Source: Candidatus Magasanikbacteria bacterium CG10_big_fil_rev_8_21_14_0_10_47_10 (lineage in GTDB: Bacteria > Patescibacteriota > Patescibacteriia > Magasanikbacterales > UBA922). From it: 64,000 nt of DNA. Under the pieces are notes generated by a model that saw only the letters and a program-made list of their open reading frames with translations, did no database searches and had not been told where the DNA came from. The position numbers were made by a program, and so were the translations under genes. This document shows, in pieces, positions 1 through 64,000 of the stretch. How positions within the stretch are numbered: position 1 is the first letter of the stretch; the number at the start of each line of letters is the position of its first letter. Location of the stretch: the NCBI GenBank assembly GCA_002773135.1, contig PFCB01000028.1, positions 4,203 through 68,202 of the forward strand, written 5' to 3'.

Positions 1-303
1 CCCGCCTTTCCTCACGATGAGCGCGGCTGGTGGTCTTCAGACATCCATGGTGAAATAATGTTGTACGATGTAAACGATTTGGCGGCAGTTGCGCAAGGGA
101 CAAAATTACCGTATGAGCCGCAACCATACGCCCGTATCAACATTAATCAGTACTTGTTTGATCCGGGATTTGATTACGGCAGGTATAAAAAACAATCTCT
201 CGGTGCTGCCGCTTTTGATAGAGAACGTGGATATCTCTACGTCTTTGAAAGAATGGCTGACGAGGATGAAAAAAGTATTGTACATGTATTCGAAGTAAAA
301 TAA
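1..303 (+). CDS. C-terminal fragment (5' truncated by window edge) of secreted/membrane-anchored protein of unknown function; tandem paralogue of the next gene
   Basis: Frame-1 translation from position 1 (PAFPHDERGWWSSDIHGEIMLYDVNDLAAVAQGTKLPYEPQPYA...YLFDPGFDY...AAFDRERGYLYVFER...VHVFEVK) aligns residue-for-residue with the last ~100 aa of ORF 326..1786 (DFPFDQRGWWSEGIQAQMIFYNPADLAAVAQGKIGPHEPQPYA...YLIDPGFDF...APAFDREHGLIYLFER...VHVFAVQ). Confidence 0.6.
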   Translation, partial: PAFPHDERGWWSSDIHGEIMLYDVNDLAAVAQGTKLPYEPQPYARININQYLFDPGFDYGRYKKQSLGAAAFDRERGYLYVFERMADEDEKSIVHVFEVK

Positions 304-325
304 ATTTTCTTTTCCCACATATATT

Positions 326-1786
326 ATGCCGGATGAAACCCCAACAAAAGATCAAATGTCTCAAATTCCGCCATCGGAACCGCCTCGATCAAGGAAGTCG
401 GCACTGTTGATTGGTGGACTTATCATAATTGTCCTGATTGGCATTGGTACATTCGCTTACCTGAAAACCACGTCTCAGAATGCTCCACTCATTTATGTTC
501 CAATCAATGATACCCTGCGAACGGGTGGACAGGCGGATTCCGCCCTATCACCTCCTATTGATCCGAGCACATTGCCATCCGAGCTGATTACGCCATCGGA
601 TATTGTATATAAAGGCGCCTTTCGACTGCCGGAACCGTCCGGGGGCTCCGGCTGGGGCTGGAGTGGCTATGCGGCCACGTTCTATCCTGCCGGTGATTCT
701 ACCGGACCGAACGATGGATATCCCGGCTCGTTGTTTGCCACTGGCCACGATTACCAGCAAATGGTTTCTGAAATCAGCATTCCGGTACCCGTTATAAGCA
801 AAAATCTTGAAGATTTGAATACAGCAACCACAATTCAACCGTTTGCTGAAATCCGCGGGAAACTTTTTGGCGAGCAGGAGATCCCTCGCGCAGGACTTGC
901 GTACCTGCCTCCCCAGGCAGGGCACACAACAGGCAAGCTCTATTTTTCATGGGGTCAGCACTTTGAGGACGGTTCACCCACGCACGGATGGAGCGAGCTG
1001 AACCTTGCGAACCCCGAGCCGGCAGGGGCATGGTATGTTGATGGCTTTACCAGCTACGCAACCAACGACTACCTGTTTGAAATTCCGTCAGACTGGGCTG
1101 ACACGTATGTGCAGGGCCGCAGACTTGGTACCGGACGCTTCCGAGATGGCAACTGGTCCGGCCGAGGACCCGCGCTATTTGCTATTGGACCATGGCAACA
1201 TGGCAATCCGCCAAAGCCAAACACCACCATTGACGCGACCCCACTGCTCTTATACGGCATTCAAGAACCCGGGAACCCGGAGATAGTGAATGACCCTGAG
1301 ATGGAAATGAAAAACTTCAGTGAATCGGATGAATGGAGCGGAGCTGAATGGCTGACAAAGGGAGATACGGCGGCGCTGGTTTTTTTCGGGACAAAAGCGC
1401 TTGGTGAAACATGGTATGGATTTGGCAATGGCGTGGTCTACCCAACTAGTGGAGACGAAGATGAAGTCTATCCGGACGTGCCGGATTTTCCATTTGACCA
1501 ACGAGGGTGGTGGAGCGAAGGAATTCAAGCGCAAATGATTTTTTATAACCCGGCTGATTTGGCCGCTGTCGCGCAAGGAAAAATTGGTCCGCATGAACCG
1601 CAGCCATATGCCACACTCAATCTTGACCCATATCTGATCGATCCGGGTTTTGATTTTGTCCGCGAAAAACGATACATCCTGGGCGCTCCTGCGTTTGACC
1701 GCGAGCACGGTCTTATCTATCTGTTTGAGCGCAGAGCGGATAGTGAAGATGACCTCAGCGTCGTGCACGTATTTGCCGTGCAATAA
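326..1786 (+). CDS. Hypothetical exported protein with N-terminal TM anchor (LLIGGLIIIVLIGIGTFAYL), Pro/Ser-rich linker, Trp/Gly-rich body; unknown family
   Basis: 486-aa ORF; single N-terminal hydrophobic helix after a charged Pro-rich leader; C-terminal ~100 aa duplicated in the upstream partial ORF. Confidence 0.55.
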   Translation: MPDETPTKDQMSQIPPSEPPRSRKSALLIGGLIIIVLIGIGTFAYLKTTSQNAPLIYVPINDTLRTGGQADSALSPPIDPSTLPSELITPSDIVYKGAFRLPEPSGGSGWGWSGYAATFYPAGDSTGPNDGYPGSLFATGHDYQQMVSEISIPVPVISKNLEDLNTATTIQPFAEIRGKLFGEQEIPRAGLAYLPPQAGHTTGKLYFSWGQHFEDGSPTHGWSELNLANPEPAGAWYVDGFTSYATNDYLFEIPSDWADTYVQGRRLGTGRFRDGNWSGRGPALFAIGPWQHGNPPKPNTTIDATPLLLYGIQEPGNPEIVNDPEMEMKNFSESDEWSGAEWLTKGDTAALVFFGTKALGETWYGFGNGVVYPTSGDEDEVYPDVPDFPFDQRGWWSEGIQAQMIFYNPADLAAVAQGKIGPHEPQPYATLNLDPYLIDPGFDFVREKRYILGAPAFDREHGLIYLFERRADSEDDLSVVHVFAVQ

Positions 1787-1812
1787 ATGCGTGTAATAAC
1801 GCGAAGGGCGTG

Positions 1813-1886
1813 TATCAGGGGGGAGATTCGAACTCCCGACCTCAGGGTTATGAATCCTGTGCTCTCACCAACTGAGCTACCCTGAC
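1813..1886 (-). tRNA. tRNA with CAU anticodon (elongator Met or lysidine-Ile2 type)
   Basis: Reverse complement reads GTCAGGG-TA-GCTC-AGTTGGTGA-GAGC-A-CAGGA-TTCATAA-CCCTG-AGGTC-GGGAG-TTCGAAT-CTCCC-CCCTGAT-A. Cloverleaf with 7-bp acceptor (G1.U72 wobble), D-arm GCTC/GAGC, T-arm GGGAG/CTCCC with TTCGAAT loop, anticodon loop TTCATAA. C11:G24 and only two G-C pairs in the anticodon stem argue against initiator type. No encoded CCA. Confidence 0.8.
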
Positions 1887-1948
1887 ATGACGACTAGCAT
1901 ATCTGAAAAAAACGTCATTGTCAATCAGTTTGCAGCCGGCTCAGGTTG

Positions 1949-3739
1949 TTATCTGGCCGGCGGAACATTGTAATATTTGAGGATAAATGACGCAACCTGC
2001 GAGAACACCGGCGCTGCGGTTGACACGGAAAACGCGCGCTGCGGTTTTTCAAATTTTACAATCATGACAAACGCCGGTTCATCAACAGGAGCAAACCCGA
2101 CAAACGAATGATTGGTATCTTCAGAATATCCACCGGGGCCGGCAATTTGTGCGGTACCCGTTTTGCCGGCGACATAGTATCCCGGCACAGCCGCGGCACC
2201 GGCCTGCCCGCTATCGATAACACTTACCAACATTCCGGCAACGAGTGACGCCGCCCGACCGGACAAAACCTCTCTCACCACCTCCGGCTTTGTTCGCTCT
2301 ATTTTCCCCTGTTTTTGGCCCTCTTTGTATCGTATTTCCTCTACAATATACGGCTTCATCAACTTGCCACCATTTGCTATAGCGCCAAAGGCGGTAACCA
2401 TTTGCAGCGGCGTCACCGTAATTCCTTGCCCAAAAGACGCGGTCGCGGTATAGCAGTCAATGTCATTGCCCTTTTTTTCATAGAGCGTGTCTATCGTGCC
2501 ACTGCCCTCCGTATCCAATCCAATCCCCTTTTTGACGCCAAACCCAAAATTCTGAATGTACTCAACAAATTTTTCCTTGCCAAGCTGATTGACCACATAC
2601 ACCATGCCCGTGTTAATGGAATTTTCGAGCACGCCGGTCATGGTTTGATCACCATATTCTTTTTCACTTGAGTTACGAATCGGTTTTGTACAGCCGGCCT
2701 CGACAAAACCATTATCATGAAACACAGATCCGGGCTGAACGATATTTTCATTAATTGCCGCAGACATGGCGACCGGTTTAAACACCGAGCCCGGTTCGTA
2801 CGCGGTAAAAATTGACGTGTTATTAAAAACGTCTATGCTCTCCGCTTCGTTGTATTGATTTGGGTTAAAATCCGGCAAACTGCACATGGCTAAAATGGCC
2901 CCGGTGTACGGCTCCATCACAATTAAACTCGCACTTTGCGCCCCGTACTCATCCATCGCCTTGCGCAATATTTCACAGCTCTGAAATTGTATGGTTCGAT
3001 CAATGGTCAGCAAAAGATCAGCACCATCTTCGGCCTCTTGAAAAATTCGACCGGCCAGAGGAATTTGTTTCCCCTTCGCGCTTCTGATGCCTTCAAAAAA
3101 ACCACCCGTCCCGGCCAGCTCTCGCTGCCAGTACCCCTCCAGCCCGTAGCGGCCGACATCAGTACCCTCATCCGTTTTGCCGACAAAACCCATCACTTGA
3201 GACGCAAGCCGACCCTCGGGATAGTACCGCTGCGGCTTGCGTATAAAATGAATACCGGGCAACTGTTTGTCTTCAATCGTCTTCATGATGTCTTCTTCCA
3301 AAGATTGCTCTATCGGTTCATAGGGATCACCCCTCTTATTCAGCTGCAGATAAACCGCCAATTTTTTTTCATCGTCATACCCGAGGATACCCGACAGTTC
3401 GCTCGCGTTTCGCTCCGCTTGCGTGTCCGCGGTAATTTCGCGCGTGTCAGCGTACATGATAAAGACATCCCTGTTCATTGCCAGTGGAAACTCTTCCGCG
3501 GTTCGTGTATCCTGCGCGAATACCGTCCCCCGTTTGGGAAACAACTCGGCGTACAGCTCGTGCGCGCCGGACGCCAGCTGTACATAGAACGCGTGGTTCA
3601 AAATCATAAGGTCAAAAAGCCGAACAACGATAACACAAGCAAACACGACCAGCGCAAGTCCTATTGACCGCAGACGTGCCACCGACTGGTCGGGAGCCGA
3701 CGCGCGATTTGATGCATTATTCTTCTTTGAGAGGATCAT
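1949..3739 (-). CDS. Class B penicillin-binding protein (PBP2/FtsI-type peptidoglycan D,D-transpeptidase)
   Basis: 596 aa; N-terminal TM anchor; transpeptidase motifs SVFKP (SxxK), NSINTG (SxN) and AGKTGTA (KTG). Confidence 0.85.
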   Translation of the reverse strand: MILSKKNNASNRASAPDQSVARLRSIGLALVVFACVIVVRLFDLMILNHAFYVQLASGAHELYAELFPKRGTVFAQDTRTAEEFPLAMNRDVFIMYADTREITADTQAERNASELSGILGYDDEKKLAVYLQLNKRGDPYEPIEQSLEEDIMKTIEDKQLPGIHFIRKPQRYYPEGRLASQVMGFVGKTDEGTDVGRYGLEGYWQRELAGTGGFFEGIRSAKGKQIPLAGRIFQEAEDGADLLLTIDRTIQFQSCEILRKAMDEYGAQSASLIVMEPYTGAILAMCSLPDFNPNQYNEAESIDVFNNTSIFTAYEPGSVFKPVAMSAAINENIVQPGSVFHDNGFVEAGCTKPIRNSSEKEYGDQTMTGVLENSINTGMVYVVNQLGKEKFVEYIQNFGFGVKKGIGLDTEGSGTIDTLYEKKGNDIDCYTATASFGQGITVTPLQMVTAFGAIANGGKLMKPYIVEEIRYKEGQKQGKIERTKPEVVREVLSGRAASLVAGMLVSVIDSGQAGAAAVPGYYVAGKTGTAQIAGPGGYSEDTNHSFVGFAPVDEPAFVMIVKFEKPQRAFSVSTAAPVFSQVASFILKYYNVPPAR

Positions 3740-3791
3740 AACTCCAGTAGTTTATCATCTTTCCGCGTCCTGCTCAATCGCTTTCTTCGCT

Positions 3792-3820
3792 TTGACCAAT
3801 GGCGAAACTATTGCTACAAT
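3792..3820 (+). promoter_or_regulatory. Sigma70-like promoter for folD (TTGACC -35, 17-nt spacer, extended TGCTACAAT -10); RBS GGAG 5 nt before ATG
   Basis: TTGACC at 3792-3797, TACAAT at 3815-3820 preceded by TGC; divergent intergenic region between the PBP gene and folD. Confidence 0.5.
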
Positions 3821-3831
3821 AGCGGAGCCCT

Positions 3832-4701
3832 ATGACAAAATTGATCGATGGAAAACGCATTGCCTCTCTTATCTTGGCCAAGACCAAGGCCGCGGTGGAG
3901 CAGCTCGCTCTTGCCGGTGAAGTACCCAAATTGGCGGTTGTTTTGGTTGGTGAAGATAAGCCATCTCAAACCTATGTGGGCAGAAAGGGAAAAGCCGCTG
4001 AAAAAGTTGGCATGGCATTCTCGCTCCATACCCTTCCTTCTACTACAACCACCGAGGAGCTCCTCGCGCGCCTTACCGCCATTCAGAGCGATGCTTTGCT
4101 GTCCGGCCTTATCGTGCAACTTCCGCTTCCAAAGCACATTGATACCGGTACGGTCATCAACATGATTCGTCCGGAGGTTGATGTTGACTGCCTGACCGAC
4201 GTAAATCTTGGAAAGATTGTCATGCAAACCAACCATATGGTTCCCCCAACGCCGGGGGCGGTGATGTCTGTACTGCATCATCTGAATGTTGATTTGGTGG
4301 GAAAACGTGTCACCATTGTTGGCACCGGTCCGCTTGTTGGCAAGCCACTTGCCATTATGATGATGAATGAAAGCGCCAGTGTGCGAACCTGTAACAGCAA
4401 AACGCCGGACACGAAAGAACGGTGTTTAGACGCCGATATCATTGTCACGGGAGTCGGCAAAAAACACTTGATCAGAGGTGACATGGTTTCACCCGGAGCC
4501 ATTGTTATCGATACGGGTGTTGATTTTGACGCGGGAAAGATGTATGGAGACGTACATGTGGAAGAAGTAGAACGTGTCGCCGGCGCGGTCACACCGACCC
4601 CTGGCGGTATCGGACCGATCACTGTCGCCCGGCTGTTATGGAATACGGTACTTTGCGAAGAAAGAAAAAGGTTCCGCGAAAAAAAGCAGATCATACAATA
4701 A
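3832..4701 (+). CDS. folD: Bifunctional methylenetetrahydrofolate dehydrogenase/methenyl-THF cyclohydrolase
   Basis: 289 aa; N-terminus MTKLIDGKRIA...KLAVVLVGEDKPSQTYVGRKGKAAEKVGM typical of FolD; Rossmann GTGPLVGKP. Confidence 0.9.
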   Translation: MTKLIDGKRIASLILAKTKAAVEQLALAGEVPKLAVVLVGEDKPSQTYVGRKGKAAEKVGMAFSLHTLPSTTTTEELLARLTAIQSDALLSGLIVQLPLPKHIDTGTVINMIRPEVDVDCLTDVNLGKIVMQTNHMVPPTPGAVMSVLHHLNVDLVGKRVTIVGTGPLVGKPLAIMMMNESASVRTCNSKTPDTKERCLDADIIVTGVGKKHLIRGDMVSPGAIVIDTGVDFDAGKMYGDVHVEEVERVAGAVTPTPGGIGPITVARLLWNTVLCEERKRFREKKQIIQ

Positions 4702-4766
4702 AGAAACACGTCCTATTTGGTGAAAAATCTCAAACAGCAGCCTGTCGTGCGAAGATATATAGTTAA

Positions 4767-6086
<1,320 letters not shown>

Positions 6087-6092
6087 TAGCGG

Positions 6093-8462
6093 ATGGGTAC
6101 TAACAATATGAAATCAGGTATGGCGCATACGGTGGATACAATTGACGTCCTATCGCTTGACGATGCGCAGTTACAACGCAAATTTTTGGATTACAAAATT
6201 CAGCTCACGCGCGATGAAGCGGAAAAAATTCAACGCCATATCCTCAACCGCCCGCCAACAGTAACTGAGCTGATTTTATGGTCTATACAGGGTTCTGAAC
6301 ATTGTTCCTATAAAAGTACGCGACACCTTTTGAAACAATTTGTAACCGATGGACCCAATGTCATTTTGGGACCTGGCGAGGATGCAGGAATTGTTGAAAT
6401 TTCGCGCGATACCAGCGGACAAAAGTATGGTATTGTCATGAGTCATGAATCTCACAATCACCCATCGCAGATTGTCCCATATGAAGGAGCCGCGACCGGC
6501 ATTGGGGGGAATGTCCGTGACGTCGCCTGCATGGGTGCAAAGGTCATTGCGTGCGCGGATTCACTGCGCTTTGGAGCGCTCAACAACCCCAAAACCGGGT
6601 GGATTCACGAAGGCGTGATCGCCGGTATTGCCGGGTATGGCAATCCCATTGGTGTACCAAATATTGCCGGCGACGCGTATTATGACGAAAGCTACAATGA
6701 AAACTGCCTCGTCAACGTCGTAACGCTCGGTGTTTTGGGTGAACATGATATTATCCACTCGCGCGCGCCTGAGCATGCCGATGGCTTTGATATCATCCTT
6801 GTTGGTAAACCAACGGACAACAGCGGATTTGGCGGCGCGAGTTTTGCCTCTGTCGAACTTGCGGACGATAAAAAAGATCAAAACAAAGGAGCTGTTCAAG
6901 AGCCAAATGCTTTTTTGAAACGGCACCTGTTGAAAGCAACATACGGACTTTTTGAGTTGTTGAAAGAAAAAAATCTTATACACGCGGTTGGTTTCAAAGA
7001 TCTTGGCGCCGGCGGCATTGCCTGCGCGGCAGTAGAGCTTGCGGATAGCGCGGGCATGGGTGCTATTATTAACCTGGATCAGGTCTTTGTTGGAATGAAT
7101 GATTTGGATCCAAGCGTTATCCTCTGCTCGGAAACGCAGGAGCGATTTATGTGGGTTGCGCCGCCGGATATCACCGATATTATTGTTAAGCACTACAACC
7201 ACACATTTTCTCTCCCCCACATTGCTAAAGGGGCAATGGCCAAAGTTATTGGGACAGTAACAGACAATCCAAAATTTATCGCAACGTACCAGGGGCAGTA
7301 TGTTGTTGACGCGCCGGCGCGTGCGGTAACAGCGGGACTCAAATACGAGCGCCCATTTCAGGCGCCGCAGAGAACCTATACAGAGCCGGACCGCCCAAAC
7401 ATGTCTGCCAAGCTTGATGATTTATTTTTGCAAGTTCTATCCCACCAGCACGTATCATCGCGTTCACCTATCTATGAAAGATATGATAAGCAGGTTCAAG
7501 GAATTACTGTTATTGAACCCGGACACGCTGATGCCGGCGTGATGCGACCGTTTCATGACCCACGCTGGCCGGCCGAAATCAAAAAAATCGGCATTGCGCT
7601 GTCTGTTGATCACAACCCACGCTATTGTAAAATCAGTCCGTACTGGGGCGCTGTCAATGCCGTGGCGGAAGCATGCCGCAATGTCGCAGCCGTTGGAGCG
7701 ACACCATGGGCGCTCACTGACTGCTTGAATTTTGGCAACCCGGAAAAACCCGATCAAATGTGGGAGTTTGTCGAAGCTGTTCGTGGTATTTCCGATGCAC
7801 AGCGCGGCATTCACATTAAAGATTATCTGACAGCACCCATACCAATTATTTCCGGGAATGTTTCCCTCTACAATGAATCCGGACAGGGCGCGATAGCCCC
7901 AAGTCCTGTTATCGCCTGCCTTGGTCGTTTACGCGACGTGTCCCGGGCTATCACCATGGCATTTAAGCAGCAGGATTCCGCTATTCTTCTTGTTGGCGAG
8001 CGAAAAGATGAATGTGGAGGCAGTGTTTACTACGACATCATTGGCGAACTTGGCGCCAATGTACCAAAACCGGTCCTGCGGGACGTTGAAGCGCAAATTT
8101 TTGCGCTGACAGATGCTATTTATCATGGATATGTTTTGGCCGCGCATGATATCTCGGATGGCGGCGTTGCCGCGTGCATTGCGGAGATGTGCTTTGACAA
8201 CATGATTGGAGTGAATGCGACGATTCCGGGCAGTCTTGATCCGGAAAAATTATTATTCGGTGAAAGCGGTGGTTTTGTGATACAAGTAAAAAAAGAACGC
8301 GTAACACGCGTGGAAGAAATTTTTCAAAACAGAGGCGCGCAGGTCGTTGTGATCGGAGAGACGACGGAAAGCGAACGCATTGAACTGAATGGCTGTATTG
8401 ATGTTTTACTTACAGACGCGCGCTACGCGTGGGACAACGGTCTGCGAAAAAAATTATTGTGA
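6093..8462 (+). CDS. purL: Phosphoribosylformylglycinamidine synthase subunit PurL (FGAM synthase II)
   Basis: 789 aa; duplicated PurM-like ATP-grasp/AIRS domains; motifs SHNHPS, EGAATGIGGNVRDV. Confidence 0.85.
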   Translation: MGTNNMKSGMAHTVDTIDVLSLDDAQLQRKFLDYKIQLTRDEAEKIQRHILNRPPTVTELILWSIQGSEHCSYKSTRHLLKQFVTDGPNVILGPGEDAGIVEISRDTSGQKYGIVMSHESHNHPSQIVPYEGAATGIGGNVRDVACMGAKVIACADSLRFGALNNPKTGWIHEGVIAGIAGYGNPIGVPNIAGDAYYDESYNENCLVNVVTLGVLGEHDIIHSRAPEHADGFDIILVGKPTDNSGFGGASFASVELADDKKDQNKGAVQEPNAFLKRHLLKATYGLFELLKEKNLIHAVGFKDLGAGGIACAAVELADSAGMGAIINLDQVFVGMNDLDPSVILCSETQERFMWVAPPDITDIIVKHYNHTFSLPHIAKGAMAKVIGTVTDNPKFIATYQGQYVVDAPARAVTAGLKYERPFQAPQRTYTEPDRPNMSAKLDDLFLQVLSHQHVSSRSPIYERYDKQVQGITVIEPGHADAGVMRPFHDPRWPAEIKKIGIALSVDHNPRYCKISPYWGAVNAVAEACRNVAAVGATPWALTDCLNFGNPEKPDQMWEFVEAVRGISDAQRGIHIKDYLTAPIPIISGNVSLYNESGQGAIAPSPVIACLGRLRDVSRAITMAFKQQDSAILLVGERKDECGGSVYYDIIGELGANVPKPVLRDVEAQIFALTDAIYHGYVLAAHDISDGGVAACIAEMCFDNMIGVNATIPGSLDPEKLLFGESGGFVIQVKKERVTRVEEIFQNRGAQVVVIGETTESERIELNGCIDVLLTDARYAWDNGLRKKLL

Positions 8463-8547
8463 TGCCTTTCCGTCTGTCGATCAAGTTGAGACGAAGGACT
8501 TCCATGACGCACCCCCTTTACCCACTCCTACGAAGCAAAGCCCCACT

Positions 8548-9255
8548 ATGTCAACAGACAGTCTCTCATTGATAAGAAAAGAGCTCATGCACTATGTGGA
8601 ACCAGCATACAAAGCCGGAGCCATTCTTTTTTTTAAGGAAAAAATCAACCCACTGGGTGTACGCACACCAATTGTTCGAAAAATTGCACGCATGTATTTC
8701 CCAAAGGAGGCAACCAAACAAGAAGTCTTTGCCTTATGCGAACAGTTACTTCAAAAAAAAACATATGAGGAGACGCTTATTGCTTTTGATTGGGCTGTCA
8801 AGCAAACTCATGAATTTGAAAAAAATGATTTTGCTCGGCTTGAGCGATGGTTAAAAACATATGTCAACAACTGGGCCTTTTGTGACGACTTTTGCACGCA
8901 CGCGTTTGGCGCGTTGATTACAAGATATCCGGAACTTTTATCGAAAACAAAAAAATGGCGTGTGTCCGAAAACAGATGGCTGCGCCGCGCGTCAGCCATC
9001 ATACTGATTCATCCAATGATGAAAAAAAAGAAAGAATTTTTGAAGGATGTGTTTGAAGCAGCGGACGCACTTCTTGTTGATGACGACGATTTGGTACAAA
9101 AAGGCTATGGTTGGATGCTAAAGATAGCAAGCAATTCGTACCCTGCAGATGTGTTTCAGTTTGTTATGAAACGAAAAAACACAATGCCACGAACCGCCTT
9201 GCGCTATGCTATTGAAAAATATCCAAAAGAAATGAAAAAATCTGCAATGAAGTAA
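8548..9255 (+). CDS. DNA alkylation repair protein (AlkC/AlkD-like HEAT-repeat glycosylase family, PF08713-like)
   Basis: Start placed at internal Met (MSTDSLSL) because the upstream part of ORF 8389.. overlaps purL; motif YVNNWAFCDDFCTHAFGALI resembles the NWDLVD signature of the family; ~235 aa. Confidence 0.55.
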   Translation: MSTDSLSLIRKELMHYVEPAYKAGAILFFKEKINPLGVRTPIVRKIARMYFPKEATKQEVFALCEQLLQKKTYEETLIAFDWAVKQTHEFEKNDFARLERWLKTYVNNWAFCDDFCTHAFGALITRYPELLSKTKKWRVSENRWLRRASAIILIHPMMKKKKEFLKDVFEAADALLVDDDDLVQKGYGWMLKIASNSYPADVFQFVMKRKNTMPRTALRYAIEKYPKEMKKSAMK

Positions 9256-9257
9256 AA

Positions 9258-9290
9258 CAAAACCCCGCCTCATCCGGAGGCGGGGTTTGT
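9258..9290. terminator. Bidirectional rho-independent terminator (CCCCGCCTC-ATCCG-GAGGCGGGG flanked by A-run and T-run)
   Basis: Perfect 9-bp GC-rich stem, A-tract 5' and TTTGT 3'; sits between convergent genes. Confidence 0.75.
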
Positions 9291-9360
9291 GCCCATAGTA
9301 CACCTGTTTCTATCACGGTTGTGTGATGGAGACAGGTGTTACCATGGGCAACTCCTTTTG

Positions 9361-9849
9361 TTAGCCATCGTCAGAATCGTCTGAGTCCGCCGAGTCAAGC
9401 GTTTCGAGCCCTATATCCTCGGGCAAATCCGCCGCGCACCTCACCTGCTCGATCTTGTCGGAAATCATCCGCGCGGCCTGAAGCAGCATATGCGCGGTCA
9501 ACTCGCCGGCGATTTCATTCTCCAGGCGATATGACCCGGCGGCACACCGGATGATCCGAAATGTTTCTACACCTCCCTTGAGCGGGTTGACAATCCTGAG
9601 AATCGCGCGATCAAGCAAGTTGATCGGCTCGATAATGTGGCTCACTCGGTCGGCAAGGTCTGCCTTTCCAAGGCTCCGCAGACTTGCGGCAGCGCACAGC
9701 GTCAGCGCGGATCCGACATTGGCCAGCGCGATCATCACGCCTGGACCTACATCGCCAACCCATGCTGCCCTACTGGCCCATCTGCTACTATATCCGACAG
9801 AGTATGAAACACCGTCGCGCGTCCTCATCTGAACGATAAAATTGGCCAT
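9361..9849 (-). CDS. Hypothetical protein with acidic C-terminal tail (DSADSDDSDDG); noticeably GC-richer than neighbours
   Basis: Start placed at MANFIVQM (9849) so that it does not overlap the divergent purM start; no recognisable family from sequence alone. Confidence 0.4.
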   Translation of the reverse strand: MANFIVQMRTRDGVSYSVGYSSRWASRAAWVGDVGPGVMIALANVGSALTLCAAASLRSLGKADLADRVSHIIEPINLLDRAILRIVNPLKGGVETFRIIRCAAGSYRLENEIAGELTAHMLLQAARMISDKIEQVRCAADLPEDIGLETLDSADSDDSDDG

Positions 9850-9892
9850 TTCATTCCCCCCTTTGATTATACTTAAGCACTCCACACGCTAT

Positions 9893-10891
9893 ATGTCAAT
9901 GACGTATCAATCAGCCGGAGTCGATATCGTGGCCGGCAACCAGGTTGTCGATAATATAAAGAAACGCGTGGCGGATACGTTTTCACCCCATGTGATGACC
10001 GGCCTTGGCGCCTTTGGCGCGCTCTTTGATATTAAGGCCGCGCTCGCCCCGTACCGCTCCCCTGTTCTGGTCCAAAGTGTGGATGGTGTTGGAACAAAAC
10101 TAACCGTCGCGAAAATGATGAACCGTTTTGACACGATTGGACATGATATTGTTGCCAACTGCTGCGGTGACATTGTCGCCATGGGCGCACGCCCTCTGAC
10201 ATTTTTGGATTACGTTGCACACGAGCGACTGGACGTTGAAATCATGGACAGTATTATGAATGGCATGATTGACGCCTGTATTGAATGTGGTGTTTCTCTT
10301 GTGGGTGGTGAAACGGCGGAAATGCCCGGAACCTACACCACTGGCGAGCATGACATTGTTGGATGTGTGACCGGGGTTGTCGAGCGTGACAATATTATTA
10401 ATGGATCAGCGATACAAGCGGGTGATGTTATCATTGGCCTCTCGTCAAGTGGCCTCCATACAAATGGATATTCTCTTGCCAGAAAAATATTATTTGATGG
10501 TGCCGGCCTTGGCGTTCACTCGCGAGTAGATGGACTCGATAATTCAATCGGTGAGGAACTACTCAAACCGCATATCAACTACACGCGACCGGTTCTTGCT
10601 CTATTGGATGCCGGCATACATATAAAGGGTATCGCGCATATCACCGGAGGCGGCCTGATAGAAAATATCCCCCGCGTTCTTCCAAAGGGTATGCGCGCAA
10701 AAATATGCAAGGGGAGCTGGCCTATCCCCCCCCTCTTTCATCTGTTGGAAAAAATTGGTAAGGTAGAACCCCGTGAGATGTATAGAACCTTTAATATGGG
10801 CATCGGCATGGTGCTGATCTGTGACCCAGCAGATGCAGCATCTATTTTGCGTCAGATAAACGCGTACCGTATTGGAGATATTGTCAGGTAA
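9893..10891 (+). CDS. purM: Phosphoribosylformylglycinamidine cyclo-ligase (AIR synthetase)
   Basis: N-terminus MSMTYQSAGVDIVAGN..., PurM-family body (GLGAFGALFD, VGGETAEMPG, HITGGGL). Confidence 0.9.
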   Translation: MSMTYQSAGVDIVAGNQVVDNIKKRVADTFSPHVMTGLGAFGALFDIKAALAPYRSPVLVQSVDGVGTKLTVAKMMNRFDTIGHDIVANCCGDIVAMGARPLTFLDYVAHERLDVEIMDSIMNGMIDACIECGVSLVGGETAEMPGTYTTGEHDIVGCVTGVVERDNIINGSAIQAGDVIIGLSSSGLHTNGYSLARKILFDGAGLGVHSRVDGLDNSIGEELLKPHINYTRPVLALLDAGIHIKGIAHITGGGLIENIPRVLPKGMRAKICKGSWPIPPLFHLLEKIGKVEPREMYRTFNMGIGMVLICDPADAASILRQINAYRIGDIVR

Positions 10892-10972
10892 AAGCAGCTG
10901 GTCCCTTGCCTTCAAAAAATATTCGTAATTTCGTACAATTCCTGCCGGCAGGCAGGCGTAGTTCGTACATAT

Positions 10973-13699
10973 ATGAAGATAGCCATCATCCAATTTCCCG
11001 GCTCCAACTGCGAGCAAGAATCCAGCCAGGCCATAAAAATGGCAGGCATGGAGCCGGTTGAATTCATGTGGAATCATGACCCAAACAGCCTGAGCGAGTT
11101 TGACGGCTATTTTATTGTTGGCGGTTTTTCGTATGAGGACAGATCCCGTGCCGGCATTATCGCGGCAATGGATCCGCTTATGCCATATATTGCAGCAGAG
11201 GCGCTGAAAGGAAAACCGGTGCTTGGCATTTGCAATGGCGCCCAAATTTTGGTGGAAACGGGCCTGGTACCCGGGCTGCGGGGCAATGCCGTGGGTATGG
11301 CGATTGCCACGAACAAACGTGTGAAGCACAGCACGGTACTTGGCACCGGATTTTATAATGCCTGGGTAAACATAGCGGTATCGTGCGATCCGCACAGTTC
11401 GGCTTTTACCCGACATATGCGGCATGGCACGCCAATTCGCGTACCAGTGGCGCACGCGGAAGGCCGATTTATCATTGCCGATGAGCTGGTAACGCAAATG
11501 AAACGATACAACCAGCTCACATTTCGATACACAGACCAAAATGGCAAATGGGCTATTGAATTCCCTGACAATCCAAACGGATCGACGCAGGGCATTGCCG
11601 CGGTCAGCAACCCCGCCGGTAATGTCATGGCCATGATGCCCCATCCGGAACGGACAGACGTTGGCCAGCCCATTTTTACTTCCATGCGTGACTTTATCGC
11701 GGATGAGCGGCGCATTCAGATACGCACTCTTGACTACCGTGTACCAAAAGTCGCAGTACAAAAATATGAGCCTTCGGGCACGGGTATTGTGACGGAATTG
11801 ATCATTACGGACAATGAAGCCGTGACGGTTGAACAAACATTGCGCGCGAAAAAAATTGACGTGTCTGTATCTCGATATTCTCATTGGGCCGCGACCGGCG
11901 AAAACATATCAGCAGAGACACTATCCAAAACCGGCGAATTGTTTAACTCAAACAAAGAGCGGGTGGTAGATAATCTGCCGGCTGAAAAAAACACGCTGTA
12001 CTTGATGGTACGTGATAAAGAGGATTTTGTCGGTCAATCAAAAAAACAGACACTAAAAACGCGCTTTAGTATGAGCGGTCTGCGTGACCTTCTATACAGC
12101 CGCGTCTGGAAGATATCGGCGCAGAGTGGCAATCTTCATGAAGCGATTGAGGCGATAATGGAAACAAATATCCTATTCAACCCGCACGCGCAAGACTGCT
12201 ATATGTTTGCGCCAACTGCGGCCTCACCCGCTAAACCACAGCCTATGCAACAGGAAAAACAGCAAAACATGCCGTCATACGTGAACACAATTACGGAGCA
12301 ACGTAATAACTGTTTGACACGAACCGACGCACCGCTGGGAACGCGATTAGAAGGCAAGGTTCGCGATCGCTATGTTCAGGATGACAAAATTATTCTCATA
12401 ACCACAGACCGCCAAAGCGCCTTTGACCGCGTCCTTGCATCCATCCCTTTTAAGGGACAGGTTCTGAATCTGACCAGTGCCTGGTGGTTTGAGAAAACAA
12501 AACATATTATTCCCAATCATGTTATTGAAATCCCGGATCCAAACGTCACCGTGGGAAAAAAGGTAGATGTTTTTCCGGTTGAATTTGTCGTGCGGGGATA
12601 TATTACCGGTACGACGGATACATCTGCATGGGTTAACTACAATAAAGGCGTGCGAGATTTTTGTGGTAATCAGCTGCCGGAAGGGCTGAAAAAAAATCAA
12701 AAGTTTGACTTCCCTATTATTACGCCAACGACAAAAGCCGATGAGCACGACCGCCTTATTTCACCAAAGGATATTATTGACGAAGGCCTGATGACTCAGC
12801 AGGAATGGGATTTTTGCAGCCGTAAGGCGTTGGAGCTGTTTAGCTTTGGCCAGGCAATCGCGCGCGAGCGTGGATTGATTTTAGTGGATACTAAATACGA
12901 AATGGGCCGCGACAAGGATGGCAATATCATTCTTGTTGACGAAATTCACACACCGGACTCCAGCCGCTACTGGATCGCAGCGTCATATGAGGGACGCATG
13001 GCAAACGGCAAAGAGCCGGAAAATATTGATAAAGAATTCCTGCGACTCTGGTTTAAAGATAATTGTGATCCCTATAATGACAAGGAGCTGCCTCCTGCTC
13101 CTCCGGAGCTGGTTGCGGAGCTGTCACGCCGGTACATTATGCTCTATGAAATGATCACTGGTGAAACATTTGTCTTTCCCGAAGATGGACTGCGCGTGGA
13201 AGATAGACTGACAGAGAACCTTGCGACGTACGTCATTGAAAACAAAACACATGACACAGATACCAAAACACATATTGTTGCTGGGGAGGTAGAATTGTCG
13301 CGCGAGATGAAAGTTGTGTTAGTGCTGGGGTCAGAGAAAGACGCGGATTTTGCAAAGAGAATCACTGAGCTGCTTGCGCAGGACGGCATTGCCTTTGACC
13401 AGCACGTGGCCAGCGCGCACAAGGAAGCGGCCAAAGGCCTGGACTTGATTGAACGCTACAAGGACAAACGCGTGATCTATGTCACTATTGCCGGGAGGTC
13501 TAACGCGCTGTCCGGCTTTATGGCCGGCAATTCAGACAAGCCTGTTATCGCCTGTCCCCCATTTACTGACAAAATGGATATGCTGGTCAACATTCACTCT
13601 ACCCTGCAAATGCCAAGCAAAGTACCGGTTATGACTATTTTGGAACCTGGCAATGTTGTGCTGGCGATTAAGAGAATTATGTCACTCATTTCATCTTGA
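10973..13699 (+). CDS. Four-module fusion protein: PurQ (glutaminase) - PurS-like (possibly tandem) - PurC (SAICAR synthetase) - PurE-like (AIR carboxylase/N5-CAIR mutase)
   Basis: 908-aa uninterrupted ORF. aa 1-~240 class I GATase (MKIAIIQFPGSNCE, GICNGAQIL Cys, MPHPER His). aa ~255-430 PurS-like (AVTVEQTLRAKKIDVSVSRY ... ILFNPHAQDCYMF ~ LxNPVIEDY). aa ~445-740 PurC (LEGKVRDRYV..., ITTDRQSAFD). aa ~765-908 PurE-like (MKVVLVLGSEKD..., SAHK, VTIAGRSNALSGFMAGNSDKPVIACPP). Confidence 0.8.
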   Translation: MKIAIIQFPGSNCEQESSQAIKMAGMEPVEFMWNHDPNSLSEFDGYFIVGGFSYEDRSRAGIIAAMDPLMPYIAAEALKGKPVLGICNGAQILVETGLVPGLRGNAVGMAIATNKRVKHSTVLGTGFYNAWVNIAVSCDPHSSAFTRHMRHGTPIRVPVAHAEGRFIIADELVTQMKRYNQLTFRYTDQNGKWAIEFPDNPNGSTQGIAAVSNPAGNVMAMMPHPERTDVGQPIFTSMRDFIADERRIQIRTLDYRVPKVAVQKYEPSGTGIVTELIITDNEAVTVEQTLRAKKIDVSVSRYSHWAATGENISAETLSKTGELFNSNKERVVDNLPAEKNTLYLMVRDKEDFVGQSKKQTLKTRFSMSGLRDLLYSRVWKISAQSGNLHEAIEAIMETNILFNPHAQDCYMFAPTAASPAKPQPMQQEKQQNMPSYVNTITEQRNNCLTRTDAPLGTRLEGKVRDRYVQDDKIILITTDRQSAFDRVLASIPFKGQVLNLTSAWWFEKTKHIIPNHVIEIPDPNVTVGKKVDVFPVEFVVRGYITGTTDTSAWVNYNKGVRDFCGNQLPEGLKKNQKFDFPIITPTTKADEHDRLISPKDIIDEGLMTQQEWDFCSRKALELFSFGQAIARERGLILVDTKYEMGRDKDGNIILVDEIHTPDSSRYWIAASYEGRMANGKEPENIDKEFLRLWFKDNCDPYNDKELPPAPPELVAELSRRYIMLYEMITGETFVFPEDGLRVEDRLTENLATYVIENKTHDTDTKTHIVAGEVELSREMKVVLVLGSEKDADFAKRITELLAQDGIAFDQHVASAHKEAAKGLDLIERYKDKRVIYVTIAGRSNALSGFMAGNSDKPVIACPPFTDKMDMLVNIHSTLQMPSKVPVMTILEPGNVVLAIKRIMSLISS

Positions 13700-13707
13700 G
13701 CCTATCC

Positions 13708-13758
13708 CTTGTGTCATCCTGAACTTGTTTGCCGTGTCATCCTGAACTTGTTTCAGGA
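13708..13758. repeat. Tandem direct repeat (2 x GTGTCATCCTGAACTTGTTT, 23-bp period) whose second copy forms hairpin ATCCTGAA-CTTGT-TTCAGGAT
   Basis: Exact 20-nt copies at 13711-13730 and 13734-13753; 8-bp perfect inverted arms 13738-13745/13751-13758. Confidence 0.7.
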
Positions 13759-13779
13759 TCTCGGTACAATACGTAGTAA

Positions 13780-13800
13780 ATGCTGAAATAAATTCAGCAT
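13780..13800. promoter_or_regulatory. Perfect palindrome ATGCTGAA-ATAAA-TTCAGCAT upstream of purB; candidate operator (related to hairpin at 13738-13758; TACAAT -10-like box at 13765-13770 lies between them)
   Basis: 8-bp perfect inverted arms with 5-nt spacer; shares CTGAA-N5-TTCAG core with the upstream hairpin. Confidence 0.45.
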
Positions 13801-13881
13801 GACAACAATATGGCATAACAACACTACACAATGACATCACGATAGAGTGACAAGGAGACTTCCCTGACGAACGTTAAAAAT

Positions 13882-15243
13882 ATGAATCCCCTTTCATCCA
13901 TTTCACCAATTGACGGACGATACAGAGGCGAGGTACAAGAGCTCGCGGCGTTTTTTAGTGAAATGGCCCTGATGAAATATCGGCTCATGATTGAGGTCGA
14001 GTATTTGATTGCCCTGTCGCATGAGCGCGGTGTGCCGGAGGTAGCGCTATTCAATCCGGAACAAACTGCCTGCTTGCGAGCGGCGTATCAGCAGTTTATG
14101 CTCAATGACGCGGAAAGAGTAAAAAAAATAGAGGCCGTAACCAATCATGATGTTAAAGCCATCGAATATTTTTTGCAAATGAAGGTGAAAGGAACCGATC
14201 TGGAGAAATGCACCTCGTTCATTCACTTTGCGCTTACGAGCGAGGATGTAAACAATCTGGCCTATTCGCTGATGGTACGGGATGCACTGCATACTGTGTA
14301 TTTACCAAGCCTGCGCGCGGTCATCCGATCAATCGAAGAAAAAGCGCTGGCCTACCGTGAGCTCCCCATGCTTGCGCTCACGCACGGTCAAAGCGCCACG
14401 CCAACCACGCTAGGCAAAGAATTTTCTGTGTTTGTCTCTCGACTGTCTCGGCAACTGGAGCCGCTTTCTGCGCATCAGCTGCAGGGCAAGTTTGGTGGAG
14501 CAACCGGTACCTGGGCCGCGCATGTGGTTTCCTATCCAAATGTTGATTGGATTGGGTTTAGTAAAAAATTTATATCGAATCTAGGCCTCTCCCCGAACCT
14601 GATCACCATCCAGATAGAGGATCATGATTCATTGGCAGAGGTGTGTCACACCATGAGTCGTATCAATACCATTTTGATCGACTTTTGTCGTGATATGTGG
14701 AGCTATATCAGCCGCGGGATTATTGCGCAAAAGCCCAAAGAGGGCGAAGTCGGCTCTAGCACCATGCCGCACAAAATCAATCCGATTCAATTTGAAAATG
14801 CAGAAGGTAATTTGGGTATTGCCAATGCGTACTTTTCGCATCTGGCGGCAAAGCTCCCGATTTCCCGCATGCAGCGCGATCTTACAGACAGTACTGTTCT
14901 ACGCAACCAAGGTGTCCCACTGGCACATTCTCTTTTGGCATGTAAAAATATATGCAAAGGGCTTGAACGCGTTGCACCAAATGATATCAAGCTGCGCGAA
15001 GAACTAGATACGCATCCGGAAGTCCTTGCAGAAGCGGTTCAAACAGTATTGCGTAAGCATGGCCAGGGTGATGCCTACGAACAACTCAAGGCAGCAACGC
15101 GGGGAAAGGATATGACGCTTGAGGACCTGCGCGAGTTCATATCACATCTAGATATTTCACAGAGTGATAAAAAAAGACTCATGGAATTGAAACCAACTGA
15201 ATATATTGGTTTGGCCGAAGAAATAACAAAAAAGAATGTCTAG
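13882..15243 (+). CDS. purB: Adenylosuccinate lyase
   Basis: 453 aa; N-terminus MNPLSSISPIDGRYRGEV typical of PurB; fumarate-lyase signature GSSTMPHKINP. Confidence 0.9.
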   Translation: MNPLSSISPIDGRYRGEVQELAAFFSEMALMKYRLMIEVEYLIALSHERGVPEVALFNPEQTACLRAAYQQFMLNDAERVKKIEAVTNHDVKAIEYFLQMKVKGTDLEKCTSFIHFALTSEDVNNLAYSLMVRDALHTVYLPSLRAVIRSIEEKALAYRELPMLALTHGQSATPTTLGKEFSVFVSRLSRQLEPLSAHQLQGKFGGATGTWAAHVVSYPNVDWIGFSKKFISNLGLSPNLITIQIEDHDSLAEVCHTMSRINTILIDFCRDMWSYISRGIIAQKPKEGEVGSSTMPHKINPIQFENAEGNLGIANAYFSHLAAKLPISRMQRDLTDSTVLRNQGVPLAHSLLACKNICKGLERVAPNDIKLREELDTHPEVLAEAVQTVLRKHGQGDAYEQLKAATRGKDMTLEDLREFISHLDISQSDKKRLMELKPTEYIGLAEEITKKNV

Positions 15244-15343
15244 TGGCGTTTACTTGCATTGCTGGATGACTGGCGTGCTCACAATGCGCCGTGCATATAA
15301 CGCTGAACACCTCTGGTAAACCATACGAACTAAGAACTAATAT

Positions 15344-16816
15344 ATGTGCGGCATTATCGGTATCTACTCTCACAAACCCGTTGCGACTGAAATTTATGAC
15401 GGCATGATCCATTTGCAACACCGCGGCACTGACGCGGCCGGTATTTTGACATGCGAAAACGGCCGGTTTCATGTAAAAAAAGGCTCTGGCCTGGTTCGTG
15501 ATATATTTCACCCGGGCAACATGACACGCTTGCAAGGTAACTGGGGGCTTGGACACAATCGGTACTCAACAACAGGAGACTCTTCTGACATAGAAAACGC
15601 ACAACCACGCTATGCCAACTCGCCCTATGGTATTGCCATGGTGCACAACGGGAATCTCACCAATTATTATGATCTTAAAAAAGAGCTTGCCGAGGTGGAC
15701 CGATACAACAGCAACACTGATTCTGACATAGAAACATTGGTGAGTATTTTTGCCTCCAGACTAAATTCCCTTCCACGCCATACACCAATTTTTGAAGCCA
15801 TATGTGCAGCAGTCGAGTCTGTTTTTGATAGAGCAAAAGGTGGATATTCAGTTATTGGAATCATTGCTGGGCAAGGAATGTTTGCGTTTCGTGACCCGCA
15901 CGGCATTCGCCCTCTTGTGTATGGCGCGCGGCACAATGAAGATGGCACACATGACTATATTTTTTCATCAGAAAACACCATGTACTACCCGCTCGGCTTT
16001 CGTTTGCGCGACGATATTGGCCCGGGTGAAGTCATGCTTATCGACACCCAGGGCAACCGCTTTCGCAGAACCCTACGCCGCGACACCTTTACACCCTGCA
16101 TTTTTGAGTACGTCTATCTTGCTCGACCGGATGCTGTCATGAATAACATTTCCGTATATCGCGCGCGTTTGCGAATGGGACAGAATCTGGCTCGCAAGTG
16201 GAAACGTGAGCATCCGGATATTCTTCCTGATGTGGTTGTACCGGTTCCTTTTTCATCTAATACAGCAGCCCTGTCTATGGCACACGAGCTCGGTGTTCGG
16301 TACACTGAGGGGCTTTATAAAAATGCGTATGTGGGGCGGACGTTTATTATGCCGGGACAAGAGAAACGCCGAAAATCTGTATTGCAAAAGCTTTCACCAC
16401 AAGAAACCGAGCTTCGGGGCAAGGTTGTGATGCTTCTTGATGACTCTATTGTTCGCGGAACTACCAGTAAGGAAGTTGTCCGCCTTGTTCGCGATGCTGG
16501 TGCAGAAAAAGTATACTTTGTTTCTGCCTGTCCAGAAGTAAAATACCCAGACTTTTATGGTATTGATATACCAACACAGTCTGAGCTTATAGCATCAAAA
16601 CTGTCAGTAGAAGAAATTGAAAAATTTATTGAAGCTGATATTCTGATGTATCAAGATATTGATGATTTGGTGGAAGCAATTTTACGGCGACGTGATCATG
16701 GAATAGATCGACTCTCTATGCCATGCCTGGATGGATGGTATGTGACCGGTGATATTGATGTGGAAAAAATGGAAGAGATAGAAAGGCAGCGAACGGTGGA
16801 GCGAGCATCGGCGTAA
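15344..16816 (+). CDS. purF: Amidophosphoribosyltransferase
   Basis: 490 aa; N-terminal MCGIIGI (Ntn Cys1), PRTase domain with DDSIVRGTTS. Confidence 0.95.
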   Translation: MCGIIGIYSHKPVATEIYDGMIHLQHRGTDAAGILTCENGRFHVKKGSGLVRDIFHPGNMTRLQGNWGLGHNRYSTTGDSSDIENAQPRYANSPYGIAMVHNGNLTNYYDLKKELAEVDRYNSNTDSDIETLVSIFASRLNSLPRHTPIFEAICAAVESVFDRAKGGYSVIGIIAGQGMFAFRDPHGIRPLVYGARHNEDGTHDYIFSSENTMYYPLGFRLRDDIGPGEVMLIDTQGNRFRRTLRRDTFTPCIFEYVYLARPDAVMNNISVYRARLRMGQNLARKWKREHPDILPDVVVPVPFSSNTAALSMAHELGVRYTEGLYKNAYVGRTFIMPGQEKRRKSVLQKLSPQETELRGKVVMLLDDSIVRGTTSKEVVRLVRDAGAEKVYFVSACPEVKYPDFYGIDIPTQSELIASKLSVEEIEKFIEADILMYQDIDDLVEAILRRRDHGIDRLSMPCLDGWYVTGDIDVEKMEEIERQRTVERASA

Positions 16817-16920
16817 TTATTATTTTTATTACTTATAGTAACAAATGATTTATTGTAATGAGCGCTGATGCGTGGGAAGCACACTGCACCAACGCCCCAA
16901 GCAAACCGCCGCAGAATGTC

Positions 16921-16941
16921 CTCTCCCCTTTTAGGGGAGAG
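16921..16941. repeat. Perfect hairpin CTCTCCCC-TTTTA-GGGGAGAG immediately upstream of the DUF559 gene
   Basis: 8-bp stem, 5-nt loop, seen directly. Confidence 0.6.
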
Positions 16942-16974
16942 ACAGAGAGAGGTACAATCAAGAAAGGAGGGAAT

Positions 16975-17406
16975 ATGCAACAACAGCACAACCGTGCTCG
17001 AAGCGACGAACTGAAAGCCCGACGCAGACAGTTGCGCCAAAAGCAAACGAAGGCTGAAAAAGTATTTTGGCAAGAAGTGCGCGCCTGCCGTACTGGGTAC
17101 CACGTCCGCAGGCAGCACAATATCAGCGCTTTTATCGTTGATTTTTACTGCCATGAGGTAGCTTTGATCATAGAACTCGACGGACCGATTCACCGATATA
17201 CAAAAGACTACGACCGTTGGCGGCAAGCAAAGCTTGAAAGCTGGGGCTATTATGTCATACGATATAACAACAACGAGGTTCTCTTTGACCGAGAGCGCGT
17301 ATTGAATGAGGTTCTTCTCTTCTGTGAAGTGTTGCGTATTTCGATGGCAGTGGCTTCTAGAACCTCTCCCTGTCCCTCTCCTTGCCCTTCGCTGCGCTCG
17401 GGGTGA
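16975..17406 (+). CDS. DUF559 (Vsr-like endonuclease-domain) protein
   Basis: Start at MQQQHNRARSDELKARRRQLRQKQT; core GYHVRRQHNISAFIVDFYCHEVALIIELDGPIHRY...WGYYVIRYNNNEV matches the DUF559 pattern (RRQ...DFyc...ElDG..H....D..R...L...G..V.R..N..V). Confidence 0.75.
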   Translation: MQQQHNRARSDELKARRRQLRQKQTKAEKVFWQEVRACRTGYHVRRQHNISAFIVDFYCHEVALIIELDGPIHRYTKDYDRWRQAKLESWGYYVIRYNNNEVLFDRERVLNEVLLFCEVLRISMAVASRTSPCPSPCPSLRSG

Positions 17407-17440
17407 AGGAGAGGGAACGTTCTAAGACGCCTCTTCTCAA
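17355..17440. terminator. Long imperfect hairpin (AGAACCTCTCCCTGTCCCTCTCCTTGCCC ... GGGGTGAAGGAGAGGGAACGTTCT) overlapping the DUF559 3' end, before purD
   Basis: Arms share AGAAC and TCCCTCTCCTT cores in inverted orientation; CTCTCC motif also present in the hairpin upstream of the same gene. Confidence 0.45.
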
Positions 17441-17467
17441 CCGAATACAAGATAATTTGACCAACGT

Positions 17468-19357
17468 ATGAACATCCTCCTCATCGGATCTGGCGCAAGA
17501 GAACATGCAATCGCCAGAGCTATAAAAAAATCAAAAATACACACAAGCCTGTTTTGTTTTGGAAGCTCAAGCAATCCAGGTATTTTTGCGCTTTCAACTG
17601 GCTACGCCACCGGCACGCTGACGGCAGTGAACGATATCCTCGCATACGCACAGCTCAACCGCATTGACTGGGCAATTATTGGGCCAGAGGCACCGCTTGC
17701 CGCCGGTGTGGTGGACGCGCTGGAAGATGCCGGTATCCCCTGCGTGGGGCCACGCAAGCAGCTGGCACAGCTGGAAAGCAGCAAATCGTTTACCCGAGAG
17801 CTGATGACAAAATACAACATCCCCGGCTGTCCCAAATATACATACTTCTCTTCGCTAGAAGGCGTAGCCACATTCCTCTCTGAGCTAGGTGACGCGTACG
17901 TGATTAAGGCAGACGGCCTGATGGGTGGTAAAGGTGTAAAGGTAGCTGGTGATCACCTGACAAGCCGATACCAGGCATATGATTGGTGCAAAGAACTGCT
18001 GCATGATGGCAAGACATTTTTGATAGAAGAAAAACTGGTTGGCCAGGAATTCTCCTTTATCAGCTTGAGCGACGGAAACAACCTGGCGCACACAATATGT
18101 ATTCAAGATCACAAGCGAGCATATGAGGGCGACACCGGCCCAAATACCGGAGGCATGGGAACATACTCAGATGCCAACCACTCCCTTCCTTTTTTGGAAT
18201 CATCTAACATTGCTGCTGCCAAGCATATAAACGCACTGACAGCCGAGGCACTTCGGCAAGAATTTGGCATGGGCTACCGCGGTGTCTTGTATGGCGGATT
18301 TATGGCCACGGCTGACGGAGTTAAATTAATTGAATATAATGCACGATTTGGCGATCCGGAAGCCATGAATATTTTTGCTCTTTTGGAATCTGACTTTGTT
18401 GAGGCGTGCATGGCAACAATAGAGGGCAGACTGACACAAAATCATATGCAATTCAGTCACAAAGCAAGTGTCTGCAAATATGCAGTACCAAACGGCTATC
18501 CGGATGCCCCTGTTGCGAATCAGTTGATTAACGTTGAAGCAGTAATGAATCCTGATGCCCTTTACTTTTCCGCAGTAGACCAAAAAGCGGACGGATTGTA
18601 TGAAACAGGATCGCGAACTATTGCAGTGGTAGGCATAGCTGATACAATATTATTAGCTGAAAATAGTGCTGAAGAGGAAGTACGTAGAATTCATGGTCCC
18701 CTATTTCATAGAGCAGATATAGGAACCAAATCACTGGTTGATAAACGCGTACAAATGATGCAAGATCTGCGTGGTACGGCTTCTGTTTCTCAAAAGATAC
18801 GAATTGCAGTACTCGGCTCTACTCGAGGCACCAGTCTGCAGCCTGTTATTGATGCAATTGAGCGAGGTGGGCTTCATGGCACGATTGAAGTGGTGATCAG
18901 CAATAACCCAAATGCGTACATTTTACAGCGCGCTGCGCATCACAGTATTCCAAGCATGTACATTGATGGAGCCGGCATGACTCGTGACGAATACGATCAA
19001 AAAATCATTACCGAGCTGTCCAATTATCAAATTGATATTATTTTGCTCATTGGCTATATGCGCATTCTCTCCCCCTCCTTTGTGAAAGCGTATTCGGGAA
19101 AAATTTTAAATGTCCACCCATCTCTGCTGCCAAAGTTTGCCGGGGGCATGGACCTGAACGTACACAAAGCCGTGATTGATGCGGGTGAAACAGAAACAGG
19201 CTGCACGATTCATATGGTTGATGAGGGTGTAGATACAGGCAAAATAGTGCGGCAAAAAAAATGCGGCGTTTCGCCACTCGATACGGCAGAAAGTTTGAAA
19301 GCAAAGGTCCAGGCATTGGAAGGAGAAGCATTTATAGAGGTGATAAAATACATATGA
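17468..19357 (+). CDS. Fusion protein: phosphoribosylamine-glycine ligase (PurD, GAR synthetase) + phosphoribosylglycinamide formyltransferase (PurN, GART)
   Basis: 629 aa; N-terminal MNILLIGSGAREHAIARAI... ATP-grasp PurD (~430 aa); C-terminal IRIAVLGSTRGTSLQPVIDAI...NVHPSLLPKFAGGMDLNVHKAVIDAGETETGCTIHMVDEGVDTG formyltransferase. Stop TGA overlaps purH ATG (ATGA). Confidence 0.85.
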   Translation: MNILLIGSGAREHAIARAIKKSKIHTSLFCFGSSSNPGIFALSTGYATGTLTAVNDILAYAQLNRIDWAIIGPEAPLAAGVVDALEDAGIPCVGPRKQLAQLESSKSFTRELMTKYNIPGCPKYTYFSSLEGVATFLSELGDAYVIKADGLMGGKGVKVAGDHLTSRYQAYDWCKELLHDGKTFLIEEKLVGQEFSFISLSDGNNLAHTICIQDHKRAYEGDTGPNTGGMGTYSDANHSLPFLESSNIAAAKHINALTAEALRQEFGMGYRGVLYGGFMATADGVKLIEYNARFGDPEAMNIFALLESDFVEACMATIEGRLTQNHMQFSHKASVCKYAVPNGYPDAPVANQLINVEAVMNPDALYFSAVDQKADGLYETGSRTIAVVGIADTILLAENSAEEEVRRIHGPLFHRADIGTKSLVDKRVQMMQDLRGTASVSQKIRIAVLGSTRGTSLQPVIDAIERGGLHGTIEVVISNNPNAYILQRAAHHSIPSMYIDGAGMTRDEYDQKIITELSNYQIDIILLIGYMRILSPSFVKAYSGKILNVHPSLLPKFAGGMDLNVHKAVIDAGETETGCTIHMVDEGVDTGKIVRQKKCGVSPLDTAESLKAKVQALEGEAFIEVIKYI

Positions 19358-20943
19358 ACACAAATTCTACTCACGTCCGTCGCGCATTAATTTCAGTATC
19401 TGACAAAACCGATATTGTTGATCTTGCCCATGAATTACACCACCTTGGTGTTGAGCTATTATCTACCGGCGGCACCGCCTCAACCATTCGAGATGCAAAG
19501 ATACCGGTCACAGATGTTTCAGAGGTAACACAATTCCCTGAGATGATGCACGGACGGGTAAAAACACTTCACCCCCTTATTCACGGGGGCATTCTGGGAC
19601 TCCGCGACGAACATGCGCGCGAAGCTGCAGCAAATAATGTTGAGTGGATTGATTTGGTTGTTTGCAATCTCTATCCGTTTGCAGAAACAATCAAAAAAAC
19701 AGACGTTACCATGGATGATGTATTTGAGAATATCGATATTGGTGGCCCAAGTATGATACGCAGCGCTGCAAAAAATGTTGGGTGGACCACAGTACTGGTG
19801 GATCCTGCTGACTATGCACGCGTGCTAGATGAATTACGCGAACGAGGAAGTATTTCATTTGATGTTCGCAAAGATTTGAGCGCGAAGGCGTTTCGCCACA
19901 CAGCACACTACGACGCCATTGTCGCCGAGCACATGAACGAACGACTGAATATTCCTTTTCCAGAAGATCTTACATTTACAGCACACAAGGCATATGATTT
20001 GCGGTATGGTGAAAATCCGCATCAAGAAGCTGCTGTATATGTTGATCCGCACTTCAAAGAAACCTCGATATTAAAAGCTACTATTCACCAGGGCAAGCAG
20101 CTTTCATACAACAATATTGGTGATGCAGATGGCGCATTATCTATGGTGAAAGAATTTTCAGAACCTGCGTGTATTGTAGTCAAACACGCCAATCCGTGTG
20201 GCGCGGCAGTTGGGACGGACATCAGTGACGTCTTTCAGCGAGCCTATGCCGTTGACCCCATGTCGGCCTTTGGTGGTATTATTGCCATTAACCGCCCGTG
20301 TACTGTGGACATTGCCAATGAAATCATTAAAGTCTATGCCGAAATTGTAATAGCGCCCTGCTTTGAACCGGAGGCGCTTGGGGTTTTGGCCAAAAAAAAC
20401 AATATGCGTGTGCTGGAAGTGGGGGCTATTGTCCCCCGCAGGCCAAAGCATGAGCTAAAGTACGTGGAAGGCGGCATTCTGGTGCAAGATGTGGATACCA
20501 AACGCATTGAAAAAGATGATTTGCAGTTTGTGACGCAGGCAGAGCCCACACAAGCGCAGCTTTCTGACATGCTCTTTGCCTGGAAAGTATTGAAGCATGT
20601 GAAATCAAATGGCATTTTGCTAGCAAAGGACAGTACGACTGTTGGCCTGGGGGCAGGCCAAGTGTCACGCGTGGATGCGGTGGAATTGGCAATTAAAAAA
20701 TCTCGTTTCCATTTCCCTTCAGTCAATTCCGCCGGGCAAGCCTCAGAGCCTCAACTCACTGGTTGTATTTTGGCCTCAGATGCGTTCTTCCCATTTAGAG
20801 ACTCCATTGATCGTGCTGCAGAAGTTGGCATCAAAGCGATAATCCAGCCGGGTGGCTCCATGCGCGATGACGAGGTTATCAAAGCATGTGACGAGCATGG
20901 CATTGCCATGGTCTTTACCGGGGCAAGGTGTTTTAAACATTAA
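19354..20943 (+). CDS. purH: Bifunctional AICAR transformylase / IMP cyclohydrolase
   Basis: Start at [19 protein letters not shown] (4-nt overlap with upstream gene); MGS-like domain then AICARFT domain; ~529 aa. Confidence 0.9.
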
Positions 20944-20951
20944 ATGAAGAA

Positions 20952-20982
20952 GCCCGCCCGCGAATGTATCGCGAACGGGCTT
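20952..20982. terminator. GC-rich stem-loop (AGCCCG..CGCGA-loop-TCGCG..CGGGCT) between convergent purH and the small minus-strand ORF
   Basis: Nested 5-bp + 5-bp stems seen directly; no clean T-run, so weak. Confidence 0.35.
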
Positions 20983-21001
20983 GTACCTATACCGGCTCGT
21001 G

Positions 21002-21232
21002 TCAGTGGAGTCGGCTCCTGAGCAACTCGTCCTGCACCCACTCCGCGACAGGGAGCCCTCGCGGCTTGCTGTTCGGATCGAGCACGAGCGGCTCCCCACC
21101 TTCCACCTGAAAGGTCCAGGTTCGCGCTCCACACGACTTGGCCGTGCACCGCTCGGCCTGCGGCATAGGGCCTGCAGCCAGCCACGCAACTTGGTAACGC
21201 TCCAATGGAGCGCCGCACTTGGGACACGTCAT
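21002..21232 (-). CDS. Small GC-rich hypothetical protein with N-terminal zinc-ribbon-like CPKCG motif (76 aa)
   Basis: ORF MTCPKCGAPLERYQVAWLAAG...; local GC clearly above flanks; could alternatively be non-coding. Confidence 0.3.
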   Translation of the reverse strand: MTCPKCGAPLERYQVAWLAAGPMPQAERCTAKSCGARTWTFQVEGGEPLVLDPNSKPRGLPVAEWVQDELLRSRLH

Positions 21233-21267
21233 GATCTACCTCCTACAAAACTGATAACACAAATAAA

Positions 21268-21296
21268 GGCGCATGTCAATGCATGCACCTTTTTTA
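21268..21296. terminator. Bidirectional terminator GCATG-TCAATG-CATGC followed by TTTTTTATT (A-rich on the other side)
   Basis: Hairpin plus T-run directly visible; downstream of minus-strand membrane-protein gene. Confidence 0.5.
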
Positions 21297-21324
21297 TTCT
21301 CACGTATTAGTGCTTGATTGGTGA

Positions 21325-21675
21325 CTATCTTCCAAACAGATTGGCACCAAATAGCGCGATTGCAACGGTCACAAATAACAATATAAAACCAATATTATCC
21401 AATAATTTCTGTCGTTTTCTGAATGCTTCGAAATCTTTCCACTTTCCAGATTTCCATGCCATTTGACGCCCTTTTACACCCAGCCAAATTGCAACACCCA
21501 GCAATGAAATTTGACCAATGACAGGAACGAACGCAAGAACGATCAGGCCAAGACCTAATACATACAGTCTACTTCCTAATGCCCACAGCGGACCCATCAA
21601 AAATCCTCCCCAGCTCGCTTTTTTTACAAATACCTCAGGCGGATATGAGTGGGGTTTTTTCGACTCTTGTTCCAT
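21325..21675 (-). CDS. Small integral membrane protein (2 predicted TM helices), unknown function
   Basis: 116 aa; hydrophobic segments LWALGSRLYVLGLGLIVLAFVPVIGQISLLGVAIWLGV and IGFILLFVTVAIALFGANLFG. Confidence 0.5.
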   Translation of the reverse strand: MEQESKKPHSYPPEVFVKKASWGGFLMGPLWALGSRLYVLGLGLIVLAFVPVIGQISLLGVAIWLGVKGRQMAWKSGKWKDFEAFRKRQKLLDNIGFILLFVTVAIALFGANLFGR

Positions 21676-21720
21676 ATATTCGATATTTTAGTAACATTAC
21701 GTATAAGTATACCATATTTG

Positions 21721-23196
21721 CTACTCCCCCACCCGATAATTCGGCGCGTCTTCAATTCGCCCCAAATCATGCGGATGGCTCTCTTTGAGTGATGATCCTG
21801 ATATTTTTACAAAATGGGCATTGCGCTGCAAATCAGCAATCGTGCGTGAGCCGGTATACCCCATGCCGGATCGCAAACCGCCGGCCAGCTGATATAGAAT
21901 GCGGTCCACCGTGCCCTTGTACGGAACGCGGCCACTCACACCCTCAGGGACAAACTTCATCTTTTGTGTGACATCTGCTTGGCCATAGCGATCTTTGCTT
22001 CCCTGTTCCATGGCTTGCAAAGACCCCATGCCACGATATGTTTTAAACATACGACCATCTATAAATTCAACACGCCCTGGTGATTCATCTGTCCCTGCAA
22101 ACAGGTTCCCCATCATTACGGTGGAAGCTCCTGCGGCAAGTGCTTTTACAATATCACCGGATGTTTTGATACCACCATCTGCAATAAGCGGTACAATTTT
22201 CTTCGCTGCGTGCACACCTTTTGCAACTTCCAAAATGGCTGACAACTGTGGCACGCCAATGCCGGCCACCACGCGCGTGGTGCAAATTGAGCCTGGCCCA
22301 ATGCCGACTTTCACAGCATCCGCACCCGCGTTAATTAGCGCGTGTGCTGCTTCTGCGGTTGCAATATTCCCTGCAATTACTTGCGCGCTTGGGTATGCTG
22401 CTTTTATTTCCAATACCGTAGAAATAACACCATCCGAATCACCATGTGCCGTATCTACCACCAGCACATCCGCGCGCTCGCGCAACAACGCTTCTGCGCG
22501 CGCAAGACCGGCTTGACCAACACCAACTGCTGCACCAACACGCAACTGTTTATTTTCGTCTTTTGCAGCGTCAGGATATTTGTGATTTTTTTCTATATCA
22601 TGTCGCGTTACCATACTCACCAATCGCCTTTTTTCATCAACAATACAAAGCGTGCGAAGTTTAAACTCTCGAATCATCATATTTGCCTGGTCCAAGGTAA
22701 TACCATCCTTTGCCAAAATCAATTCAGTGGCAGGCGTCATTCTATCTTTAACCAAAAGATGTGCGTCATCCGGAATAAAATAATCAACATCAGAAATAAT
22801 ACCCAGAAGAATGCCATTTTCATCAACAACAGGTGTCTTTTTAAACCCCTGCTGTTCACGAATATCCATCACCCGCTGTATAGTGTCATTTGGCCCCACT
22901 GTGGCTGGCCGCATAATAAACCCATTTTCAAAACGTTTTACTTTGTGAACTTCATACGCTTGCTCCTCTATTGAAAGATTTTTATGTATCACACCCAGCC
23001 CACCGGCCAACGCCATGGATATAGCCATTTTTGCTTGCGTCACCGTGTCCATTGGCGCAGACAAAAAAGGATTATTTAGCTGTATACTGCGTGTTAGTTG
23101 CGCATGGAGCGTGACATCCTTTGGCAACACATCAGAGTGCTGCGGAATAAGCAGCACATCATCAAATGTCAGAGTTGCCTCAAAAGGATCAAACAT
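21721..23196 (-). CDS. guaB: Inosine-5'-monophosphate dehydrogenase
   Basis: Start placed at MFDPFEATLTFDDVLLIPQ (third Met of ORF; upstream part is translated repeat element IPAFAGMTP); CBS pair, catalytic loop, GGIKTSGDIVKALAAGASTVMMG. Confidence 0.9.
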   Translation of the reverse strand: MFDPFEATLTFDDVLLIPQHSDVLPKDVTLHAQLTRSIQLNNPFLSAPMDTVTQAKMAISMALAGGLGVIHKNLSIEEQAYEVHKVKRFENGFIMRPATVGPNDTIQRVMDIREQQGFKKTPVVDENGILLGIISDVDYFIPDDAHLLVKDRMTPATELILAKDGITLDQANMMIREFKLRTLCIVDEKRRLVSMVTRHDIEKNHKYPDAAKDENKQLRVGAAVGVGQAGLARAEALLRERADVLVVDTAHGDSDGVISTVLEIKAAYPSAQVIAGNIATAEAAHALINAGADAVKVGIGPGSICTTRVVAGIGVPQLSAILEVAKGVHAAKKIVPLIADGGIKTSGDIVKALAAGASTVMMGNLFAGTDESPGRVEFIDGRMFKTYRGMGSLQAMEQGSKDRYGQADVTQKMKFVPEGVSGRVPYKGTVDRILYQLAGGLRSGMGYTGSRTIADLQRNAHFVKISGSSLKESHPHDLGRIEDAPNYRVGE

Positions 23197-23225
23197 AGAT
23201 ATTAAGCATAAAATTGAGCATATTC

Positions 23226-23307
23226 CAGGTGTCATTCCCGCGAAAGCGGGAATCCAGTAAAACAATGTTCCTGCTAACTGGATCCCCGCTTTCGCGGGGA
23301 TGACACG
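23226..23307. repeat. MITE-like palindromic element: GTGTCATTCCCGCGAAAGCGGGAATCCAG - 24-nt spacer - CTGGATCCCCGCTTTCGCGGGGATGACAC (two inverted units), in the guaB-guaA divergent intergenic region
   Basis: Each unit is itself a hairpin (CCCGC-GAAA-GCGGG); units are inverted copies of each other; third and fourth copies at 25303-25420. Confidence 0.8.
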
Positions 23308-23391
23308 ATTAGTCCTTTATGCGCTCAATACACGCTACAAGTTACAGGATAATTGCATTCTATCATCCTTATTGTTATGATTCAAACCACT

Positions 23392-25269
23392 ATGAAAGAC
23401 CATATTGCCATACTGGATTTTGGATCTCAGTACACACATCTGATTGCCCGGCGCGTGCGTGAGTTGGGTGTCCGATCACATATTTATTCGTCTACCACGC
23501 TCGCCGATGACCTGGTTCATGCGGCCGGCATTATCCTTTCAGGTGGACCGGGTAGCATTGTAAAAAATGGACCACTCACTCATGATCCGGATATTTTTGA
23601 AATAGGGGTCCCTATGCTCGGCCTGTGCTATGGGCATCAGCTCATGGCATACCATTTTGGCGGACGGCTTGCTGCAGGAACAGCTAGAGAATACGGCAGC
23701 GCGGATCTTCATATTTCAGATTCTGCTATTTTTAATCAAATTGGTAATACAACAACGGTGTGGATGAGTCATGGCGAGCATGTTGCAGACCTGCCGGATG
23801 AATTTGTATGCATTGCCAATACAGGTAATGGCAGCGTTGGTGCTATGTCGCATGAAGAAAGACGCTTATTTGGTTTTCAATACCATCCGGAAGTGCATCA
23901 TTCTTCAGATGGCATAACCATGCTGCGCAATTTCATCTTTGATATTTGCAATGCTCAGAAAAATTGGAGCACAGCAAACCAACTGGAACAAATACAATGT
24001 CAAATTATTTCTGAAGCAGGCAACAAAAATGTTTTTCTTTTGCTCAGCGGTGGTGTTGATTCTACTGTCTGCTATGCACTGCTGAAAAAAACGTTGGGCA
24101 AACACCGCGTCTATGGTCTGCATGTGGATCATGGCATGATGAGAAAAAATGAGTCTACACAAGTTACCAAGGCACTTGCAGCTATTGGCCTCGATGACTT
24201 ACATGTGGCCAATGCGGAAACTACTTTTTTGGAAGCGCTTCGCGGTGTTGTTGATCCGGAACAAAAACGAAAGATTATCGGTGATCTATTTATTGATATT
24301 GCCAATACTGTCATGGCTGACCTGAAAATGAACAACGGAAATTGGCTGCTTGGCCAAGGTACTATTTATCCGGATACAATTGAATCAGGTGGTACAAAAA
24401 ATGCTGATACGATCAAAACACATCACAATCGAGTAGACAAAATTAATGAAATGATTGCGCAAGGATTAGTAATTGAACCAATTAAAGATTTGTATAAAGA
24501 CGAAGTGCGCGCAGTTGGCCGCGAGCTTGGTCTTCCATCAGAAATTGTTGACCGACATCCGTTTCCCGGACCTGGCCTGGCAATACGATGTTTGTGTTCC
24601 GACGGAAGTACTGAGCGAGCATCCGTCATTGCGAGCCCAGATCACAATACTCGTCATTGCGAGCGAAGCGAAGCAATCCCCCACATCAATGGGATTGCCG
24701 CGGTCGCTGCGCTCCCTCGCAATAACGAAATAAAATCTAGTACTGCTTATACTATATACAGGCTTCCCATCAAATCTGTGGGCGTCCAAGGTGATGAACG
24801 CAGTTACGCGCACCCGGCCGTGCTCACTGGATCATATAGTCTCCATGAACTGCAACAACTGTCCCCTACCATCACCAATCAGCATCATGATATAAACCGG
24901 GTACTTGGTCTGATATACGGCGATATAAATAAACTGAATGCATCGCTGATGCATAAAGCGGATGTGTGCAACGCGCGCCTTGATTTGCTACGCAATATAG
25001 ATCAGCGAGTAAATACTATTGTGCAGCGTGATCCAAACTGGAACAAGGTGTGGCAAATGCCTATTGTTCTTATTCCGTTTGGACATACAAAAAAAGAATC
25101 ACTTGTGATCCGGCCGGTAGAGTCAAGCGAGGCCATGACTGTTTCATTTGCGCCGCTGCATCCGGACACGCTGCGCGTAATAATAGAAGACCTGACTGTT
25201 TCTCAGCAGGTCGATTATATCTTCTACGATCTGACCAATAAACCACCCGGGACAATCGAATGGGAATGA
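23392..25269 (+). CDS. guaA: GMP synthase (glutamine-hydrolysing), unusually long (~625 aa) owing to internal insertions
   Basis: Start at MKDHIAILDFGSQY; class I GATase, PP-loop LLSGGVDSTV, C-terminal dimerisation domain ending KPPGTIEWE. Confidence 0.9.
   Translation: MKDHIAILDFGSQYTHLIARRVRELGVRSHIYSSTTLADDLVHAAGIILSGGPGSIVKNGPLTHDPDIFEIGVPMLGLCYGHQLMAYHFGGRLAAGTAREYGSADLHISDSAIFNQIGNTTTVWMSHGEHVADLPDEFVCIANTGNGSVGAMSHEERRLFGFQYHPEVHHSSDGITMLRNFIFDICNAQKNWSTANQLEQIQCQIISEAGNKNVFLLLSGGVDSTVCYALLKKTLGKHRVYGLHVDHGMMRKNESTQVTKALAAIGLDDLHVANAETTFLEALRGVVDPEQKRKIIGDLFIDIANTVMADLKMNNGNWLLGQGTIYPDTIESGGTKNADTIKTHHNRVDKINEMIAQGLVIEPIKDLYKDEVRAVGRELGLPSEIVDRHPFPGPGLAIRCLCSDGSTERASVIASPDHNTRHCERSEAIPHINGIAAVAALPRNNEIKSSTAYTIYRLPIKSVGVQGDERSYAHPAVLTGSYSLHELQQLSPTITNQHHDINRVLGLIYGDINKLNASLMHKADVCNARLDLLRNIDQRVNTIVQRDPNWNKVWQMPIVLIPFGHTKKESLVIRPVESSEAMTVSFAPLHPDTLRVIIEDLTVSQQVDYIFYDLTNKPPGTIEWE
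24620..24730. repeat. Palindromic repeat element inserted IN-FRAME within guaA (units CGTCATTGCGAGC, CGTCATTGCGAGCGAAGCGAAGCAATCCC, and inverted GGGATTGCCGCGGTCGCTGCGCTCCCTCGCAATAACG)
   Basis: Shares GTCATT...AATCC termini with the intergenic repeats; translated as ...SVIASPDHNTRHCERSEAIPHINGIAAVAALPRNNE... at the position where canonical GuaA has a shorter T.E.L..LR.AD.I segment. Confidence 0.65.
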
Positions 25270-25302
25270 ATGTACGAATGGCTACTGAGTACAAAATACA
25301 CT

Positions 25303-25420
25303 TGTCATTCCCGCGAATGCGGGAATCCAGTCAGCTCAGCTATCCGCCCTGCCTGGATCCCCGATAGTCGACGCTCCGCGTCGTACTTCGAGGATGACAA
25401 TGTCATCTGACATTATCCGA
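25303..25420. repeat. Second composite copy of the GTCATTCCCGCGAA(A/T)GCGGGAATCCAG element (one intact unit + one inverted unit disrupted by a ~28-nt insert containing the TCGACGC-TCC-GCGTCGA palindrome), between convergent guaA and epimerase genes
   Basis: CTTGTCATTCCCGCGAATGCGGGAATCCAGTC at 25303-25334; CTGGATCCCC...GAGGATGACAATGTCATC at ~25352-25420. Confidence 0.7.
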
Positions 25421-25439
25421 AAATCTAAATCATCAAAGG

Positions 25440-26354
25440 TTATTCAATCCCCATTTCTTCTTTCAACGCTTTTATTCCTTCTTCCAGCTCAATACTTGGT
25501 GCCCAGCCCAACAGTTGCTTTGCTTTTGTAATATCAGCACCGGAAAAACGAGGATCACCAGGGCGTTCCGGAACATTCACATGTTCCCCACCAATCAAGT
25601 CAACAAGCTGATTCACTGTTGTTGGTCTGCTATTACCAATATTGATTACGTCTCCCTTTCCTACTGTGTCCTTTGTCATTGCAAGTATGTTTGCTCGCAC
25701 CACATCAGACACATGCGTATAGTCACGATAATACTCTCCATCCCCGCAAACTGTCATGGGCTCGCCATTCTTTTTTTGTGTTAAAAATTTTCCAATAACC
25801 AATGCATAGGCACCCTCCGGATCAAAATATGGACCATACACATTAAAATAAATCAAACTGACTGTTTCAATATCATATAACTGCGCAAACAAACGACAAT
25901 AATGTTCTCCGGTCAACTTATGAAGCGCATACGGACTAATTGGCATTTTCACCGCACCATCTTCCTTCAGCAGCTCCTTTTCCTCTGCGCCATATGTTGA
26001 TGATGACGAGCTAAAGATAACACGCTTCACACCAGCGTCGCGCGCGGCTAGCAGCACGTTGAGCGTTCCATTAACATTTACATCATTTGTTTCAAGCGGA
26101 TGTTCAACAGAAAATGTTACCCGTGGCAATGCTGCCATGTGAAACACACCATCAACATTTTCCATTGCCCGAAGCAATGCATCAAAATCACGAATATCTC
26201 CTTCAATGTACGCAACGCCTTGTTGCAGCCGCTCCTCTTTTTTGCCACCTGCGTAGTTATCAAAAACACGAACTGTGTGACCCTCCGCAATAAGCTGAAC
26301 AACTAAATTTGTTCCAATAAAGCCTGCACCGCCTGTTACCAAATAATTTGCCAT
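25440..26354 (-). CDS. NAD-dependent nucleotide-sugar epimerase/dehydratase (GalE/WbpP-like SDR)
   Basis: 304 aa; MANYLVTGGAGFIGTNLV Rossmann, YxxxK-type SDR body. Confidence 0.8.
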   Translation of the reverse strand: MANYLVTGGAGFIGTNLVVQLIAEGHTVRVFDNYAGGKKEERLQQGVAYIEGDIRDFDALLRAMENVDGVFHMAALPRVTFSVEHPLETNDVNVNGTLNVLLAARDAGVKRVIFSSSSSTYGAEEKELLKEDGAVKMPISPYALHKLTGEHYCRLFAQLYDIETVSLIYFNVYGPYFDPEGAYALVIGKFLTQKKNGEPMTVCGDGEYYRDYTHVSDVVRANILAMTKDTVGKGDVINIGNSRPTTVNQLVDLIGGEHVNVPERPGDPRFSGADITKAKQLLGWAPSIELEEGIKALKEEMGIE

Positions 26355-26441
26355 AGTATGTGTGTTACGTCACAAAATTTACGGTTCAGATAATAATACA
26401 TGGCACCAATCACCATGAACTGTTAACATAAAACTTTAAAC

Positions 26442-27749
26442 CTACAAGGACCAGTATGTCAGGCCCGCTTGTTCTATATCATCTTTATTATATATGTGCT
26501 TTACATCAAAAAGCAACCGCGGCCCGCTCTTTTGCAGCAACTGGAGTAACGCCTCCGCGTTCATCTGTGCAAATTCCGTGTGCTTTACGGCAACGATACA
26601 TCCGTCGACGGTTACATCATCCAGCGAATCAATGAGATCAATACCATATTCGTGTTTCACTTCCGCCTTGTCTGCATGAGGATCATATACCAACACAGTG
26701 CAGCCATGCTTTTCTGTCAACGCCTTATAGAGTCCTGCGACTTTTGAGTTGCGTACATCTGGAATATTTTCTTTAAATGTTACACCCAACATGACCAACG
26801 TTGGAGACTCAACACCGCGTTGCGCGCACAACGTGTGAATAGAACGAGCTACAATATTATGCATGTCATCATTAATTTTTCTGCCGGACAAAATAACGTC
26901 CGGCCTATAACCATAAAACTGTGTCGCAGCATGCGTGAGATAATACGGGTCAACACCAATGCAATGACCACCAACCAAACCGGGCTGAAAATGTAAAAAA
27001 TTCCATTTGGTGCCGGCAGCTTCTAGCACGTCATATACACTAATTCCCATTTTGTTAAAAATGACAGCCAGCTCATTTACCAGCGCAATATTGACATCTC
27101 GCTGCGTATTTTCAATAACTTTTGCCGCTTCTGCAGCACGAATTGACGCGGCGCGAAATGTTGGCGCTATGGTGCCATATACTTTCTCAATCACGTCTGC
27201 TGACTCATCATCCATTCCAGAAACAACTTTCACCACTTTATCTATGGTGTGTTCTTTGTCACCTGGATTTACACGCTCCGGTGAATAACCAACCTTGAAA
27301 TCACTTCCAGCAACAAGATTTGATTCCTTTTCAAGGATAGGAACACATACATCCTGTGTTACGCCCGGATACACTGTCGACTCATACACAACAACAGAGT
27401 CGTTTACCATGTATTTTCCAACCATTTCGGTTGCACGCTCCACAATAGATAGGTCCGGAACAGTATTCTCGTCCACTGGCGTTGGCACAGCCACAATAAT
27501 AAATTTCGACTGTGCAATAACAGCCGGATCACTATTGAACGTCATCGTGCTAGCTGCCAAATTTGCTGCATCCACCTCACCAGTTCTATCAATCCCCTTT
27601 TTCAACTCTTCAATTTTTTTTGTATCAACATCAAGCCCGGCAACATCAAAATGCTTTGCCAAAAGTACGGAAAGCGGTAGCCCAACATAGCCGAGTCCAA
27701 CTACACAAATTTTTTCCTTTTTGGATTGAAGATCTGTAAATTGAAGCAT
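26442..27749 (-). CDS. UDP-sugar 6-dehydrogenase family (UDP-ManNAc/UDP-GlcNAc dehydrogenase-like, WecC/WbpA-type)
   Basis: Start at MLQFTDLQSKKEKICVVGLGYVGLPLSVLLAK; three-domain UDPG_MGDP_dh architecture. Confidence 0.8.
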   Translation of the reverse strand: MLQFTDLQSKKEKICVVGLGYVGLPLSVLLAKHFDVAGLDVDTKKIEELKKGIDRTGEVDAANLAASTMTFNSDPAVIAQSKFIIVAVPTPVDENTVPDLSIVERATEMVGKYMVNDSVVVYESTVYPGVTQDVCVPILEKESNLVAGSDFKVGYSPERVNPGDKEHTIDKVVKVVSGMDDESADVIEKVYGTIAPTFRAASIRAAEAAKVIENTQRDVNIALVNELAVIFNKMGISVYDVLEAAGTKWNFLHFQPGLVGGHCIGVDPYYLTHAATQFYGYRPDVILSGRKINDDMHNIVARSIHTLCAQRGVESPTLVMLGVTFKENIPDVRNSKVAGLYKALTEKHGCTVLVYDPHADKAEVKHEYGIDLIDSLDDVTVDGCIVAVKHTEFAQMNAEALLQLLQKSGPRLLFDVKHIYNKDDIEQAGLTYWSL

Positions 27750-27852
27750 ATTCCATCCGAGACACCTAACACTGAAAACTCGACACAATTTTTTTACAGT
27801 ATGTGTCACGTTATTAGTGACATGTGTTATGTAAAGTCTTAAACTATGCGTA

Positions 27853-29241
27853 TTACGCGTGCCCCCTTATAAACGGGCTTCCTACCGCTATCACGTCAAA
27901 CCCGGCATTCCGTAAATCAGCATACCGATGATGGAGCATCCGTCGACCATCCATAATAAGTGGTCGCGTTTGCAGTTCACTCACAATCACGTCTGCCAAA
28001 CCGCGAAACTGCGGCCAATCTGTGGCAATAATAATGACATCCGCATCTTTGACAGCATCAAACTCATGCGATGCATAGGTTCTTTTTTCTGTTTCAGCAA
28101 ACATGCTTTTGAACATATCCGATGCAGCAGGATCATAGAGCGACACATGTGATACGTTTTTTCCCTCCAAAAAATGCATGATATCAATACTTGGCGAATT
28201 GCGCGTATCGTTGGTATCACGTTTAAATGCAAGACCAAGCAAGGCAACACGTTTACCTGCCCAATCAAATCCCGCGTCCTTCTGCGCGCGACCTAAAAAT
28301 GTTTCCAACTGCCTTTTGTTGGCAATATAGGTTTCATTCACCAATACGGCTTCTTGCCCTGCTGTTTGCAATTGATGCGACAGTGACCGCGCATCTTTTA
28401 TAAAACAACTGCCGCCAGCGTACAGGCTATCGTAAAAACCCCACTTTCCAATTCTGTCGTCATTGATCAAAATACGACGCAAATTTTCAAATGATATTGC
28501 GTCAAACGCTTCTGCTGTACGACCAATCACATCAAAGCAAATTGCCAATTTATTAAACAAATAAAAATTCGCAAGCAGCTTTCCTGCAGCGGCTTCTTTT
28601 GGATTGACTTCAATATACTCAACATCAGGTGAATCATAAAAGCGTCTATAGACATTGCGCATAACATCAAAATCTTTTTCTTGCCACGCACCAACCACAA
28701 TTCTGTCTGGCTTCAGTGATCCCTGTATTGCCTTTCCCTCCACCAAAAATTCAGGGTTCGACACAACCCCCACATTGCGCACGCCTGCTTTATCCAAAAT
28801 TTCTTGCGTGTGATCAACCGTATCAATAGGAACCGTACTCTTATTTACAATAACAATATATTTTTGCTGTGCACCACCATCTCTTTTTGCAAGCGCAGTC
28901 GCGAGTTGCTCTGCCGCGCTATTGTAATACTCCATGTTGCTCTCTCCTGTTTCACCAATCTCCGGTGTTGGCAAACACATAAAAATAGCATCTACAGATG
29001 CCAAAAAATTCACTACATTGCTGTAGTCAGTTGTGAAGGCAATCCGCTCTTTATTGCGAACAAGCAAGTCGCCCAAACCTTTTTCAAAAAGACATGACTC
29101 TATGGTATCTCTGTCGCCAGAGGCAAGCATTTGAATCTTTTTCTGATCAATATCAAAAACAAGCGTGCTATGCCCACTGTCTGCTGCCACGGCCGCGCTG
29201 CACGCGCCGACAAATCCAGCACCAATATAAAGTATGTTCAT
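27853..29241 (-). CDS. UDP-glucose/GDP-mannose 6-dehydrogenase family protein (Ugd-like)
   Basis: Start at MNILYIGAGFVGACSAAV; UDPG_MGDP_dh N, central (GGSCFIKD catalytic Cys) and C domains. Confidence 0.8.
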   Translation of the reverse strand: MNILYIGAGFVGACSAAVAADSGHSTLVFDIDQKKIQMLASGDRDTIESCLFEKGLGDLLVRNKERIAFTTDYSNVVNFLASVDAIFMCLPTPEIGETGESNMEYYNSAAEQLATALAKRDGGAQQKYIVIVNKSTVPIDTVDHTQEILDKAGVRNVGVVSNPEFLVEGKAIQGSLKPDRIVVGAWQEKDFDVMRNVYRRFYDSPDVEYIEVNPKEAAAGKLLANFYLFNKLAICFDVIGRTAEAFDAISFENLRRILINDDRIGKWGFYDSLYAGGSCFIKDARSLSHQLQTAGQEAVLVNETYIANKRQLETFLGRAQKDAGFDWAGKRVALLGLAFKRDTNDTRNSPSIDIMHFLEGKNVSHVSLYDPAASDMFKSMFAETEKRTYASHEFDAVKDADVIIIATDWPQFRGLADVIVSELQTRPLIMDGRRMLHHRYADLRNAGFDVIAVGSPFIRGHA

Positions 29242-29363
29242 ATGAAGGATATAGTACATTTTGCAGCACTCTTCGTCAAGCAATTGCGCTAATATAAGGG
29301 AAAATATTGACTTTAGCAATTATGTATGGTATACACACAGTCAAATCAACAGGGGGTGAAATC

Positions 29364-30179
29364 ATGCGCAAGATCGTGAACATCATCATTTGGATTGTTG
29401 CCATTGGCCTGCTGGTCATCTACCCGCTTGTAAGCCGCGCGGATGAGGCGGCCGAGGCAGATGCCGACGAGGTGTCCGCGTTCGACAAGGGCTCAGCCCT
29501 GTTCGAAGCACGCGACTACGAGGCAGCAAAAGCTGCGCTGCTGAAAGTGATCGCAGACTCCGAGCTCACCCTAGGCCAGCGCGAGGAAGTACTCTTCATG
29601 CTCGGAGCGTCGTGCCACGAGCTTGGCAACCTCACATGCGCTGTCTTCTACTTGGAGAACTATCTCGCGATTGCAACAATCGCGAGCCCTCACCTCATTG
29701 AGGCGCGCAACCGCGTGAAGCGCATCAAGAATCCACCTCCACCTGTTGTCGAGGCTCCAAAGGAGGAGCCACTGCCTCCACCGGCAACCATGCCATCACC
29801 GGCAGAAGAGCACAAAGATGCGGAAGCATTGGCAAAGGCAGCTGAGCCAAGCCGAGGCATCATGCCGAACTGGTACGTATGGACACTGGGTGGAGCAGCT
29901 CTTGCCTGCGGAGTTGGAACAGTGGTGTACGGAGTCGAAGCGTTGAACCGCGAAAAGCAGACCCACTCACAGGACATCCAAAGCCGCGCCGAATATAGGC
30001 AACGCGTGGATGACATGGAGTCTGCGCAGACAGCCACGAACGTCTTCCTGCTCTCATCTGCTGTGCTTGGCGCCTCGGCCGGTGTGCTCTGGTGGCTGGA
30101 TCTGCGCGAATCCACACCATCGAACGCTCTTTCTCTCACCCCCACCCCTTCCGGCGCGACGCTTTCTGTCGCTTTCTAG
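29364..30179 (+). CDS. GC-rich island gene 1: membrane protein with N-terminal signal/anchor, TPR-like helical region, Pro-rich linker (KNPPPPVVEAPKEEPLPPPATMPSP) and C-terminal TM helix
   Basis: Start at MRKIVNIIIWIVAIGLLVIYPLVSRA preceded by GGGGGTG RBS; GC content rises abruptly here. Confidence 0.55.
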   Translation: MRKIVNIIIWIVAIGLLVIYPLVSRADEAAEADADEVSAFDKGSALFEARDYEAAKAALLKVIADSELTLGQREEVLFMLGASCHELGNLTCAVFYLENYLAIATIASPHLIEARNRVKRIKNPPPPVVEAPKEEPLPPPATMPSPAEEHKDAEALAKAAEPSRGIMPNWYVWTLGGAALACGVGTVVYGVEALNREKQTHSQDIQSRAEYRQRVDDMESAQTATNVFLLSSAVLGASAGVLWWLDLRESTPSNALSLTPTPSGATLSVAF

Positions 30180-30198
30180 CCGGCATGAGGCTGTCCAA

Positions 30199-30267
30199 AA
30201 GACCGCCCCATTCCCCTGTTATTCTGATCAAATCGGAATAAAAGGAGGAGATGGGCGGTCTTTTTTT
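30199..30267 (+). terminator. Structured terminator-like element: outer stem AAGACCGCCC/GGGCGGTCTT enclosing a 44-nt loop with inner stem TTATTC/GAATAA, followed by TTTTTTT
   Basis: Seen directly; AT-rich (host-like) composition unlike flanking coding DNA. Confidence 0.5.
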
Positions 30268-30327
30268 GCTAAAATTAGGTAAAAAAAGGAAAATACAAGA
30301 ATGTTCCCTATTCTTTCAGTCTTCATA

Positions 30328-30356
30328 TTGACAAAACCGCTTAATTATGCTAAATT
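30328..30356 (+). promoter_or_regulatory. Sigma70-like promoter (TTGACA - 17 nt - TAAATT) for the repeat-protein gene
   Basis: Consensus -35 hexamer and spacing; AT-rich intergenic. Confidence 0.45.
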
Positions 30357-30425
30357 ATCCTGTCTCGGTATACTAATATCGGACGTGTTTCTTACAACTC
30401 GCAGCCCTGTGGGCAAGGACAAGTC

Positions 30426-32639
30426 ATGAACCTCCGTAGCCTCGTCGGAATCGTTTTTTTCTTCAACTTCGCGGCGTGCATCGTGGGGGCGCCCGCCGGC
30501 GGCCCGGCTGAGTGCTACTCTGTCCGCGACTGCGCGGACAGCGGGCACTTCGCCTGCGTCAACGAGGAGTGCGTCGAGGTTGAGGACCCCGACGCCGATG
30601 TCAGCGGCAACGGCGGCGCGGGCGGCAGCATCGGCAGCCCGGACTTTGGTCCGGACGCCGAGCTGCCCGACATGATGGGCCCGCCCCCGTGCGAACCCGA
30701 CGTCGAGTGCGTTGTCCCCGATGCGCTCGGCCCGTGTGCCGATGGTGTCACGGTCTGCACCGAAGGCGGCGAGGTCTGCGATCCGGTCGCAACTCCGCAA
30801 GAGGAAGTGTGCGACGGCGTGGACAACAACTGCAACGGCGAGACGGACGAAGGCGACCTCGACAGGTCGTGCTTCTCCGGCAGGCCCGAGCAGATCGACG
30901 TCGGCATCTGCCACGCAGGCACCCAAGCCTGCGTCAACGGCGCCTACGGCGACTGCGACGGCGAGACCCTGCCCGAGCTCGAGGGCGACGTGCCCGACGG
31001 CGAGGACAACAACTGCGACGGATCCGCTGACGAGGGCTTCGACTGCCTCCCTGGCATCGAAGACCGCGAATGCGGCCGCTTGCAGGTTGGCACGTGCCGA
31101 CCCGGCCTTCAGTCCTGTCAGCCCGACGGAACCTGGAGCGATTGCGAGGGACAAACCCTCCCCGCGCCCGAGTTCTGCGATGGCATGGACAACAACTGCG
31201 ACGGCATGGTCGACAACAACGCCATGGACGCCGATGGTGTCTGCGCCCTGGGCACTGGTGCATGCGTGCGCCAAGGCCTCGGAATCTGCTTCGATGGCAG
31301 AATCATCTGCAACGCGGTCCCGGGAGTTCCGGGGACCGAGCGCTGCAGCGACAACATGGACAACGACTGCGACGGCCAGATCGATGAAGGCTTCCCCGAC
31401 CTGGGAATGGCCTGCGAGGCCGGCATCGGCGAGTGCGCTCGTCAGGGCACACTCGTCTGCGCGGGCGATCGACTCGCCTGCAGCGCGGTTCCAGGACAGA
31501 CCGCCGCCGAGATCTGTGACGGACTCGACAACGACTGCGACGGTGAGACAGACGAGGACATGCTGGGCAACCCGCTGTCCCAGCTGTGCTACACCGGCCC
31601 TGTCGGGACTCAAGGCGTTGGACTGTGCCGCACCGGCGTACAGACCTGCCAGAACAGTCGCTTCGGCGACTGCCTCGGGCAGGTCCTGCCAGTGCAGGAA
31701 CAGTGTGGCGACGGAAACGATGAAGACTGCAACGGCATGATCGACGAGTCCTGCTGCGACCCCAGCCCCGAGATCTGTAACGGTCGCGACGACGACTGCG
31801 ACCGCCAGATCGACGAGGGCAACCCGGGTGGCGGCGCGGCCTGCGACACCGGACAGTTCGGACTCTGCGGACCCGGCACCATGACCTGCCAGAACGGACA
31901 GGTCGAGTGTGCCGGCGTGGATCCGGCTGCCGAGATCTGCGATGGTCTGGACAACGACTGCAACGGTGAAGTCGACGATGGCTTCAACGTAGGAGCGGCC
32001 TGCGCGGTCGGCATCGGTCTGTGCGAACGCACCGGCCGCATTGCTTGCCAGGCCGGCTTGGCCGCGTGCGACGCGGTCCCGGGACAGCCCGCCGTCGAGA
32101 TCTGCAACGGACTCGACGACGACTGCGACGGGATGGCCGACGAACACAACGTGCCGCTGGTGCAAGACGGAGACCTCTCGGTCTACACCTGCTCCCCCGA
32201 CTTCGTGGTGCAGGATCTCGGAGGCGGTCAGTTTCTGCGGATCGACCGCAACAGTCAGCCCATCCTCCAGCAAGCCGCGGCGGCCAACGCCTGCGCGGCG
32301 CGGGGCATGCGCCTCCCCACCATCGCAGAGCTGCGGTCGTGGATCGAGGGCTGCCCGACTACGGAAACGGGCGGTGCCTGCCGCATCACAGACGCGGCTG
32401 GCTGTGCCGGCCTTGCCGCTTGCGAGGACCGGGCGAACTGCCAGTGCGCCGCGGCCATGGGGCCGGCTGCCGATGGCTGCTACTGGGCAGCCGGCGTCTG
32501 GCAGGGCGAGTGCAGCCAGAACTGGAGCAGCCGCGTTGATGGCGCCTACGCCATCGCGGCAGTCTTCATCTCCGGCCGCGTCACCGGGTACCAACCACAG
32601 CCCTACGCCTACCGTTGCGTGGCCCCCGGCCTGCCCTAA
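30426..32639 (+). CDS. GC-rich island gene 2: secreted lipoprotein (lipobox FAAC) with ~9 Cys/Asp-rich CDGxDNDCDGxxDE(G) repeats (MopE-type putative metal-binding / thrombospondin-type-3-like Ca-binding motif) and a C-terminal ~170-aa lectin-fold/DUF1566-like domain (GMRLPTIAELRSW)
   Basis: 737 aa; repeats CDGVDNNCNGETDEG, DGEDNNCDGSADEGF, CDGMDNNCDGMVDNN, CSDNMDNDCDGQIDEGF, CDGLDNDCDGETDED, CGDGNDEDCNGMIDES, CNGRDDDCDRQIDEG, CDGLDNDCNGEVDDGF, CNGLDDDCDGMADEH; strongly C-ending codons. Confidence 0.7.
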   Translation: MNLRSLVGIVFFFNFAACIVGAPAGGPAECYSVRDCADSGHFACVNEECVEVEDPDADVSGNGGAGGSIGSPDFGPDAELPDMMGPPPCEPDVECVVPDALGPCADGVTVCTEGGEVCDPVATPQEEVCDGVDNNCNGETDEGDLDRSCFSGRPEQIDVGICHAGTQACVNGAYGDCDGETLPELEGDVPDGEDNNCDGSADEGFDCLPGIEDRECGRLQVGTCRPGLQSCQPDGTWSDCEGQTLPAPEFCDGMDNNCDGMVDNNAMDADGVCALGTGACVRQGLGICFDGRIICNAVPGVPGTERCSDNMDNDCDGQIDEGFPDLGMACEAGIGECARQGTLVCAGDRLACSAVPGQTAAEICDGLDNDCDGETDEDMLGNPLSQLCYTGPVGTQGVGLCRTGVQTCQNSRFGDCLGQVLPVQEQCGDGNDEDCNGMIDESCCDPSPEICNGRDDDCDRQIDEGNPGGGAACDTGQFGLCGPGTMTCQNGQVECAGVDPAAEICDGLDNDCNGEVDDGFNVGAACAVGIGLCERTGRIACQAGLAACDAVPGQPAVEICNGLDDDCDGMADEHNVPLVQDGDLSVYTCSPDFVVQDLGGGQFLRIDRNSQPILQQAAAANACAARGMRLPTIAELRSWIEGCPTTETGGACRITDAAGCAGLAACEDRANCQCAAAMGPAADGCYWAAGVWQGECSQNWSSRVDGAYAIAAVFISGRVTGYQPQPYAYRCVAPGLP

Positions 32640-32722
32640 CCCACTTCTTCCATTTTTCCCTGGAAGTCCGCCACGGCGGACTCGGGAACCTACCAAGGAG
32701 CGCCTCTCTTCATGTTGAAGAG

Positions 32723-32756
32723 GGGCACAAACAAAAACCCGCCTTATAAAAGGCGG
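32723..32756. terminator. Bidirectional rho-independent terminator AAAAACCCGCCTT-ATAA-AAGGCGGGTTTTT
   Basis: Perfect stem, A-tract and T-tract. Confidence 0.8.
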
Positions 32757-32853
32757 GTTTTTGTTTGTACATACCGTTGACAAACACGCTTTTTTTTGCT
32801 AAAGTTTGCAGGCAAATTGCTGTCCAATTCGGACGGCAGCGCATGGAGGAACT

Positions 32854-33645
32854 GTGTCCGATCATCCGATCAAGAGCGCCGCGCACGACGCGGCGGAGAA
32901 GTTCACCCGAGACGGCCGACCGGCAGATGGGGTGGTCTACCGCGCCGTCCTGCCGGACAGCCGATCGAGCAGCTACTTCACCAGCTTCGGCTTCCAAGGC
33001 GTGGGGATGACCGCCCTTGGGTACCAGGTCGTGATGACCAGCTACTTCGAACCCATGATCAGAATGGGAGCGATCACGGGCTGGCGCGACAACGCCCCGC
33101 GCTACATCTATGCCCTGAGGGGAGGTGAGGCCATCGCGTGGACCGAGCTGGGTTGTCTGGCCAAGAAGGGCCAGAGCCAGCAGGAGAAGGTCCGCCTCTT
33201 CCCCGGCATCATGCCGGGCAGCGGCGCTGCGCGCGCCCAGACCGTCATGATGGACGCAGGCGGCACGCTCTGGCTGACGCGCAACGGAGAGACCGACCGC
33301 TTCTACCGCCTGGTCAAGACCGAGAGCGGCAGCTGGCGGCACATCGAACCGGTCATCCTGCAGGGACGACACACGGGGTGCTACATCGAGGCTGCCTCCA
33401 TGAGGAGCGATCACATCGCCGTGATCCGCTCGCGCCAAGATGGCACTCCGGCCTGGATGGAATCCTACGGGTTCAACGGTCGCTTTATTCCGGGCGCAGC
33501 CGACGAAGGACCCCGCACCCCTTGGCTGTACGGGTTGACCTTCCGAGCCGGCGATCCGGAACCATGGACCGTGATCGATACCACCACGCGCAAGGCCACG
33601 GTGCCGCGCGGCATCTACCGCGGCACCAAGTTGGTGCGGCGGTAG
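32854..33645 (+). CDS. GC-rich island gene 3: hypothetical cytoplasmic protein (no signal peptide), unknown family
   Basis: GTG start 7 nt after GGAGG RBS chosen; alternative ATG at 32806. Complex (non-low-complexity) amino-acid composition, in contrast to the antisense ORF. Confidence 0.4.
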   Translation: MSDHPIKSAAHDAAEKFTRDGRPADGVVYRAVLPDSRSSSYFTSFGFQGVGMTALGYQVVMTSYFEPMIRMGAITGWRDNAPRYIYALRGGEAIAWTELGCLAKKGQSQQEKVRLFPGIMPGSGAARAQTVMMDAGGTLWLTRNGETDRFYRLVKTESGSWRHIEPVILQGRHTGCYIEAASMRSDHIAVIRSRQDGTPAWMESYGFNGRFIPGAADEGPRTPWLYGLTFRAGDPEPWTVIDTTTRKATVPRGIYRGTKLVRR

Positions 33646-33864
33646 ATGCCGCGCGGCACCGCCCTCGCCTTCCTGCCCAATGGCGACCTGCTGGTCCTGC
33701 AGTACCGCCATGGCCATGGCGCCTTTGGCCGACCCGGCCGACTGGCCATCGTCAGCGCGGGCGCCCTTCCACCGCCGGTGTGACATGTTCCACCGCCTAC
33801 CGCATGGGGACTGGCCATCCCCTTCCATTCAATGCGTAGAATACATATTGTATTCATTGAAAAC

Positions 33865-33896
33865 AAAACACCGCCCTCTCTGAGGCGGTGTTTTGT
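33865..33896. terminator. Bidirectional terminator AAACACCGCC-CTCTCTGA-GGCGGTGTTTTGTTT
   Basis: 10-bp stem with A-tract and T-tract; marks the right edge of the GC-rich island. Confidence 0.75.
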
Positions 33897-33908
33897 TTCT
33901 TAAAATAT

Positions 33909-34787
33909 TTATTGCAAGTAGTACCCCAAAAGCAGACAAATAGCACCAACACCACCAACCACCATGCCAATGACATCACGCTTGCGCACCTGCCGCGCTT
34001 CACGAAAAATGTACAACCCTACCATCACTGCGCCCAGCGTATAAAAAAACGCTTGCAATGGATAAAGGACTGTCGCTGGATACACAAGCAGCGCATAGTA
34101 CACCGATGAAAGCGACCCGACAATGCACAGTGACAACAATACTGAGTGCGCGTAAACCTTCTTTCCTCGCATCAAACTCCAATCGCGCTCTACGATACGC
34201 GGCACAAATGATCCTGCGCACCCCCCAATGTACCACGATGTGACGTAGGTAATTAATGGGATCCCCTTTACCGCAAAAAAATTAACCAAAAAATTGATCA
34301 CACCGACCACTAACACAAACCCGACCAGAGCGAATAGCCAGTCCTTTTGCTCTTGTGAGCGATCGGTCGATGATTTTTTATAAAATAATGTAATGGCCCC
34401 GAGTGTTGCCAGGACGCCGACCCAAACAAGCGCGCCAGGAGCTGTCCGAAAATCAAAAAACGCCCATTCTCCCAAAAAAAGAGCACTCAGTCCGACGGCC
34501 AAGCCATTGATGAAAGGCAAGAATAAAATTGTCTTCGACAAACTCAGATGAACACCCCGAGCAAAAAACCACGCCCCGATTGCGTTGAATGCTCCTATCA
34601 AAAAAACCGGTAAGAGAACCGGAACACTTTGGGTAAAGAAAAAAGCGATCATCGTGACGAGCAAGGCAGACCAAATATACATGGTATTCACCACCACGCT
34701 CGCCTTGTGCCGCGCAAGAAGCTTTTTATTGAAATACTGACTAACGATTGCCGCGAGAATTCCAAGGACAAAAATGACAGGCACCAT
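33909..34787 (-). CDS. Polytopic membrane protein (~9-10 TM; DMT/EamA-like or polysaccharide-associated permease), last gene of long minus-strand operon
   Basis: 292 aa, almost entirely hydrophobic helices. Confidence 0.4.
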   Translation of the reverse strand: MVPVIFVLGILAAIVSQYFNKKLLARHKASVVVNTMYIWSALLVTMIAFFFTQSVPVLLPVFLIGAFNAIGAWFFARGVHLSLSKTILFLPFINGLAVGLSALFLGEWAFFDFRTAPGALVWVGVLATLGAITLFYKKSSTDRSQEQKDWLFALVGFVLVVGVINFLVNFFAVKGIPLITYVTSWYIGGCAGSFVPRIVERDWSLMRGKKVYAHSVLLSLCIVGSLSSVYYALLVYPATVLYPLQAFFYTLGAVMVGLYIFREARQVRKRDVIGMVVGGVGAICLLLGYYLQ

Positions 34788-34790
34788 ACG

Positions 34791-35546
34791 CTAACTGTTA
34801 TCCTCTGCGAGTGATTTGATATATCCTTCATTTCTTTCATACATCCCATTCAACTCCCGCCACTGTGGGTGAGCATCCACAAGCGCGCGAATATCAGCCA
34901 TTGAGCAGGGTCCTCCTGCTTCTTTGCAGGCCGCGGCAACATGTCGCAAAAAATCCAAATCTTCCGGGGTGTCCAGCGTCCATCGATATCCCGACCAATC
35001 TGCATCATGCACAATATTGCCTATAGCAAACAGAGTGGGATTCTTCCATATATAGGGCGTGACATGCTCACGCTCAGAAGAGAGCCCTGCTTCATTCCAC
35101 GCGCGTTCCAGAGCCTGAAACGAAAATACTTCAACGTCGATTCCGTCCGGATAGGTTGCCGGCTGCGTATTTGCGACATAGTCGTAGCCCCCTTTTTGAA
35201 ATTCTTGAACAATCCGGTCAATAACAGCAGGATCCATAAAAGGGCAATCGCCGGTTATTCTGATGACACTGTCGGCGTTTACTTTTTTTGCGGCCTGATA
35301 ATATCGATCAAGGACATCATCTTCACTTCCTCTGTACACCGTGAGTCCCCGCTCCTCCGCCCACGTTGCAAGCGGATCATCTTTCGCGTCAGTGGTTGTT
35401 GCCAACACAACCTGCTGAGTTGTGAGAGATCGTTTCACCGCATCCACAACATGCGCTATTGCCGGTCTGCCAGCGATATCAAGAAGCATCTTTCCCGGCA
35501 AGCGCGAAGACCCCATTCGCGCCTGAATAATAGCGACAACCTTCAT
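34791..35546 (-). CDS. CMP-nonulosonic acid synthetase-type cytidylyltransferase (NeuA/PseF/LegF/SpsF family)
   Basis: MKVVAIIQARMGSSRLPGKML N-terminal signature of acylneuraminate cytidylyltransferases; 251 aa. Confidence 0.75.
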   Translation of the reverse strand: MKVVAIIQARMGSSRLPGKMLLDIAGRPAIAHVVDAVKRSLTTQQVVLATTTDAKDDPLATWAEERGLTVYRGSEDDVLDRYYQAAKKVNADSVIRITGDCPFMDPAVIDRIVQEFQKGGYDYVANTQPATYPDGIDVEVFSFQALERAWNEAGLSSEREHVTPYIWKNPTLFAIGNIVHDADWSGYRWTLDTPEDLDFLRHVAAACKEAGGPCSMADIRALVDAHPQWRELNGMYERNEGYIKSLAEDNS

Positions 35547-36541
35547 ACGTAAGAAATAGAAATAAATCGCCCGGTCTCGTTGGACTCCTTTGCCGCAACT
35601 ATCAACCGCACGACGGCCGCACCGGAGGCAAGCGGCGTTTTTGTTTGCGTCCGCGCGTCTACGGCCTCCAAAAAATGGCGCGCTTCTTCTACATACATAT
35701 CATTAATGTCGTAATCCTCTACAAGGGGAAACTCCTCTTCATCGTGTTCCTTGGTCTTGAGAATGATTTTCTTTTCCGGCATAGACCAAAGAATAGTCCC
35801 TTTTTCGCCGACAAACTCAAAATTTCGTTGATAAAACCGCTGCAAGTAATCAAGGTGTATTTCCCCAATAGCACCGTTTTCAAATCGTAAAATCGTAGCG
35901 GCAACGTCTTCTACATCTATGTCAAGATCACTTACTGTATCAGCAAAGCAGGCAAGCTGTTTTACCGGCCCCACAAACCATGTAAGATAATCAAACTCAT
36001 GTGAATCAAGCAAAATTCCTCCACCTAATTTCTTATTTGCACTATACCCCTGTTTATAATCTTCCCAAGGATGCCAGTCTGGCAAATATTGGCCAAACTG
36101 ACAGCGAGCTGTCAAAATTTTTCCAATCGTCCCGGCATCAATAAGTTCTTTCATTTTGATAAACAATGGATAAAACTTCCAATTGCTCCCAACCATGGTG
36201 ATCAGATTCTTTTCTTTGGCTACTGCAATGAGTTGATCCATACCTTCCAATGAATGCGATACTGGCTTTTCTATAAACAAATGACACCCCTTATCTGCAC
36301 AATACAGAGCTTGCTCCATATGATATAGAGAAGGAGAGCAAACAAAAGCAATGTCAAAGGATTCGGCTTCAAACGCTTCCTCCATTGAGGGATAGACAGG
36401 AATGCCAAATTCATCTTTCAACGGCTGAATTCTGTCGGCATTCACCTCTACAATTGCCACTCCTTTTTCGCCCAACGAAATAAGATTCCTGGCGTGACGC
36501 TTTCCAATGGATCCGCCTCCCAAAACGAGAATGTGTTTCAT
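35543..36541 (-). CDS. Gfo/Idh/MocA-family NAD(P)-dependent oxidoreductase
   Basis: MKHILVLGGGSIGKRHARNL...EKPVS motif; 332 aa; start overlaps upstream stop. Confidence 0.8.
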   Translation of the reverse strand: MKHILVLGGGSIGKRHARNLISLGEKGVAIVEVNADRIQPLKDEFGIPVYPSMEEAFEAESFDIAFVCSPSLYHMEQALYCADKGCHLFIEKPVSHSLEGMDQLIAVAKEKNLITMVGSNWKFYPLFIKMKELIDAGTIGKILTARCQFGQYLPDWHPWEDYKQGYSANKKLGGGILLDSHEFDYLTWFVGPVKQLACFADTVSDLDIDVEDVAATILRFENGAIGEIHLDYLQRFYQRNFEFVGEKGTILWSMPEKKIILKTKEHDEEEFPLVEDYDINDMYVEEARHFLEAVDARTQTKTPLASGAAVVRLIVAAKESNETGRFISISYV

Positions 36542-37179
36542 AGGTAGGGCTGTATATCACAAAAAAATTGATCCTTGTTCTCAAAAAGAATAGTGCGTAA
36601 CCCCACCTCACGCGCCACCGCGATCTTGCTTTTGGAATTATCAATAAAGAGTGCCTCTTCCGGTGTCGCTCCCATCTGTTCCAGCATCTGCTCAAAAATC
36701 TCAGGACCGTCCGTTTTCATGCGGCCAACACCGGCATCGCAGCTAAACAGTATGGATTCAAATATTTCATTCAAATCGTGTTCCTGCCGGATATGGTCTC
36801 GCATTTCAACAGTTAAATCGGACAACAACCCGACACGGTATGTCTTTTGCAATTGCTTTGCAACGGTCAGCATATCGGGCCACAATGTATAGGAAGACAA
36901 ATACGCAGCAGAAAGCGCGCCCGGATTGATATCACTGTCTTCTGACAATCCAAAATGATTCATAACCCGTTGCCAAAATTCTGTTCCCTCGTATTTGCCG
37001 CGATAATAATCATTATACAGGGGGCGAACCGCTTTTGCGATATCGTCCGGGCCAAGCCTAACTTTTTGCTGCAACGCAGCCGACGCGAACGGTTCACCCT
37101 CGCTACAACAAACACCGCCCCAATCAAAAATAATGGCATGTATTTTCTCTTTCATGTTGTCTGCCGTGTCTTGTGCCAT
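36538..37179 (-). CDS. HAD-superfamily hydrolase/phosphatase
   Basis: Start at internal Met (MAQDTADN..) because the 5' part of the ORF overlaps the upstream gene; motif I IIFDWGGV (DxDGx-like). Confidence 0.65.
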   Translation of the reverse strand: MAQDTADNMKEKIHAIIFDWGGVCCSEGEPFASAALQQKVRLGPDDIAKAVRPLYNDYYRGKYEGTEFWQRVMNHFGLSEDSDINPGALSAAYLSSYTLWPDMLTVAKQLQKTYRVGLLSDLTVEMRDHIRQEHDLNEIFESILFSCDAGVGRMKTDGPEIFEQMLEQMGATPEEALFIDNSKSKIAVAREVGLRTILFENKDQFFCDIQPYL

Positions 37180-37180
37180 A

Positions 37181-39544
37181 TTATTGCGTATTACGAACAG
37201 TCCGCGGCGCGACAATGTCACCCTCGAGTGACGCGACAATTGCGTCAATTGATTCAAAAGACGCCAACATATCACACGCTCGGTCAAATACGGTCAAAAA
37301 TTCATCCACGTGTTCACGGGTATGCAAATAACTCAGAAGCACGGAGCTTGTAAATAAGATACCGGATTTATGCAAGTGTTCATATACAAATGTTTTGTAC
37401 ACGCGCGCTTCATAGTCATCTTGCAACTGAATGGTCATGACCGGATGCGGTCCGCAACCGCTCAATATGATTGGAACCTCATACTTCCGGGCAATCGCGT
37501 TGCCCCGGTCTATCATGTATTGACCAATATCAAATAAGTGGGAATGCACATCACCAAACTCCCTCATCATGGCAATGGTTTCCAGGGCGGCGACCATCCC
37601 GGGAACATAGCCCCCAAAGGTTGTGGAGACAAATACTTCATCCATCCGGCGCATATATTCCGCTTTCCCGCAAATGGCGGACAAAGGAAATCCCCCTGAA
37701 ATAGCTTTCCCAAAACACCCTATGTCTGGCGTCACACCATAATACTCCTGCGCGCCACCCAACGCCCATCGAAACCCTGTGACCATTTCGTCAAAGATAA
37801 GCAGCGCACCGTGCGCGTGCGCTATTTCCTTTATTTTTGCAAGAAAATCATCGGTTGGATGCTCGGATGATGCAGGCTCCAGTATAACCGCGCAAATTGA
37901 GTCCGGATTCTCCCGAAATATTTTTTCCAATGACGCCGGATTGTTGTACTCAAAATCATGTGTCATTGTTTTTATACTCTCTGGCACGCCATTGCTGCGC
38001 CCGGCCTTCGTGCAAATACTCCAGTCTTGCCAGCCATGATAGCCGCACTTTGCAACGTGATCTCGGCCGGTCACATATCGTGCGAGACGGATGGCGCCGC
38101 TTGTCGCGTCATTACCATTGATTAAAAAACGGCTCATTTCCGCACAAGGTACGACCTCTCGTAAAACAGTGGCCAACTCCAATTCTTTTTCCGATGGCAA
38201 TGAAAAAATAGTGCCGCGGTCAATTTGTTCTTTCACCGCCGTATTTATTCTGTTATGCGCGTAACCAAATACCATGGGACCCAGCGCCATCAGAAAGTCG
38301 AGATACTTATTTCCGTCCGCATCCCATATATGCACGCCCTGCGCGCGTGCAATCGTAAGCGGCGTTACCCCCACCACAAACTGCGTTGGTGTTTTGCTCA
38401 ATGTCTGCGATGCCCCCGGGATATATTGTTGTATTTCTTTTAATTGTTCTCGTTTGTCCATATGAATTTGCGGCGTAAAGTAAGTGATTTCATCAAACGC
38501 CGTTAAAAATTTTGTGATATCTCCAGCCCAGGCGCTATCGGTTTTCGTATACATCTCCCGCAAGACATAAAGCGTTTTAATCAAAAAATCATCCAATATA
38601 AGCACGTGCAAAAGATCCTTCTCTTGGCGCGCCAGTGGCATTTCTGCTTCATACGCGCTCAAAAATATTTTGGTCAAAGACAGCGCTGTTGTCGCAACAT
38701 CTGCAGTGGACTGATCAACAAAAAATTGCCTGCCAAACCGATAGATCGCAAACGCGACATCACGCGCACGCTGACTCACGCGCAGTGCGTCAAAATCAAG
38801 AATCGCCGCGAGCGTATCTCCTTTCATGATCACGTTGTGAGGATGCAAATCAGAATGAATAATTTGCGTTGGTAGCGCGTCGATCTTGGCTCTGTTGGCA
38901 TCAACACGGACAACAGCGGCGCGGAGCGCCGGCATGGACGCTATGACCATTTCATCTGTCTGAGTGCGCACGTCCTTCTGCTCTATGTGCTCCGCAATTT
39001 CTACAAAATCTTTCTCTGTATAGGATGGTATGACATTAAAATATGCCTTTGTCTGTTTACTATGGCCTTCAATATCAGAAGCAAGAGTGGCCTCTAATCC
39101 CGCCAGCCCCTTGTGGACCTTTGCGACTGCCATGGCAACAGACGCCAGAGCCTCCTGCGTTGGAACAAAATGAGATCCATCAATAAAACGGAATACGGTG
39201 TACAATATGCCGTGACGCTGAACATATCCCTGCCCGTCAATGGTTTTAATGGCTTCACTTACAGGAATGCCCAGATCCATCAGCGCCTCCACAACCGACA
39301 TATATCTGCGAACTTGCGCTTCGCTATCAATCAGTTGATTTCTTCGCACCAGCAATGTTTCGTTCTCAAGTACCACCTTGTAGTTGCTCGAATTTATTTC
39401 ATTTCTACTCAATTGCGTAATATCGTGAATACCACCATTCTTTCCATACGCAGCCAAAATTTCAGCAAACATGCCCCAGTCCCCGGCATACGGCTCGTAG
39501 GTGATCAGCGGGTCAGAAAAATTGTCTTTTGGGAATACTGTCAT
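37181..39544 (-). CDS. Bifunctional fusion: N-terminal APH/choline-kinase-like small-molecule kinase + C-terminal class III (PLP) aminotransferase (GSA-aminomutase-like)
   Basis: 787 aa; kinase catalytic motif IIHSDLHPHNVIM and DFD; aminotransferase-III motifs GVHIWDADGNKYLDF, LIFDEMVTGFR, CFGKAISGG (Lys). Confidence 0.75.
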   Translation of the reverse strand: MTVFPKDNFSDPLITYEPYAGDWGMFAEILAAYGKNGGIHDITQLSRNEINSSNYKVVLENETLLVRRNQLIDSEAQVRRYMSVVEALMDLGIPVSEAIKTIDGQGYVQRHGILYTVFRFIDGSHFVPTQEALASVAMAVAKVHKGLAGLEATLASDIEGHSKQTKAYFNVIPSYTEKDFVEIAEHIEQKDVRTQTDEMVIASMPALRAAVVRVDANRAKIDALPTQIIHSDLHPHNVIMKGDTLAAILDFDALRVSQRARDVAFAIYRFGRQFFVDQSTADVATTALSLTKIFLSAYEAEMPLARQEKDLLHVLILDDFLIKTLYVLREMYTKTDSAWAGDITKFLTAFDEITYFTPQIHMDKREQLKEIQQYIPGASQTLSKTPTQFVVGVTPLTIARAQGVHIWDADGNKYLDFLMALGPMVFGYAHNRINTAVKEQIDRGTIFSLPSEKELELATVLREVVPCAEMSRFLINGNDATSGAIRLARYVTGRDHVAKCGYHGWQDWSICTKAGRSNGVPESIKTMTHDFEYNNPASLEKIFRENPDSICAVILEPASSEHPTDDFLAKIKEIAHAHGALLIFDEMVTGFRWALGGAQEYYGVTPDIGCFGKAISGGFPLSAICGKAEYMRRMDEVFVSTTFGGYVPGMVAALETIAMMREFGDVHSHLFDIGQYMIDRGNAIARKYEVPIILSGCGPHPVMTIQLQDDYEARVYKTFVYEHLHKSGILFTSSVLLSYLHTREHVDEFLTVFDRACDMLASFESIDAIVASLEGDIVAPRTVRNTQ

Positions 39545-39939
39545 ACAGCTGAATAGTCCGCCTCTGAATATGAATCCGCTTTTGCCGGATCAAATAGCGT
39601 CGCACGATATTCAATGAATATCACATCTGTCAGGGCCTCCATTTCATGGTATACATCCTTTTCAATTATCACATACGACATTGGATCAATATCCTGGCGC
39701 AGATCCTCCCCTTTTCTATTTTTTGCATACAATCGAATTTGTCCGGAAATCAAAAAAAATAGCTCCGGATCTTTTGAAGGATCAATGCCGGTATGGAAAT
39801 GATTTGCAAATGTACTGCCCTGCTTTCGCGTATACAGCGTCACTTGCTTGCCGGGAAGATTCCGGAACAACTCAAAAACATCACCACGATCATCCGATGG
39901 GCTGTTTGAGACACCCTTTGTGATGGTAATGCCTTTCAT
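39541..39939 (-). CDS. Cupin-fold protein (WxcM/FdtA-like sugar 3,4-ketoisomerase-type domain)
   Basis: Start at MKGITITKG; motif SDDRGDVFELF...HFH resembles DxRGxLxxxE...HAH of FdtA/WxcM cupins. Confidence 0.5.
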   Translation of the reverse strand: MKGITITKGVSNSPSDDRGDVFELFRNLPGKQVTLYTRKQGSTFANHFHTGIDPSKDPELFFLISGQIRLYAKNRKGEDLRQDIDPMSYVIIEKDVYHEMEALTDVIFIEYRATLFDPAKADSYSEADYSAV

Positions 39940-39940
39940 A

Positions 39941-40696
39941 TTAGGTGTTGAGCGCCTCCTTAAAAAACTGCATGTTTTTGACATCATTTGACAATCCATC
40001 CTGCTTGGGTGTTTCAAAAACGAGCTGCGCATCTGATTGAATAAATCGGTTATTCAACTCGCTGCGAACCCAGGCAGCGTCAATGCGGCTCTCCCACAAA
40101 TTTGTATGCTCATCCACGGCATGAGATATGTCGCCTCCGGAAATATGAAAATATGTTGGCTTCAACGCATCCAAGCAGTCTGCTACAAATGTTTTGTAAT
40201 CAAGCCCTTGATAGACCGCCGCTTTTGCTGCCTTTTCAAAATCAAAGCAAATTGGTTTGACTGCGGCGATCTGCTTAAGCTGTTCAAGCGTTTGTGCGTA
40301 CATTGGCTGCTCGTTGGTATCAAGACCTGCCATGTTTTCTATCAGAATGCGCGGATCATCAATCCTCTCCAGCTCATGAAAAAATGATTCAAACGTATGA
40401 TTCTGCCCGGGATGAACAATAATCTTCTGCGCGCCCAGATAATCAGCAAGCCGTCTGGTTCCCTCCCATATTTTTAATTGCTCGGGGCCAATCATGAACT
40501 CGTGAAATCCGCTTGTATGGGTATGATGAATTTCAACTGGCACCTCTTGGAGCGAGTCAAAATGTTCCATTTCATCAGCGGATCCCGGGTTGTGGTACAG
40601 TTCAATAAAATCAACAATCCCTTTCTTGTATAGCAAAACGGCCTCTGTAAAAAGGTCTTTATTATTGGTCCAAAGCTTTAATCCGTACTTAATCAT
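39941..40696 (-). CDS. Xylose-isomerase-like TIM-barrel (sugar phosphate isomerase/epimerase family) protein
   Basis: Start at MIKYGLKLWT; His/Glu-rich barrel pattern (EIHHTHTSGFHE, HPG); family assignment tentative. Confidence 0.4.
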   Translation of the reverse strand: MIKYGLKLWTNNKDLFTEAVLLYKKGIVDFIELYHNPGSADEMEHFDSLQEVPVEIHHTHTSGFHEFMIGPEQLKIWEGTRRLADYLGAQKIIVHPGQNHTFESFFHELERIDDPRILIENMAGLDTNEQPMYAQTLEQLKQIAAVKPICFDFEKAAKAAVYQGLDYKTFVADCLDALKPTYFHISGGDISHAVDEHTNLWESRIDAAWVRSELNNRFIQSDAQLVFETPKQDGLSNDVKNMQFFKEALNT

Positions 40697-41154
40697 ACAG
40701 GAATAGCTTTGGTCATGTGCAGCCACGCATCATCACGCGTCCGTTCCGTAAAGCCATATTTGGAAAGAAGCCTTTGCGAGCCACTGTTTGTACGAGAAAC
40801 AATCGCGTGAATCTCTGCTCCCTTCTGCATCATGGCAAGCGTTTCTCCAAGAAGCCGCGAGCCCACGCCTTGCCCATGATATGCAGGATCAAGGGCAATG
40901 GAAAGCACATACGATCCATCATTATCAACATCATATCGGCAATACCCGATGACCTCAGCCGCAGTACGCATCACATAACAACGATTGAGCCCGCCACCTA
41001 TATATGCCTTGGTAAACCACTGAATGTGGTTTGAAAGAGCCGGTATCTCTTTGGTCCGTGCAAAGGCATTCACTTCCGAAGAATACCGAATACGCCAGAC
41101 AGCCTCTGCATCATCCGCGTTTGCTTCATCGATTGTCATTTGAGCAGGCTCCAT
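40693..41154 (-). CDS. GNAT N-acetyltransferase (PseH-like candidate)
   Basis: 153 aa; acetyl-CoA motif QGVGSRLLGETLAMMQ; position between aminotransferase and NeuB-like synthase. Confidence 0.6.
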   Translation of the reverse strand: MEPAQMTIDEANADDAEAVWRIRYSSEVNAFARTKEIPALSNHIQWFTKAYIGGGLNRCYVMRTAAEVIGYCRYDVDNDGSYVLSIALDPAYHGQGVGSRLLGETLAMMQKGAEIHAIVSRTNSGSQRLLSKYGFTERTRDDAWLHMTKAIPV

Positions 41155-41159
41155 ATGGG

Positions 41160-42263
41160 TTACAGGTCACTGCGTCCTTCCATGCCAATAATCTGACGCC
41201 ACGCGAGCGGTGTTCCGGACTCAATATCTTCCGCAGCGGCCTTTCCCAATACTTCTTCATAATACCTCGGCTGCAGCCCAAAATTCGGGCGAATCACGCG
41301 AATCGTATCCGGTGTAAAAATATCCCCTTTTTTAATATCGCGTGTCACAAAAATGGATTTTCGATATCTGATATTGTGTTCCTCCGGCTTGCTCTGGATT
41401 CCATAATTCACTTTTCCCTTTATTTTTTCGGCGCGGCGCACATCGCGCACAAATTGCGTAAATTCTGCAGGCCCCACAGAAAAATTTGCGTCAAATGTTT
41501 TGTCATCAGAATCGGCCACAACATGCTTTTCAATCATTGACGCTCCCATAATCGCCGCCTGCAATGGAATTTCACTGCCGGCGTTATTATCAGAAAATCC
41601 AACAACCACATCAAATTGCTTCGCAATATCCAGCATGGTGGCCATATTGGTGTCTTCGGGCTGAGGATCACCCGAATACGCGGTCACGCAATGAAAAATA
41701 CCAATATCACTTGCTCCATGCTGACGCAACGTATCAACAGCCAACTTGATTTCTTGTTCCGATGCAAAGCCCGTTGACATGATCACCGGCTTCCCCGTCT
41801 GCGCAATGCGTTTGAGAAGTGGAATATCAGTGACTTCGTAGGAAGCGACTTTATATAAAGGAACATCTAATGTCTCCAAAAAATCAACTGCGGTCGAATC
41901 AAATGGCGTGCTAAAAAAAACAAGATCCAATTCCTCTGCGATTTTCTGCAATGGCGCGTGCCACTCACGCGGTGTATACGCCTTTTGATAAATACTATAC
42001 AATGTCTCACCGGTCCACGAATCAGGATTACCACCACCGCCCACTTGAAAATATTCTTTTCTTGAATCAATGGTCATCCCGTCGGCAGTGTATGTTTGCA
42101 ACTTGATCGCATCCGCCCCGGCCGCGGCCGCGGCCTTCACAATATCAACCGCTTTTTCATACACGCCGCCATGATTTGCAGACATTTCGGCAATAATAAA
42201 ACACGGATTGTTTCCACCAATCTCCCGCTTCCCCTTTGGCGTGTTGATCGTAAATGTCTGCAT
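41160..42263 (-). CDS. Nonulosonic acid synthase (NeuB/PseI/LegI family, PEP-dependent) with C-terminal SAF/antifreeze-like domain
   Basis: 367 aa; CFIIAEMSANHGG, AIKLQTY motifs; SAF-like tail FVTRDIKKGDIFTPDTIRVIRP. Confidence 0.85.
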   Translation of the reverse strand: MQTFTINTPKGKREIGGNNPCFIIAEMSANHGGVYEKAVDIVKAAAAAGADAIKLQTYTADGMTIDSRKEYFQVGGGGNPDSWTGETLYSIYQKAYTPREWHAPLQKIAEELDLVFFSTPFDSTAVDFLETLDVPLYKVASYEVTDIPLLKRIAQTGKPVIMSTGFASEQEIKLAVDTLRQHGASDIGIFHCVTAYSGDPQPEDTNMATMLDIAKQFDVVVGFSDNNAGSEIPLQAAIMGASMIEKHVVADSDDKTFDANFSVGPAEFTQFVRDVRRAEKIKGKVNYGIQSKPEEHNIRYRKSIFVTRDIKKGDIFTPDTIRVIRPNFGLQPRYYEEVLGKAAAEDIESGTPLAWRQIIGMEGRSDL

Positions 42264-42272
42264 ATACGGTAG

Positions 42273-43415
42273 CTACGTGGATTGATGCCCAACGCACTCT
42301 TTTATCGTTTCAATAACATACGCTTGCTCATCGGGCTGCAAGGTTGGATATATTGGCAGTGACAAGATAGACTCATACCATTTTTCAGCAACAGGACAGT
42401 GCCCTTTTTGATATCCTAGTGAACGGTAGTATGGGTGGTAATAAACCGGAATATAGTGCACCTGCACCCACATATTTTTTGCTCTCAATGCGGCGAATAC
42501 CTCTGCCCGCTTTCCCTCTGCCGCACCGGCGAGCCGAATAACATATAAATGCCACGCGGATTGGTACAGGGAGTCGTCCGCCATGGGTGTCTCAATTTCC
42601 GTAACCGACGCAAATGCGTCATGATAGCGTGCGGCAATATCACGCCTTTTGGCAATAAACTCATTAAGCTTGCCAAGTTGACTCCTCCCCAGTGCCGCGT
42701 GGATATCGCTCAGCCGGTAATTATTGCCAAGCAACTGCATCTCATGATACCAACCCCCCGGTGATTCGGATTGCAAGTCTGTGCTCGTTATCCCATGCGT
42801 GGCAAACTGTTTCATTGTTTTATATACATGACGGTCGTTGGTCAACACTGCTCCCCCTTCCCCTGTTGTAATGCTTTTGACCGGATGAAAACTAAACGCT
42901 GTCATATCGGCAATTGATCCAACCATTTTTTCATTGTACGTTGCTCCCAGCGCGTGGCAACCATCTGCAATAACCAAGAGCCCATGACGGTCCGCGATTG
43001 CGCGAATAGCATCATAATCAACCGGACGCCCCGTATAGTCGATAGGAACAATGGCCTTTGTCCGCGGTGTGATTGCCGCTTCAATTTTTGATGGATCAAT
43101 GTTGCCGGTTGCTGGATCAATATCAACAAAAATGGGCGTTGCTCCCTGGAACAATGCGGCGTTCCCGGTTGCGGCAAACGTCATGGGGGATGTAATAATT
43201 TCATCACCCGGGCCAATGCCCGCGGCAACATACGCGGCATGCAGGGCCGCTGTCCCGTTTGAAACGGCAACCGCATATGACGCGCCACAAAAATCCGCCA
43301 GCGCTTCTTCAAACGCTGTTACTGCCGGCCCCTGAGTCAGATAGTCCGAGCGAAGAACACTGACAACAGCATCAATATCATCATCTCCAATAGTTTGTTT
43401 GCCGTAGGATATCAT
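42273..43415 (-). CDS. DegT/DnrJ/EryC1-family PLP aminotransferase (PseC/LegC-like UDP-4-keto-sugar aminotransferase)
   Basis: 380 aa; MISYGKQTIGDDDIDAVVSVLRSDYLTQGP N-terminus typical of PseC; HPVKS(I)TTGEGG PLP-Lys. Confidence 0.85.
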   Translation of the reverse strand: MISYGKQTIGDDDIDAVVSVLRSDYLTQGPAVTAFEEALADFCGASYAVAVSNGTAALHAAYVAAGIGPGDEIITSPMTFAATGNAALFQGATPIFVDIDPATGNIDPSKIEAAITPRTKAIVPIDYTGRPVDYDAIRAIADRHGLLVIADGCHALGATYNEKMVGSIADMTAFSFHPVKSITTGEGGAVLTNDRHVYKTMKQFATHGITSTDLQSESPGGWYHEMQLLGNNYRLSDIHAALGRSQLGKLNEFIAKRRDIAARYHDAFASVTEIETPMADDSLYQSAWHLYVIRLAGAAEGKRAEVFAALRAKNMWVQVHYIPVYYHPYYRSLGYQKGHCPVAEKWYESILSLPIYPTLQPDEQAYVIETIKECVGHQST

Positions 43416-44416
43416 ATTGATGCAAGAAGCTCTTTTAATGTCTGCTCATTGAGCCACACTGGATTATTGTCACTGGAGTAAAAAAAATCTTTGCGTACAT
43501 CAGGCAAATTCTCGTATACACTTCGCAGCCGTTCATCCCCATGTGGCAAAATAACAAAATGCCGATCCGTCTCTTTTGCGTTTCTCGCTTCCTCCTTTGT
43601 CACCAAGGTCTCATGCATTTTTTCTCCGGGACGAATCCCAACTTCATGAATCCGGCACTCCGGAGCAACAATAGCAATAAACTCTTGAACCTTCATGCTT
43701 GGAATTTTTGGAATAAACATTTCTCCGCCGTGCATGTGTTCCAAGGCGTGGAGAACCAAGTCAACACCGGCATCAAGCGTGATCCAAAATCGTGTCATTT
43801 CCGAATGTGTCAAGGTGATCGCGCCGGTTGCTCGTTGACGTTCAATCACTTGCAACAGGCTTCCGCGACTTCCCAACACATTGCCATAGCGCACAACACT
43901 CATGCGTGTCGCGCGATCATTAAAGGCGGTTGAACTGCTCACAACCAATTTTTCAGCGCAAAGCTTTGTCGCGCCGTACAAATTTGCCGGCCCTGCCGCC
44001 TTGTCGGTCGATACCAGTACCAACCGTTGTACATTATTGTCCACTGCCGCCTGAATCACGTTTTGCGTCCCCAAAATATTTGTTTTAATCGCCTCAAACG
44101 GATTATACTCAAGCGCGGGCACCTGCTTGAGCGCGGCGGCATGCACGACATAGTCCACGCCACAAAATGCGCTGCGGAGTCTATCAATATCACGAACATC
44201 ACCAATAAAAAAACGAAGTTTACCCTGCGGATCCTCAATATCAGTCATCATGACTGATTGCTTGAGCTCATCACGACTAAAAATAATAATGCGCCGCGCA
44301 TCGCTGTCCGCCAGCAAGCGTCGAATAAACTGCTGACCGAATGATCCGGTCCCGCCGGTGATCAAAATTGACTTATTTTTGAGAAATTCGAGAGACATAG
44401 AGTGGTTAAAAGACAA
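43412..44416 (-). CDS. UDP-N-acetylglucosamine 4,6-dehydratase (PseB/FlaA1-type short-form)
   Basis: 334 aa; KSILITGGTGSFGQQF signature. Confidence 0.85.
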   Translation of the reverse strand: MSFNHSMSLEFLKNKSILITGGTGSFGQQFIRRLLADSDARRIIIFSRDELKQSVMMTDIEDPQGKLRFFIGDVRDIDRLRSAFCGVDYVVHAAALKQVPALEYNPFEAIKTNILGTQNVIQAAVDNNVQRLVLVSTDKAAGPANLYGATKLCAEKLVVSSSTAFNDRATRMSVVRYGNVLGSRGSLLQVIERQRATGAITLTHSEMTRFWITLDAGVDLVLHALEHMHGGEMFIPKIPSMKVQEFIAIVAPECRIHEVGIRPGEKMHETLVTKEEARNAKETDRHFVILPHGDERLRSVYENLPDVRKDFFYSSDNNPVWLNEQTLKELLASI

Positions 44417-44463
44417 AGAATATCATAGCACCTTTTGGTGCGAAAAGCAAGGGCGTGGAGAGG

Positions 44464-45561
44464 TTATTTTTCATATGTATTTCTTTCCCTAATTATTGCG
44501 AGTATCTGCTCAGCCACGCGTCCTTTTCCGTACAAGTCGCGCCACTGAATATCTTTGGTATACATCGTTTTTGCGGCTGATGCCATTGCCTCAGGACTCA
44601 CGTCAGATAAGCAATTCATCCCCGCCTCAACAGTCTCCGGCCGCTCCGTGCGTACCCGAATTGTAACACAGGGAACATGCAAAATGCTGGCTTCTTCTTG
44701 CAAACCACCGGAATCTGTAACAATAAGAGCCGCGTGTGCCTGGAGCTGCAAAAAATCAAGGTACCCCATAGGCTCAATGGTGCGAACAGCGTCAGGAACA
44801 TCAAGTCCAAAGGATTGAATATTATGTTTTGTCCGCGGATGCACAGGGAGCACAAGCGGCATCTGCAGTTCCTCCGATATACGCGACAACCCGAGCAAAA
44901 TGTTGTTCAGGACATTTTTTTGGTCGACATTTTCTGCCCGATGCGCTGTCACCAATACGTACTTCTTCTTTTCAAGTCCAAGCATGCTGCACACATTTTC
45001 ACGTGATTCGGATATCGCAAGATTTTGATAAACCGCATCTGACACAGTATTCCCGGTTACATATACCTTCTCTGCCGCTATCCCTTCATCCAAAAGATTT
45101 GTTTTTGCAATTCCCGTCGGCGCAAACAGATACTCGGCGAGATGATCTGTAAGGATCCTATTTCTTTCCTCTATCATGTTCATATCCCCACTGCGTAAAC
45201 CGGCTTCTACATGCCCAATCGGTATCTGCAATTTGTTTGCCGCCAACGCCCCGGCAAGCACGGTATTTGTATCGCCCTGCACCAACACAATATCGGGGCA
45301 GGCCTGCTTCAACACAGTCTCCAAAGCTCTCATCATATACCCCATTTGTGACGCATAGTCACGACTCCCCACACGCACGTTATGCGCAGGCGGGGAAAGG
45401 CCAAGATCGTCAAAAAAGGCGCCATCCATTGTGTGATCATAATGCTGTCCCGTATGTATCAAAACAAACGCGACCCCGTTACTCTCACAGGCCCGAATAA
45501 CCGGCGACATTTTGATAATTTCCGGGCGCGTTCCTACAATAATGGCGACAGTATAGGGCAT
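44464..45561 (-). CDS. UDP-N-acetylglucosamine 2-epimerase family (WecB/NeuC/LegG-type)
   Basis: 365 aa; MPYTVAIIVGTRPEIIKMSPVI N-terminus, HVEAGLRS motif. Confidence 0.85.
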   Translation of the reverse strand: MPYTVAIIVGTRPEIIKMSPVIRACESNGVAFVLIHTGQHYDHTMDGAFFDDLGLSPPAHNVRVGSRDYASQMGYMMRALETVLKQACPDIVLVQGDTNTVLAGALAANKLQIPIGHVEAGLRSGDMNMIEERNRILTDHLAEYLFAPTGIAKTNLLDEGIAAEKVYVTGNTVSDAVYQNLAISESRENVCSMLGLEKKKYVLVTAHRAENVDQKNVLNNILLGLSRISEELQMPLVLPVHPRTKHNIQSFGLDVPDAVRTIEPMGYLDFLQLQAHAALIVTDSGGLQEEASILHVPCVTIRVRTERPETVEAGMNCLSDVSPEAMASAAKTMYTKDIQWRDLYGKGRVAEQILAIIRERNTYEK

Positions 45562-45562
45562 A

Positions 45563-46747
45563 TCAAAAATTTAAATGGCGCAATGTATGAAAAAGTGATA
45601 CATATCGCGCCGTGGTATTACGCACATGAAATATCTCAGCCTCATGATCCTTTCTGATCGGGTGTTCATCACCGCAAATCAAGCCCGCCATATATGTGGC
45701 AAGTGCCTCTGTCTCTGAGTAAGAAAATGAACGATATCCAACTTGAGTAAGAACCGCCGCTGTCGGGCTGTTGTCTGGCGTTATTCCAATAATCGCACTT
45801 CCACTCCCAACATAATCTATCACCTTTGATGGGAGAAACGGACTATCCGGATAGTTAGCGTCAATTGCAATCAGGCAGTCTGCCCGAGTCATATGTTCCA
45901 AGCTTGTTTCATACGAAACCGGGTCAGATACCATTACAATATCCGCAAGGTCATACTTCTTTACCAGATTCATTACATCATCCTTTCCATAGCCGGAATA
46001 GGGATTGCTTGCACCAATAAGATGTACGCGCACCCGTGATCTCAGCTCCGGCTTTTCCCGCAGCATACGGCTCAGAGAATCAAACAAGACAGAAGGGGTA
46101 CGCTGTTTGTAAAAAGCGCCGATGTGGCTCAACACAAATTTTGAACGGCCAGGCTTCGCCGCCGCGGGATATTCAGAATAACAATGTGGCACAACCAGTG
46201 CCTTCTCTTGGAAAGAAGCCGGGTATTTACTCATTACCACTCTTTTTGCCACGTCATTGGTAAAAATAATACTGTCACTCTGCTTCATGACAAATGCTTC
46301 ACGTCTTTTTTCCAAAATACCTCCCATGCCGGAAAATGCCTTATATGGATTGTCGATCCATGGATCACTAAAATGAGAGACAAAAGGTCGCTTCAAAATC
46401 TTTTTGAGCATGGCTCCCAGAATGTTGCTATCCTGCGGATTGGAAAATGAAAATATCACATCAATATCATGTTCCGCGCAAATAGCAACAACTCGTTTTT
46501 TGAGATCCCGAAAATACCGCGTCCTGTACATGGCTCGCTTGAATCGGCCAAGCAGGCCACTCCCACCGCATGAAAACTGGGGGATGAAATATACCGGAAA
46601 GTCGCTTTTATACACCTGCTCGCTTTCATACGTAACCACTACCGGATCAATCCCCTGCTTGTGCCATTCCGGTAACATTTTGCCAATTAAAATAGCTTGC
46701 GGGCGAATGGCCGGTGGTGTCCAGAAGCTGAGTACAAGAATCTTCAT
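45563..46747 (-). CDS. GT-B-fold glycosyltransferase-like protein
   Basis: Start at MKILVLSFWTPP; C-terminal half resembles GT1/GT4 nucleotide-binding domain (LPSKVIDYVGSGSAIIGI). Confidence 0.45.
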   Translation of the reverse strand: MKILVLSFWTPPAIRPQAILIGKMLPEWHKQGIDPVVVTYESEQVYKSDFPVYFIPQFSCGGSGLLGRFKRAMYRTRYFRDLKKRVVAICAEHDIDVIFSFSNPQDSNILGAMLKKILKRPFVSHFSDPWIDNPYKAFSGMGGILEKRREAFVMKQSDSIIFTNDVAKRVVMSKYPASFQEKALVVPHCYSEYPAAAKPGRSKFVLSHIGAFYKQRTPSVLFDSLSRMLREKPELRSRVRVHLIGASNPYSGYGKDDVMNLVKKYDLADIVMVSDPVSYETSLEHMTRADCLIAIDANYPDSPFLPSKVIDYVGSGSAIIGITPDNSPTAAVLTQVGYRSFSYSETEALATYMAGLICGDEHPIRKDHEAEIFHVRNTTARYVSLFHTLRHLNF

Positions 46748-46748
46748 A

Positions 46749-48011
46749 TTATGACATGAGTGGTTTCCCGTGAACAAGAAGATATTTAAACCAGGATCCG
46801 GCGAGCAAGGAGGTAACAATTGCAATAAGCACGAGCGTAACAAAAAACATTTCATTAATAATACCAAGATCAAACGCTACCGTGGCAAGGACTATGCCGG
46901 GACCACCGCGCGTATTCATAGCCACGGCAAAATTCACGCTGGTCAGCCAATCTTGCTTTGCAAGACGGGCGGCAAACAATGTGCCCGCAGCCTCAAAGGC
47001 AGTAGTAAACACCAGAAACCCAATGAAGAATGAAATATCAAGGTGATGTATAAGATCCAACTTCAGCCCAACAATGGCAAAATACAGGGGAATGAAAAAA
47101 GCCAATGACATATCTTTGATTCCCGTTTTGACCGTGGCAAACGTCTCTTCCGGCAGTGTTCCCACAACAATACCCGCAAGGAAAGCCCCAAATACAATGT
47201 TCACATTAAGAATACTCGCGATTGCCGCAAACAAAAAACAGATAAAAAGAGTATATGCCGCAACAGATGATTTAATGAGAAAATTTAAACGGAGGGTGTT
47301 AGTGTACCGAATCAGTTTTGGCATTACAAAAAGCGTAACGGCAAAAAAGGAGCACGTTATCAAAATGGTTGTTATGATGTTCGATTGAGTCAACGAGTCA
47401 CTGCTCACCAGTCCTGTGGCAATTGCGAGCGCAACCCACAAGAGAACATCCTGAATCGTGGCGGTCGACAGAACAATTCTGGCAAAGCGTGTATGTATTA
47501 TTTTTAAATCCAAAAAAATTCGAGATATCACGGGAATCGATGTGACGGCCATCGCAATGGCTATCACCATTGTCAGAGCTGCCATATTCCCCTTTACCCC
47601 AAGGACGGAAGAAAAATCGTAGTACTGTGGAGATAGCCAGCCGACAACAAATGGTATCGCCGTTGCGCCAATAATAAGAGCCCCAATAATCTTTTTATCA
47701 CCCTTGTTTACTGTTTGCCGCAGCTCAAATCCTGAAATGAACATCAGCAGTATCAACCCCATCCAGGAAAGTATTGCAAGCAGTTTCCCCTCACCATCAA
47801 ACGCGTGAAAGAGCCAGCTATATATGTTTGGAAACATGTACCCCAATACGGTCGGCCCCATCACAAGACCACCAACAATTTCGCCGATAACCTTTGGCAT
47901 CCTGTATTTTTGAAACAAATAGCCGCCATAATGCGCCGCAGCCAAAAGAATCACAATCGCCAAAAAAAAATGCGTTAATTCAAAATTTGTGAGTGTGATA
48001 AATTCCGGCAT
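46749..48011 (-). CDS. Cation:proton antiporter (CPA2/KefB/NapA-like Na+(K+)/H+ exchanger)
   Basis: 420 aa, ~12 TM; N-terminal FFLAIVILLAAAHYGGYLFQKYRMPKVIGEIVGGLVMGP typical of Na_H_Exchanger family. Confidence 0.75.
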   Translation of the reverse strand: MPEFITLTNFELTHFFLAIVILLAAAHYGGYLFQKYRMPKVIGEIVGGLVMGPTVLGYMFPNIYSWLFHAFDGEGKLLAILSWMGLILLMFISGFELRQTVNKGDKKIIGALIIGATAIPFVVGWLSPQYYDFSSVLGVKGNMAALTMVIAIAMAVTSIPVISRIFLDLKIIHTRFARIVLSTATIQDVLLWVALAIATGLVSSDSLTQSNIITTILITCSFFAVTLFVMPKLIRYTNTLRLNFLIKSSVAAYTLFICFLFAAIASILNVNIVFGAFLAGIVVGTLPEETFATVKTGIKDMSLAFFIPLYFAIVGLKLDLIHHLDISFFIGFLVFTTAFEAAGTLFAARLAKQDWLTSVNFAVAMNTRGGPGIVLATVAFDLGIINEMFFVTLVLIAIVTSLLAGSWFKYLLVHGKPLMS

Positions 48012-48016
48012 ATGAG

Positions 48017-48562
48017 CTACTCATTTTCACGATACGGATGAAAAATCACCCCATGCAATTCGAGGATATCTATCCCGCATGCTTTGGCTTTCTGTCTGGC
48101 CTGCTCAATCAGCTCCATAAAAAGCTCGTGGTCTCTATCTATATCTATATACAAATCTTCTTTGTCGAGCATGATATATTTCGCGTCGATTTTTTGAATA
48201 ATTGATTCAAGATTATCAATGCCCGTCTTTGTTTCAATTTTTGGTACCAGTCCCACGTGGGGGGGCAACTGAACGCGGATTTTGTATATTTCTTCCGGAT
48301 CTTCCACATTTGATACAGCAAAGTGCTTTATATGCGGGAACCGATCGACCAATGTGATCGTATCCTCCAGCGAAATGCTTGGCCGTGGCGGTTTTGACCT
48401 TCCTTGCGGATAGTCCAAATATACGTCATAGTCGACAAGCTCGCCTAATAGCTTCACAAGCGCGTCTCTATCCTTTAGCCAAGCAACATTAATCCGGATG
48501 ACGGCGTCCGCCGGGACATTCAAAGGGGTGGCCGTAAGAAGATGATTTGAAATGACAAGCAT
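48017..48562 (-). CDS. Pyruvate-kinase-like / PEP-utilising TIM-barrel domain protein (short, 181 aa)
   Basis: Segment HVGLVPKIETKTGIDNLESIIQKIDAKYIMLDKEDLYIDI resembles the PK/HpcH barrel strand-loop (KIENQEGVDN...GDLGVEI). Confidence 0.3.
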   Translation of the reverse strand: MLVISNHLLTATPLNVPADAVIRINVAWLKDRDALVKLLGELVDYDVYLDYPQGRSKPPRPSISLEDTITLVDRFPHIKHFAVSNVEDPEEIYKIRVQLPPHVGLVPKIETKTGIDNLESIIQKIDAKYIMLDKEDLYIDIDRDHELFMELIEQARQKAKACGIDILELHGVIFHPYRENE

Positions 48563-48567
48563 AAGTT

Positions 48568-49005
48568 TTATTTAAGATCCTGAATTTTTTTGATAATTTG
48601 GCTTGTTGATATGCCATCGTGATAGCCAAGCTTTACGATAACACCGCCAACCTCGGCAATTGCGCCCGCTCCCGGCGTCTCCTCGCCTTCCCCCCACCCT
48701 GCTCCTGGACCTTTGGCAAGGATATGAGGCTTTACCAACCGAATATTCTTACATGGCGTGAGCTGATCTTGTATCATGACTTCGTCAACGCACGACAAAT
48801 GCTCTACGACGTACAATCGCTGTTCCTGACTTATGATAGGACGACGCTTAAACTCTTCGGCAACTTCATCGGTAAAAATTCCAACAACAAGTTTGTCGCC
48901 CAGCGCTCTTGCCTCCTTGAGGAGTTCAACATGGCCGCTATGAAGCATATCAAATACTCCATATGTATAGACAATTTTTTGTTCGCTATTCATAGTATGA
49001 TTCAT
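48568..49005 (-). CDS. Cytidylyltransferase-like nucleotidyltransferase (TagD glycerol-3-phosphate cytidylyltransferase / RfaE domain II family)
   Basis: 145 aa; (H/T)xGH motif GVFDMLHSGH. Confidence 0.75.
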   Translation of the reverse strand: MNHTMNSEQKIVYTYGVFDMLHSGHVELLKEARALGDKLVVGIFTDEVAEEFKRRPIISQEQRLYVVEHLSCVDEVMIQDQLTPCKNIRLVKPHILAKGPGAGWGEGEETPGAGAIAEVGGVIVKLGYHDGISTSQIIKKIQDLK

Positions 49006-50207
49006 TAGGTATGATTGAGATACATTTGCTTAAACAACGCCACGGTTTCATCTGTTGCATTTCCACGATTGAACAAAAGTTGATCGTGAAGCGCCGGCGC
49101 GTCTCTTCTTTTAATACTGCCGCGTATTAATCCATCTATGTGCGTATCAAGATCCTGAAGGTCTTTTACCAAATACCCATACTCATCCCGGAAATCTCCC
49201 AGCGAGTTCATTTCATGTGTCTCAAAAAATTTTGGTATGTCCAAAAAAATCATCGGCTTGCCAAGCAAGTAATATTCAATCCATATCGTGCTAATGCATG
49301 TCATAGCGATATCACTTGCCATGACATATTCAGTTGAATCTTGATTCATGAGATTATAGATTCGCTTCGCTCTTAAATTTTCTTCCTTGAAAAATTCTTC
49401 CCAGTCAACAGCGCCGCTGCTCTTTTTGTTGGATGGATCTATATACGCACCGGGATGTACTTTGATAATGAGGTTTACATTGTGTCTATCGGGAATAGTT
49501 AGAATATCCTCCAGCCAAGTAAAAATACTGGTGTGCTGATTCCATGTAGGCGCATAAAATACTGTCGGCAGATCTGGGTTAAGTCCAATGCGTTCAAAAA
49601 GCGCTTTTTTATCAACTGTTTTACGAAATAAATCATCTGATTTTGGCCCCCCCAATCTATGGATCATCGGAATGGCTTCAATCGCATGATCAGCGCAGTA
49701 CGCAAGGAAATCCTTTTCATAGGCAGGTCCGGTAATAATCGTATCCGTCATACGCTCAATTGCCGGTGAAAACACATCATACTTTGTTTTTGATGTGATG
49801 GTATGGGGAAAATTGATTTTATACCTCGCACGTTTATGCACATGAATATCATAGGAAAGCGTCGCGTTTACATAAAAATCAACACCAAATAACCAATTCG
49901 TCCAGACCACATTCGCCCACTTCGGAAGCGGCGGCCCGAAATCTTTTCGAATTAACGCTCGAAGCGGTCCACCGACTGCGGCGTTGGATGTATATACCAC
50001 CAAAGCACCGTCCTCGTGGACACGCATCATCACATTGTATATATAGAAAAATTCATTTGTCGTGGTTGTTTCGACAACATACACAGGATGCTTTCGCATT
50101 CGTGCTTTCACAATCGCGCCGTTAATGACCACAATATGAGGTACTTCGCATAGCCGAACCCCAATATTATATAAGCGAATCCAAATTTTCTTCAGTAGTT
50201 CTTCCAT
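49005..50207 (-). CDS. CDP-glycerol (CDP-alditol) glycerophosphotransferase, TagB/TagF family
   Basis: 400 aa; motif TVFYAPTWNQ matches the YAPTWR signature of Glyphos_transf. Confidence 0.7.
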   Translation of the reverse strand: MEELLKKIWIRLYNIGVRLCEVPHIVVINGAIVKARMRKHPVYVVETTTTNEFFYIYNVMMRVHEDGALVVYTSNAAVGGPLRALIRKDFGPPLPKWANVVWTNWLFGVDFYVNATLSYDIHVHKRARYKINFPHTITSKTKYDVFSPAIERMTDTIITGPAYEKDFLAYCADHAIEAIPMIHRLGGPKSDDLFRKTVDKKALFERIGLNPDLPTVFYAPTWNQHTSIFTWLEDILTIPDRHNVNLIIKVHPGAYIDPSNKKSSGAVDWEEFFKEENLRAKRIYNLMNQDSTEYVMASDIAMTCISTIWIEYYLLGKPMIFLDIPKFFETHEMNSLGDFRDEYGYLVKDLQDLDTHIDGLIRGSIKRRDAPALHDQLLFNRGNATDETVALFKQMYLNHT

Positions 50208-50225
50208 ACTTTGTACGAGGATATC

Positions 50226-52406
50226 TTAATTCTTCCCATTCCCTTCTATCGATACCAATAGTACGTCAGCCATATATTTCACCGCCCAATTCAGCGCTTC
50301 GTACCTTCCATACTCACCCGAAATCGGCCAACTTCCCCACACAGCTCCCAAACCGCCAAACCGCGGCTCCATCATATTTTGTCTCGCTTTCAAATACCCC
50401 TTCATGTTTTCCGCGGCATGCGTATACGTTTCAATACCCGTCTTTTTGTACACTTTTTGGCAAGTAACTGCTGTTTGTGCAATACCTGTTAGACATGCCC
50501 AGTCAGCGGTTCCCTGCCAATCAGATCCCAGTCTTCCCGGAATCATTCCAATATCGTCCATCTGAGATACTATCCCGTCAATTGCTTTGCGCGCGGCACT
50601 CATATACCGCTGATCATCCAGCATTTCACCAATATCCCACAAACCATCAACCGTATAGGCCATGGTATGGAGCAAGGCATCATCCTTTTTTTGAAAATCG
50701 GCGTCAGCAAACCATCCATATTCATTCTGACACGTTGTGGTGTGTTCTGCTGCTCTGCGGCCCGCCTCTACCAACGTTTGATCCTTTTGATCAAGACCAA
50801 GGGCAACCAGCGGGGCTATTGCGTATATATTGTATGTTGTGGTTTCCGTGTTGACACTGGATGCGTTATCAATAATCCAACGCCCCTCTTTATTCTGTTC
50901 CCTACTTGCTATCCAATTTGCTGCTTTGTTTGCTCCGTCAAGATATTTTTCAAGTCCGGTTTCCTTGTACAGCGCAAACAGCCCACGGATGACTTGTCCC
51001 GTATCAAAGACTGCTTTATTTGGGCTTACCCTGATGTTGCCGCCGTGCACTGCGCCATCATCATGCATTATTGCCAACTCCCAATTTCCCATTTGTTTCG
51101 CACGCTGCATGAGATCGCTATCTGAAAAAAATTTGGAGGCATGAATCATGGTTGGAATGATATATCCCGTTGTCTCCGGATATGATGGCTGCCAGCCACT
51201 GCCATTTTCTTTTCCATTTGACACAATACTAACGCCTCGACTCACGCCCCCATCAGGCGTTGCATCATGCGCCCGCACCAGCCAGTCCACACTATGGCGC
51301 AAGTGCGTTGTATCAGTGCCGGCAAACGCGTAGTTGCGACTTTCGAGTGCGCCACTAAAAACGGCAGCCTGCTTTTTTTGCTTCTTTCTCTTTGACCGAG
51401 CGACAATACGTTTCAAAAACGAAGCTTTTTTCTTTGGCGCCGCCTGTATACTGCCAATAAAACATATCTTCTCCAAGGTCACTCGAAAAAAAGGCATTGT
51501 ACTGACAAGGTTCTCGAGCCCAAGAAAAAAATTGAATAGAGGCACCTGCACCCACTTTGGTGCAATATATCGAAAACGTAATTCTTCAAACAACCAAAAG
51601 TGAATGCCCCACCCTGCCCCTGAGTAGCCAATTGGCGTGACAAATGTTTGATCACACCATTTTTCAATGTCGCGATACGAAAAATATGCGTCATATGCCA
51701 GGCCCCAACTTCGGCGCTTTTCCATGGCAGGCATCATACGAAATCGTTTGTACAATTCCTTTGAATTATACTTATTGTACACCTCCAACGCGACATATCC
51801 CTGTGGCTTTGTTGTCCGTGCCATTTCGGCAAAAGCTTGTTCCGGCGCGCGCAAATGCTGATAGACTCGAATGCTAATGGAAAAATCCGCGACAGCATCC
51901 TTGAACGGCATATCTTCCAACTGGGCGCATACCAACCAATACCCCGGCTCACGACGCTTTGTTGCTTGAAGAAGCGTCAGGGATGTATCAACGCCAATAT
52001 GCACTGCTGCTTCTGGATAGCTTGATAACAATCTTCCGTTTCCACATCCGCCATCAATAATAGTCTTACCCGCCAAATCTATGTCTTTTGTGAGTCTCTT
52101 TACCGCCCGGAGCTCTGATTCATGGGTATAGAGTCCCCAAGGTGTCCCTTGCTTTTGCAGATAACTATCATATTTTTTTGCGTAACTGGTTGCGTTTTTG
52201 TCCTGATCCCAATGCCGCTTATGCGTGGATGGCGCGTATGTATCATTTGGGTACAAAATTGGTATGCCATCCACAATCGGATAGGTGCTGTGACAATCTG
52301 CGCATCTCAGTAGGTTGTTCCCTTCTTTTTGTGACAGACTCAAGTCACCGCGACATCGTCGTGATGGACAGCAAAGTGCAGCAATGAATTCACGAGAAAG
52401 AGACAT
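50226..52406 (-). CDS. Three-module protein: Trm112-like zinc-ribbon + class I SAM methyltransferase + large C-terminal domain of unknown function
   Basis: 726 aa; CPSRRC...CADCHSTYPIVDGIPIL; SAM motif IIDGGCGNGRLL; C-terminal ~400 aa unassigned. Confidence 0.5.
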   Translation of the reverse strand: MSLSREFIAALCCPSRRCRGDLSLSQKEGNNLLRCADCHSTYPIVDGIPILYPNDTYAPSTHKRHWDQDKNATSYAKKYDSYLQKQGTPWGLYTHESELRAVKRLTKDIDLAGKTIIDGGCGNGRLLSSYPEAAVHIGVDTSLTLLQATKRREPGYWLVCAQLEDMPFKDAVADFSISIRVYQHLRAPEQAFAEMARTTKPQGYVALEVYNKYNSKELYKRFRMMPAMEKRRSWGLAYDAYFSYRDIEKWCDQTFVTPIGYSGAGWGIHFWLFEELRFRYIAPKWVQVPLFNFFLGLENLVSTMPFFRVTLEKICFIGSIQAAPKKKASFLKRIVARSKRKKQKKQAAVFSGALESRNYAFAGTDTTHLRHSVDWLVRAHDATPDGGVSRGVSIVSNGKENGSGWQPSYPETTGYIIPTMIHASKFFSDSDLMQRAKQMGNWELAIMHDDGAVHGGNIRVSPNKAVFDTGQVIRGLFALYKETGLEKYLDGANKAANWIASREQNKEGRWIIDNASSVNTETTTYNIYAIAPLVALGLDQKDQTLVEAGRRAAEHTTTCQNEYGWFADADFQKKDDALLHTMAYTVDGLWDIGEMLDDQRYMSAARKAIDGIVSQMDDIGMIPGRLGSDWQGTADWACLTGIAQTAVTCQKVYKKTGIETYTHAAENMKGYLKARQNMMEPRFGGLGAVWGSWPISGEYGRYEALNWAVKYMADVLLVSIEGNGKN

Positions 52407-52409
52407 ATT

Positions 52410-53951
52410 TTATGATTTAAATATTACGTTTTTCATTATTTCTTTTTTGTAAATAGTCCAAAGGGCTTCCATACTTTCCCCGCCACGCTCCCACGCCTTA
52501 AAATAATTGTACTCGTGACCGGTACCCAAAACGGCTGCCACGTATTGCTCAAGCGCGCGTTCGTACTTCTCATTTTTAAAATCCTTTTTTAATACTTCTA
52601 GAATTTTTGCGGCAAGCGTTGTCATATCATGGTGCACAAAGACATTTGGCAATTTTTTTGTTGTACCCAAATTTCCCAGTTGAATCGCCGGCTTATTGTA
52701 AAATGCCGCCTCAGCAATGCTGGTACTGTTGGGGCTAATGATCATATCCATTTTTTGCAAGATACTATCGTTTGGGATCCTATAATCAACCAGTTTCACG
52801 TTGACAGTTCGCGCCACCTTTTCAATGTATGATGGCGGACGAAATCCAACCATACCGGGATGCTCCTTTACCACCAATGTGTAGTCCTTTGGCAATGACA
52901 TGGCCACCTGTCGAGCGGTTTCTATCTGATTGCTAAAATATGGTGCCATTACATCAATGGTTGCTTCGGGCTGAAACTGGAGTGGAAAATACACAAATGC
53001 GCCAGCCTTTTCCAAAGGATAATATTCTCGCGTCTGCATCTTGCGTGTATATATCTTTGGCGCGTAGTGATCTCTAAGCTTGATTACAGGTGGCCTGTAA
53101 TCAACGGTTATTCCTGTGCTCTCCAACTCATTCACTTGTTTTTTTGTATACCACTTTACAATTTGGTAGTATGGCGAAATTTCAGTCCGCAGCCACTGTT
53201 TCAGTGGTGTTTTCTTTCCTTTCAGAACAGGTATTTGATAGTCCGGAACCTTAAATTCTTTCCGAAATTCCGCAATGTACTCCTTTGCTTTATCCAAACG
53301 TGGGGAGCGTATCTTTCCTTCGCGCAACTGATCCACATAGTCATAAAAAGGCCCCTCATCATCAAAATGATTGTAGGTAAAGAGAAAGTATCCCTTTATT
53401 TTTGAGTCTGTCACAGCCATCATGGGAACGCCTTGCCTGTGCGCATACAGGTTAAACATAATATGTGGAAGGGAGACAAAATTCGGCGCAATGATTAAAT
53501 CCGGCTTAAATGTCTCAAAAAATTGTTTACTGTACTTGTATACGGCCATGACAAAATCAATGATTTCTTCATCGGATACATTCTGCCGAAAGCTATAGTA
53601 ATATTTATCCTTGTAGCACTTCACGTGATTGCGAAGTGTGGATACAACGGGCCAGATGGAGTCAATCCCCAAAGCATCACAAATTTCTTCCAGTGAATAT
53701 CTGTCACCGGCCAAATAGTCTTTTGGCCGACTCATTATTTCGTCGTTATTGATAATAAGTTCATATTTCGCGTCCGGCTGATTGACAATAAGGTCATGGG
53801 TTGTATTTTTGAATGTTAACGCGGCCAATACCGCACCATTTTCATATAACTTCCGTGCCAAAAATCGGCCAATGCCTTTCCCCCAGCCACGCTGTTGAAA
53901 AAGAATGATTCGTTTCCCTTGAAATTCATTTTGCTGACGTGCTTCACTCAT
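52410..53951 (-). CDS. Capsule-polysaccharide-biosynthesis family protein (KpsC/KpsS-like, PF05159-type) paralogue 1
   Basis: 513 aa; motif VYFPLQFQPEATID resembles LQ..xDS motif of KpsC/KpsS beta-Kdo transferases; paralogous to 55015..56451. Confidence 0.45.
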   Translation of the reverse strand: MSEARQQNEFQGKRIILFQQRGWGKGIGRFLARKLYENGAVLAALTFKNTTHDLIVNQPDAKYELIINNDEIMSRPKDYLAGDRYSLEEICDALGIDSIWPVVSTLRNHVKCYKDKYYYSFRQNVSDEEIIDFVMAVYKYSKQFFETFKPDLIIAPNFVSLPHIMFNLYAHRQGVPMMAVTDSKIKGYFLFTYNHFDDEGPFYDYVDQLREGKIRSPRLDKAKEYIAEFRKEFKVPDYQIPVLKGKKTPLKQWLRTEISPYYQIVKWYTKKQVNELESTGITVDYRPPVIKLRDHYAPKIYTRKMQTREYYPLEKAGAFVYFPLQFQPEATIDVMAPYFSNQIETARQVAMSLPKDYTLVVKEHPGMVGFRPPSYIEKVARTVNVKLVDYRIPNDSILQKMDMIISPNSTSIAEAAFYNKPAIQLGNLGTTKKLPNVFVHHDMTTLAAKILEVLKKDFKNEKYERALEQYVAAVLGTGHEYNYFKAWERGGESMEALWTIYKKEIMKNVIFKS

Positions 53952-55018
53952 ATAATAGTCTGTTTGTATGCGTTCATTCGATCAGTATACACTTCCAAAA
54001 AATACTCTTTGTCATAATATTTTTCACCGGCAAAAACCGTCACAGGCTCCCCGCCAAATCCTCTTTTAAATTTACTAATATCAATCTCCTTCTGTGAAGG
54101 AACTGAAAGTAACGTGGGACCATAATCTTGCCAGCCCACTTCATACGAAGATACTTGCTGTCGGTGCATATACTCTATTGCTGCCCATTGAATACAATGG
54201 GCAATTGGTAAAGTTGAAGCATCCGGATCATTGCACGCGGATCCCAAATAGGCATGTTTATTGTAGATATAAAAATATGCAAAACCGACCCAATTTTCCC
54301 CCTGCTTTGCTCCTATCAAAAATGCGTTCCTATCGCGGATAAAGTTCTCCATCATATCAAATGTCAGTGAAGAACGTGTTTTCCGGCCGGCAGCCTTCTC
54401 GTGCAAGTTTTCATATTGGACATATATATCTCTTGTGAGAACAGACGCATCAAATATCTCCGTACGAAGTACTTTTTCCCCCCTCTTCAAGTCATATTGA
54501 TGGCCATGTCGAATGCCTTTTTTTAGTGAATCCAAGGGCGCGTCAAGCAACATGCACTGCGATATCCATGACGTATCAAGGAATCCAAATTGCACCAAGG
54601 GGTTAGCCTTCAGCGTATTCCTCTCACTGGCACACAACATTAGTGGACTGTAGCTTACTGCGCACCGTTTCACACCATGATCAGTTGCCAAACCATCCAA
54701 TTCTTCGAACAACATTTTTTGGGCTTTCTTTTTTTGCTTATCGCCCAGTAGCGGCGCAAATATTGGATTCGGCCCCGGTTGGCCGTTCAAACCAAACACG
54801 CGCGTTCCCTGCTCGGACATCTCTATCAAGGGTATGCCACCAACAATCTGGCCATCATGCACAACAACAAACGATCGGTCTACTGGTTCAAATGGCGCCG
54901 CATATGCCAGTTGATACTGTAGCCCACCGGACGTGTGCCAAAACCATGCGTCATTGCTTTTATTGCATAGGTCATCCCACTGGCTGTATCGTTGCCGCTT
55001 GAGTGATTCAATATTCAT
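53948..55018 (-). CDS. FemAB-like / GNAT-fold aminoacyl- or acyl-transferase (Acetyltransf_6-type)
   Basis: 356 aa; family call tentative, based on overall GNAT-duplicated architecture and Trp-rich N-terminus. Confidence 0.35.
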   Translation of the reverse strand: MNIESLKRQRYSQWDDLCNKSNDAWFWHTSGGLQYQLAYAAPFEPVDRSFVVVHDGQIVGGIPLIEMSEQGTRVFGLNGQPGPNPIFAPLLGDKQKKKAQKMLFEELDGLATDHGVKRCAVSYSPLMLCASERNTLKANPLVQFGFLDTSWISQCMLLDAPLDSLKKGIRHGHQYDLKRGEKVLRTEIFDASVLTRDIYVQYENLHEKAAGRKTRSSLTFDMMENFIRDRNAFLIGAKQGENWVGFAYFYIYNKHAYLGSACNDPDASTLPIAHCIQWAAIEYMHRQQVSSYEVGWQDYGPTLLSVPSQKEIDISKFKRGFGGEPVTVFAGEKYYDKEYFLEVYTDRMNAYKQTII

Positions 55019-56451
55019 AGATCCGAAGCCTTTAACTCTCCAACAATTATTCCTGTAAGTTCTGCCATGCTTTCTTCAAAACTGAGTTCGGAAATCTTGT
55101 CAACAAATCCTTCAACATATGCATGTACAGTGGCATCATCAAATGCTTTCAAAAATCGAAGAACATCTTGTTCTGTTACCGAAAAACCATCTGCGATAGA
55201 TCGAAGCGCTGCTTTGCAGCTTTCTACGTCTGCAATGCGAAATAATTTTGGAAAATCTCTATACCATGGATAGCCAAATATTAAAACAGGCTTTTTCCTT
55301 ATAGTTGCCTCCCAGCCCGCAGTCCCTGTTACTGTTGCTACGGCCTTGGCTTTTTCGCTTAGGGTAAACGAATTCATGTGTATGGGAACCAACTGCACCC
55401 GCGGGATCTGCGCGAGTTGCTTGTAATACCCAGGATATCTATTTGATGAATACGCCGTTCCACTGCGCAGCCACCATTGAGACGGATGCTCCTTCACATA
55501 CACCCTCCACCCTTTCGGTAATGAGGCCGCGAGTGTCTCTATCATCAATGTTTGATCCACAAAAATATCTCCCTGTGGGCTGGTTGTCCTTTCCGGCTGA
55601 AAATTAAGCGGCACATACACATACGCATGGTCCAAATCAGGATGCAGCTCAACCACGCGTGCGTATTCCTTCTCCAAATTTGGTTTGAATTGCTTCACAA
55701 AATATCGTGGTCCCCGTTGTATAATAGAGCCATCCAAGATGCTCTTAATAAGCTTTTTTATCTTTTTTATAAATGGTTTAACACCCGTAAACTGCTTCTT
55801 CCAATGCGTCATGTAAATGGGTGTGGAATCAACGGTACTGTCAGTTTGCTTTTGGTAGTAATCCCCAATATCCCGGCTCAAATCTTCAGATTGTATTGTT
55901 GTATGGTCATACAATGCAATTTTTTCTTGCAACAAAGGGCTTCCCTGTTCCCAATCACAATATGTTAACAGACGGTCTGAGACCCAGGAGTCTTCAAACA
56001 TTATGGTCTTGATTCCTGCTCGTTTTGCCAGAGCGTATAGGATGTAATTATAGACGGTGTGTGGAACAGTAGGAAATATAATAGCGTCAGGTTTGTGCTT
56101 TTCCAACAACCCATGCCAATATTGCAGCATGATGTAATACCGGTGCCTGCGCTTATCAACACAATCTGTATCAAAACGTTTATTCATCATGGTCAACACC
56201 AACGATTCAGTTCTGTGCATACTATCAATAAGCGCCTTGCTTGGCGGCGGAAAATCGTACACGTCCACATTTTTTGCTGGCAACCCATCCCACGCGTCAA
56301 TGTGAGAATGAAACACAGTCCCCTGTGGTACCTCTTCCTCGGATGCCTGTGTCCCCACCCAATACAAAATCTCATGGCCATCTTGCTGCAGCCCATCAAT
56401 CAAACCTGAAATTTCTGAACGATTCGCAGCCCAAATCAAAAATAATTTCAT
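55015..56451 (-). CDS. Capsule-polysaccharide-biosynthesis family protein (KpsC/KpsS-like) paralogue 2
   Basis: 478 aa; motif VYVPLNFQPERTTS; similar domain order to 52410..53951. Confidence 0.45.
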   Translation of the reverse strand: MKLFLIWAANRSEISGLIDGLQQDGHEILYWVGTQASEEEVPQGTVFHSHIDAWDGLPAKNVDVYDFPPPSKALIDSMHRTESLVLTMMNKRFDTDCVDKRRHRYYIMLQYWHGLLEKHKPDAIIFPTVPHTVYNYILYALAKRAGIKTIMFEDSWVSDRLLTYCDWEQGSPLLQEKIALYDHTTIQSEDLSRDIGDYYQKQTDSTVDSTPIYMTHWKKQFTGVKPFIKKIKKLIKSILDGSIIQRGPRYFVKQFKPNLEKEYARVVELHPDLDHAYVYVPLNFQPERTTSPQGDIFVDQTLMIETLAASLPKGWRVYVKEHPSQWWLRSGTAYSSNRYPGYYKQLAQIPRVQLVPIHMNSFTLSEKAKAVATVTGTAGWEATIRKKPVLIFGYPWYRDFPKLFRIADVESCKAALRSIADGFSVTEQDVLRFLKAFDDATVHAYVEGFVDKISELSFEESMAELTGIIVGELKASDL

Positions 56452-58256
56452 ACGTTTTTCCCTAGTATTGAATGCATCCTGGACAAATAACTTGTTCCAT
56501 CCGCTAGCAATTGCTTTGGAGATCCTTGCTCTATCACAGTCCCCTTATCGATTGCCACAATGGTGTCGGAGCCCAACACGGTTGATAATCTGTGCGCAAT
56601 AATAATTACTGTAATTTCGCCCTTCAACCCGTCTATAACCTGCCTAATTTTTGCCTCTGACTCATTATCCAGCGCACTCGTGGCTTCATCCAAAATAAGC
56701 AACTTCGGCTTTCGCGCCAGAACGCGGGCAATGCTCAGGCGCTGTCTTTGCCCACCTGAAAGACGGATTCCTCTGTCACCAATGACTGTATCAAATCCGT
56801 CAGGACAGTCCATAATGGCATTGTACATGTTTGCTTGCTGTGCAGCCAAGGCAATATCCTCCTGGGTTATTGTTTCATCAAAAAAAGAAATATTGTTGGC
56901 AATTGTGTCATGAAACAAAAAAATGTCCTGCGATACATACCCAATGCTGTTTCTGTATTCCTGCAATGATATTTGTTGAATGTCTGTCCCATCGATGCAA
57001 ACCCGCCCCTCTGTTGGCTGCAACAATCGTAAAAGAATATCAACCAACGTTGTCTTTCCTGCTCCGGATTCTCCTATTATCCCCACCGTCTCCCCCTTTG
57101 CGATGCTAAAATTCAATCCGGACAACACAGAACTTCCACCAGCATACGCAAATCCGGTGTTTTCAAATGTAATACTTTTGTTCAATGTGAACGGCGTCCC
57201 TTCTATATCGGACTCCCTCTGATCGTGTGCAAGCAACTCGTAGTCAAGAACATTTTTCAAAAAAGGATAATTGGCATTAATCCCGATGATAATCGTATTT
57301 AATCGTTTGATATACACAAAAATCTGCTTGATCAGATAAATTATGACAAGCAACGCCGCAAAATCAAACGTCGGTGACTGGTAAAAAAAATAAAAAACGA
57401 GAACAATAAAAAGAAGGCTTACTGGCTGCATCAAATGCGTTGACGTAATGTTAACAAAAAAAAGTCGGATTTGGAGCTCCTTAACTTTTTCAAAGAAGGA
57501 AACGCCCACCCGACGAACTCGATCCTGCACATTCATGGCTTTAATTGTTTTCATCCCTGTGATCGCTTCGTTAATCTGGTGAGATAATTCTTTATAAATA
57601 TTTGTCTCCGCAACCGAAATTTCACGTATCTTGCGAATAAACGGCCTGATTGCCAAAAAAAGAACAATACCAAGAAAAAAAGTACCCAATGTTATAACAG
57701 GTGAAATACTTATTGCTACCGCAGAATATACCGCTAAATTCACCAGCGTCATCACCGCCATGCTAATGATGCTGAGATAATTTTTACTCCGAACGACATC
57801 TGTCAAAAGTACTTGCTCAAGATATCCCAATTTCTGCTTCATCAGGTAAGACCATGATGATTCCAACGTAGCAGAAAGAAGCCTCGTCCTCGTCTCAGCC
57901 TCGTACTCCGCATTAATTTTCAAGCTGATATACGAAAAAGCTATGGTGATGACTGATGTGGCAATAAAAAGAAGAGAAATAAATATGAGCAAATACGGAA
58001 CACTAAAATTAACACCTACAAGTTGAAAACCAGCTTCAATGTACGTTGAAATTGGATCAGTCGCGCTATTTTCAGCGCCAACAATAAGTGAAAAAAGTGG
58101 AATCAACGCGTTAATCCCGATTCCTTCAAAAACGCCACTCACAAAGGCAAGAATAACCAAAATAATAATTCTGCCTTTGTATTCGCCAAATGCGCGATTT
58201 GACAGGTGAATCGCGTTCTGTATGGTTGCGATATATCGATGTATCATACCTTCCAC
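56448..58256 (-). CDS. ABC exporter, fused permease-ATPase (MsbA/ type I exporter-like)
   Basis: 602 aa; 6 TM N-terminal; Walker A GESGAGKTT, signature LSGGQRQRLSIAR, Walker B LLILDEATSALD. Confidence 0.9.
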   Translation of the reverse strand: MEGMIHRYIATIQNAIHLSNRAFGEYKGRIIILVILAFVSGVFEGIGINALIPLFSLIVGAENSATDPISTYIEAGFQLVGVNFSVPYLLIFISLLFIATSVITIAFSYISLKINAEYEAETRTRLLSATLESSWSYLMKQKLGYLEQVLLTDVVRSKNYLSIISMAVMTLVNLAVYSAVAISISPVITLGTFFLGIVLFLAIRPFIRKIREISVAETNIYKELSHQINEAITGMKTIKAMNVQDRVRRVGVSFFEKVKELQIRLFFVNITSTHLMQPVSLLFIVLVFYFFYQSPTFDFAALLVIIYLIKQIFVYIKRLNTIIIGINANYPFLKNVLDYELLAHDQRESDIEGTPFTLNKSITFENTGFAYAGGSSVLSGLNFSIAKGETVGIIGESGAGKTTLVDILLRLLQPTEGRVCIDGTDIQQISLQEYRNSIGYVSQDIFLFHDTIANNISFFDETITQEDIALAAQQANMYNAIMDCPDGFDTVIGDRGIRLSGGQRQRLSIARVLARKPKLLILDEATSALDNESEAKIRQVIDGLKGEITVIIIAHRLSTVLGSDTIVAIDKGTVIEQGSPKQLLADGTSYLSRMHSILGKNV

Positions 58257-58513
58257 TCATTAATCGTATCCACAACTTTCTTCTTCACGTTCAAATACTT
58301 TTCTGTTGCTTTTTTTTCAAGCTCCGGTGAGACCAGCCGCAATATTTCCTTTCCAAGAATTCTATACTGGCCCCCTACTTTATTTGCCTTAATCAAGCCT
58401 TTTTTTAAAAGCCGTTTCATTGTGCTCGAGCTTATCTTGAGCAGTTGCTGAGCCTCTGACGTCGTATAGATGCCATTGGGATCAACCGCATTGTGGGTTA
58501 TGTCGTCGTGCAT
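58244..58513 (-). CDS. Excisionase/AlpA-type helix-turn-helix DNA-binding protein (HTH_17-like)
   Basis: 89 aa; YTTSEAQQLLKISSSTMKRLLKKGLIKANKVGGQYRI matches the HTH_17 excisionase-family pattern; 13-nt overlap with the ABC gene start. Confidence 0.55.
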   Translation of the reverse strand: MHDDITHNAVDPNGIYTTSEAQQLLKISSSTMKRLLKKGLIKANKVGGQYRILGKEILRLVSPELEKKATEKYLNVKKKVVDTINEWKV

Positions 58514-58566
58514 ACGTTGCTTTCAGATACAGTGTATCATACTGATCTATCAGGTGTCAAAAAGGG

Positions 58567-60807
58567 TCATATGGTATCAAGTATGCGTTTTACCCGCCTT
58601 TCCCATGTATATGTATCCATCACCAACCGGTATGCCCTCTGTGCTGCAGCATTGGCACTTTCCCGGCTGTGACGCAGGCCATTGACTGCCCGGGCAATAC
58701 TGTTTGGATCACCCGGCTGGCAAAAAAAGGCCCTCTCCTCTGACAGTACTTCTCTGACACTTGGAAGATCTGAAGCAAGAATCGGACGATTGCTTGCCAT
58801 ATACTCAAACATCTTGAGGGGTGACATAAAGTACGCAAAGTGCTCTGTCCAGGGAAATGGCATAAGCAGTACATCGCAGGCCTTCTGATACCGAGCAATA
58901 ACCGGCTGCGCAAAATGCTCAACAAGCAACACCCTGTCACCAACACCTATTTCTTCTGCCATCTGCTGATATTCCTCTCTATGCCGTTTTTTACCCCCCA
59001 CAGCAAGAAACATCACATTTGAATCAAGCTGTTTCAATGCGGACAAAATATCTGCAATCCCTTTGTCCATTTCCAGTGTTTTGAATCGCCCCATGTAGCC
59101 AATAATAAATTTTTCTTGTGGCAAACCAAACGCGTCACGCGCCTGCTCTTTTGTTGTTGGGATATCAAAGATTGCAGGATCTACAGCATCAGGAAACACA
59201 TGTGTTTGTTTTTTTCGCGCATAGGTATCTGCGTATGTCTTTTCCAAATGCTGTGTGACAAAAATAATTGTATCTACTGTGCGAGATAGGAAGCGTTCAA
59301 CCACCTGATCAATGCCATTTCTTGGCATCTCATGGATCTCATACACGGTCTTGATGCGCAGACGAAAGAGGAGTATCAAAACCGATACCAGCAGCAGCAA
59401 ACGAGGTTCCCTACAGTATACGTGTGTTATGTGTTGTTCCCGTGCATATTGAATGTATTGAAATGCCCGTAACAAACTGTTGGGTGCATTACATTCTTGA
59501 ATGTCAAATTCTTCCCCACCACTACGCAATTTTTTTACCCCCAATACAAATTCGCAATCATGCTGTTTACCAAAAGCACGAGACATGGCAGCAATCTGTG
59601 CCCCACTTCCGGTACTTAGTGGAAATGTTATTGACGTCGCGTATAACAGATGCGCCTTTTGTTCACGCATACGTGTTAGAATGTGATCTGCTCTGGCATA
59701 CCATGTATATCTCTGCACGTCTTCAAATGCTTGCAAGCAAAGGCGCGTAGACACTGACGTATTGTTCTGAATATCTCTTATCGCATGTGCCAGTGACTTG
59801 CTATCTCCGGGCTTGACCAGCAACGCGTTCTTCTGATCTGCCAGGATCTCTCGTACACTTGGCAGATCACTTGCAATAATAGGACGCTTGCTTGCCATGT
59901 ATTCAAACATCTTTAGTGGTGACATACAATACGCAAAATGCTCTGTATATGGAAATGGCATCAGGAGCGCATTACAGGCCTTCTGATACAATGCCACCTC
60001 TCTTCTGGTCACAAATCCCTTAAAGTGAACCCTCTTTTTGACACCAAGTGCGTCTGCTTTGCGTGTATAGTGTGCAATGTCCGTGTCTGTTCCTCCAACA
60101 CAAAGAAAATGAGCAGTAGGAACCGACACCAATGATTCTAAAATAGAATCTATCCCCTTTTGCATGCCCATGGTACTAAATCTGCCAAAGTACCCAACAA
60201 CATATGATCCCAAAAGCATGCCCAGGCCTGCTTGCTGTCTTGCCTGCTCAATTGAAATATCTGATGCAAAAATGTCCATATCTACTGCATCTGGTTGGAT
60301 GAGTATATCTCTGCTAGGATGCATTTTTTTATACTGTTGCTTGAGCCCTTCTGTCACGGCAATGACATGCGTGACTCGTTTTGTAAAGAGCTGGAAGGCC
60401 CACTGCTTTGTCGCAAACACACGATGAACTTCAAAGGCAGTCTTGAATCCACGCAAACCAAATACCCACGCAACTTCTGGCTGTCTTGTATACACTAGAG
60501 TGTCTTTGTCCAATTTGAAAAAAAATAATTGCAGCAAAAACCACATTGTCTGTAGATGAAAACTTATTTTTCCTATCTTAGGATGCCACCTAAGAAAATC
60601 ATAGCTCTTGATCCGTTCTACATGAAATGAATCCTTTTTAAGACCATAGTAATCAAAAATAGTTGCATCTACTTCTTGCTTTCTTGTTGGCAAATACACC
60701 GTCACATCTGCGCCATGCATCGCAAACTGCTCACACATTTTGGTGATTTGGTATCCGCTGGCCTTTTGGCTTGGAATCGTAAGATTTGCGATGTATGCCA
60801 GTTTCAT
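58567..60807 (-). CDS. Dual-domain glycosyltransferase: two tandem GT-B (GT4-like) modules in one polypeptide
   Basis: 746 aa; near-identical C-terminal GT4 motifs in each half (LLMPFPYTEHFAYCMSPLKMFEYMASKRPIIASDLPSVREIL / LLMPFPWTEHFAYFMSPLKMFEYMASNRPILASDLPSVREVL); DNA-level direct repeat ~1.1 kb apart. Confidence 0.8.
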   Translation of the reverse strand: MKLAYIANLTIPSQKASGYQITKMCEQFAMHGADVTVYLPTRKQEVDATIFDYYGLKKDSFHVERIKSYDFLRWHPKIGKISFHLQTMWFLLQLFFFKLDKDTLVYTRQPEVAWVFGLRGFKTAFEVHRVFATKQWAFQLFTKRVTHVIAVTEGLKQQYKKMHPSRDILIQPDAVDMDIFASDISIEQARQQAGLGMLLGSYVVGYFGRFSTMGMQKGIDSILESLVSVPTAHFLCVGGTDTDIAHYTRKADALGVKKRVHFKGFVTRREVALYQKACNALLMPFPYTEHFAYCMSPLKMFEYMASKRPIIASDLPSVREILADQKNALLVKPGDSKSLAHAIRDIQNNTSVSTRLCLQAFEDVQRYTWYARADHILTRMREQKAHLLYATSITFPLSTGSGAQIAAMSRAFGKQHDCEFVLGVKKLRSGGEEFDIQECNAPNSLLRAFQYIQYAREQHITHVYCREPRLLLLVSVLILLFRLRIKTVYEIHEMPRNGIDQVVERFLSRTVDTIIFVTQHLEKTYADTYARKKQTHVFPDAVDPAIFDIPTTKEQARDAFGLPQEKFIIGYMGRFKTLEMDKGIADILSALKQLDSNVMFLAVGGKKRHREEYQQMAEEIGVGDRVLLVEHFAQPVIARYQKACDVLLMPFPWTEHFAYFMSPLKMFEYMASNRPILASDLPSVREVLSEERAFFCQPGDPNSIARAVNGLRHSRESANAAAQRAYRLVMDTYTWERRVKRILDTI

Positions 60808-60816
60808 AATCTGCTT

Positions 60817-62523
60817 CTACTTTTTTGCAATAAAGAAATAGCCGAGCGGCACGTGCTTTTCTGAAAGATGATTGCTCGGTCGTATGCGCGTTAGAAATTT
60901 TTTTATAAGCAAATAATCGAGCACCAGATGAATTTTTTCTGCGATCCGCTTCACAAATCGCGGCCGGTACAGCCCAAATTGCAATTGGAATCGCGTACTA
61001 AAGACGCCGGTACCCAGCTCGTGAATATGGATATCGGTAAAACCCGCGCGTTCGAACATTTTTTTCAATGCGGAGCCTGTGTACCGAAAATAGTCATCCG
61101 GCGAACCATGTACATGAAATAAAAATGGTGTGCACCCAACAAACCGACCACCTGATTTTAGAACTCGAAATCCCTCGTTCAAAACCGTTTGATAATCAAA
61201 TATATGTTCCAGCACGTTCATGCACACAATACCGTCATATGACCCGTCTTCCATTGGAAATGGCTGTTGAATGTCAAAACACAAATCACAGCCGGTATCG
61301 GGATTGATATTCACCACAAAAATATCATGCTCCCCTTTCATACGTTCATGGTAGCCGGAGCGTCTGTCTCCCCCAAGATCCAGGACCTTCCCATTGATTG
61401 ACTCTATCTTGGATAAGGCATCATACTCAAGACGCCGGAGTAATGACATTGGTGATTTCTTCATAGGAGTATTTTTTTGTATGTGAGTAAATATCTTTTT
61501 TATCAGGGCAGTGACACTATGTTGTTTCACAACGATGTCTCGTAAATGTACTCCAAGCGCTGTGCGCTCATTTTTTGATAATGTATATATCTCCTCTATT
61601 TTCTGCACGAATGCTGAAACATTATTTTTTTCATACATCAATTTTTCTGTATGAGAACCAAGGACATCAACCAGTGCATCATTGCATGTAAGGATCGGAG
61701 TCCCGCATGCCATTGCCTCAAGAATGGCTTTATCCAAGCTTCCGGTTGTGCTCATGTTTACAAACAAGTCAGCCTTTTGCAAATGTTCCGCGAGATCCTT
61801 ATTTGGCACAGACCCAACAAATGAAATATGCTGATCAAGCCCCATATTTCTTACTGCGTGCTTCAGCTCTTCCAAATATATCTCCTGAGAGGGAGTACCC
61901 GGTGCTCCAATAATGTCTGCTCTCAGCTCAATCCCCTTTTGTTTCAAAACATCAACAGCATGAATCATCAAGCCGTACCCTTTTACCGGTGAAATTCGTC
62001 CAACAGTAACTAATGTAAATACTTGACCTGACTCTGATTCCAAGCGTGGAGTAAATTGTTTTATATCTATCCCCTGATGAAGCACCCGGATCTTCTTGCT
62101 ATCTAATCGGCATCCTTTTGGCGTGGAGGTAAAAATGATGTTGACAAGTATTTCTGCAAGTCGCAATCGTGGAGACACATGACCATGTGCATACCACAGA
62201 GCGATTGGTTTGCGCATAAGTTTCCAAAGGAACCCGCCCAGCAACACATATTCAACAATCATGTGCACATAGACTTGATCGTAGTCTTTTCTATATTTCC
62301 AAATATACGAATAGAGACGCCTAAGATATGTAAAACGAGAAGCGCCGTCTTCTTTGCCAAGACTATGTACAGTTACAGTATCCGGCAAATCAATAGCTCC
62401 TTTACTCAAGCAAACAACAGTAACCGTATCTACATATTGAGATAATTCTGCTACCCAGCGGTGTGTAAACGCCAACACATCGTCATTCGCATCCATCTTT
62501 TCACATAAAAAAAGCAACCTCAT
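60817..62523 (-). CDS. Glycosyltransferase (GT4) - class I SAM methyltransferase fusion (candidate chain-terminating/modifying enzyme)
   Basis: N-terminal GT-B; C-terminal SAM motif VLDLGGDRRSGY...GGRFVG; start set at second Met to abut upstream stop. Confidence 0.7.
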   Translation of the reverse strand: MRLLFLCEKMDANDDVLAFTHRWVAELSQYVDTVTVVCLSKGAIDLPDTVTVHSLGKEDGASRFTYLRRLYSYIWKYRKDYDQVYVHMIVEYVLLGGFLWKLMRKPIALWYAHGHVSPRLRLAEILVNIIFTSTPKGCRLDSKKIRVLHQGIDIKQFTPRLESESGQVFTLVTVGRISPVKGYGLMIHAVDVLKQKGIELRADIIGAPGTPSQEIYLEELKHAVRNMGLDQHISFVGSVPNKDLAEHLQKADLFVNMSTTGSLDKAILEAMACGTPILTCNDALVDVLGSHTEKLMYEKNNVSAFVQKIEEIYTLSKNERTALGVHLRDIVVKQHSVTALIKKIFTHIQKNTPMKKSPMSLLRRLEYDALSKIESINGKVLDLGGDRRSGYHERMKGEHDIFVVNINPDTGCDLCFDIQQPFPMEDGSYDGIVCMNVLEHIFDYQTVLNEGFRVLKSGGRFVGCTPFLFHVHGSPDDYFRYTGSALKKMFERAGFTDIHIHELGTGVFSTRFQLQFGLYRPRFVKRIAEKIHLVLDYLLIKKFLTRIRPSNHLSEKHVPLGYFFIAKK

Positions 62524-63515
62524 AAAACAAAATTTGCAATTGCGTCTATCCACGCGTCTTTTCTATCTGTTGAAATTATTCTAATTGTATCGCCGGATTT
62601 GGTTTCATACCCGGCACTCCCAACCGCGCTCATGATAATGGGCGTGCCGGCACACTCGGCTTCGCGAATGACCGAGCTATACCCCTCACTACGACTTGGC
62701 GACAAAAGGCAGTCCACGGTTTTTATATACCCTATTGGGTCGTCGGTCCATGCCTCAAAAAAAACATGTCGCTCCAGCACGAGATCCGCGACCTTCTGCA
62801 TAAGCATCTTTTTTTGCGAGCCATCTCCAACAATCAAGAGCCGGTAGCCCGGCTTTAGCACTGCGACCTGCGCCCACACATCTATCAGCCATGATACATT
62901 CTTTACCGGTTCCAGCCGCCCCAGAAACAAAAAAATAGCATCCGCACCGGGATATTTTTTTTTCGCGTCATTTCTTGGTATGTGATCTTTGATGATGCTG
63001 CCATCCATGATCAAGGGAGCGACAGTCAGCGTATGCTCGGGCACGCCCATTACCCGCATGCTCTGTTTTATCCGCTCGCCAACAACACGCACGCGGCTCG
63101 CACGTTTAATCACAAACAAACCGAGATGATATTGAATCCGCTCTTTGGCTGATCCCTTTTTATAATATTCTGATCCGTAAAAGTCACCATGCACCTGGAC
63201 TTCCAGCTCCGCGCGCGACATGATGGCAAGAACCCAACCTGCCAACCCGGTAAAAAAAGGATCCTGCGTTGTTATTTTTTTTATATGGTATTTCCCAATA
63301 ATCCGATCACCCAGCAGCACAAGGCGAAAAAATTGCGCAGCCTTGTTGCCGCCCGTACCGGTGACTGTTACCTCATCCGACAAAGCAATTTTTTGATACA
63401 CTCGCGTCGGAATGATAATTTCCAGCGCTTCATTTTTTCCATACTCAATCATGCGCTGAGCAACACCGCCGGTAGAATCAAATATTTTCCTATCCAAACT
63501 AATCATGAGTTGCAT
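62520..63515 (-). CDS. Glycosyltransferase family 4 (GT-B)
   Basis: 331 aa; EX7E-region GTPIIMSAVGSAGYE. Confidence 0.75.
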   Translation of the reverse strand: MQLMISLDRKIFDSTGGVAQRMIEYGKNEALEIIIPTRVYQKIALSDEVTVTGTGGNKAAQFFRLVLLGDRIIGKYHIKKITTQDPFFTGLAGWVLAIMSRAELEVQVHGDFYGSEYYKKGSAKERIQYHLGLFVIKRASRVRVVGERIKQSMRVMGVPEHTLTVAPLIMDGSIIKDHIPRNDAKKKYPGADAIFLFLGRLEPVKNVSWLIDVWAQVAVLKPGYRLLIVGDGSQKKMLMQKVADLVLERHVFFEAWTDDPIGYIKTVDCLLSPSRSEGYSSVIREAECAGTPIIMSAVGSAGYETKSGDTIRIISTDRKDAWIDAIANFVL

Positions 63516-64000
63516 ATCTGTCGCAATGCTTGCTGAGTATTATTCATCATAGTATCAAACGAAAACGTTTCAAAAAAATCTTCCGGAGGTCGCCCATTGG
63601 GTCTATCAATCAAAAAAGTCCGTATGGCTTTTTCCAAATCATCGCGGTCATTGTACACAAAGAGTGTTCCTGTGCCGGCCGCCCGTATCAACTCCGGATT
63701 CCCAGAACTGTTACTTGCCAGAACAAAGGTACCCAGCATCATCGCCTCCAATATCGCATGAGAGAGTCCTTCGTAACCGCTGTTGAGGATAAACGCGTCA
63801 GCCTGCCGCATGTGTGACAGTGTTTCATTTCTTGAACACACGCCAAGCAGGTGGACTGTTTCATCCAGAGCCAAACGCGATACATGTGACTCGATATCTT
63901 TTCGTGTAGGGCCGTCGCCAATAATTTTTAGTTGTAATGCGGGAAAATCATTTTTTAATCGATGCATGACATCAATGAGAACAATCATTCCCTTCCACGG
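63503..64000 (-). CDS. Glycosyltransferase family 4, C-terminal part (gene continues beyond window end)
   Basis: IIGDGPTRKDIESH...AFILNSGYEGLSHAILEAMMLGTFVLASNSSGNPELI; no stop between 63989 and 64000 in frame. Confidence 0.6.
   Translation of the reverse strand, partial: PWKGMIVLIDVMHRLKNDFPALQLKIIGDGPTRKDIESHVSRLALDETVHLLGVCSRNETLSHMRQADAFILNSGYEGLSHAILEAMMLGTFVLASNSSGNPELIRAAGTGTLFVYNDRDDLEKAIRTFLIDRPNGRPPEDFFETFSFDTMMNNTQQALRQICNS

What the first reader, a model, noticed from the sequence alone, without database searches (positions are those of the whole stretch)
10973..13699. Single 908-aa polypeptide fusing PurQ, PurS-like, PurC and PurE modules
One uninterrupted ORF carries four purine-pathway modules in order: a class I glutamine amidotransferase (PurQ, catalytic GICNGAQIL and HPE), a ~170-aa PurS-like segment that may be a tandem PurS, SAICAR synthetase (PurC), and an AIR-carboxylase/PurE-like domain. 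PurC-PurE in this order mirrors eukaryotic PAICS, and PurQ and PurS are normally free-standing partners of PurL. I know of no described four-way arrangement like this in bacteria. No purK is present in the window, which may mean a class II (PurK-independent) PurE.
Basis: partly seen in the sequence, partly recalled or inferred. Interest (0 to 1): 0.6.

Follow-up and report, generated by a model that had tools for sequence, protein, structure and literature searches.

The report
Four purine enzymes fused in one protein
One real 908-residue bacterial protein joins four parts of purine synthesis (PurQ, a built-in double PurS, PurC and a short PurK-independent PurE); it is an undescribed arrangement of well-known enzymes, made by fusing three neighbouring genes.

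Summary
The ORF at 10973-13699 (+) is real and its fused layout is conserved, so it is not an assembly artefact. It has four modules. PurQ (aa 1-228) keeps an intact Cys87/His224/Glu226 triad. A middle module (aa ~269-414) matches no Pfam, NCBIfam or PDB sequence profile, but it is an internal tandem duplication. Its model (pLDDT 94) best matches large PurL, with free PurS chains each matching about half of it; I take this to be the PurS-like N-terminal domain of large PurL (alignment positions not shown). It is therefore a covalent PurS dimer. PurC (aa 444-754) passes its NCBIfam cutoff. The PurE (aa 780-908) is a short class II (PurK-independent) type. About 16 proteins at 47-60% identity share the layout, mostly labelled Candidatus Magasanikbacteria. 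The gene lies in an operon with every other IMP-pathway step, including small purL, and the 64 kb has no separate purS, purQ, purC, purE or purK. It derives from a conserved cluster, purL-purM-purQ(SS)-purC-purE(II), found in Marinimicrobia, Opitutales, some Gammaproteobacteria and Patescibacteria, whose three adjacent genes merged. This is a new variant of known enzymes, of moderate interest.

The parts
10973..13699 (+). Whole fusion gene (908 codons plus stop): PurQ-(PurS)2-PurC-PurE(II)
   Evidence: ORF; domains; about 16 homologues with the same architecture. The start at M1 fits position 1 of the PurQ model; a public gene call (P0001) starts at M23 and cuts off the PurQ N-terminus.
10973..11656 (+). 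PurQ module (aa 1-228): glutaminase subunit of FGAR amidotransferase
   Evidence: TIGR01737 scores 199.7 bits against a cutoff of 177.8. Cys87, His224 and Glu226 are invariant. The module resembles T. maritima PurQ 3D54_D with TM 0.86.
11657..11776 (+). Ordered connector between PurQ and the PurS-like module (aa 229-268; helix at 229-243)
   Evidence: The full-length model has no low-confidence stretch here, with pLDDT about 78-84. The connector is conserved in all PurQ-X proteins.
11777..11980 (+). PurS-like repeat 1 (aa 269-336)
   Evidence: It is homologous to repeat 2 (hhalign 94%, E 1e-7). It aligns weakly but in register to a PurS profile (E 8e-4). The AF2 model has pLDDT 94. Free PurS chains 1VQ3 and 2YX5 each match one half of the model.
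11981..12214 (+). PurS-like repeat 2 (aa 337-414)
   Evidence: Same evidence as repeat 1; hhalign against PurS gives E 2e-3 in register. The two repeats together match large PurL over about 150 columns, E 2.5e-4, probability 1.00; I infer that this is its N-terminal domain.
12215..12301 (+). Flexible Pro/Gln-rich linker 1 (aa 415-443), at the former purQ(SS)|purC gene boundary
   Evidence: pLDDT is below 50 at aa 416-434. Its length varies among homologues. In relatives a gene boundary lies at this position.
12302..13234 (+). PurC module (aa 444-754): SAICAR synthetase, long yeast/mycobacterial type
   Evidence: NF009251 scores 434.9 bits against a cutoff of 371. Best solved relatives are M. 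abscessus 3R9R and yeast 1A48, with TM 0.81-0.82.
13235..13309 (+). Flexible linker 2 (aa 755-779), at the former purC|purE gene boundary
   Evidence: pLDDT is below 50 at aa 756-777. Relatives have a gene boundary here.
13310..13696 (+). Short class II PurE module (aa 780-908): predicted AIR carboxylase lacking the C-terminal helix
   Evidence: Pfam AIRC scores 94.5 bits, covering profile positions 1-128 of 148. The best solved relative is T. denticola class II PurE 3RG8 (1.4e-21), against E. coli class I at 7e-5. GSxxD, SAHK and AGRSNALSG are invariant. It fails the TIGR01162 cutoff, 85.2 against 149.6.
6093..8462 (+). purL (small PurL), the predicted docking partner of the PurQ-(PurS)2 part
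   Evidence: NF002290 scores 699 bits against a cutoff of 648. It is conserved two genes upstream of purQ(SS) in about 60 of the related loci.
9842..10891 (+). purM (AIR synthetase), the gene immediately upstream, catalysing the step between PurLQS and PurE
   Evidence: Recognised from its translation; Pfam AIRS and AIRS_C on the identical gene in L001.
3832..20943 (+). Enclosing operon: folD, purA, purL, alkD-like gene, purM, the fusion, purB, purF, DUF559 gene, purD-purN, purH
   Evidence: NCBIfam and Pfam assignments. The same gene order occurs in Magasanikbacteria GCA_001782825.1. A promoter-like site lies at 3792-3820 and a hairpin at 20950-20982.

Best explanation
The gene encodes a genuine multifunctional purine-biosynthesis protein made by fusing three adjacent genes of a conserved cluster (purQ-with-tandem-PurS, purC, short class II purE) in frame. 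The N-terminal half (PurQ plus a covalent PurS dimer) is predicted to dock on the separately encoded small PurL. That would rebuild, at 1:1 stoichiometry, the FGAR amidotransferase that other bacteria assemble from PurL, PurQ and two PurS, or that exists as one chain in large PurL. PurQ would supply ammonia from glutamine, and the PurS pseudo-dimer would do the structural and coupling job of the large-PurL N-domain. The C-terminal half is an independent bacterial analogue of animal PAICS: the class II PurE would carboxylate AIR directly with CO2, with no PurK and no ATP, and PurC would convert CAIR to SAICAR. Together with the other operon genes this gives a complete 10-step IMP pathway. Shown here: the ORF, the domain identities, the internal duplication, the PurS-like fold, the class II signatures, the conserved catalytic residues and the gene-cluster origin. 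Inferred: binding to PurL, catalytic activity of each module, and the oligomeric state.
For: The ORF and its domains are established. Catalytic residues of PurQ and PurE, many PurC positions, and six positions of the middle module are invariant across 14 homologues that are 50-61% identical. The two halves of the middle module are homologous (hhalign 94%, E 1e-7). Its AF2 model is confident (pLDDT 93.9, pTM 0.88). Foldseek's top 19 hits are all large PurL (E from 2.5e-4, about 150 columns), and free PurS chains 1VQ3, 2YX5 and 3D54_B each match half of the model (TMt 0.54-0.63). The literature states that PurL:PurQ:PurS is 1:1:2 and that the large-PurL N-domain is PurS-like (PMC10912719, PMC3261824). 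A PurS HMM finds nothing in the window or in 84 related loci, although PurS is easily detected between distant species. The module always occurs alongside small purL. The PurE is closest to class II enzymes, and SAHK occurs in 72 of 73 and AGRSNALSG in 70 of 73 family members, matching the human PAICS active site (PMC9376930). purK is absent from the window and from every related locus except L004, whose three-module fusion lacks PurE and whose locus instead carries class I purE (SAHR, AGGSAHLPG) next to purK. The cluster purL-purM-purQX-purC-purE2 is complete in about 49 of the 85 loci examined (including the window), with intermediate fusions PurQ-X-PurC and PurC-PurE2. In the full-length model the only segments with pLDDT below 50, apart from a short loop at aa 53-56 inside PurQ, are the two former gene boundaries.
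Against: The middle module has no significant sequence similarity to PurS: there is no Pfam hit, a profile search of PDB sequences finds nothing at E<=10, and hhalign probabilities are only 14-25%. The PurS assignment therefore rests on a predicted structure plus context. The tool did not report where on large PurL the model aligns, so placing the match on the N-domain is an inference. The PurE module lacks the C-terminal helix that wraps neighbouring protomers in solved PurE octamers, and it fails the NCBIfam PurE cutoff, so its oligomeric state and efficiency are uncertain. The phosphate-loop Ser (human Ser276) is Lys in the window protein (GSEKD). The genome outside the 64 kb could not be searched for purS or purK. 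No reads were mapped, and no biochemistry exists.
Confidence: 0.8

Rival explanations
1. The middle module is not a functional PurS equivalent. It would be a different ferredoxin-like adaptor, for example a regulatory or ligand-binding (ACT-like) domain or a mere spacer, and PurS would be encoded elsewhere or not needed.
For: No sequence-level match to PurS or to the large-PurL N-domain. The beta-alpha-beta-beta-alpha-beta fold type is common, and lower Foldseek hits include RRM and GlnK-like proteins. The rest of the genome could not be searched.
Against: The specific top hits are all FGAR amidotransferase (19 large PurL entries at probability 0.96-1.00, then PurS), while unrelated ferredoxin-like folds have probability 0.25 or less and rmsd around 18 A. 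The module is a tandem of two PurS-sized units, matching the 2 PurS per complex. It is always fused to PurQ and next to small purL, and none of 85 loci has a purS. The in-register alignment to PurS is weak but consistent for both halves.
Confidence: 0.08
2. The PurE-like module does not act as an AIR carboxylase. It would be either a class I N5-CAIR mutase relying on a purK elsewhere, or a mainly structural oligomerisation scaffold whose truncation has impaired catalysis.
For: It lacks the C-terminal helix, covering Pfam profile positions 1-128 of 148 and ending at T. denticola PurE residue 131 of 159. It is below the TIGR01162 cutoff. One homologue (P0011) has SAHR. The genome outside the window is unseen.
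Against: It is far closer to class II enzymes (1e-21) than to class I (1e-10 to 1e-3). All class II active-site motifs are invariant. No purK occurs in 84 of 85 loci, and the one exception pairs purK with a true class I purE. Without this module the operon has no route from AIR to CAIR.
Confidence: 0.09
3. The single ORF is an assembly, frameshift or chimera artefact that joins separate purQ, purS, purC and purE genes.
For: Close relatives do have these as separate, overlapping or abutting genes. Reads could not be mapped. One apparently separate module gene (L085) turned out to be an artefact of a scaffold gap, which shows that such errors occur in these data.
Against: The identical protein is recorded on three contigs (one retrieved, L001). 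About 16 homologues at 47-60% identity from different samples and assemblers keep the same fused frame, with variable in-frame linkers. All modules stay in one frame with no internal stop.
Confidence: 0.02

Closest known systems
PurLQS complex (small PurL + PurQ + 2 PurS; B. subtilis, T. maritima 3D54)
   Same: It has the same three components. PurQ is homologous (3D54_D, E 2.3e-25, TM 0.86). There are two PurS-fold units per PurQ, and a separate small PurL is encoded nearby.
   Different: The two PurS units are covalently joined to each other and to the C-terminus of PurQ. Their sequences are too diverged for any PurS HMM to detect. The same chain also carries PurC and PurE.
Large PurL (single-chain FGAR amidotransferase; Salmonella 1T3T, human 9N9W) and archaeal 'mdPurL'
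   Same: A PurS-like pseudo-dimer is built into a larger polypeptide instead of free PurS, and the middle module's best structural matches are large PurL. mdPurL likewise carries a PurS-like extension and its hosts mostly lack purS (PMC3261824).
   Different: In large PurL and mdPurL the PurS-like domain is N-terminal to the PurL synthetase domain. Here it is C-terminal to PurQ and PurL stays separate, which is a different way of reaching the same assembly.
Animal PAICS (bifunctional SAICAR synthetase + class II AIR carboxylase; 2H31, 6YB8, 4JA0)
   Same: The module order is the same (PurC then PurE) and so is the PurE class. SAHK and AGRSN(G/A)L match the active site. PAICS is the best whole-protein structural hit, aligning across both modules (469 columns, E 1e-23).
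   Different: The PurC belongs to the yeast/mycobacterial long subfamily (34-36% identity, against 22% to PAICS). The PurE lacks the C-terminal helices. The fusion arose independently from adjacent bacterial genes and carries an extra PurQ-(PurS)2 half.
Treponema denticola PurE (bacterial class II AIR carboxylase, 3RG8)
   Same: It is the closest solved relative of the C-terminal module (E 1.4e-21) and has identical SAHK and AGRSNALSG motifs and the CPP motif.
   Different: The T. denticola enzyme is a free-standing 159-aa protein. The window's module stops at the equivalent of its residue 131 and so lacks the last ~28 residues, as does the whole subfamily in this gene cluster.
Red-algal and other eukaryotic PurE-PurC fusions (Galdieria, Gracilariopsis and others)
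   Same: They use the same PurC subfamily (60-68% identity) and the same class II PurE signatures.
   Different: The module order is opposite (PurE then PurC) and there is no PurQ or PurS part.

Membership tests
PurQ (FGAM synthase I, class I glutamine amidotransferase) | Score above the curated family cutoff | tested here: met
   TIGR01737 scores 199.7 bits against a cutoff of 177.8; Pfam GATase_5 scores 149 bits against 27.
PurQ (FGAM synthase I, class I glutamine amidotransferase) | Cys-His-Glu catalytic triad | tested here: met
   Cys87 (GICNGAQ), His224 and Glu226 (PHPE) are invariant in 14 homologues.
PurS | Sequence match to a PurS profile (Pfam PF02700 or solved PurS sequences) | tested here: not met
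   There is no Pfam hit at E<=10. A profile of the module finds nothing among PDB sequences at E<=10. hhalign against a four-sequence PurS alignment gives only 14-25% probability, although the alignment is in register.
PurS | PurS fold of about 80 aa | tested here: met
   The AF2 model has pLDDT 93.9. PurS chains 1VQ3_C, 2YX5 and 3D54_B each align to one half of it over 76-80 columns, with TM 0.54-0.63 normalised to PurS. This rests on a predicted structure, not a solved one.
PurS | Two copies per PurL/PurQ, forming a dimer | tested here: met
   The module is a tandem duplication of two homologous units in one chain. The pair matches large PurL over about 150 columns, which I infer to be its pseudo-dimeric N-domain.
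PurS | Genomic association with small purL and purQ, with no other purS | tested here: met
   The module is fused to PurQ and small purL lies in the same operon. A PurS HMM finds nothing in the window or in 84 related loci. The rest of the genome was not searchable.
PurS | Physical assembly with PurL and PurQ, and requirement for glutamine-dependent FGAM synthesis | not testable with these tools
   This needs biochemistry or a complex structure.
PurC (SAICAR synthetase) | Score above the curated equivalog cutoff | tested here: met
   NF009251 scores 434.9 bits against a cutoff of 371; Pfam SAICAR_synt E 1.4e-69.
PurE superfamily (AIRC) | Pfam AIRC above the gathering score | tested here: met
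   94.5 bits against 30.
PurE superfamily (AIRC) | NCBIfam purE equivalog-domain cutoff | tested here: not met
   TIGR01162 scores 85.2 bits against a cutoff of 149.6. The model is dominated by class I enzymes, and the C-terminal part is missing here.
Class II PurE (AIR carboxylase) | Class II active-site signatures: SAHK (Lys, not Arg) and AGRSNxL (not AGGAAHLPG) | tested here: met
   S814-A-H-K817 and A840-G-R-S-N844 are invariant. SAHK occurs in 72 of 73 and AGRSNALSG in 70 of 73 family members. The class I control in L004 has SAHR and AGGSAHLPG. Human active-site residues come from PMC9376930, and the Arg-to-Lys difference from PMC10484210.
Class II PurE (AIR carboxylase) | Closer to characterised class II than to class I enzymes | tested here: met
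   T. denticola PurE 1.4e-21, B. mori PAICS 8e-18 and human PAICS 1.6e-14, against class I at 1.5e-10 to 3e-3.
Class II PurE (AIR carboxylase) | No PurK needed or present | tested here: inconclusive
   There is no purK in the 64-kb window or in 84 of 85 loci. The whole genome was not available.
Class II PurE (AIR carboxylase) | Full PurE protomer including the C-terminal helix, and an octameric assembly | tested here: not met
   The module ends at T. denticola PurE residue 131 of 159 and at Pfam profile position 128 of 148, and the whole subfamily is short. The oligomeric state cannot be tested here.
Animal-type PAICS | PurC then PurE(II) on one chain | tested here: met
   The module order is shown, and PAICS 6YB8 aligns across both modules.
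Animal-type PAICS | Common origin with PAICS, that is, the same PurC subfamily | tested here: not met
   The PurC is closest to the M. abscessus and yeast type (E 5e-44, 34-36% identity), against 22% identity to PAICS. The fusion derives from adjacent bacterial genes.

The most novel reading that the evidence does not exclude
The fusion could be the core of a bacterial 'mini-purinosome'. The PurE module would oligomerise, as PurE does in PAICS, and display several PurC and PurQ-(PurS)2 arms. Each arm would recruit a small PurL, so that steps 4, 6 and 7 (with PurM encoded next door) are held in one assembly of megadalton size that could channel labile intermediates. Separately, the short helix-less class II PurE could define a new oligomeric form of the enzyme.
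Probability: 0.2. Interest if true: 0.7.

Novelty: new variant of a known kind. Interest (0 to 1): 0.45.

Why it matters
The result matters in four ways.

1. It exposes a sizeable unannotated family: PurQ with a built-in tandem PurS. There are about 460 clusters at 50% identity, in at least 156 species genomes. Current HMM libraries miss the PurS part, so pathway reconstructions would wrongly score these organisms (Marinimicrobia, Opitutales, Patescibacteria and others) as lacking PurS, and often PurE.

2. It shows a third evolutionary route to the FGAR amidotransferase assembly, with the PurS dimer attached to PurQ rather than to PurL. This bears on the unsettled question of what PurS does and in what form.

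3. It gives a bacterial, independently evolved PAICS-like fusion with a minimal class II PurE, which is useful for comparing how fusion and channelling evolve in purine synthesis.

4. It places a complete, compact, PurK-independent purine pathway in a probable Patescibacteria genome. From general knowledge, that group is usually described as unable to make nucleotides de novo.

None of this involves new chemistry.

Tried and rejected
- **Pfam on the middle segment alone (E<=10):** no hit.
- **Profile of 28 middle segments against all PDB sequences (E<=10):** no hit. Sequence methods cannot name this module.
- **hhalign of each half against a four-sequence PurS alignment:** in register but weak, E 8e-4 and 2e-3 with 14-25% probability. 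I use it only as supporting evidence.
- **Genome scan with the divergent alignment A1:** It was repeated successfully with a tighter subset, A2.
- **Free-standing tandem PurS gene:** the apparent 140-aa gene (P0302, L085) is an artefact. A run of Ns lies between purQ and the module, and the called gene starts mid-strand. The short 140-200 aa hits are therefore not evidence for a stand-alone form.
- **Rfam over the whole window:** only a tRNA, and no purine or ZTP riboswitch.
- **Promoter and terminator scan:** the number of sites is not significantly above shuffled sequence.
- **Literature:** searches for PurS/PurQ fusions and for Magasanikbacteria purine synthesis found no description of this architecture. 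The T. denticola PurE paper is not in the held library.
- **Assembly-artefact reading:** rejected because the fused frame is conserved.
- **LarB-like reading of the PurE module:** rejected. The LarB match is only E 7e-4, whereas all PurE class II motifs are present.
Full report

The window has an uninterrupted ORF of 908 codons at 10973..13699 on the + strand. Pfam places three domains on it:
- GATase_5 (PurQ) at aa 2-228
- SAICAR_synt (PurC) at aa 460-704
- AIRC (PurE) at aa 780-904

NCBIfam agrees. PurQ TIGR01737 scores 199.7 bits against a cutoff of 177.8. PurC NF009251 scores 434.9 bits against a cutoff of 371, covering aa 444-754.

The ATG at 10973 is the right start, because the PurQ model aligns from its position 1. 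A public gene call for the identical protein (P0001, 886 aa) starts at Met23 and removes the PurQ N-terminus.

The fused frame is not an artefact:
- The identical protein is recorded on three contigs, of which one (L001) was retrieved.
- About 16 proteins at 47-60% identity from other samples have the same four-module layout. Among them is OGH58845.1 from Candidatus Magasanikbacteria RIFCSPHIGHO2_01_FULL_33_34, which is labelled 'hypothetical protein' or 'PurC'.

Reads could not be mapped.

**2. The middle segment**

Sequence methods fail on aa 229-443:
- Pfam finds nothing even at E<=10.
- A profile of 28 homologous segments (alignment A1) finds nothing among all PDB sequences at E<=10.

Three other lines of evidence identify it.

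First, the two halves of the segment (aa 269-336 and 337-414) are homologous to each other over their full length (hhalign 94%, E 1e-7). It is therefore a tandem duplication of a unit of 70-80 aa, the size of PurS.

Second, an AlphaFold2 model built on A1 is confident (pLDDT 93.9, pTM 0.88) and shows the same beta-alpha-beta-beta-alpha-beta unit twice.

Third, Foldseek against the PDB gives specific matches:
- The top 19 hits are all large single-chain PurL (human 9N9W, E 2.5e-4; Salmonella 1T3T and its mutants). They align over about 150 columns with probability 0.96-1.00.
- Free PurS chains (1VQ3_C, 2YX5, 3D54_B) each match one half, with 76-80 columns and TM 0.54-0.63.
- Unrelated ferredoxin-like proteins score far worse.

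The tool does not report where on large PurL the model aligns. The N-terminal domain is the PurS-like part of large PurL (PMC3261824), so placing the match there is my inference.

A small profile of four solved PurS sequences (checked) aligns to each half in the correct register, but weakly (E 8e-4 and 2e-3).

I conclude that the segment is a covalent PurS dimer. This rests on a predicted structure and on context, not on sequence homology.

**3. The C-terminal module**

Its best solved relatives are class II enzymes:

| Relative | Class | E-value |
|---|---|---|
| Treponema denticola AIR carboxylase 3RG8 | II | 1.4e-21 |
| Bombyx mori PAICS | II | 8e-18 |
| Human PAICS | II | 1.6e-14 |
| Class I N5-CAIR mutases | I | 1.5e-10 to 3e-3 |

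The human AIR-carboxylase site is built from MGSTSD, SAHK and VAGRSNGL (PMC9376930). Class I enzymes have Arg in place of the Lys (PMC10484210).

The window protein has LGSEKD, SAHK and IAGRSNAL. G786, S787, D790, S814-A-H-K817 and A840-G-R-S-N844 are invariant in 14 homologues.

The module ends at the equivalent of T. denticola PurE residue 131 of 159, and at Pfam profile position 128 of 148. It therefore lacks the C-terminal helix, and it falls below the NCBIfam PurE cutoff (85.2 against 149.6 bits).

This is not a local truncation. Among 73 PurE genes or modules of this family, 72 have SAHK, 70 have AGRSNALSG, and nearly all stop within 0-4 residues of the same point. It is a distinct short class II-type subfamily.

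**4. Context**

The gene lies in an operon:

| Gene | Coordinates |
|---|---|
| folD | 3832-4701 |
| purA | 4779-6086 |
| purL (small form) | 6093-8462 |
| alkD-like gene | 8389-9255 |
| purM | 9842-10891 |
| the fusion | 10973-13699 |
| purB | 13882-15243 |
| purF | 15344-16816 |
| DUF559 gene | 16858-17406 |
| purD-purN fusion | 17468-19357 |
| purH | 19261-20943 |
| guaB (minus strand) | 21721-23265 |
| guaA | 23353-25269 |

Every step to IMP is encoded, provided the fusion supplies the PurQ, PurS, PurE and PurC activities.

Six-frame searches of all 64 kb find no second PurQ, PurS, PurC or PurE and no PurK. The same operon with the same fusion occurs in Magasanikbacteria GCA_001782825.1.

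**5. Where it came from**

A profile of the tandem-PurS module finds about 460 cluster representatives among 1.84 billion proteins. Most are 410-450 aa with the module at about aa 255-420, that is, PurQ-(PurS)2. Databases name them only 'PurQ'.

A scan of species-representative genomes found 156 genomes with the module. They are mostly Marinimicrobia/Fidelibacterota, plus Opitutales, some Gammaproteobacteria MAGs and Patescibacteria.

I classified 85 loci, including the window:
- About 49 carry the complete cluster purL-purM-purQ(SS)-purC-purE(II) as tightly packed or overlapping separate genes.
- Most of the others are cut short by contig ends.
- None has a PurS-HMM hit.
- Only one has purK. 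That locus (L004) has a three-module PurQ-(PurS)2-PurC protein and, nearby, a true class I purE (SAHR, AGGSAHLPG) next to purK. It is a natural control that supports the class assignment.

Other Magasanikbacteria (L007, L042, L056, L072) still have three separate genes. PurC-PurE2 two-module proteins also exist.

The window's protein is therefore the end product of stepwise in-frame fusion of neighbouring genes. The full-length AlphaFold2 model fits this (mean pLDDT 80). Apart from a short loop at aa 53-56 inside PurQ, only aa 416-434 and 756-777 have pLDDT below 50, and these are the two former gene boundaries. The older PurQ-to-PurS junction is ordered.

Cluster proteins are 60-76% identical between phyla, which suggests that the whole cluster has moved horizontally.

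**6. How it most likely works**

The following is inference from established knowledge of these families.

Small PurL needs one PurQ and two PurS (PMC10912719). Here one chain supplies exactly that complement. The N-terminal half should therefore dock on the separately encoded PurL and rebuild a large-PurL-like FGAR amidotransferase at 1:1 stoichiometry.

The C-terminal half should act like PAICS. The class II PurE would carboxylate AIR with CO2, without PurK or ATP, and PurC would make SAICAR.

The best whole-protein structural match is human octameric PAICS, aligned across both modules (469 columns, E 1e-23), although the relative orientation of the modules is undefined. Whether the helix-less PurE still forms an octamer, and whether the fusion gathers several PurL copies into one large assembly, is unknown.

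**7. Comparison with what is known**

PurS-like domains built into larger chains are known, but they are attached to PurL. Examples are large PurL and the archaeal mdPurL (PMC3261824). Attachment to the C-terminus of PurQ is a different arrangement.

PurC-PurE fusions are also known:
- Animal PAICS has the same module order but a different PurC subfamily (22% identity, against 34-36% to the yeast and mycobacterial enzymes).
- Red-algal fusions use the same PurC and PurE subfamilies but in the reverse order.
- This PurC type is also found fused to PurM, PurD and PurK-PurE(I).

Purine genes are therefore generally prone to fusion, which tempers the surprise.

I found no paper that describes PurQ-(PurS)2 or the four-module protein. 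The search covers open-access text only.

**8. Verdict**

This is a new variant of known enzymes, not a new system. Its value is mainly for annotation (a hidden PurS and a short class II PurE), for the evolution of the FGAR amidotransferase, and for bacterial PAICS-like fusions. Interest is 0.45.

Noticed in passing
window 17468-19357 (+): A second purine-gene fusion lies in the same operon. One 629-aa ORF carries PurD (aa 1-423) and PurN (aa 445-628). In the related Magasanikbacteria locus L002 these are two separate genes.
   Followed up: partly
window 30300-33900 (both strands): An island of 63-64% GC sits in a window that is otherwise about 46% GC. The + strand ORF at 30426-32639 (737 aa) has four MopE-type putative metal-binding repeats (E 1e-35). 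Long antisense ORFs with no family match overlap it. The island could be a foreign insertion or reflect the composition of the repeats.
   Followed up: partly
window 8389-9255 (+) and 16858-17406 (+): Two unrelated genes are inserted in the purine operon: an AlkD-like DNA alkylation repair gene between purL and purM (Pfam DNA_alkylation, E 6e-56), and a DUF559 endonuclease-like gene between purF and purD-purN. The first ATG of the alkD-like ORF overlaps the end of purL by about 74 nt, so its true start may lie further downstream.
   Followed up: no
L005-L084, compared with window 6093-13699: PurL, PurM, PurC and PurE of this cluster are 60-76% identical between the window and loci labelled Marinimicrobia, Gammaproteobacteria, Opitutales and Patescibacteria. 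This suggests horizontal transfer of the whole purL-purM-purQ(SS)-purC-purE(II) cluster between phyla.
   Followed up: partly
L085 5255-6423: The apparently free-standing 140-aa tandem-PurS gene is an artefact. A run of Ns (a scaffold gap) separates purQ from the module, and the called gene begins mid-strand at MIITDNEA. The short hits should be read with this in mind.
   Followed up: yes
P0033-P0060: Red-algal and related eukaryotic proteins (Galdieria, Gracilariopsis and others) are PurE-PurC fusions. They use the same PurC subfamily and the same class II PurE signatures (SAHK, AGRSNALSG) as the bacterial cluster, but in the reverse order. This hints at a shared origin of the gene pair.
   Followed up: partly
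window 35000-64000 (-): A long minus-strand cluster encodes surface-polysaccharide and nonulosonic-acid synthesis genes: NeuB, a DegT aminotransferase, UDP-GlcNAc 2-epimerase, several GT1/GT4 glycosyltransferases with methyltransferase domains, and an APH-kinase/class III aminotransferase fusion at 37181-39544. Two UDP-glucose/GDP-mannose dehydrogenases and an epimerase lie at 25440-29319.
   Followed up: no
P0011, P0013 (sequences): Two four-module homologues of about 820 aa have a shortened tandem-PurS module, with deletions inside both repeats. One of them (P0011) has SAHR instead of SAHK in the PurE module.
   Followed up: no
window 3500-21500 and 1813-1886 (-): Rfam finds no purine or ZTP riboswitch anywhere in the window. 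The only hit is a tRNA at 1813-1886 on the minus strand. A promoter-like site (TTGACC-17-TACAAT with an upstream TG) lies at 3792-3820 just before folD, and a strong hairpin lies at 20950-20982 just after purH.
   Followed up: no

What the first reader, a model, noticed from the sequence alone, without database searches (positions are those of the whole stretch)
23226..25420. GTCATT...AATCC palindromic repeat family flanking guaB/guaA and inserted in-frame inside guaA
Four units of GTCATTCCCGCGAA(A/T)GCGGGAATCCAG occur as two inverted pairs at 23226-23307 and 25303-25420. Each unit is itself a hairpin. A related variant with the same termini but a different core (CGTCATTGCGAGCGAAGCGAAGCAATCCC, plus its imperfect inverted copy) lies inside the guaA reading frame at 24620-24730 and is translated (CERSEAIPHINGIAAVAALP). 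It replaces or extends a surface segment of the ATP-pyrophosphatase domain without breaking the frame. This is the behaviour described for Rickettsia palindromic elements. The copy upstream of guaB also generates the spurious N-terminal IPAFAGMTP extension of the guaB ORF.
Basis: seen in the sequence. Interest (0 to 1): 0.65.

Follow-up and report, generated by a model that had tools for sequence, protein, structure and literature searches.

The report
Tagged hairpin repeats colonising guaA
A candidate-phyla-radiation bacterium carries copies of a known, very widespread family of short hairpin DNA repeats around its GMP synthase gene. One copy sits in frame inside the gene, where it adds a 34-residue floppy loop; this is an ordinary kind of element in a host group where I found no report of it.

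Summary
The repeats are real, and they belong to a known family. Three units (23230-23257 +, 23278-23305 -, 25303-25330 +) read TGTC / 8-bp stem ATTCCCGC / 4-nt loop / GCGGGAAT / CCA. That is the CGTC-1 tagged REP of Di Nocera 2013, which equals Neisseria dRS3/NTS and Rickettsia RPE-6. All three match the published Ssn-related motif (3 hits against 0.25 in shuffles).

The guaA insert (24624-24727, residues 412-445) is a head-to-head dimer of a second family with the same tag. It aligns end to end with intergenic dimers in Alphaproteobacteria.

Insert-free orthologues have 26-34 aa between the PFPGPGL and SVGVQGD motifs; this protein has 65. AlphaFold gives pLDDT below 50 across residues 419-450, inside the insert. 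The intragenic copy is shared with a 66%-identical orthologue, while the two intergenic elements are absent from that syntenic relative. At least 10 of 118 orthologues carry tagged inserts in the same linker.

A Wildermuthbacteria ssn (GIY-YIG) gene is flanked by units identical to the window's. No ssn gene lies in the 75 kb examined.

This is a new member of a known kind, of moderate interest.

The parts
23230..23305 (.). Element A. A head-to-head dimer of two CGTC-1/SRM units (23230-23257 + and 23278-23305 -) around an 18-20-nt spacer. It lies in the divergent guaB/guaA spacer, 34 nt upstream of the guaB ATG (23196).
   Evidence: Absent from the syntenic relative L001.
24624..24727 (+). Element C, in frame inside guaA (residues 412-445, VIASPDHNTRHCERSEAIPHINGIAAVAALPRNN). 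It consists of a truncated head (24624-24636) plus filler, a short unit (24652-24679), a loop, and a long partner unit on the other strand (24691-24727). It is a head-to-head heterodimer of a second CGTC-tagged family.
   Evidence: Same site and same ends in L001. Model pLDDT is below 50 at residues 419-450.
25303..25399 (.). Element B. A canonical CGTC-1/SRM unit (25303-25330 +) paired with a variant partner (25353-25399 -) that keeps the tag and tail but has a different 30-nt stem-loop core. It lies in the convergent spacer between guaA (stop at 25269) and the epimerase gene (25440-26354, minus strand).
   Evidence: Absent from L001.
13712..13804 (.). A truncated head (13712-13730) is followed by a head-to-head dimer of TGTC-tagged hairpins with 8-bp stems and 5-nt loops (13735-13762 + and 13777-13804 -). 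It starts 13 nt after the stop of the 908-aa purine fusion gene.
   Evidence: folding z = -5.5.
23392..25269 (+). guaA, encoding the long, eukaryote-like form of GMP synthase that hosts element C. The deposited annotation starts at 23377 (630 aa).
21721..23196 (-). guaB (IMP dehydrogenase). The true start is the ATG at 23196; the ORF extension up to 23265 reads through element A.

Best explanation
The repeats are non-autonomous, CGTC/TGTC-tagged REP-type hairpin repeats. The canonical units belong to the CGTC-1 family, which is the same as Neisseria dRS3/NTS, Rickettsia RPE-6 and the 'Ssn-related motif'. They are arranged as head-to-head dimers.

In this Magasanikbacteria genome four such elements sit in the purine gene cluster: A and B in the spacers either side of guaA, D after a pur fusion gene, and C inside guaA.

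Shown here:
- Element C is a dimer of a second tagged family.
- It is inserted in frame in the linker between the ATP-pyrophosphatase domain and the dimerisation domain.
- It is absent from most orthologues.
- It is shared with a 66%-identical orthologue, so it is old.
- It is modelled as a disordered loop.

Inferred:
- The element is translated and is nearly neutral.
- It survives because several reading frames of these G+C-rich palindromes have no stop codon, and because a flexible linker tolerates extra residues.
- The repeats spread as single-stranded DNA hairpins handled by an enzyme acting in trans. The best candidate is an Ssn-type GIY-YIG single-strand nuclease, whose genes are flanked by identical units in another candidate-phyla-radiation bacterium.
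- The intergenic copies may in addition act as Ssn cleavage sites on incoming ssDNA, or as RNA hairpins.
For: Family anatomy:
- The units read TGTC tag, 8-bp stem starting AT, 4-nt loop, CCA tail. This matches the CGTC-1 definition in PMC3733652.
- Three hits to the published SRM pattern, against 0.25 expected.
- The unit at 23230-23257 differs from the NTS consensus at one base.
- The same 25-mer occurs in more than 120 stretches across many phyla, including Paceibacteria, Parcubacteria, Saccharibacteria and Peribacteria. It is often found as a + then - pair 40-110 nt apart.

Insertion rather than ancestral sequence:
- The stretch between the PFPGPGL and SVGVQGD motifs is 26-34 aa in most of 118 orthologues and 65 aa here.
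- Element C aligns over its full length with intergenic heterodimers in Roseiarcus and another alphaproteobacterium.
- Elements A and B fall in alignment gaps against the syntenic relative L001.

Age and recurrence:
- C shares its site and both ends with L001.
- At least 10 of 118 orthologues carry tag-bounded inserts in this linker, at two or more positions and from three or more sequence types.
- Other sites in GuaA are also hit.

Structure: mean pLDDT is 82.6, but below 50 at residues 419-450.

Link to Ssn:
- All 13 Ssn-family ORFs found in the fetched loci are flanked by type-1 units.
- The Wildermuthbacteria ssn homologue P0177 is flanked by TGTCATTCCCGCGAAAGCGGGAATCCAG, identical to window 23230-23257.
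Against: - No Ssn/GIY-YIG ORF lies in the window or in the 10.9 kb of flanking contig examined. The rest of the genome could not be searched.
- Only four elements occur in about 75 kb, so this genome is not shown to be repeat-rich.
- Element C does not match the published SRM pattern, and none of the 105 viral loci with C-type units held an Ssn-family ORF. The enzyme for that family is therefore unknown.
- Ssn is a nuclease shown to cut ssDNA. Nobody has shown that it copies the repeats (PMC11893778).
- Translation of the insert is inferred from frame conservation, not observed.
Confidence: 0.8

Rival explanations
1. The hairpins are kept at guaBA because they do something for the host. They could act as RNA stabilisers or terminators, as a 5'-UTR element for guaB, or as an NTS-gene-NTS arrangement that limits recombination of incoming ssDNA, as proposed for Neisseria. 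This is compatible with the family assignment but differs on why the copies are here.
For: - guaA is bracketed by units on both sides.
- B lies between convergent genes and D lies 13 nt after a stop codon, which are the typical positions of transcribed REPs.
- All four elements lie in the purine gene cluster and none in the other roughly 50 kb.
- Element C has been kept across 34% protein divergence.
Against: - No T-run follows the hairpins, and the terminator scan does not pick them up.
- A and B are missing from the closest syntenic relative, which has the same genes.
- The clustering rests on four elements and was noticed after the fact.
- Rfam has no match in this region.
Confidence: 0.15
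2. The elements are classic MITEs: deletion derivatives of an insertion sequence, moved by a DDE transposase that recognises the GTCAT...ATGAC terminal inverted repeats.
For: - The elements are 76-104 nt long with inverted ends.
- They occur in viral contigs.
Against: - No target-site duplication is visible at A, B, C or D.
- The arms are self-contained hairpin units that also occur singly.
- No insertion sequence with these ends was seen in any fetched locus. Di Nocera et al. found no transposase associated with CGTC repeats.
Confidence: 0.07
3. The elements are REPINs of the GTAG class, mobilised by a RAYT (an IS200-like tyrosine transposase).
For: The doublet architecture is the same as that of REPINs.
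Against: - The tag is TGTC/CGTC, not GTAG.
- CGTC repeats do not flank RAYT genes (PMC3733652).
- The genes found flanked by these units here are GIY-YIG genes.
- The window's ORFs were not scanned for Y1 transposases, so absence from the window is not shown.
Confidence: 0.04
4. The GuaA segment is ancestral linker sequence, or an assembly artefact, and not an insertion.
For: The linker varies in length across the family, and human GMPS has a long segment at this position.
Against: - The DNA is a palindrome. Its 28-nt left unit CGTCATTGCGAGCGAAGCGAAGCAATCC also occurs, letter for letter, in a Roseiarcus intergenic element.
- Most orthologues lack the segment.
- The same protein is on record from two contigs, and contigs from two separate assemblies (ENA, 95,231 nt; Logan) carry genes of this window.
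Confidence: 0.03

Closest known systems
CGTC-tagged REPs, family CGTC-1 (Di Nocera, De Gregorio & Rocco 2013, PMC3733652)
   Same: - Unpaired 5' tag (the TGTC variant), 8-bp stem starting with AT, 4-nt loop and CCA tail.
- Head-to-head dimers.
- Copies between convergent, divergent and same-direction genes.
- Intragenic in-frame units that encode 20-30 aa.
   Different: - The paper reports five phyla and no candidate-phyla-radiation bacterium.
- guaA is not among the listed host genes.
- Element C belongs to a different sequence type. I could not assign it to CGTC-2, -3 or -4 because the figure is not held.
NTS / Ssn-related motifs and the Ssn GIY-YIG ssDNA nucleases (Nat Commun 2025, PMC11893778)
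   Same: - The units match the SRM pattern. One is a single mismatch from the NTS consensus CGTCATTCCCGCGMAVGCGGGAATCYRG.
- The C just after the palindrome (critical for binding) and the GTC just before it (critical for cleavage) are both present.
- A candidate-phyla-radiation ssn homologue is flanked by identical units.
   Different: - No ssn gene lies in the 75 kb examined.
- The paper does not mention Patescibacteria.
- Its focus is natural transformation in Neisseria, not in-frame insertions.
Rickettsia palindromic elements (RPE-6 and RPE-4, and by behaviour RPE-1)
   Same: - In-frame insertion into genes that stay intact.
- RPE-6 equals CGTC-1 according to PMC3733652.
- Identical encoded peptides (VIPAKAGI, SFPRKRES).
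   Different: - The host is a free-living or epibiotic groundwater candidate-phyla-radiation bacterium, not Rickettsia.
- RPE-1 is a longer, unrelated sequence.
- Similarity to RPE consensus sequences was not computed here.
REPINs / RAYT-associated GTAG REPs
   Same: Hairpin doublets that form a longer hairpin, dispersed and non-autonomous.
   Different: The tag differs (GTAG against CGTC), and no RAYT association is known for CGTC repeats.

Membership tests
CGTC-1 tagged REP | Unpaired 5' tag CGTC (TGTC or CCTC allowed) | tested here: met
   TGTC is present on all three canonical units.
CGTC-1 tagged REP | 8-bp stem starting with AT, 4-nt loop, 3-nt tail close to CCA | tested here: met
   The units read ATTCCCGC/GAAA/GCGGGAAT/CCA, ATCCCCGC/GAAA/GCGGGGAT/CCA and ATTCCCGC/GAAT/GCGGGAAT/CCA.
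CGTC-1 tagged REP | Predominantly head-to-head dimers | tested here: met
   A is a homodimer and B a heterodimer with a variant partner. The same + then - pairs occur in many loci.
CGTC-1 tagged REP | Multi-copy and dispersed within the host genome | tested here: inconclusive
   Three canonical units, and four tagged elements in all, occur in about 75 kb of one contig.
NTS/SRM-Ssn system | Match to the SRM search pattern HGTCWYN(0-2)YYVSBRHN(0-5)WNVSBRGN(0-2)RNCYNB | tested here: met
   Three hits against 0.25 in shuffles. Elements C and D do not match.
NTS/SRM-Ssn system | An ssn (GIY-YIG, cd10448) gene in the genome, typically flanked by the motif | tested here: inconclusive
   None lies in the window, the 4 kb to its left or the 6.8 kb to its right. 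One is present and flanked by identical units in a Wildermuthbacteria contig.
NTS/SRM-Ssn system | Strand-specific cleavage of the motif as ssDNA by Ssn | not testable with these tools
   This needs an enzyme assay.
Rickettsia palindromic elements | A palindromic repeat inserted in frame in a gene that keeps its conserved residues | tested here: met
Rickettsia palindromic elements | Sequence membership in a named RPE family | not tested
   The assignment rests on the statement in PMC3733652 that CGTC-1 equals RPE-6, and on identical encoded peptides. No alignment to RPE consensus sequences was made.
REPIN/RAYT | GTAG tag and an associated RAYT gene | tested here: not met
   The tag is TGTC. 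The genes flanked by these units are GIY-YIG genes. Y1 transposases were not searched for in the window.
IS-derived MITE | Target-site duplication and a parent insertion sequence with the same terminal repeats | tested here: not met
   There are no direct repeats at the element borders. No parent insertion sequence was seen in the fetched loci.

The most novel reading that the evidence does not exclude
The SRM/Ssn repeat system is active in candidate-phyla-radiation bacteria, which depend on DNA uptake. The GuaA inter-domain linker is then a preferred landing site, so tagged REPs are a regular source of linker expansion in these small genomes. In addition, the recurrent 'head-stutter' could be a footprint of the still unknown copying mechanism of CGTC repeats. 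The stutter is a truncated tag plus 5' half-stem lying 14-42 nt upstream of a full unit. It is seen at 29 of 695 units, against 7 downstream, and occurs in window elements C and D.
Probability: 0.2. Interest if true: 0.6.

Novelty: new member of a known kind. Interest (0 to 1): 0.38.

Why it matters
This extends a pan-bacterial repeat family, and probably its cognate single-strand nuclease, to the candidate phyla radiation. Neither of the two key papers nor my literature searches mention that group in this context.

It also gives a clean natural experiment on how proteins tolerate mobile-element insertions. The same linker of an essential purine enzyme has been hit repeatedly, by several sequence types, and one insert has been retained across deep divergence.

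On the practical side, such repeats inflate ORF calls, as with the guaB extension. They also create odd 'hypothetical' peptides in MAG annotation.

Tried and rejected
- My first degenerate pattern was mis-specified and found only the guaA copy. I replaced it with regex scans.
- Rfam at gathering thresholds found only a tRNA.
- The promoter and terminator scan did not flag the hairpins as intrinsic terminators.
- Searches for an Ssn/GIY-YIG ORF in the window and flanks found nothing. I used a motif regex, phmmer and a two-sequence HMM; the best E-value was 3.1.
- Attempts to reach the remaining roughly 27 kb of the contig recovered only 6.8 kb. One look-up returned short contigs and one found no record.
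- Clustering ORFs next to C-type units in 105 viral loci gave only phage structural genes. No recurrent candidate enzyme emerged.
- The model coordinates are not exposed, so I could not measure surface exposure or the distance between the insert's ends.
Full report
**Origin of the window**

The GuaA protein encoded at 23392-25269 is 100% identical to a protein annotated as GMP synthase of a Candidatus Magasanikbacteria bacterium (CG10_big_fil_rev...). Its nearest relatives are Magasanikbacteria and other Patescibacteria. Contigs from other assemblies carry genes of this window: an ENA contig of 95,231 nt and a Logan contig. The window starts 4,082 nt from one end of the ENA contig.

guaB lies on the minus strand (21721-23196) and guaA on the plus strand. 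They are followed by a convergent epimerase gene at 25440-26354.

**Check of the observation**

Three 28-nt units are nearly identical:
- TGTCATTCCCGCGAAAGCGGGAATCCAG at 23230-23257 (+)
- TGTCATCCCCGCGAAAGCGGGGATCCAG at 23278-23305 (-)
- TGTCATTCCCGCGAATGCGGGAATCCAG at 25303-25330 (+)

Each folds into an 8-bp stem with a 4-nt loop (z = -5.8). The first two together form a 76-nt hairpin at -32.7 kcal/mol (z = -9.6).

The copy inside guaA is in frame. The ORF is unbroken, and every invariant GuaA residue downstream of it is present.

The guaB extension IPAFAGMT arises only if the ORF is read from the first possible start codon, through element A. The IMPDH domain and the 491-492-aa orthologues fit the ATG at 23196.

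**Is it an insertion?**

In 118 orthologues I measured the stretch between the PFPGPGL and SVGVQGD motifs. Its median length is 38 aa. Most close relatives have 26-34 aa, and the window's 65 aa ties for the longest.

The extra DNA (24624-24727; codons 412-445, VIASPDHNTRHCERSEAIPHINGIAAVAALPRNN) is a palindrome (z = -3.9).

It aligns end to end with intergenic head-to-head heterodimers in a Roseiarcus contig and in another alphaproteobacterial contig. These have a short unit, CGTCATTGCGAGCGAAGCGAAGCAATCC, facing a longer partner. Sequence this similar between the intergenic DNA of another phylum and a coding linker cannot be ancestral GuaA sequence.

The closest syntenic relative, L001, has 66% GuaA identity and the same gene order: purH, a small gene, guaB, guaA, the epimerase gene and UDP-glucose dehydrogenase genes. 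It carries an element at exactly the same site, with the same two ends but a diverged interior. The intragenic insertion therefore predates the split of these two lineages.

In contrast, elements A and B fall in alignment gaps. L001 has only 83 nt and 29 nt in the corresponding spacers.

**A recurrent landing site**

DNA from other orthologues shows different tagged palindromes in the same linker:
- L002 has a perfect 75-nt element, GTCATTGCGAGCGTAAGCGAAGCAAGCC...CGCTCGCAATGAC, plus a half unit.
- L003 has a GTCATCCTGAGC-type unit followed by a canonical CGTC-1 dimer in frame.

At least 10 of 118 orthologues have linker inserts bounded by tag-derived peptides (VI.., HCE.. at the start..RND..GMT..KDP at the end). 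In P0088, P0114 and P0115 the insert begins directly after the conserved LC motif (directly after LW in P0114), which is a second position. Other GuaA sites are also hit in relatives P0011 and P0060.

I looked only at guaA loci, so 'hot spot' means recurrent use of this linker. It does not mean enrichment relative to other genes.

**Structure**

AlphaFold2, run on a 25-sequence alignment, gives mean pLDDT 82.6 and pTM 0.82. Residues 419-450 score below 50 and have no secondary structure. They are flanked by short strands at 411-413 and 454-457.

The only other long low-confidence segment is 327-341, in the ATP-pyrophosphatase domain.

The best full-length match among solved structures is human GMP synthase, 2VXO. 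This is therefore the long form of the enzyme, and the insert lies between the PFPGPGLAIRCLC end of the ATP-pyrophosphatase domain and the LPIKSVGVQGD strand of the dimerisation domain. The insert extends a linker; it does not replace a domain segment.

**What the repeats are**

The anatomy is that of the CGTC-1 family of tagged REPs: a TGTC tag, an 8-bp stem starting with AT, a 4-nt loop, a CCA tail, and head-to-head dimers. Di Nocera et al. describe this family and equate it with Neisseria dRS3 and R. conorii RPE-6. They report intragenic in-frame copies encoding 20-30 aa and found no transposase (PMC3733652).

Their supplement lists R. conorii peptides VIPAKAGI and SFPRKRES. These are the translations of the window's unit.

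A 2025 paper (PMC11893778) showed that the 28-nt Neisseria version is bound and cut, as single-stranded DNA only, by the 94-aa GIY-YIG nuclease SsnA. That version is NTS, CGTCATTCCCGCGMAVGCGGGAATCYRG. The paper also showed that ssn genes across bacteria are flanked by such 'Ssn-related motifs'.

All three window units match the published SRM pattern, with 3 hits against 0.25 in shuffles. They differ from the NTS consensus at 1, 3 and 2 positions. They keep the GTC before the palindrome and the C after it, which the paper found critical for cleavage and binding.

**Distribution**

The record titles include:
- Alpha-, Beta-, Gamma- and Deltaproteobacteria
- Bacteroidota, Chloroflexota, Planctomycetota, Nitrospirota and Acidobacteriota
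- Gemmatimonadota, Omnitrophota and Zixibacteria
- The candidate-phyla-radiation groups Paceibacteria, Parcubacteria, Saccharibacteria and Peribacteria

Both unit types also occur in more than 100 IMG/VR viral contigs each.

In the loci I fetched, all 13 Ssn-family ORFs are flanked by type-1 units. These ORFs represent about 11 independent genes.

A search with one of these proteins found a homologue annotated from Candidatus Wildermuthbacteria (P0177). In its contig the gene is bracketed by TGTCATTCCCGCGAAAGCGGGAATCCAG, identical over 28 nt to window 23230-23257. The repeat-nuclease pair therefore exists in at least one MAG assigned to the candidate phyla radiation. Neither paper mentions that group, and my literature searches found nothing linking Patescibacteria to REPs.

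**What is not shown**

- No Ssn-like ORF lies in the window or in the 10.9 kb of flanking contig. The rest of the MAG could not be read.
- Element C and the newly found element D do not match the SRM pattern.
- D lies at 13712-13804, has 8-bp stems and 5-nt loops, and starts 13 nt after the stop of a pur fusion gene.
- No candidate enzyme emerged next to C-type units in 105 viral loci.
- Whether Ssn copies the repeats or only cuts them is unknown in the literature.
- Translation of the insert is inferred.

**Mechanism, with confidence**

- I am about 0.9 confident that these are CGTC-tagged REP/SRM elements.
- I am about 0.75 confident that C is a translated, tolerated linker insertion. Element C is free of stop codons in three of its six reading frames, and its 76-nt core in three of six. 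A copy landing in a flexible linker can therefore survive.
- I am about 0.3 confident that an Ssn-type nuclease is the partner enzyme in this genome.
- The intergenic copies sit in a divergent spacer (A), a convergent spacer (B) and a same-direction spacer (D). None has a T-run. A host function is possible but not indicated.

**Unexplained observation**

Elements C and D each start with a truncated copy of the tag plus the 5' half-stem, 23-28 nt upstream of the full unit. The same 'head-stutter' occurs across phyla. Of 695 tagged hairpins in the fetched loci, 29 have such a copy upstream and 7 downstream. It may be a footprint of copying, or of slippage at hairpins.

**Verdict**

It belongs to an already described family. 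The new points are the host group, the host gene and the recurrent use of one linker.

Noticed in passing
window 13712-13804: A fourth tagged palindromic element (TGTC ATCCTGAA CTTGT TTCAGGAT CTC plus an inverted partner). It starts 13 nt after the stop of the 908-aa purine fusion gene and has a truncated head copy in front.
   Followed up: yes
window C (24624-24636 / 24652) and D (13712-13730 / 13735); L131:5302-5332; L002:64-88; L137: A 'head-stutter': a truncated tag plus 5' half-stem lying 14-42 nt upstream of a full unit in the same orientation. It is seen at 29 of 695 units, against 7 downstream. I have no explanation.
   Followed up: partly
window 16919-16944 and 16975-17406: A DUF559 (Vsr-like endonuclease) gene preceded by a TGTC-tagged hairpin, TCTCCCCT-AAA-AGGGGAGA. 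In one orthologue (P0004) a DUF559 domain is fused to the N-terminus of GuaA. Several orthologues carry inserts such as PLPRGEG or PPRRGETERG after the HPA motif, which suggests a second family of in-frame hairpin elements.
   Followed up: partly
window 29300-33800: An island of 59-71% G+C in a genome of about 46% G+C. It encodes a 737-aa protein with six MopE-type metal-binding repeats. It also contains a 31-nt, 97%-complementary palindrome at 33599-33661 and a perfect 19-bp hairpin at 32727-32768. It may have been acquired horizontally.
   Followed up: partly
window 23392-25269: GuaA is the long form of the enzyme. Its best full-length match among solved structures is human GMP synthase (2VXO), not the 525-aa bacterial enzymes.
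   Followed up: partly
window 25400-25413: The palindrome ATGTCATCTGACAT directly abuts the right end of element B. It looks like another truncated tag in the opposite orientation.
   Followed up: no
L003 6785-6851: A canonical CGTC-1 head-to-head dimer lies inside the called 5' part of a Dus (tRNA-dihydrouridine synthase) gene in a relative. This is either another in-frame copy or an over-extended gene call.
   Followed up: no
L329 427-996, and 105 viral loci from L253 onward (82 are listed): The guaA-type unit occurs in 105 IMG/VR contigs next to phage structural genes. One scaffold-like ORF reads VIASEAKQS in frame.
   Followed up: partly
window 10973-13699: A single 908-aa ORF combines GATase_5, SAICAR synthase and AIR carboxylase domains, an unusual purine-pathway fusion. 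All four tagged elements of the window lie within the purine gene cluster (about 3.8-25.3 kb).
   Followed up: no

Follow-up and report, generated by a model that had tools for sequence, protein, structure and literature searches.

In the O-antigen and capsule clusters of enterobacteria (rfb/cps), conserved sugar-nucleotide genes flank an atypical segment that varies between strains and is exchanged between lineages. Integron arrays are built from co-oriented single-gene units parted by palindromic hairpin elements, and their cassettes are typically promoterless. In Patescibacteria, horizontally acquired DNA has been described as islands and transferred genes within streamlined genomes, and most of the detected transfers come from other Patescibacteria (PMC12455944). 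Here, we analyzed a stretch of 64,000 nucleotides (the window) from the genome of an ultra-small bacterium of Candidatus Magasanikbacteria (CPR/Patescibacteria) from Crystal Geyser groundwater. Between 25 and 64 kb, this DNA carries a nonulosonic-acid glycan cluster with genes for NeuB, CTP_transf_3, DegT, GFO_IDH, epimerases, glycosyltransferases and an ABC exporter, and within the cluster an insert of about 4.5 kb holds three separately transcribed genes, with a UDP-sugar dehydrogenase gene on its left and an EamA-like/CMP-sugar synthetase block on its right. With moderate confidence, we read these genes as horizontally exchanged expression cassettes drawn from an unsampled high-GC pool and lodged in a variable slot of the glycan cluster. 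The features of the region are as follows.

27853-29259, minus strand: left host flank, UDP-glucose/GDP-mannose dehydrogenase-family gene, 468 aa, GC 0.44 (Pfam PF03721/PF00984/PF03720)
29307-29335, plus strand: P1, promoter-like site of gene 1, TTGACT-17 nt-TATACA with TGn before the -10 (read from the sequence)
29364-30179, plus strand: gene 1, orphan TPR-like membrane protein, 271 aa, GC 0.59, GC3 0.65 (homology and domain searches)
30197-30268, plus strand: T1, terminator of gene 1, long imperfect hairpin followed by a U-run (-41.8 kcal/mol, z -6.8)
30328-30356, plus strand: P2, TTGACA-17 nt-TAAATT with TGC extended -10 (10/12 consensus matches, pattern scan)
30426-32639, plus strand: gene 2, MopE-repeat lipoprotein, 737 aa, GC 0.68, GC3 0.83 (PF11617, E 1.3e-35)
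32727-32768, no strand assigned: T2, perfect hairpin of 19 bp between an A-run and a U-run (inverted repeat I6; -30.1 kcal/mol, z -6.6)
32777-32805, plus strand: P3, TTGACA-17 nt-TAAAGT with TGC extended -10 (consensus and pattern scans)
32854-33645, plus strand: gene 3 part A, 263 aa, ending in TAG at 33643-33645, GC 0.66, GC3 0.85 (five-bladed beta-propeller family of nonulosonic-acid clusters)
33599-33661, no strand assigned: palindrome of 63 nt, 31-nt arms with 1 mismatch (inverted repeat I1; -72.4 kcal/mol, z -10.5)
33646-33786, plus strand: gene 3 part B, in-frame continuation with ATG directly after the TAG, last propeller blade (hhalign)
33787-33860, plus strand: 3' tail of gene 3, 44 nt of GC 0.64 and then 30 nt AT-rich (GC and assembly ends)
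33861-33898, no strand assigned: T3, perfect 15-bp hairpin with A and U runs (repeats I15 and D11; z -7.0)
33909-34787, minus strand: right host flank, multi-pass membrane protein (EamA-like), 292 aa (identity to the EamA-like genes of L093 and L099)

As in the rfb/cps regions, an exchanged segment lies here between conserved genes, dedicated mobility genes are absent, and the surrounding functions concern surface chemistry. The left-flank dehydrogenase gene is divergent from gene 1, and its orthologues (66-70% identity) border the same slot in contigs L088, L099 and L101, where the order epimerase, dehydrogenase on the minus strand and gene 3-family gene on the plus strand is repeated. L088 and L099 are also alike on the far side (CTP_transf_3, GFO_IDH, hydrolase and aminotransferase on the minus strand). 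Compared with the EamA-like genes that adjoin the family gene, the right-flank EamA-like protein showed 33% identity in L093 and 30% in L099, with no relative found among GTDB genomes; it is followed on the minus strand by a CMP-sugar synthetase gene (CTP_transf_3, Pfam). PurA of the host reached at most 49% identity among the matches listed, too little to inform its taxonomy, and the assignment to Candidatus Magasanikbacteria follows from the NCBI name of a protein identical to gene 2 (CG10_big_fil_rev...). Proteins flanking the slot are 51-77% identical among the window, L088, L099 and L101, whereas in the four pairs compared, the family protein was only 30-37% identical for window-L088, window-L099 and L088-L099, and 55% for L099-L101. 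The dehydrogenases of L088 and L099 form the closest pair (76.7%), but the family genes of these two contigs share only 29.6% identity and belong to different clades; the L099 family gene shares 58% identity with its counterpart in L092, a locus with a different arrangement. This disparity between conserved flanks and divergent family proteins indicated cassette exchange. The gene content at this position also differs: the homologous slots of L088, L099 and L101 lack equivalents of genes 1 and 2 and hold other cargo, namely a methyltransferase-like gene of 362 aa, a gene for a DMT transporter and an AbiE toxin-antitoxin-like gene pair. The likeness to rfb/cps has its limits, since the atypical segment is here GC-richer rather than AT-richer than the genome, the cargo consists of single, oppositely oriented transcription units that all have a promoter and a terminator of their own, two of the three cargo genes are not glycan enzymes, and the host is a CPR bacterium. 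The segment also differs from the islands described in Patescibacteria: it is small (4.5 kb), it reappears at one syntenic slot, the composition excess is one-directional across the family, and the usual signatures of mobility are lacking. No integrase or transposase Pfam domain was found in window ORFs of at least 150 aa, the sole tRNA gene of the window lies at 1812-1886, and no direct repeats were found in the window at the island boundaries. Two other hallmarks of a genomic island, namely composition and codon usage deviating from the host and incongruent phylogeny (gene 3) or patchy presence (genes 1 and 2), were observed.

Each of the three genes is monocistronic and forms a self-contained expression unit. 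The TTGACA-type promoters that the earlier note had pointed out were found again as P2 and P3, both with a TGn extended -10; P2 is followed by a 69-nt 5' UTR, and P3 by a 48-nt 5' UTR with a GGAGG ribosome-binding site. P1, which is aligned with them by repeat family D9, is the weakest of the three, and was missed by the consensus scan because its -10 ends in A. The terminators had been described as perfect; this is true for T2 and T3, while T1 is a long imperfect hairpin, and all three gave fold z-scores between -6.6 and -7.0. T2 has the form of a bidirectional terminator, and T3, with 76% identity to T2, is common to gene 3 and the convergent host gene. The island promoters share their architecture with a host promoter at 58560-58531 and with the promoters ahead of gene 3 homologues in other CPR contigs, and the island terminators share with the host terminator at 9255-9290 the form AAACAAAAxCCGCC...GGCGGxTTTTGTTT. 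Therefore, the statement that foreign-type ORFs stand beside regulatory DNA of the lineage's own type holds, but its paradoxical character largely dissolves, because AT-richness in the spacers is confined to the promoters (GC 0.28-0.31), the A and T runs of the terminators and two short tracts of 59 and 30 nt (GC 0.27 each), and the remaining transcribed non-coding DNA is GC-rich to intermediate, with 5' and 3' UTRs at 0.46-0.71. The spacers are thus AT-rich in these elements and not as a whole. Rfam searches of the UTRs gave only sub-threshold, terminator-like matches, and no common motif was found in the 3' tails of the family genes. Although co-oriented units parted by hairpins recall an integron array, no integrase domain was found in the window ORFs scanned, the hairpins are ordinary U-run terminators, and every unit has its own promoter; an integron-like organization, which would call for IntI with attI, attC sites at the cassette ends and promoterless cassettes, was rejected.

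The products of genes 1 and 2 appear to be additions to the cell envelope. From its translation, gene 1 would encode a protein with an N-terminal hydrophobic signal or anchor, a TPR-like segment, a Pro-rich linker and two hydrophobic segments; the TPR matches were below the Pfam threshold. No homologue beyond itself was found for it among 5.8 billion proteins, and there was no match in the NCBIfam, PADLOC, PHROG and plasmid collections. Gene 2 belongs to the MopE-related proteins, which are abundant in Myxococcota, as PF11617 matched with 121.7 bits (gathering cut-off 27) over six stretches. Like them, it bears repeated PF11617 modules behind a signal peptide, here lipoprotein-like (...NFAAC, as judged by eye from the translation), and we counted approximately 8-10 Cys-rich MopE-type repeats, encoded by 8-10 DNA copies that repeat every ~165-183 nt. 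It differs from them in its C-terminal domain, which is weakly similar to Lcl_C (C-type-lectin-like, E 0.028) and had no counterpart among the top 120 matches. This end of the gene was considered as a target of a diversity-generating retroelement, and the candidate was rejected, as no second copy of 32300-32640 that could be a template repeat was found in the window and no reverse transcriptase domain in the window ORFs scanned. Attachment is a plausible role for both, in which gene 1 would supply a TPR protein anchored in the membrane and gene 2 a lipoprotein of Cys-rich repeats that ends in a lectin-like domain.

Both ends of gene 3 were revised. Its start is the GTG at 32854, behind the GGAGG, and not position 32806, and its reading frame continues past 33645: the second arm of the palindrome bears the TAG and turns the family-conserved VPGVxG into RR*MPR (alignment A1), while the 45 residues of part B match positions 256-295 of the 301 in the family profile (hhalign probability 97%, E 2.8e-11). 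The palindrome is present at 100% identity in Logan and JGI assemblies, and may have arisen by a palindrome-forming mutation of the template-switch type. Because of this split, gene 3 is probably inactive in this genome or produced as two pieces. The segment 33646-33786, which encodes the C-terminus, has a GC of 0.72, and GC drops only at about 33830; therefore, 33646-33900 is not an AT-rich spacer, GC does not return to background after 33645, and the true right edge of the GC-rich domain is at about 33830. The gene 3 family was recovered by exhaustive HMMER search, as word-indexed searches gave only self matches for genes 1 and 3, and the metagenome scan was run with subgroup alignment A4; the members collected make up 31 clusters and 24 JGI loci. 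AlphaFold gave a pLDDT of 40 from the single sequence, and the fold was obtained with the family alignment; this modelling showed the family to be a predicted five-bladed beta-propeller. No profile match or close structural match was found to the six-bladed propeller enzymes of the SGL, strictosidine-synthase and NHL types. The five-bladed propellers of the YjiK C-terminal domain and of bacterial glutaminyl cyclase share 8-12% identity with gene 3, which has no Pfam match and differs from them in its context, nonulosonic-acid biosynthesis. The family travels with NeuB, CMP-sugar synthetase and aminotransferase genes, and these comparisons showed it to be a regular resident of the glycan-cluster slot. 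The protein would be a cytoplasmic propeller that probably modifies the nonulosonic sugar or its transfer.

The GC-rich island that the earlier note described was recovered in part: the jump is real, and details of its boundary, spacers and gene start were corrected. The island (29364-33830) has a GC of 0.635, while host windows of 4.5 kb have a mean of 0.464 (sd 0.023, maximum 0.508). A step from 0.42-0.45 to 0.59-0.72 is located at about 29364, as proposed, although gene 1 itself has a GC of just 0.59. The dinucleotide distance delta* of the island was 0.132 against 0.043 ± 0.012 (z 7.6), and its tetranucleotide distance gave a z of 19.8; measured against GC-rich family genes pooled from other genomes instead of the host, delta* was only 0.093. 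The codons of the island end mostly in C or G, unlike those of the host, with GC3 values of 0.654, 0.825 and 0.845 for genes 1, 2 and 3 versus 0.35-0.55 in the 43 other tabulated window ORFs. The RSCU of the island genes was uncorrelated with that of host genes (r ~0), and comparisons within the set formed by the island genes and the GC-rich family genes from other loci gave r of 0.4-0.84. Codon selection acting on C-ending codons only was rejected, because G-ending codons of Lys, Glu and Gln were raised as well and the amino acid composition was also shifted. A host-wide heterogeneity of codon usage would have explained the island away; no second GC-rich stretch was found elsewhere in the 64-kb window, so within it the host is not similarly heterogeneous. 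The GC3 of gene 1 is clearly below that of genes 2 and 3, which suggests a different age or source.

The assemblies argue strongly against an artefact in which the assembler fused GC-rich DNA from a different organism to the CPR contig, and we regard such a chimera as very improbable. All independent assemblies do end or start within 33742-33824, and the 63-nt palindrome lies 100 nt upstream of these ends, but host and GC-rich sequence are joined across the left junction in L001, L004/L006 and L005, and the GC-rich tail is attached to the right host flank in L002 and L003. Logan contigs L001 (window 28582-33762) and L002 (33742-44787) match at 100% identity and overlap by 21 identical bases. 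JGI contig Ga0066639_10001715 crosses the left junction and reaches 33754, and the right junction is covered by L003 (JGI sample 3300004210) and the left by L005 (JGI sample 3300004209). Moreover, in contigs from different samples, homologous GC peaks occupy this slot as well. All three genes could have come in a single recent transfer from a Myxococcota-like high-GC donor, a possibility raised in the earlier note. The named homologues of gene 2 are indeed mostly proteins from Myxococcales, Polyangia or 'Deltaproteobacteria' MAGs, and genes 2 and 3 have almost equal GC3 (0.83 and 0.85) and an RSCU r of 0.69. However, the best homologues of gene 2 are 31-43% identical over 53-74% of the query, confined to the Cys-rich repeats, its C-terminal domain is unmatched, and a MopE-related protein of Candidatus Uhrbacteria (CPR) is also among the matches. 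Gene 1 has no homologue and its lower GC3 suggests another age or source. The gene 3 family carries only two organism names, 'Patescibacteria group bacterium' and 'bacterium', and resides in the slot in three related genomes. Each gene also has its own CPR-style promoter and terminator. Such an en-bloc event is therefore improbable, and the notion of one recent acquisition is too simple, as the gene 3 family forms the GC peak in most genomes that carry it.

In 14 of 19 loci, the family member exceeds every other ORF in GC3, and its GC excess over the context ranged from about 0 to +0.22 across 24 loci, a graded pattern that resembles an amelioration series; across the family, GC1 and GARP amino acid content follow GC3 (r 0.80 and 0.71). 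The frequency of the excess weighs against transfer, since random exchange among genomes of 0.30-0.60 GC would make the family gene GC-richer than its host much less often than was observed, and every member of gene 3's own clade with readable flanks is a GC peak in an AT-richer context. The GC peak might instead be actively maintained rather than being a footprint of recent transfer. The force responsible would act specifically on this gene or transcription unit and amount to about 1.9 logit units of GC3; it may be selection on the transcript or the DNA, or strong GC-biased gene conversion at a recombination hotspot, such that family GC3, and perhaps that of co-oriented neighbours, would equal the host equilibrium plus a constant per lineage. 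In four syntenic loci, the logit GC3 shifts were 1.85 ± 0.31, 1.70 ± 0.27, 2.03 ± 0.34 and 1.85 ± 0.27, nearly constant though flank GC3 was 0.44, 0.34, 0.44 and 0.21 and the family genes came from two clades only ~30% identical. The same-slot sister genes of L099 and L101 are saturated at four-fold sites (0.33 identical versus 0.29 expected) and both remain far above host GC3, and the GC-rich domain tracks the transcription unit including its UTRs, not codons alone. Nevertheless, the constancy is based on four points picked after the fact, and the family-wide shift, from the locus GC3 values, extends from about -0.3 to 2.0. Unrelated neighbours are GC-rich too (gene 2, the L088 362-aa gene and the L099 DMT gene), the AbiE-like pair in the same L099 slot is not, the shift in amino acid composition resembles that of proteins from genuinely high-GC genomes, and the tree incongruence indicates that replacement does occur. 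GC-biased gene conversion effects reported in bacteria are also much smaller than about 1.9 logit units. We thus consider maintenance of the GC excess unlikely, though it deserves more weight than the en-bloc transfer.

Exchange of cassettes into a variable slot agrees with the earlier interpretation in part. A horizontal origin is indicated for gene 3 by the incongruence of tree and synteny, and for all three genes by composition only, and no identifiable donor lineage or close homologue in a high-GC genome was found in the protein, viral and plasmid searches, with nothing from the island genes in the viral and plasmid collections. In the scheme that we propose, a variable slot of the surface-glycan (nonulosonic acid) cluster would hold three self-contained units, in each of which a sigma-70-type promoter with extended -10 and a short UTR precede a GC-rich ORF that is followed by an intrinsic terminator, and the units would have been acquired horizontally from high-GC genomes. 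Since no mobility genes are present, the likely route would be recombination in the conserved flanking glycan genes or in their intergenic hairpins. A CPR surface-glycan locus would then be organized like the variable O-antigen and capsule loci, with one slot that takes ready-to-express single-gene cassettes; as CPR bacteria live attached to other cells, this slot is a place to look for determinants of host range and phage resistance. The comparison also brings out a family of five-bladed propellers, so far uncharacterised and linked to nonulosonic-acid clusters, as a candidate for a new step in the pathway. Composition-based detection of horizontal transfer in metagenome-assembled genomes assumes that atypical composition means recent transfer, and the near-universal GC excess of this family, with its constant logit shift in four genomes, can be used to test that assumption; if the excess is maintained, standard detectors would misread such compositional islands as recent transfer. 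A high-GC home for another clade of the gene 3 family was observed in L113 (background GC 0.60), where the family gene lies between NeuB and CTP_transf_3, overlaps the latter and has a GC near that of the contig.

The jump in GC content described in the earlier note was found to be real, with corrections. Taken as a single block (29364-33830), the GC-rich island had a GC of 0.635, and host windows of 4.5 kb averaged 0.464 ± 0.023 and reached 0.508 at most. In windows of 300 nt, GC was 0.39-0.45 up to 29249, 0.58-0.60 from 29400 and 0.64-0.72 over 30450-33750, and it was again about 0.48 past 33900. Similar heterogeneity in host DNA was looked for over the whole 64 kb, and no 1-kb bin outside the island exceeded 0.53. 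The dinucleotide delta* between island and host was 0.132, against 0.043 ± 0.012 among host windows, and the codon usage (RSCU) of the island genes was uncorrelated with that of the host (r ~0). Third-position periodicity backed plus-strand reading frames for genes 2 and 3, and the high-GC third position was absent from the long minus-strand ORFs picked by JGI's gene caller.

Features of the island and GC3 of the remaining ORFs
29307-29335, promoter P1 of gene 1, weaker than P2 and P3
29364-30179, plus strand, gene 1, GC 0.588, GC3 0.654
30197-30268, terminator T1, hairpin then U-run
30328-30356, promoter P2 of gene 2, consensus with TGn extended -10
30426-32639, plus strand, gene 2, GC 0.676, GC3 0.825
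32727-32768, terminator T2, hairpin then U-run
32777-32805, promoter P3 of gene 3, consensus with TGn extended -10
32854-33645, plus strand, gene 3, GC 0.659, GC3 0.845
33861-33898, terminator T3, hairpin then U-run
43 remaining tabulated ORFs of the window, GC3 0.35-0.55

Independent contigs of the same locus covered the window as follows.

Contigs of the locus, window positions and identity
L001, Logan, SRR6240789: 28582-33762, 100%
L002, Logan, SRR6240789: 33742-44787, 100%
L004/L006, JGI 3300004210: 17853-33754, 100%
L003, JGI 3300004210: 33824-44787, 99.99%
L005, JGI 3300004209: 27671-29918, 100%

These coordinates indicated that separate assemblies join the GC-rich DNA to host sequence on both sides, and the two Logan contigs shared 21 identical bases of overlap. 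The suggestion that the island is an assembly chimera was thus contradicted, and since the joins recur in separate Logan and JGI assemblies, we regard it as extremely improbable. Assembly ends clustered at 33742-33824 (L001 stops at 33762 and L002 starts at 33742; the JGI contigs stop at 33754 and start at 33824), about 100 nt 3' of a 63-nt palindrome, and this break could reflect strain heterogeneity or a drop in coverage. L087, L090, L091 and many other contigs carrying homologues of gene 3 were very short (1.2-3 kb) and ended just past the GC-rich gene. Breakage of assemblies near these genes seems to be a general pattern, and it fits GC-dependent coverage or strain-level variability of the slot, i.e., the variable site between the UDPG-DH gene and the EamA-like/CTP_transf_3 block.

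The AT-rich spacers with TTGACA promoters and terminators were borne out as to their signals: P2 and P3 matched the consensus, and T1-T3 gave fold z-scores of -6.6 to -7.0. The spacers were not AT-rich throughout; most of their AT-rich sequence belongs to the signals. Low GC was found in the promoters (0.28-0.31), the 59-nt stretch 5' of P2 (0.27) and the 30-nt stretch 5' of T3 (0.27), and the UTRs were higher (5', 0.46-0.54; 3', 0.59-0.71), indicating that the GC-rich domain tracks transcribed units. Judged by their form, the putative signals have a style native to the lineage, because the bidirectional host terminator at 9255-9290 (AAACAAAACCCCGCC...GGCGGGGTTTTGTTTT) has the AAACAAAAxCCGCC...GGCGGxTTTTGTTT form seen in the island terminators, nearly that of T2 and T3. 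Likewise, the TTGACA-N14-TGn-TAnAnT form of the island promoters recurs in a host promoter at 58560-58531. Directly 3' of T1, TTTTTTTGCTAAAATT (30261-30276) is nearly identical to the spacer/-10 part of P3, TTTTTTTGCTAAAGTT (32791-32806), with no -35 upstream, and may be what remains of a terminator-promoter junction that was duplicated.

At the right boundary, 33646-33900 had been taken for an AT-rich spacer. This was wrong, as 33646-33786 has a GC of 0.72, is in frame with gene 3 and can be aligned to the family profile over its final 40 positions (probability 97%, E 2.8e-11). The stop TAG at 33643 sits inside the second arm of the near-perfect 63-nt palindrome (33599-33661; -72 kcal/mol), which is the same in the Logan and JGI assemblies. 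Homologues read KLV-VPGVxG-xG(I/L)AFL and the window KLV-RR*MPR-GTALAFL. In this alignment, an inverted copy of the 31 nt just before them seems to have replaced six codons, probably by a template-switch-type mutation, and the TAG at this site splits the gene into 263 + 46 residues. Apart from this stretch, gene 3 is intact.

The island is the sole plus-strand block in a minus-strand surface-glycan cluster that runs from about 25 kb to the window end. The cluster encodes an epimerase, two UDP-sugar dehydrogenases, a CMP-sugar synthetase (CTP_transf_3), GFO_IDH_MocA, a HAD hydrolase, an APH-aminotransferase fusion, NeuB, DegT, glycosyltransferases and an ABC exporter. No integrase, transposase or reverse transcriptase was found in the window, and no tRNA gene near the island. 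The aminoglycoside-phosphotransferase-like (APH) and class-III aminotransferase domains form one 787-aa ORF (37181-39544); in the syntenic L088 they are two genes (9125-10213 and 7830-9104).

Gene 3 belongs to a five-bladed beta-propeller family found inside nonulosonic-acid clusters in the window, L088, L092, L093, L099, L104, L107, L111, L113 and L117. The left side of the slot, epimerase and UDPG-DH(-) followed by the family gene(+), was common to the window, L088, L099 and L101, and the right side (CTP_transf_3, GFO_IDH, hydrolase and aminotransferase, all minus) was also present in L088 and L099, with an EamA-like gene ahead of it in L099.

Protein identities and slot cargo besides the family gene
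Flanking proteins of L088/L099/L101 vs window: 51-72%
UDPG-DH, every compared pair: 66-77%
Family protein: window-L088, 36.5%; window-L099, 30.6%; L088-L099, 29.6%; L099-L101, 55.3%
Cargo, window: genes 1 and 2
Cargo, L088: 362-aa methyltransferase-like gene
Cargo, L099: putative AbiE-type toxin-antitoxin pair and GC-rich DMT transporter gene
Cargo, L101: none

The most similar UDPG-DH proteins were those of L088 and L099 (76.7%), but their family genes belong to separate clades, and the L099 and L092 family genes are 58% identical, though the L092 locus otherwise differs. A conserved slot with discordant family genes is the pattern of cassette replacement. In L099, two minus-strand ORFs of host-like GC (4372-5773; GC3 ~0.40), flanked by UDPG-DH and by the GC-rich family gene, resemble an AbiEii/AbiEi pair, judged from their sequences.

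The GC peak is a property of the family. GC3 of the family gene was 0.74 in L088 (neighbours 0.25-0.43) and 0.76-0.77 in L092 and L093 (against ~0.51), and sharp single-gene GC peaks were observed in L099 (0.64 vs 0.42), L101 (0.52 vs 0.31), L107 (0.43 vs 0.32) and L117 (0.63 vs 0.50). Among 19 loci with usable flanks, it ranked first for GC3 in 14, second in four and last in one. The sole high-GC 'home' found was L113 (34-2224; background GC 0.60), where a family gene of near-equilibrium composition has NeuB on one side and an overlapping CTP_transf_3 on the other; its clade differs from that of the window's gene 3. Every GC-rich copy was preceded by a TTGACA-17-TAnnnT promoter of its own and a leader of ~50-110 nt, and was followed by a 3' tail that is likewise rich in GC. 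Codon usage was common to the GC-rich genes of different genomes (r 0.6-0.84), as was the dinucleotide signature (island delta* 0.093 to pooled family genes vs 0.132 to its own host). Both G- and C-ending codons were raised, and GC1 and GARP content followed GC3; the shift is as in proteins shaped by a high-GC genome, beyond codon selection alone.

On balance, it is probable that ready-made monocistronic cassettes were exchanged horizontally into the glycan-locus slot from an unsampled high-GC pool, and the graded GC excess over loci would then reflect unequal time since arrival. Counting against this account, no donor was found, the excess is one-sided in sign, four-fold sites were saturated between sister family genes in the same slot, and the logit GC3 shift was strikingly constant in four syntenic loci chosen after the data were seen (1.85, 1.70, 2.03 and 1.85, each ±0.3; host GC3 0.21-0.44). 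This constancy is what a persistent force keeping the GC of the family gene high would predict. Such a force is unlikely, because the shift varies over the family as a whole, unrelated adjoining genes are also GC-enriched, cassette replacement demonstrably happens, and the four loci were selected post hoc. En-bloc transfer of all three genes from Myxococcota is, like the chimera, a weak reading, and quite improbable. The best relatives of gene 2 (31-43% identity over 53-74% of the query) carry mostly Myxococcales, Polyangia and 'Deltaproteobacteria' MAG names, with one Candidatus Uhrbacteria. This 737-aa protein starts, by eye, with a lipoprotein-like signal (...NFAAC) and has PF11617 MopE-type repeats (E 1.3e-35; 8-10 copies at the DNA level); its C-terminal domain, weakly Lcl_C-like (E 0.028), was shared by none of the top 120 matches. 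Gene 1 (271 aa) had no homologue among 5.8 billion proteins and only sub-threshold TPR matches; read by eye, its translation shows a hydrophobic segment at the N terminus, a TPR-like region, a linker rich in proline and two more hydrophobic segments.

The island follows the known logic of surface-polysaccharide variable regions and of HGT-derived genomic islands. Earlier work has described HGT islands in Patescibacteria, the donors being mostly Patescibacteria (PMC12455944). New here are the CPR setting of a variable glycan region, its one defined slot, a propeller family without prior characterisation, and the upward, near-universal GC offset.

The left half of the window carries the de novo purine pathway, with a near-complete set at 4779-25269 (PurA, PurL, PurM-like, PurB, PurF, PurH, IMPDH and GuaA). 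The usual description of CPR bacteria is that they do not synthesise nucleotides. Two fusions are unusual, PurQ-PurC-PurE as one 908-aa ORF (10973-13699) and PurD-PurN (17468-19357), and a DUF559/REase_MTES_1575 endonuclease-like gene (16858-17406) lies between purF and purD-purN.
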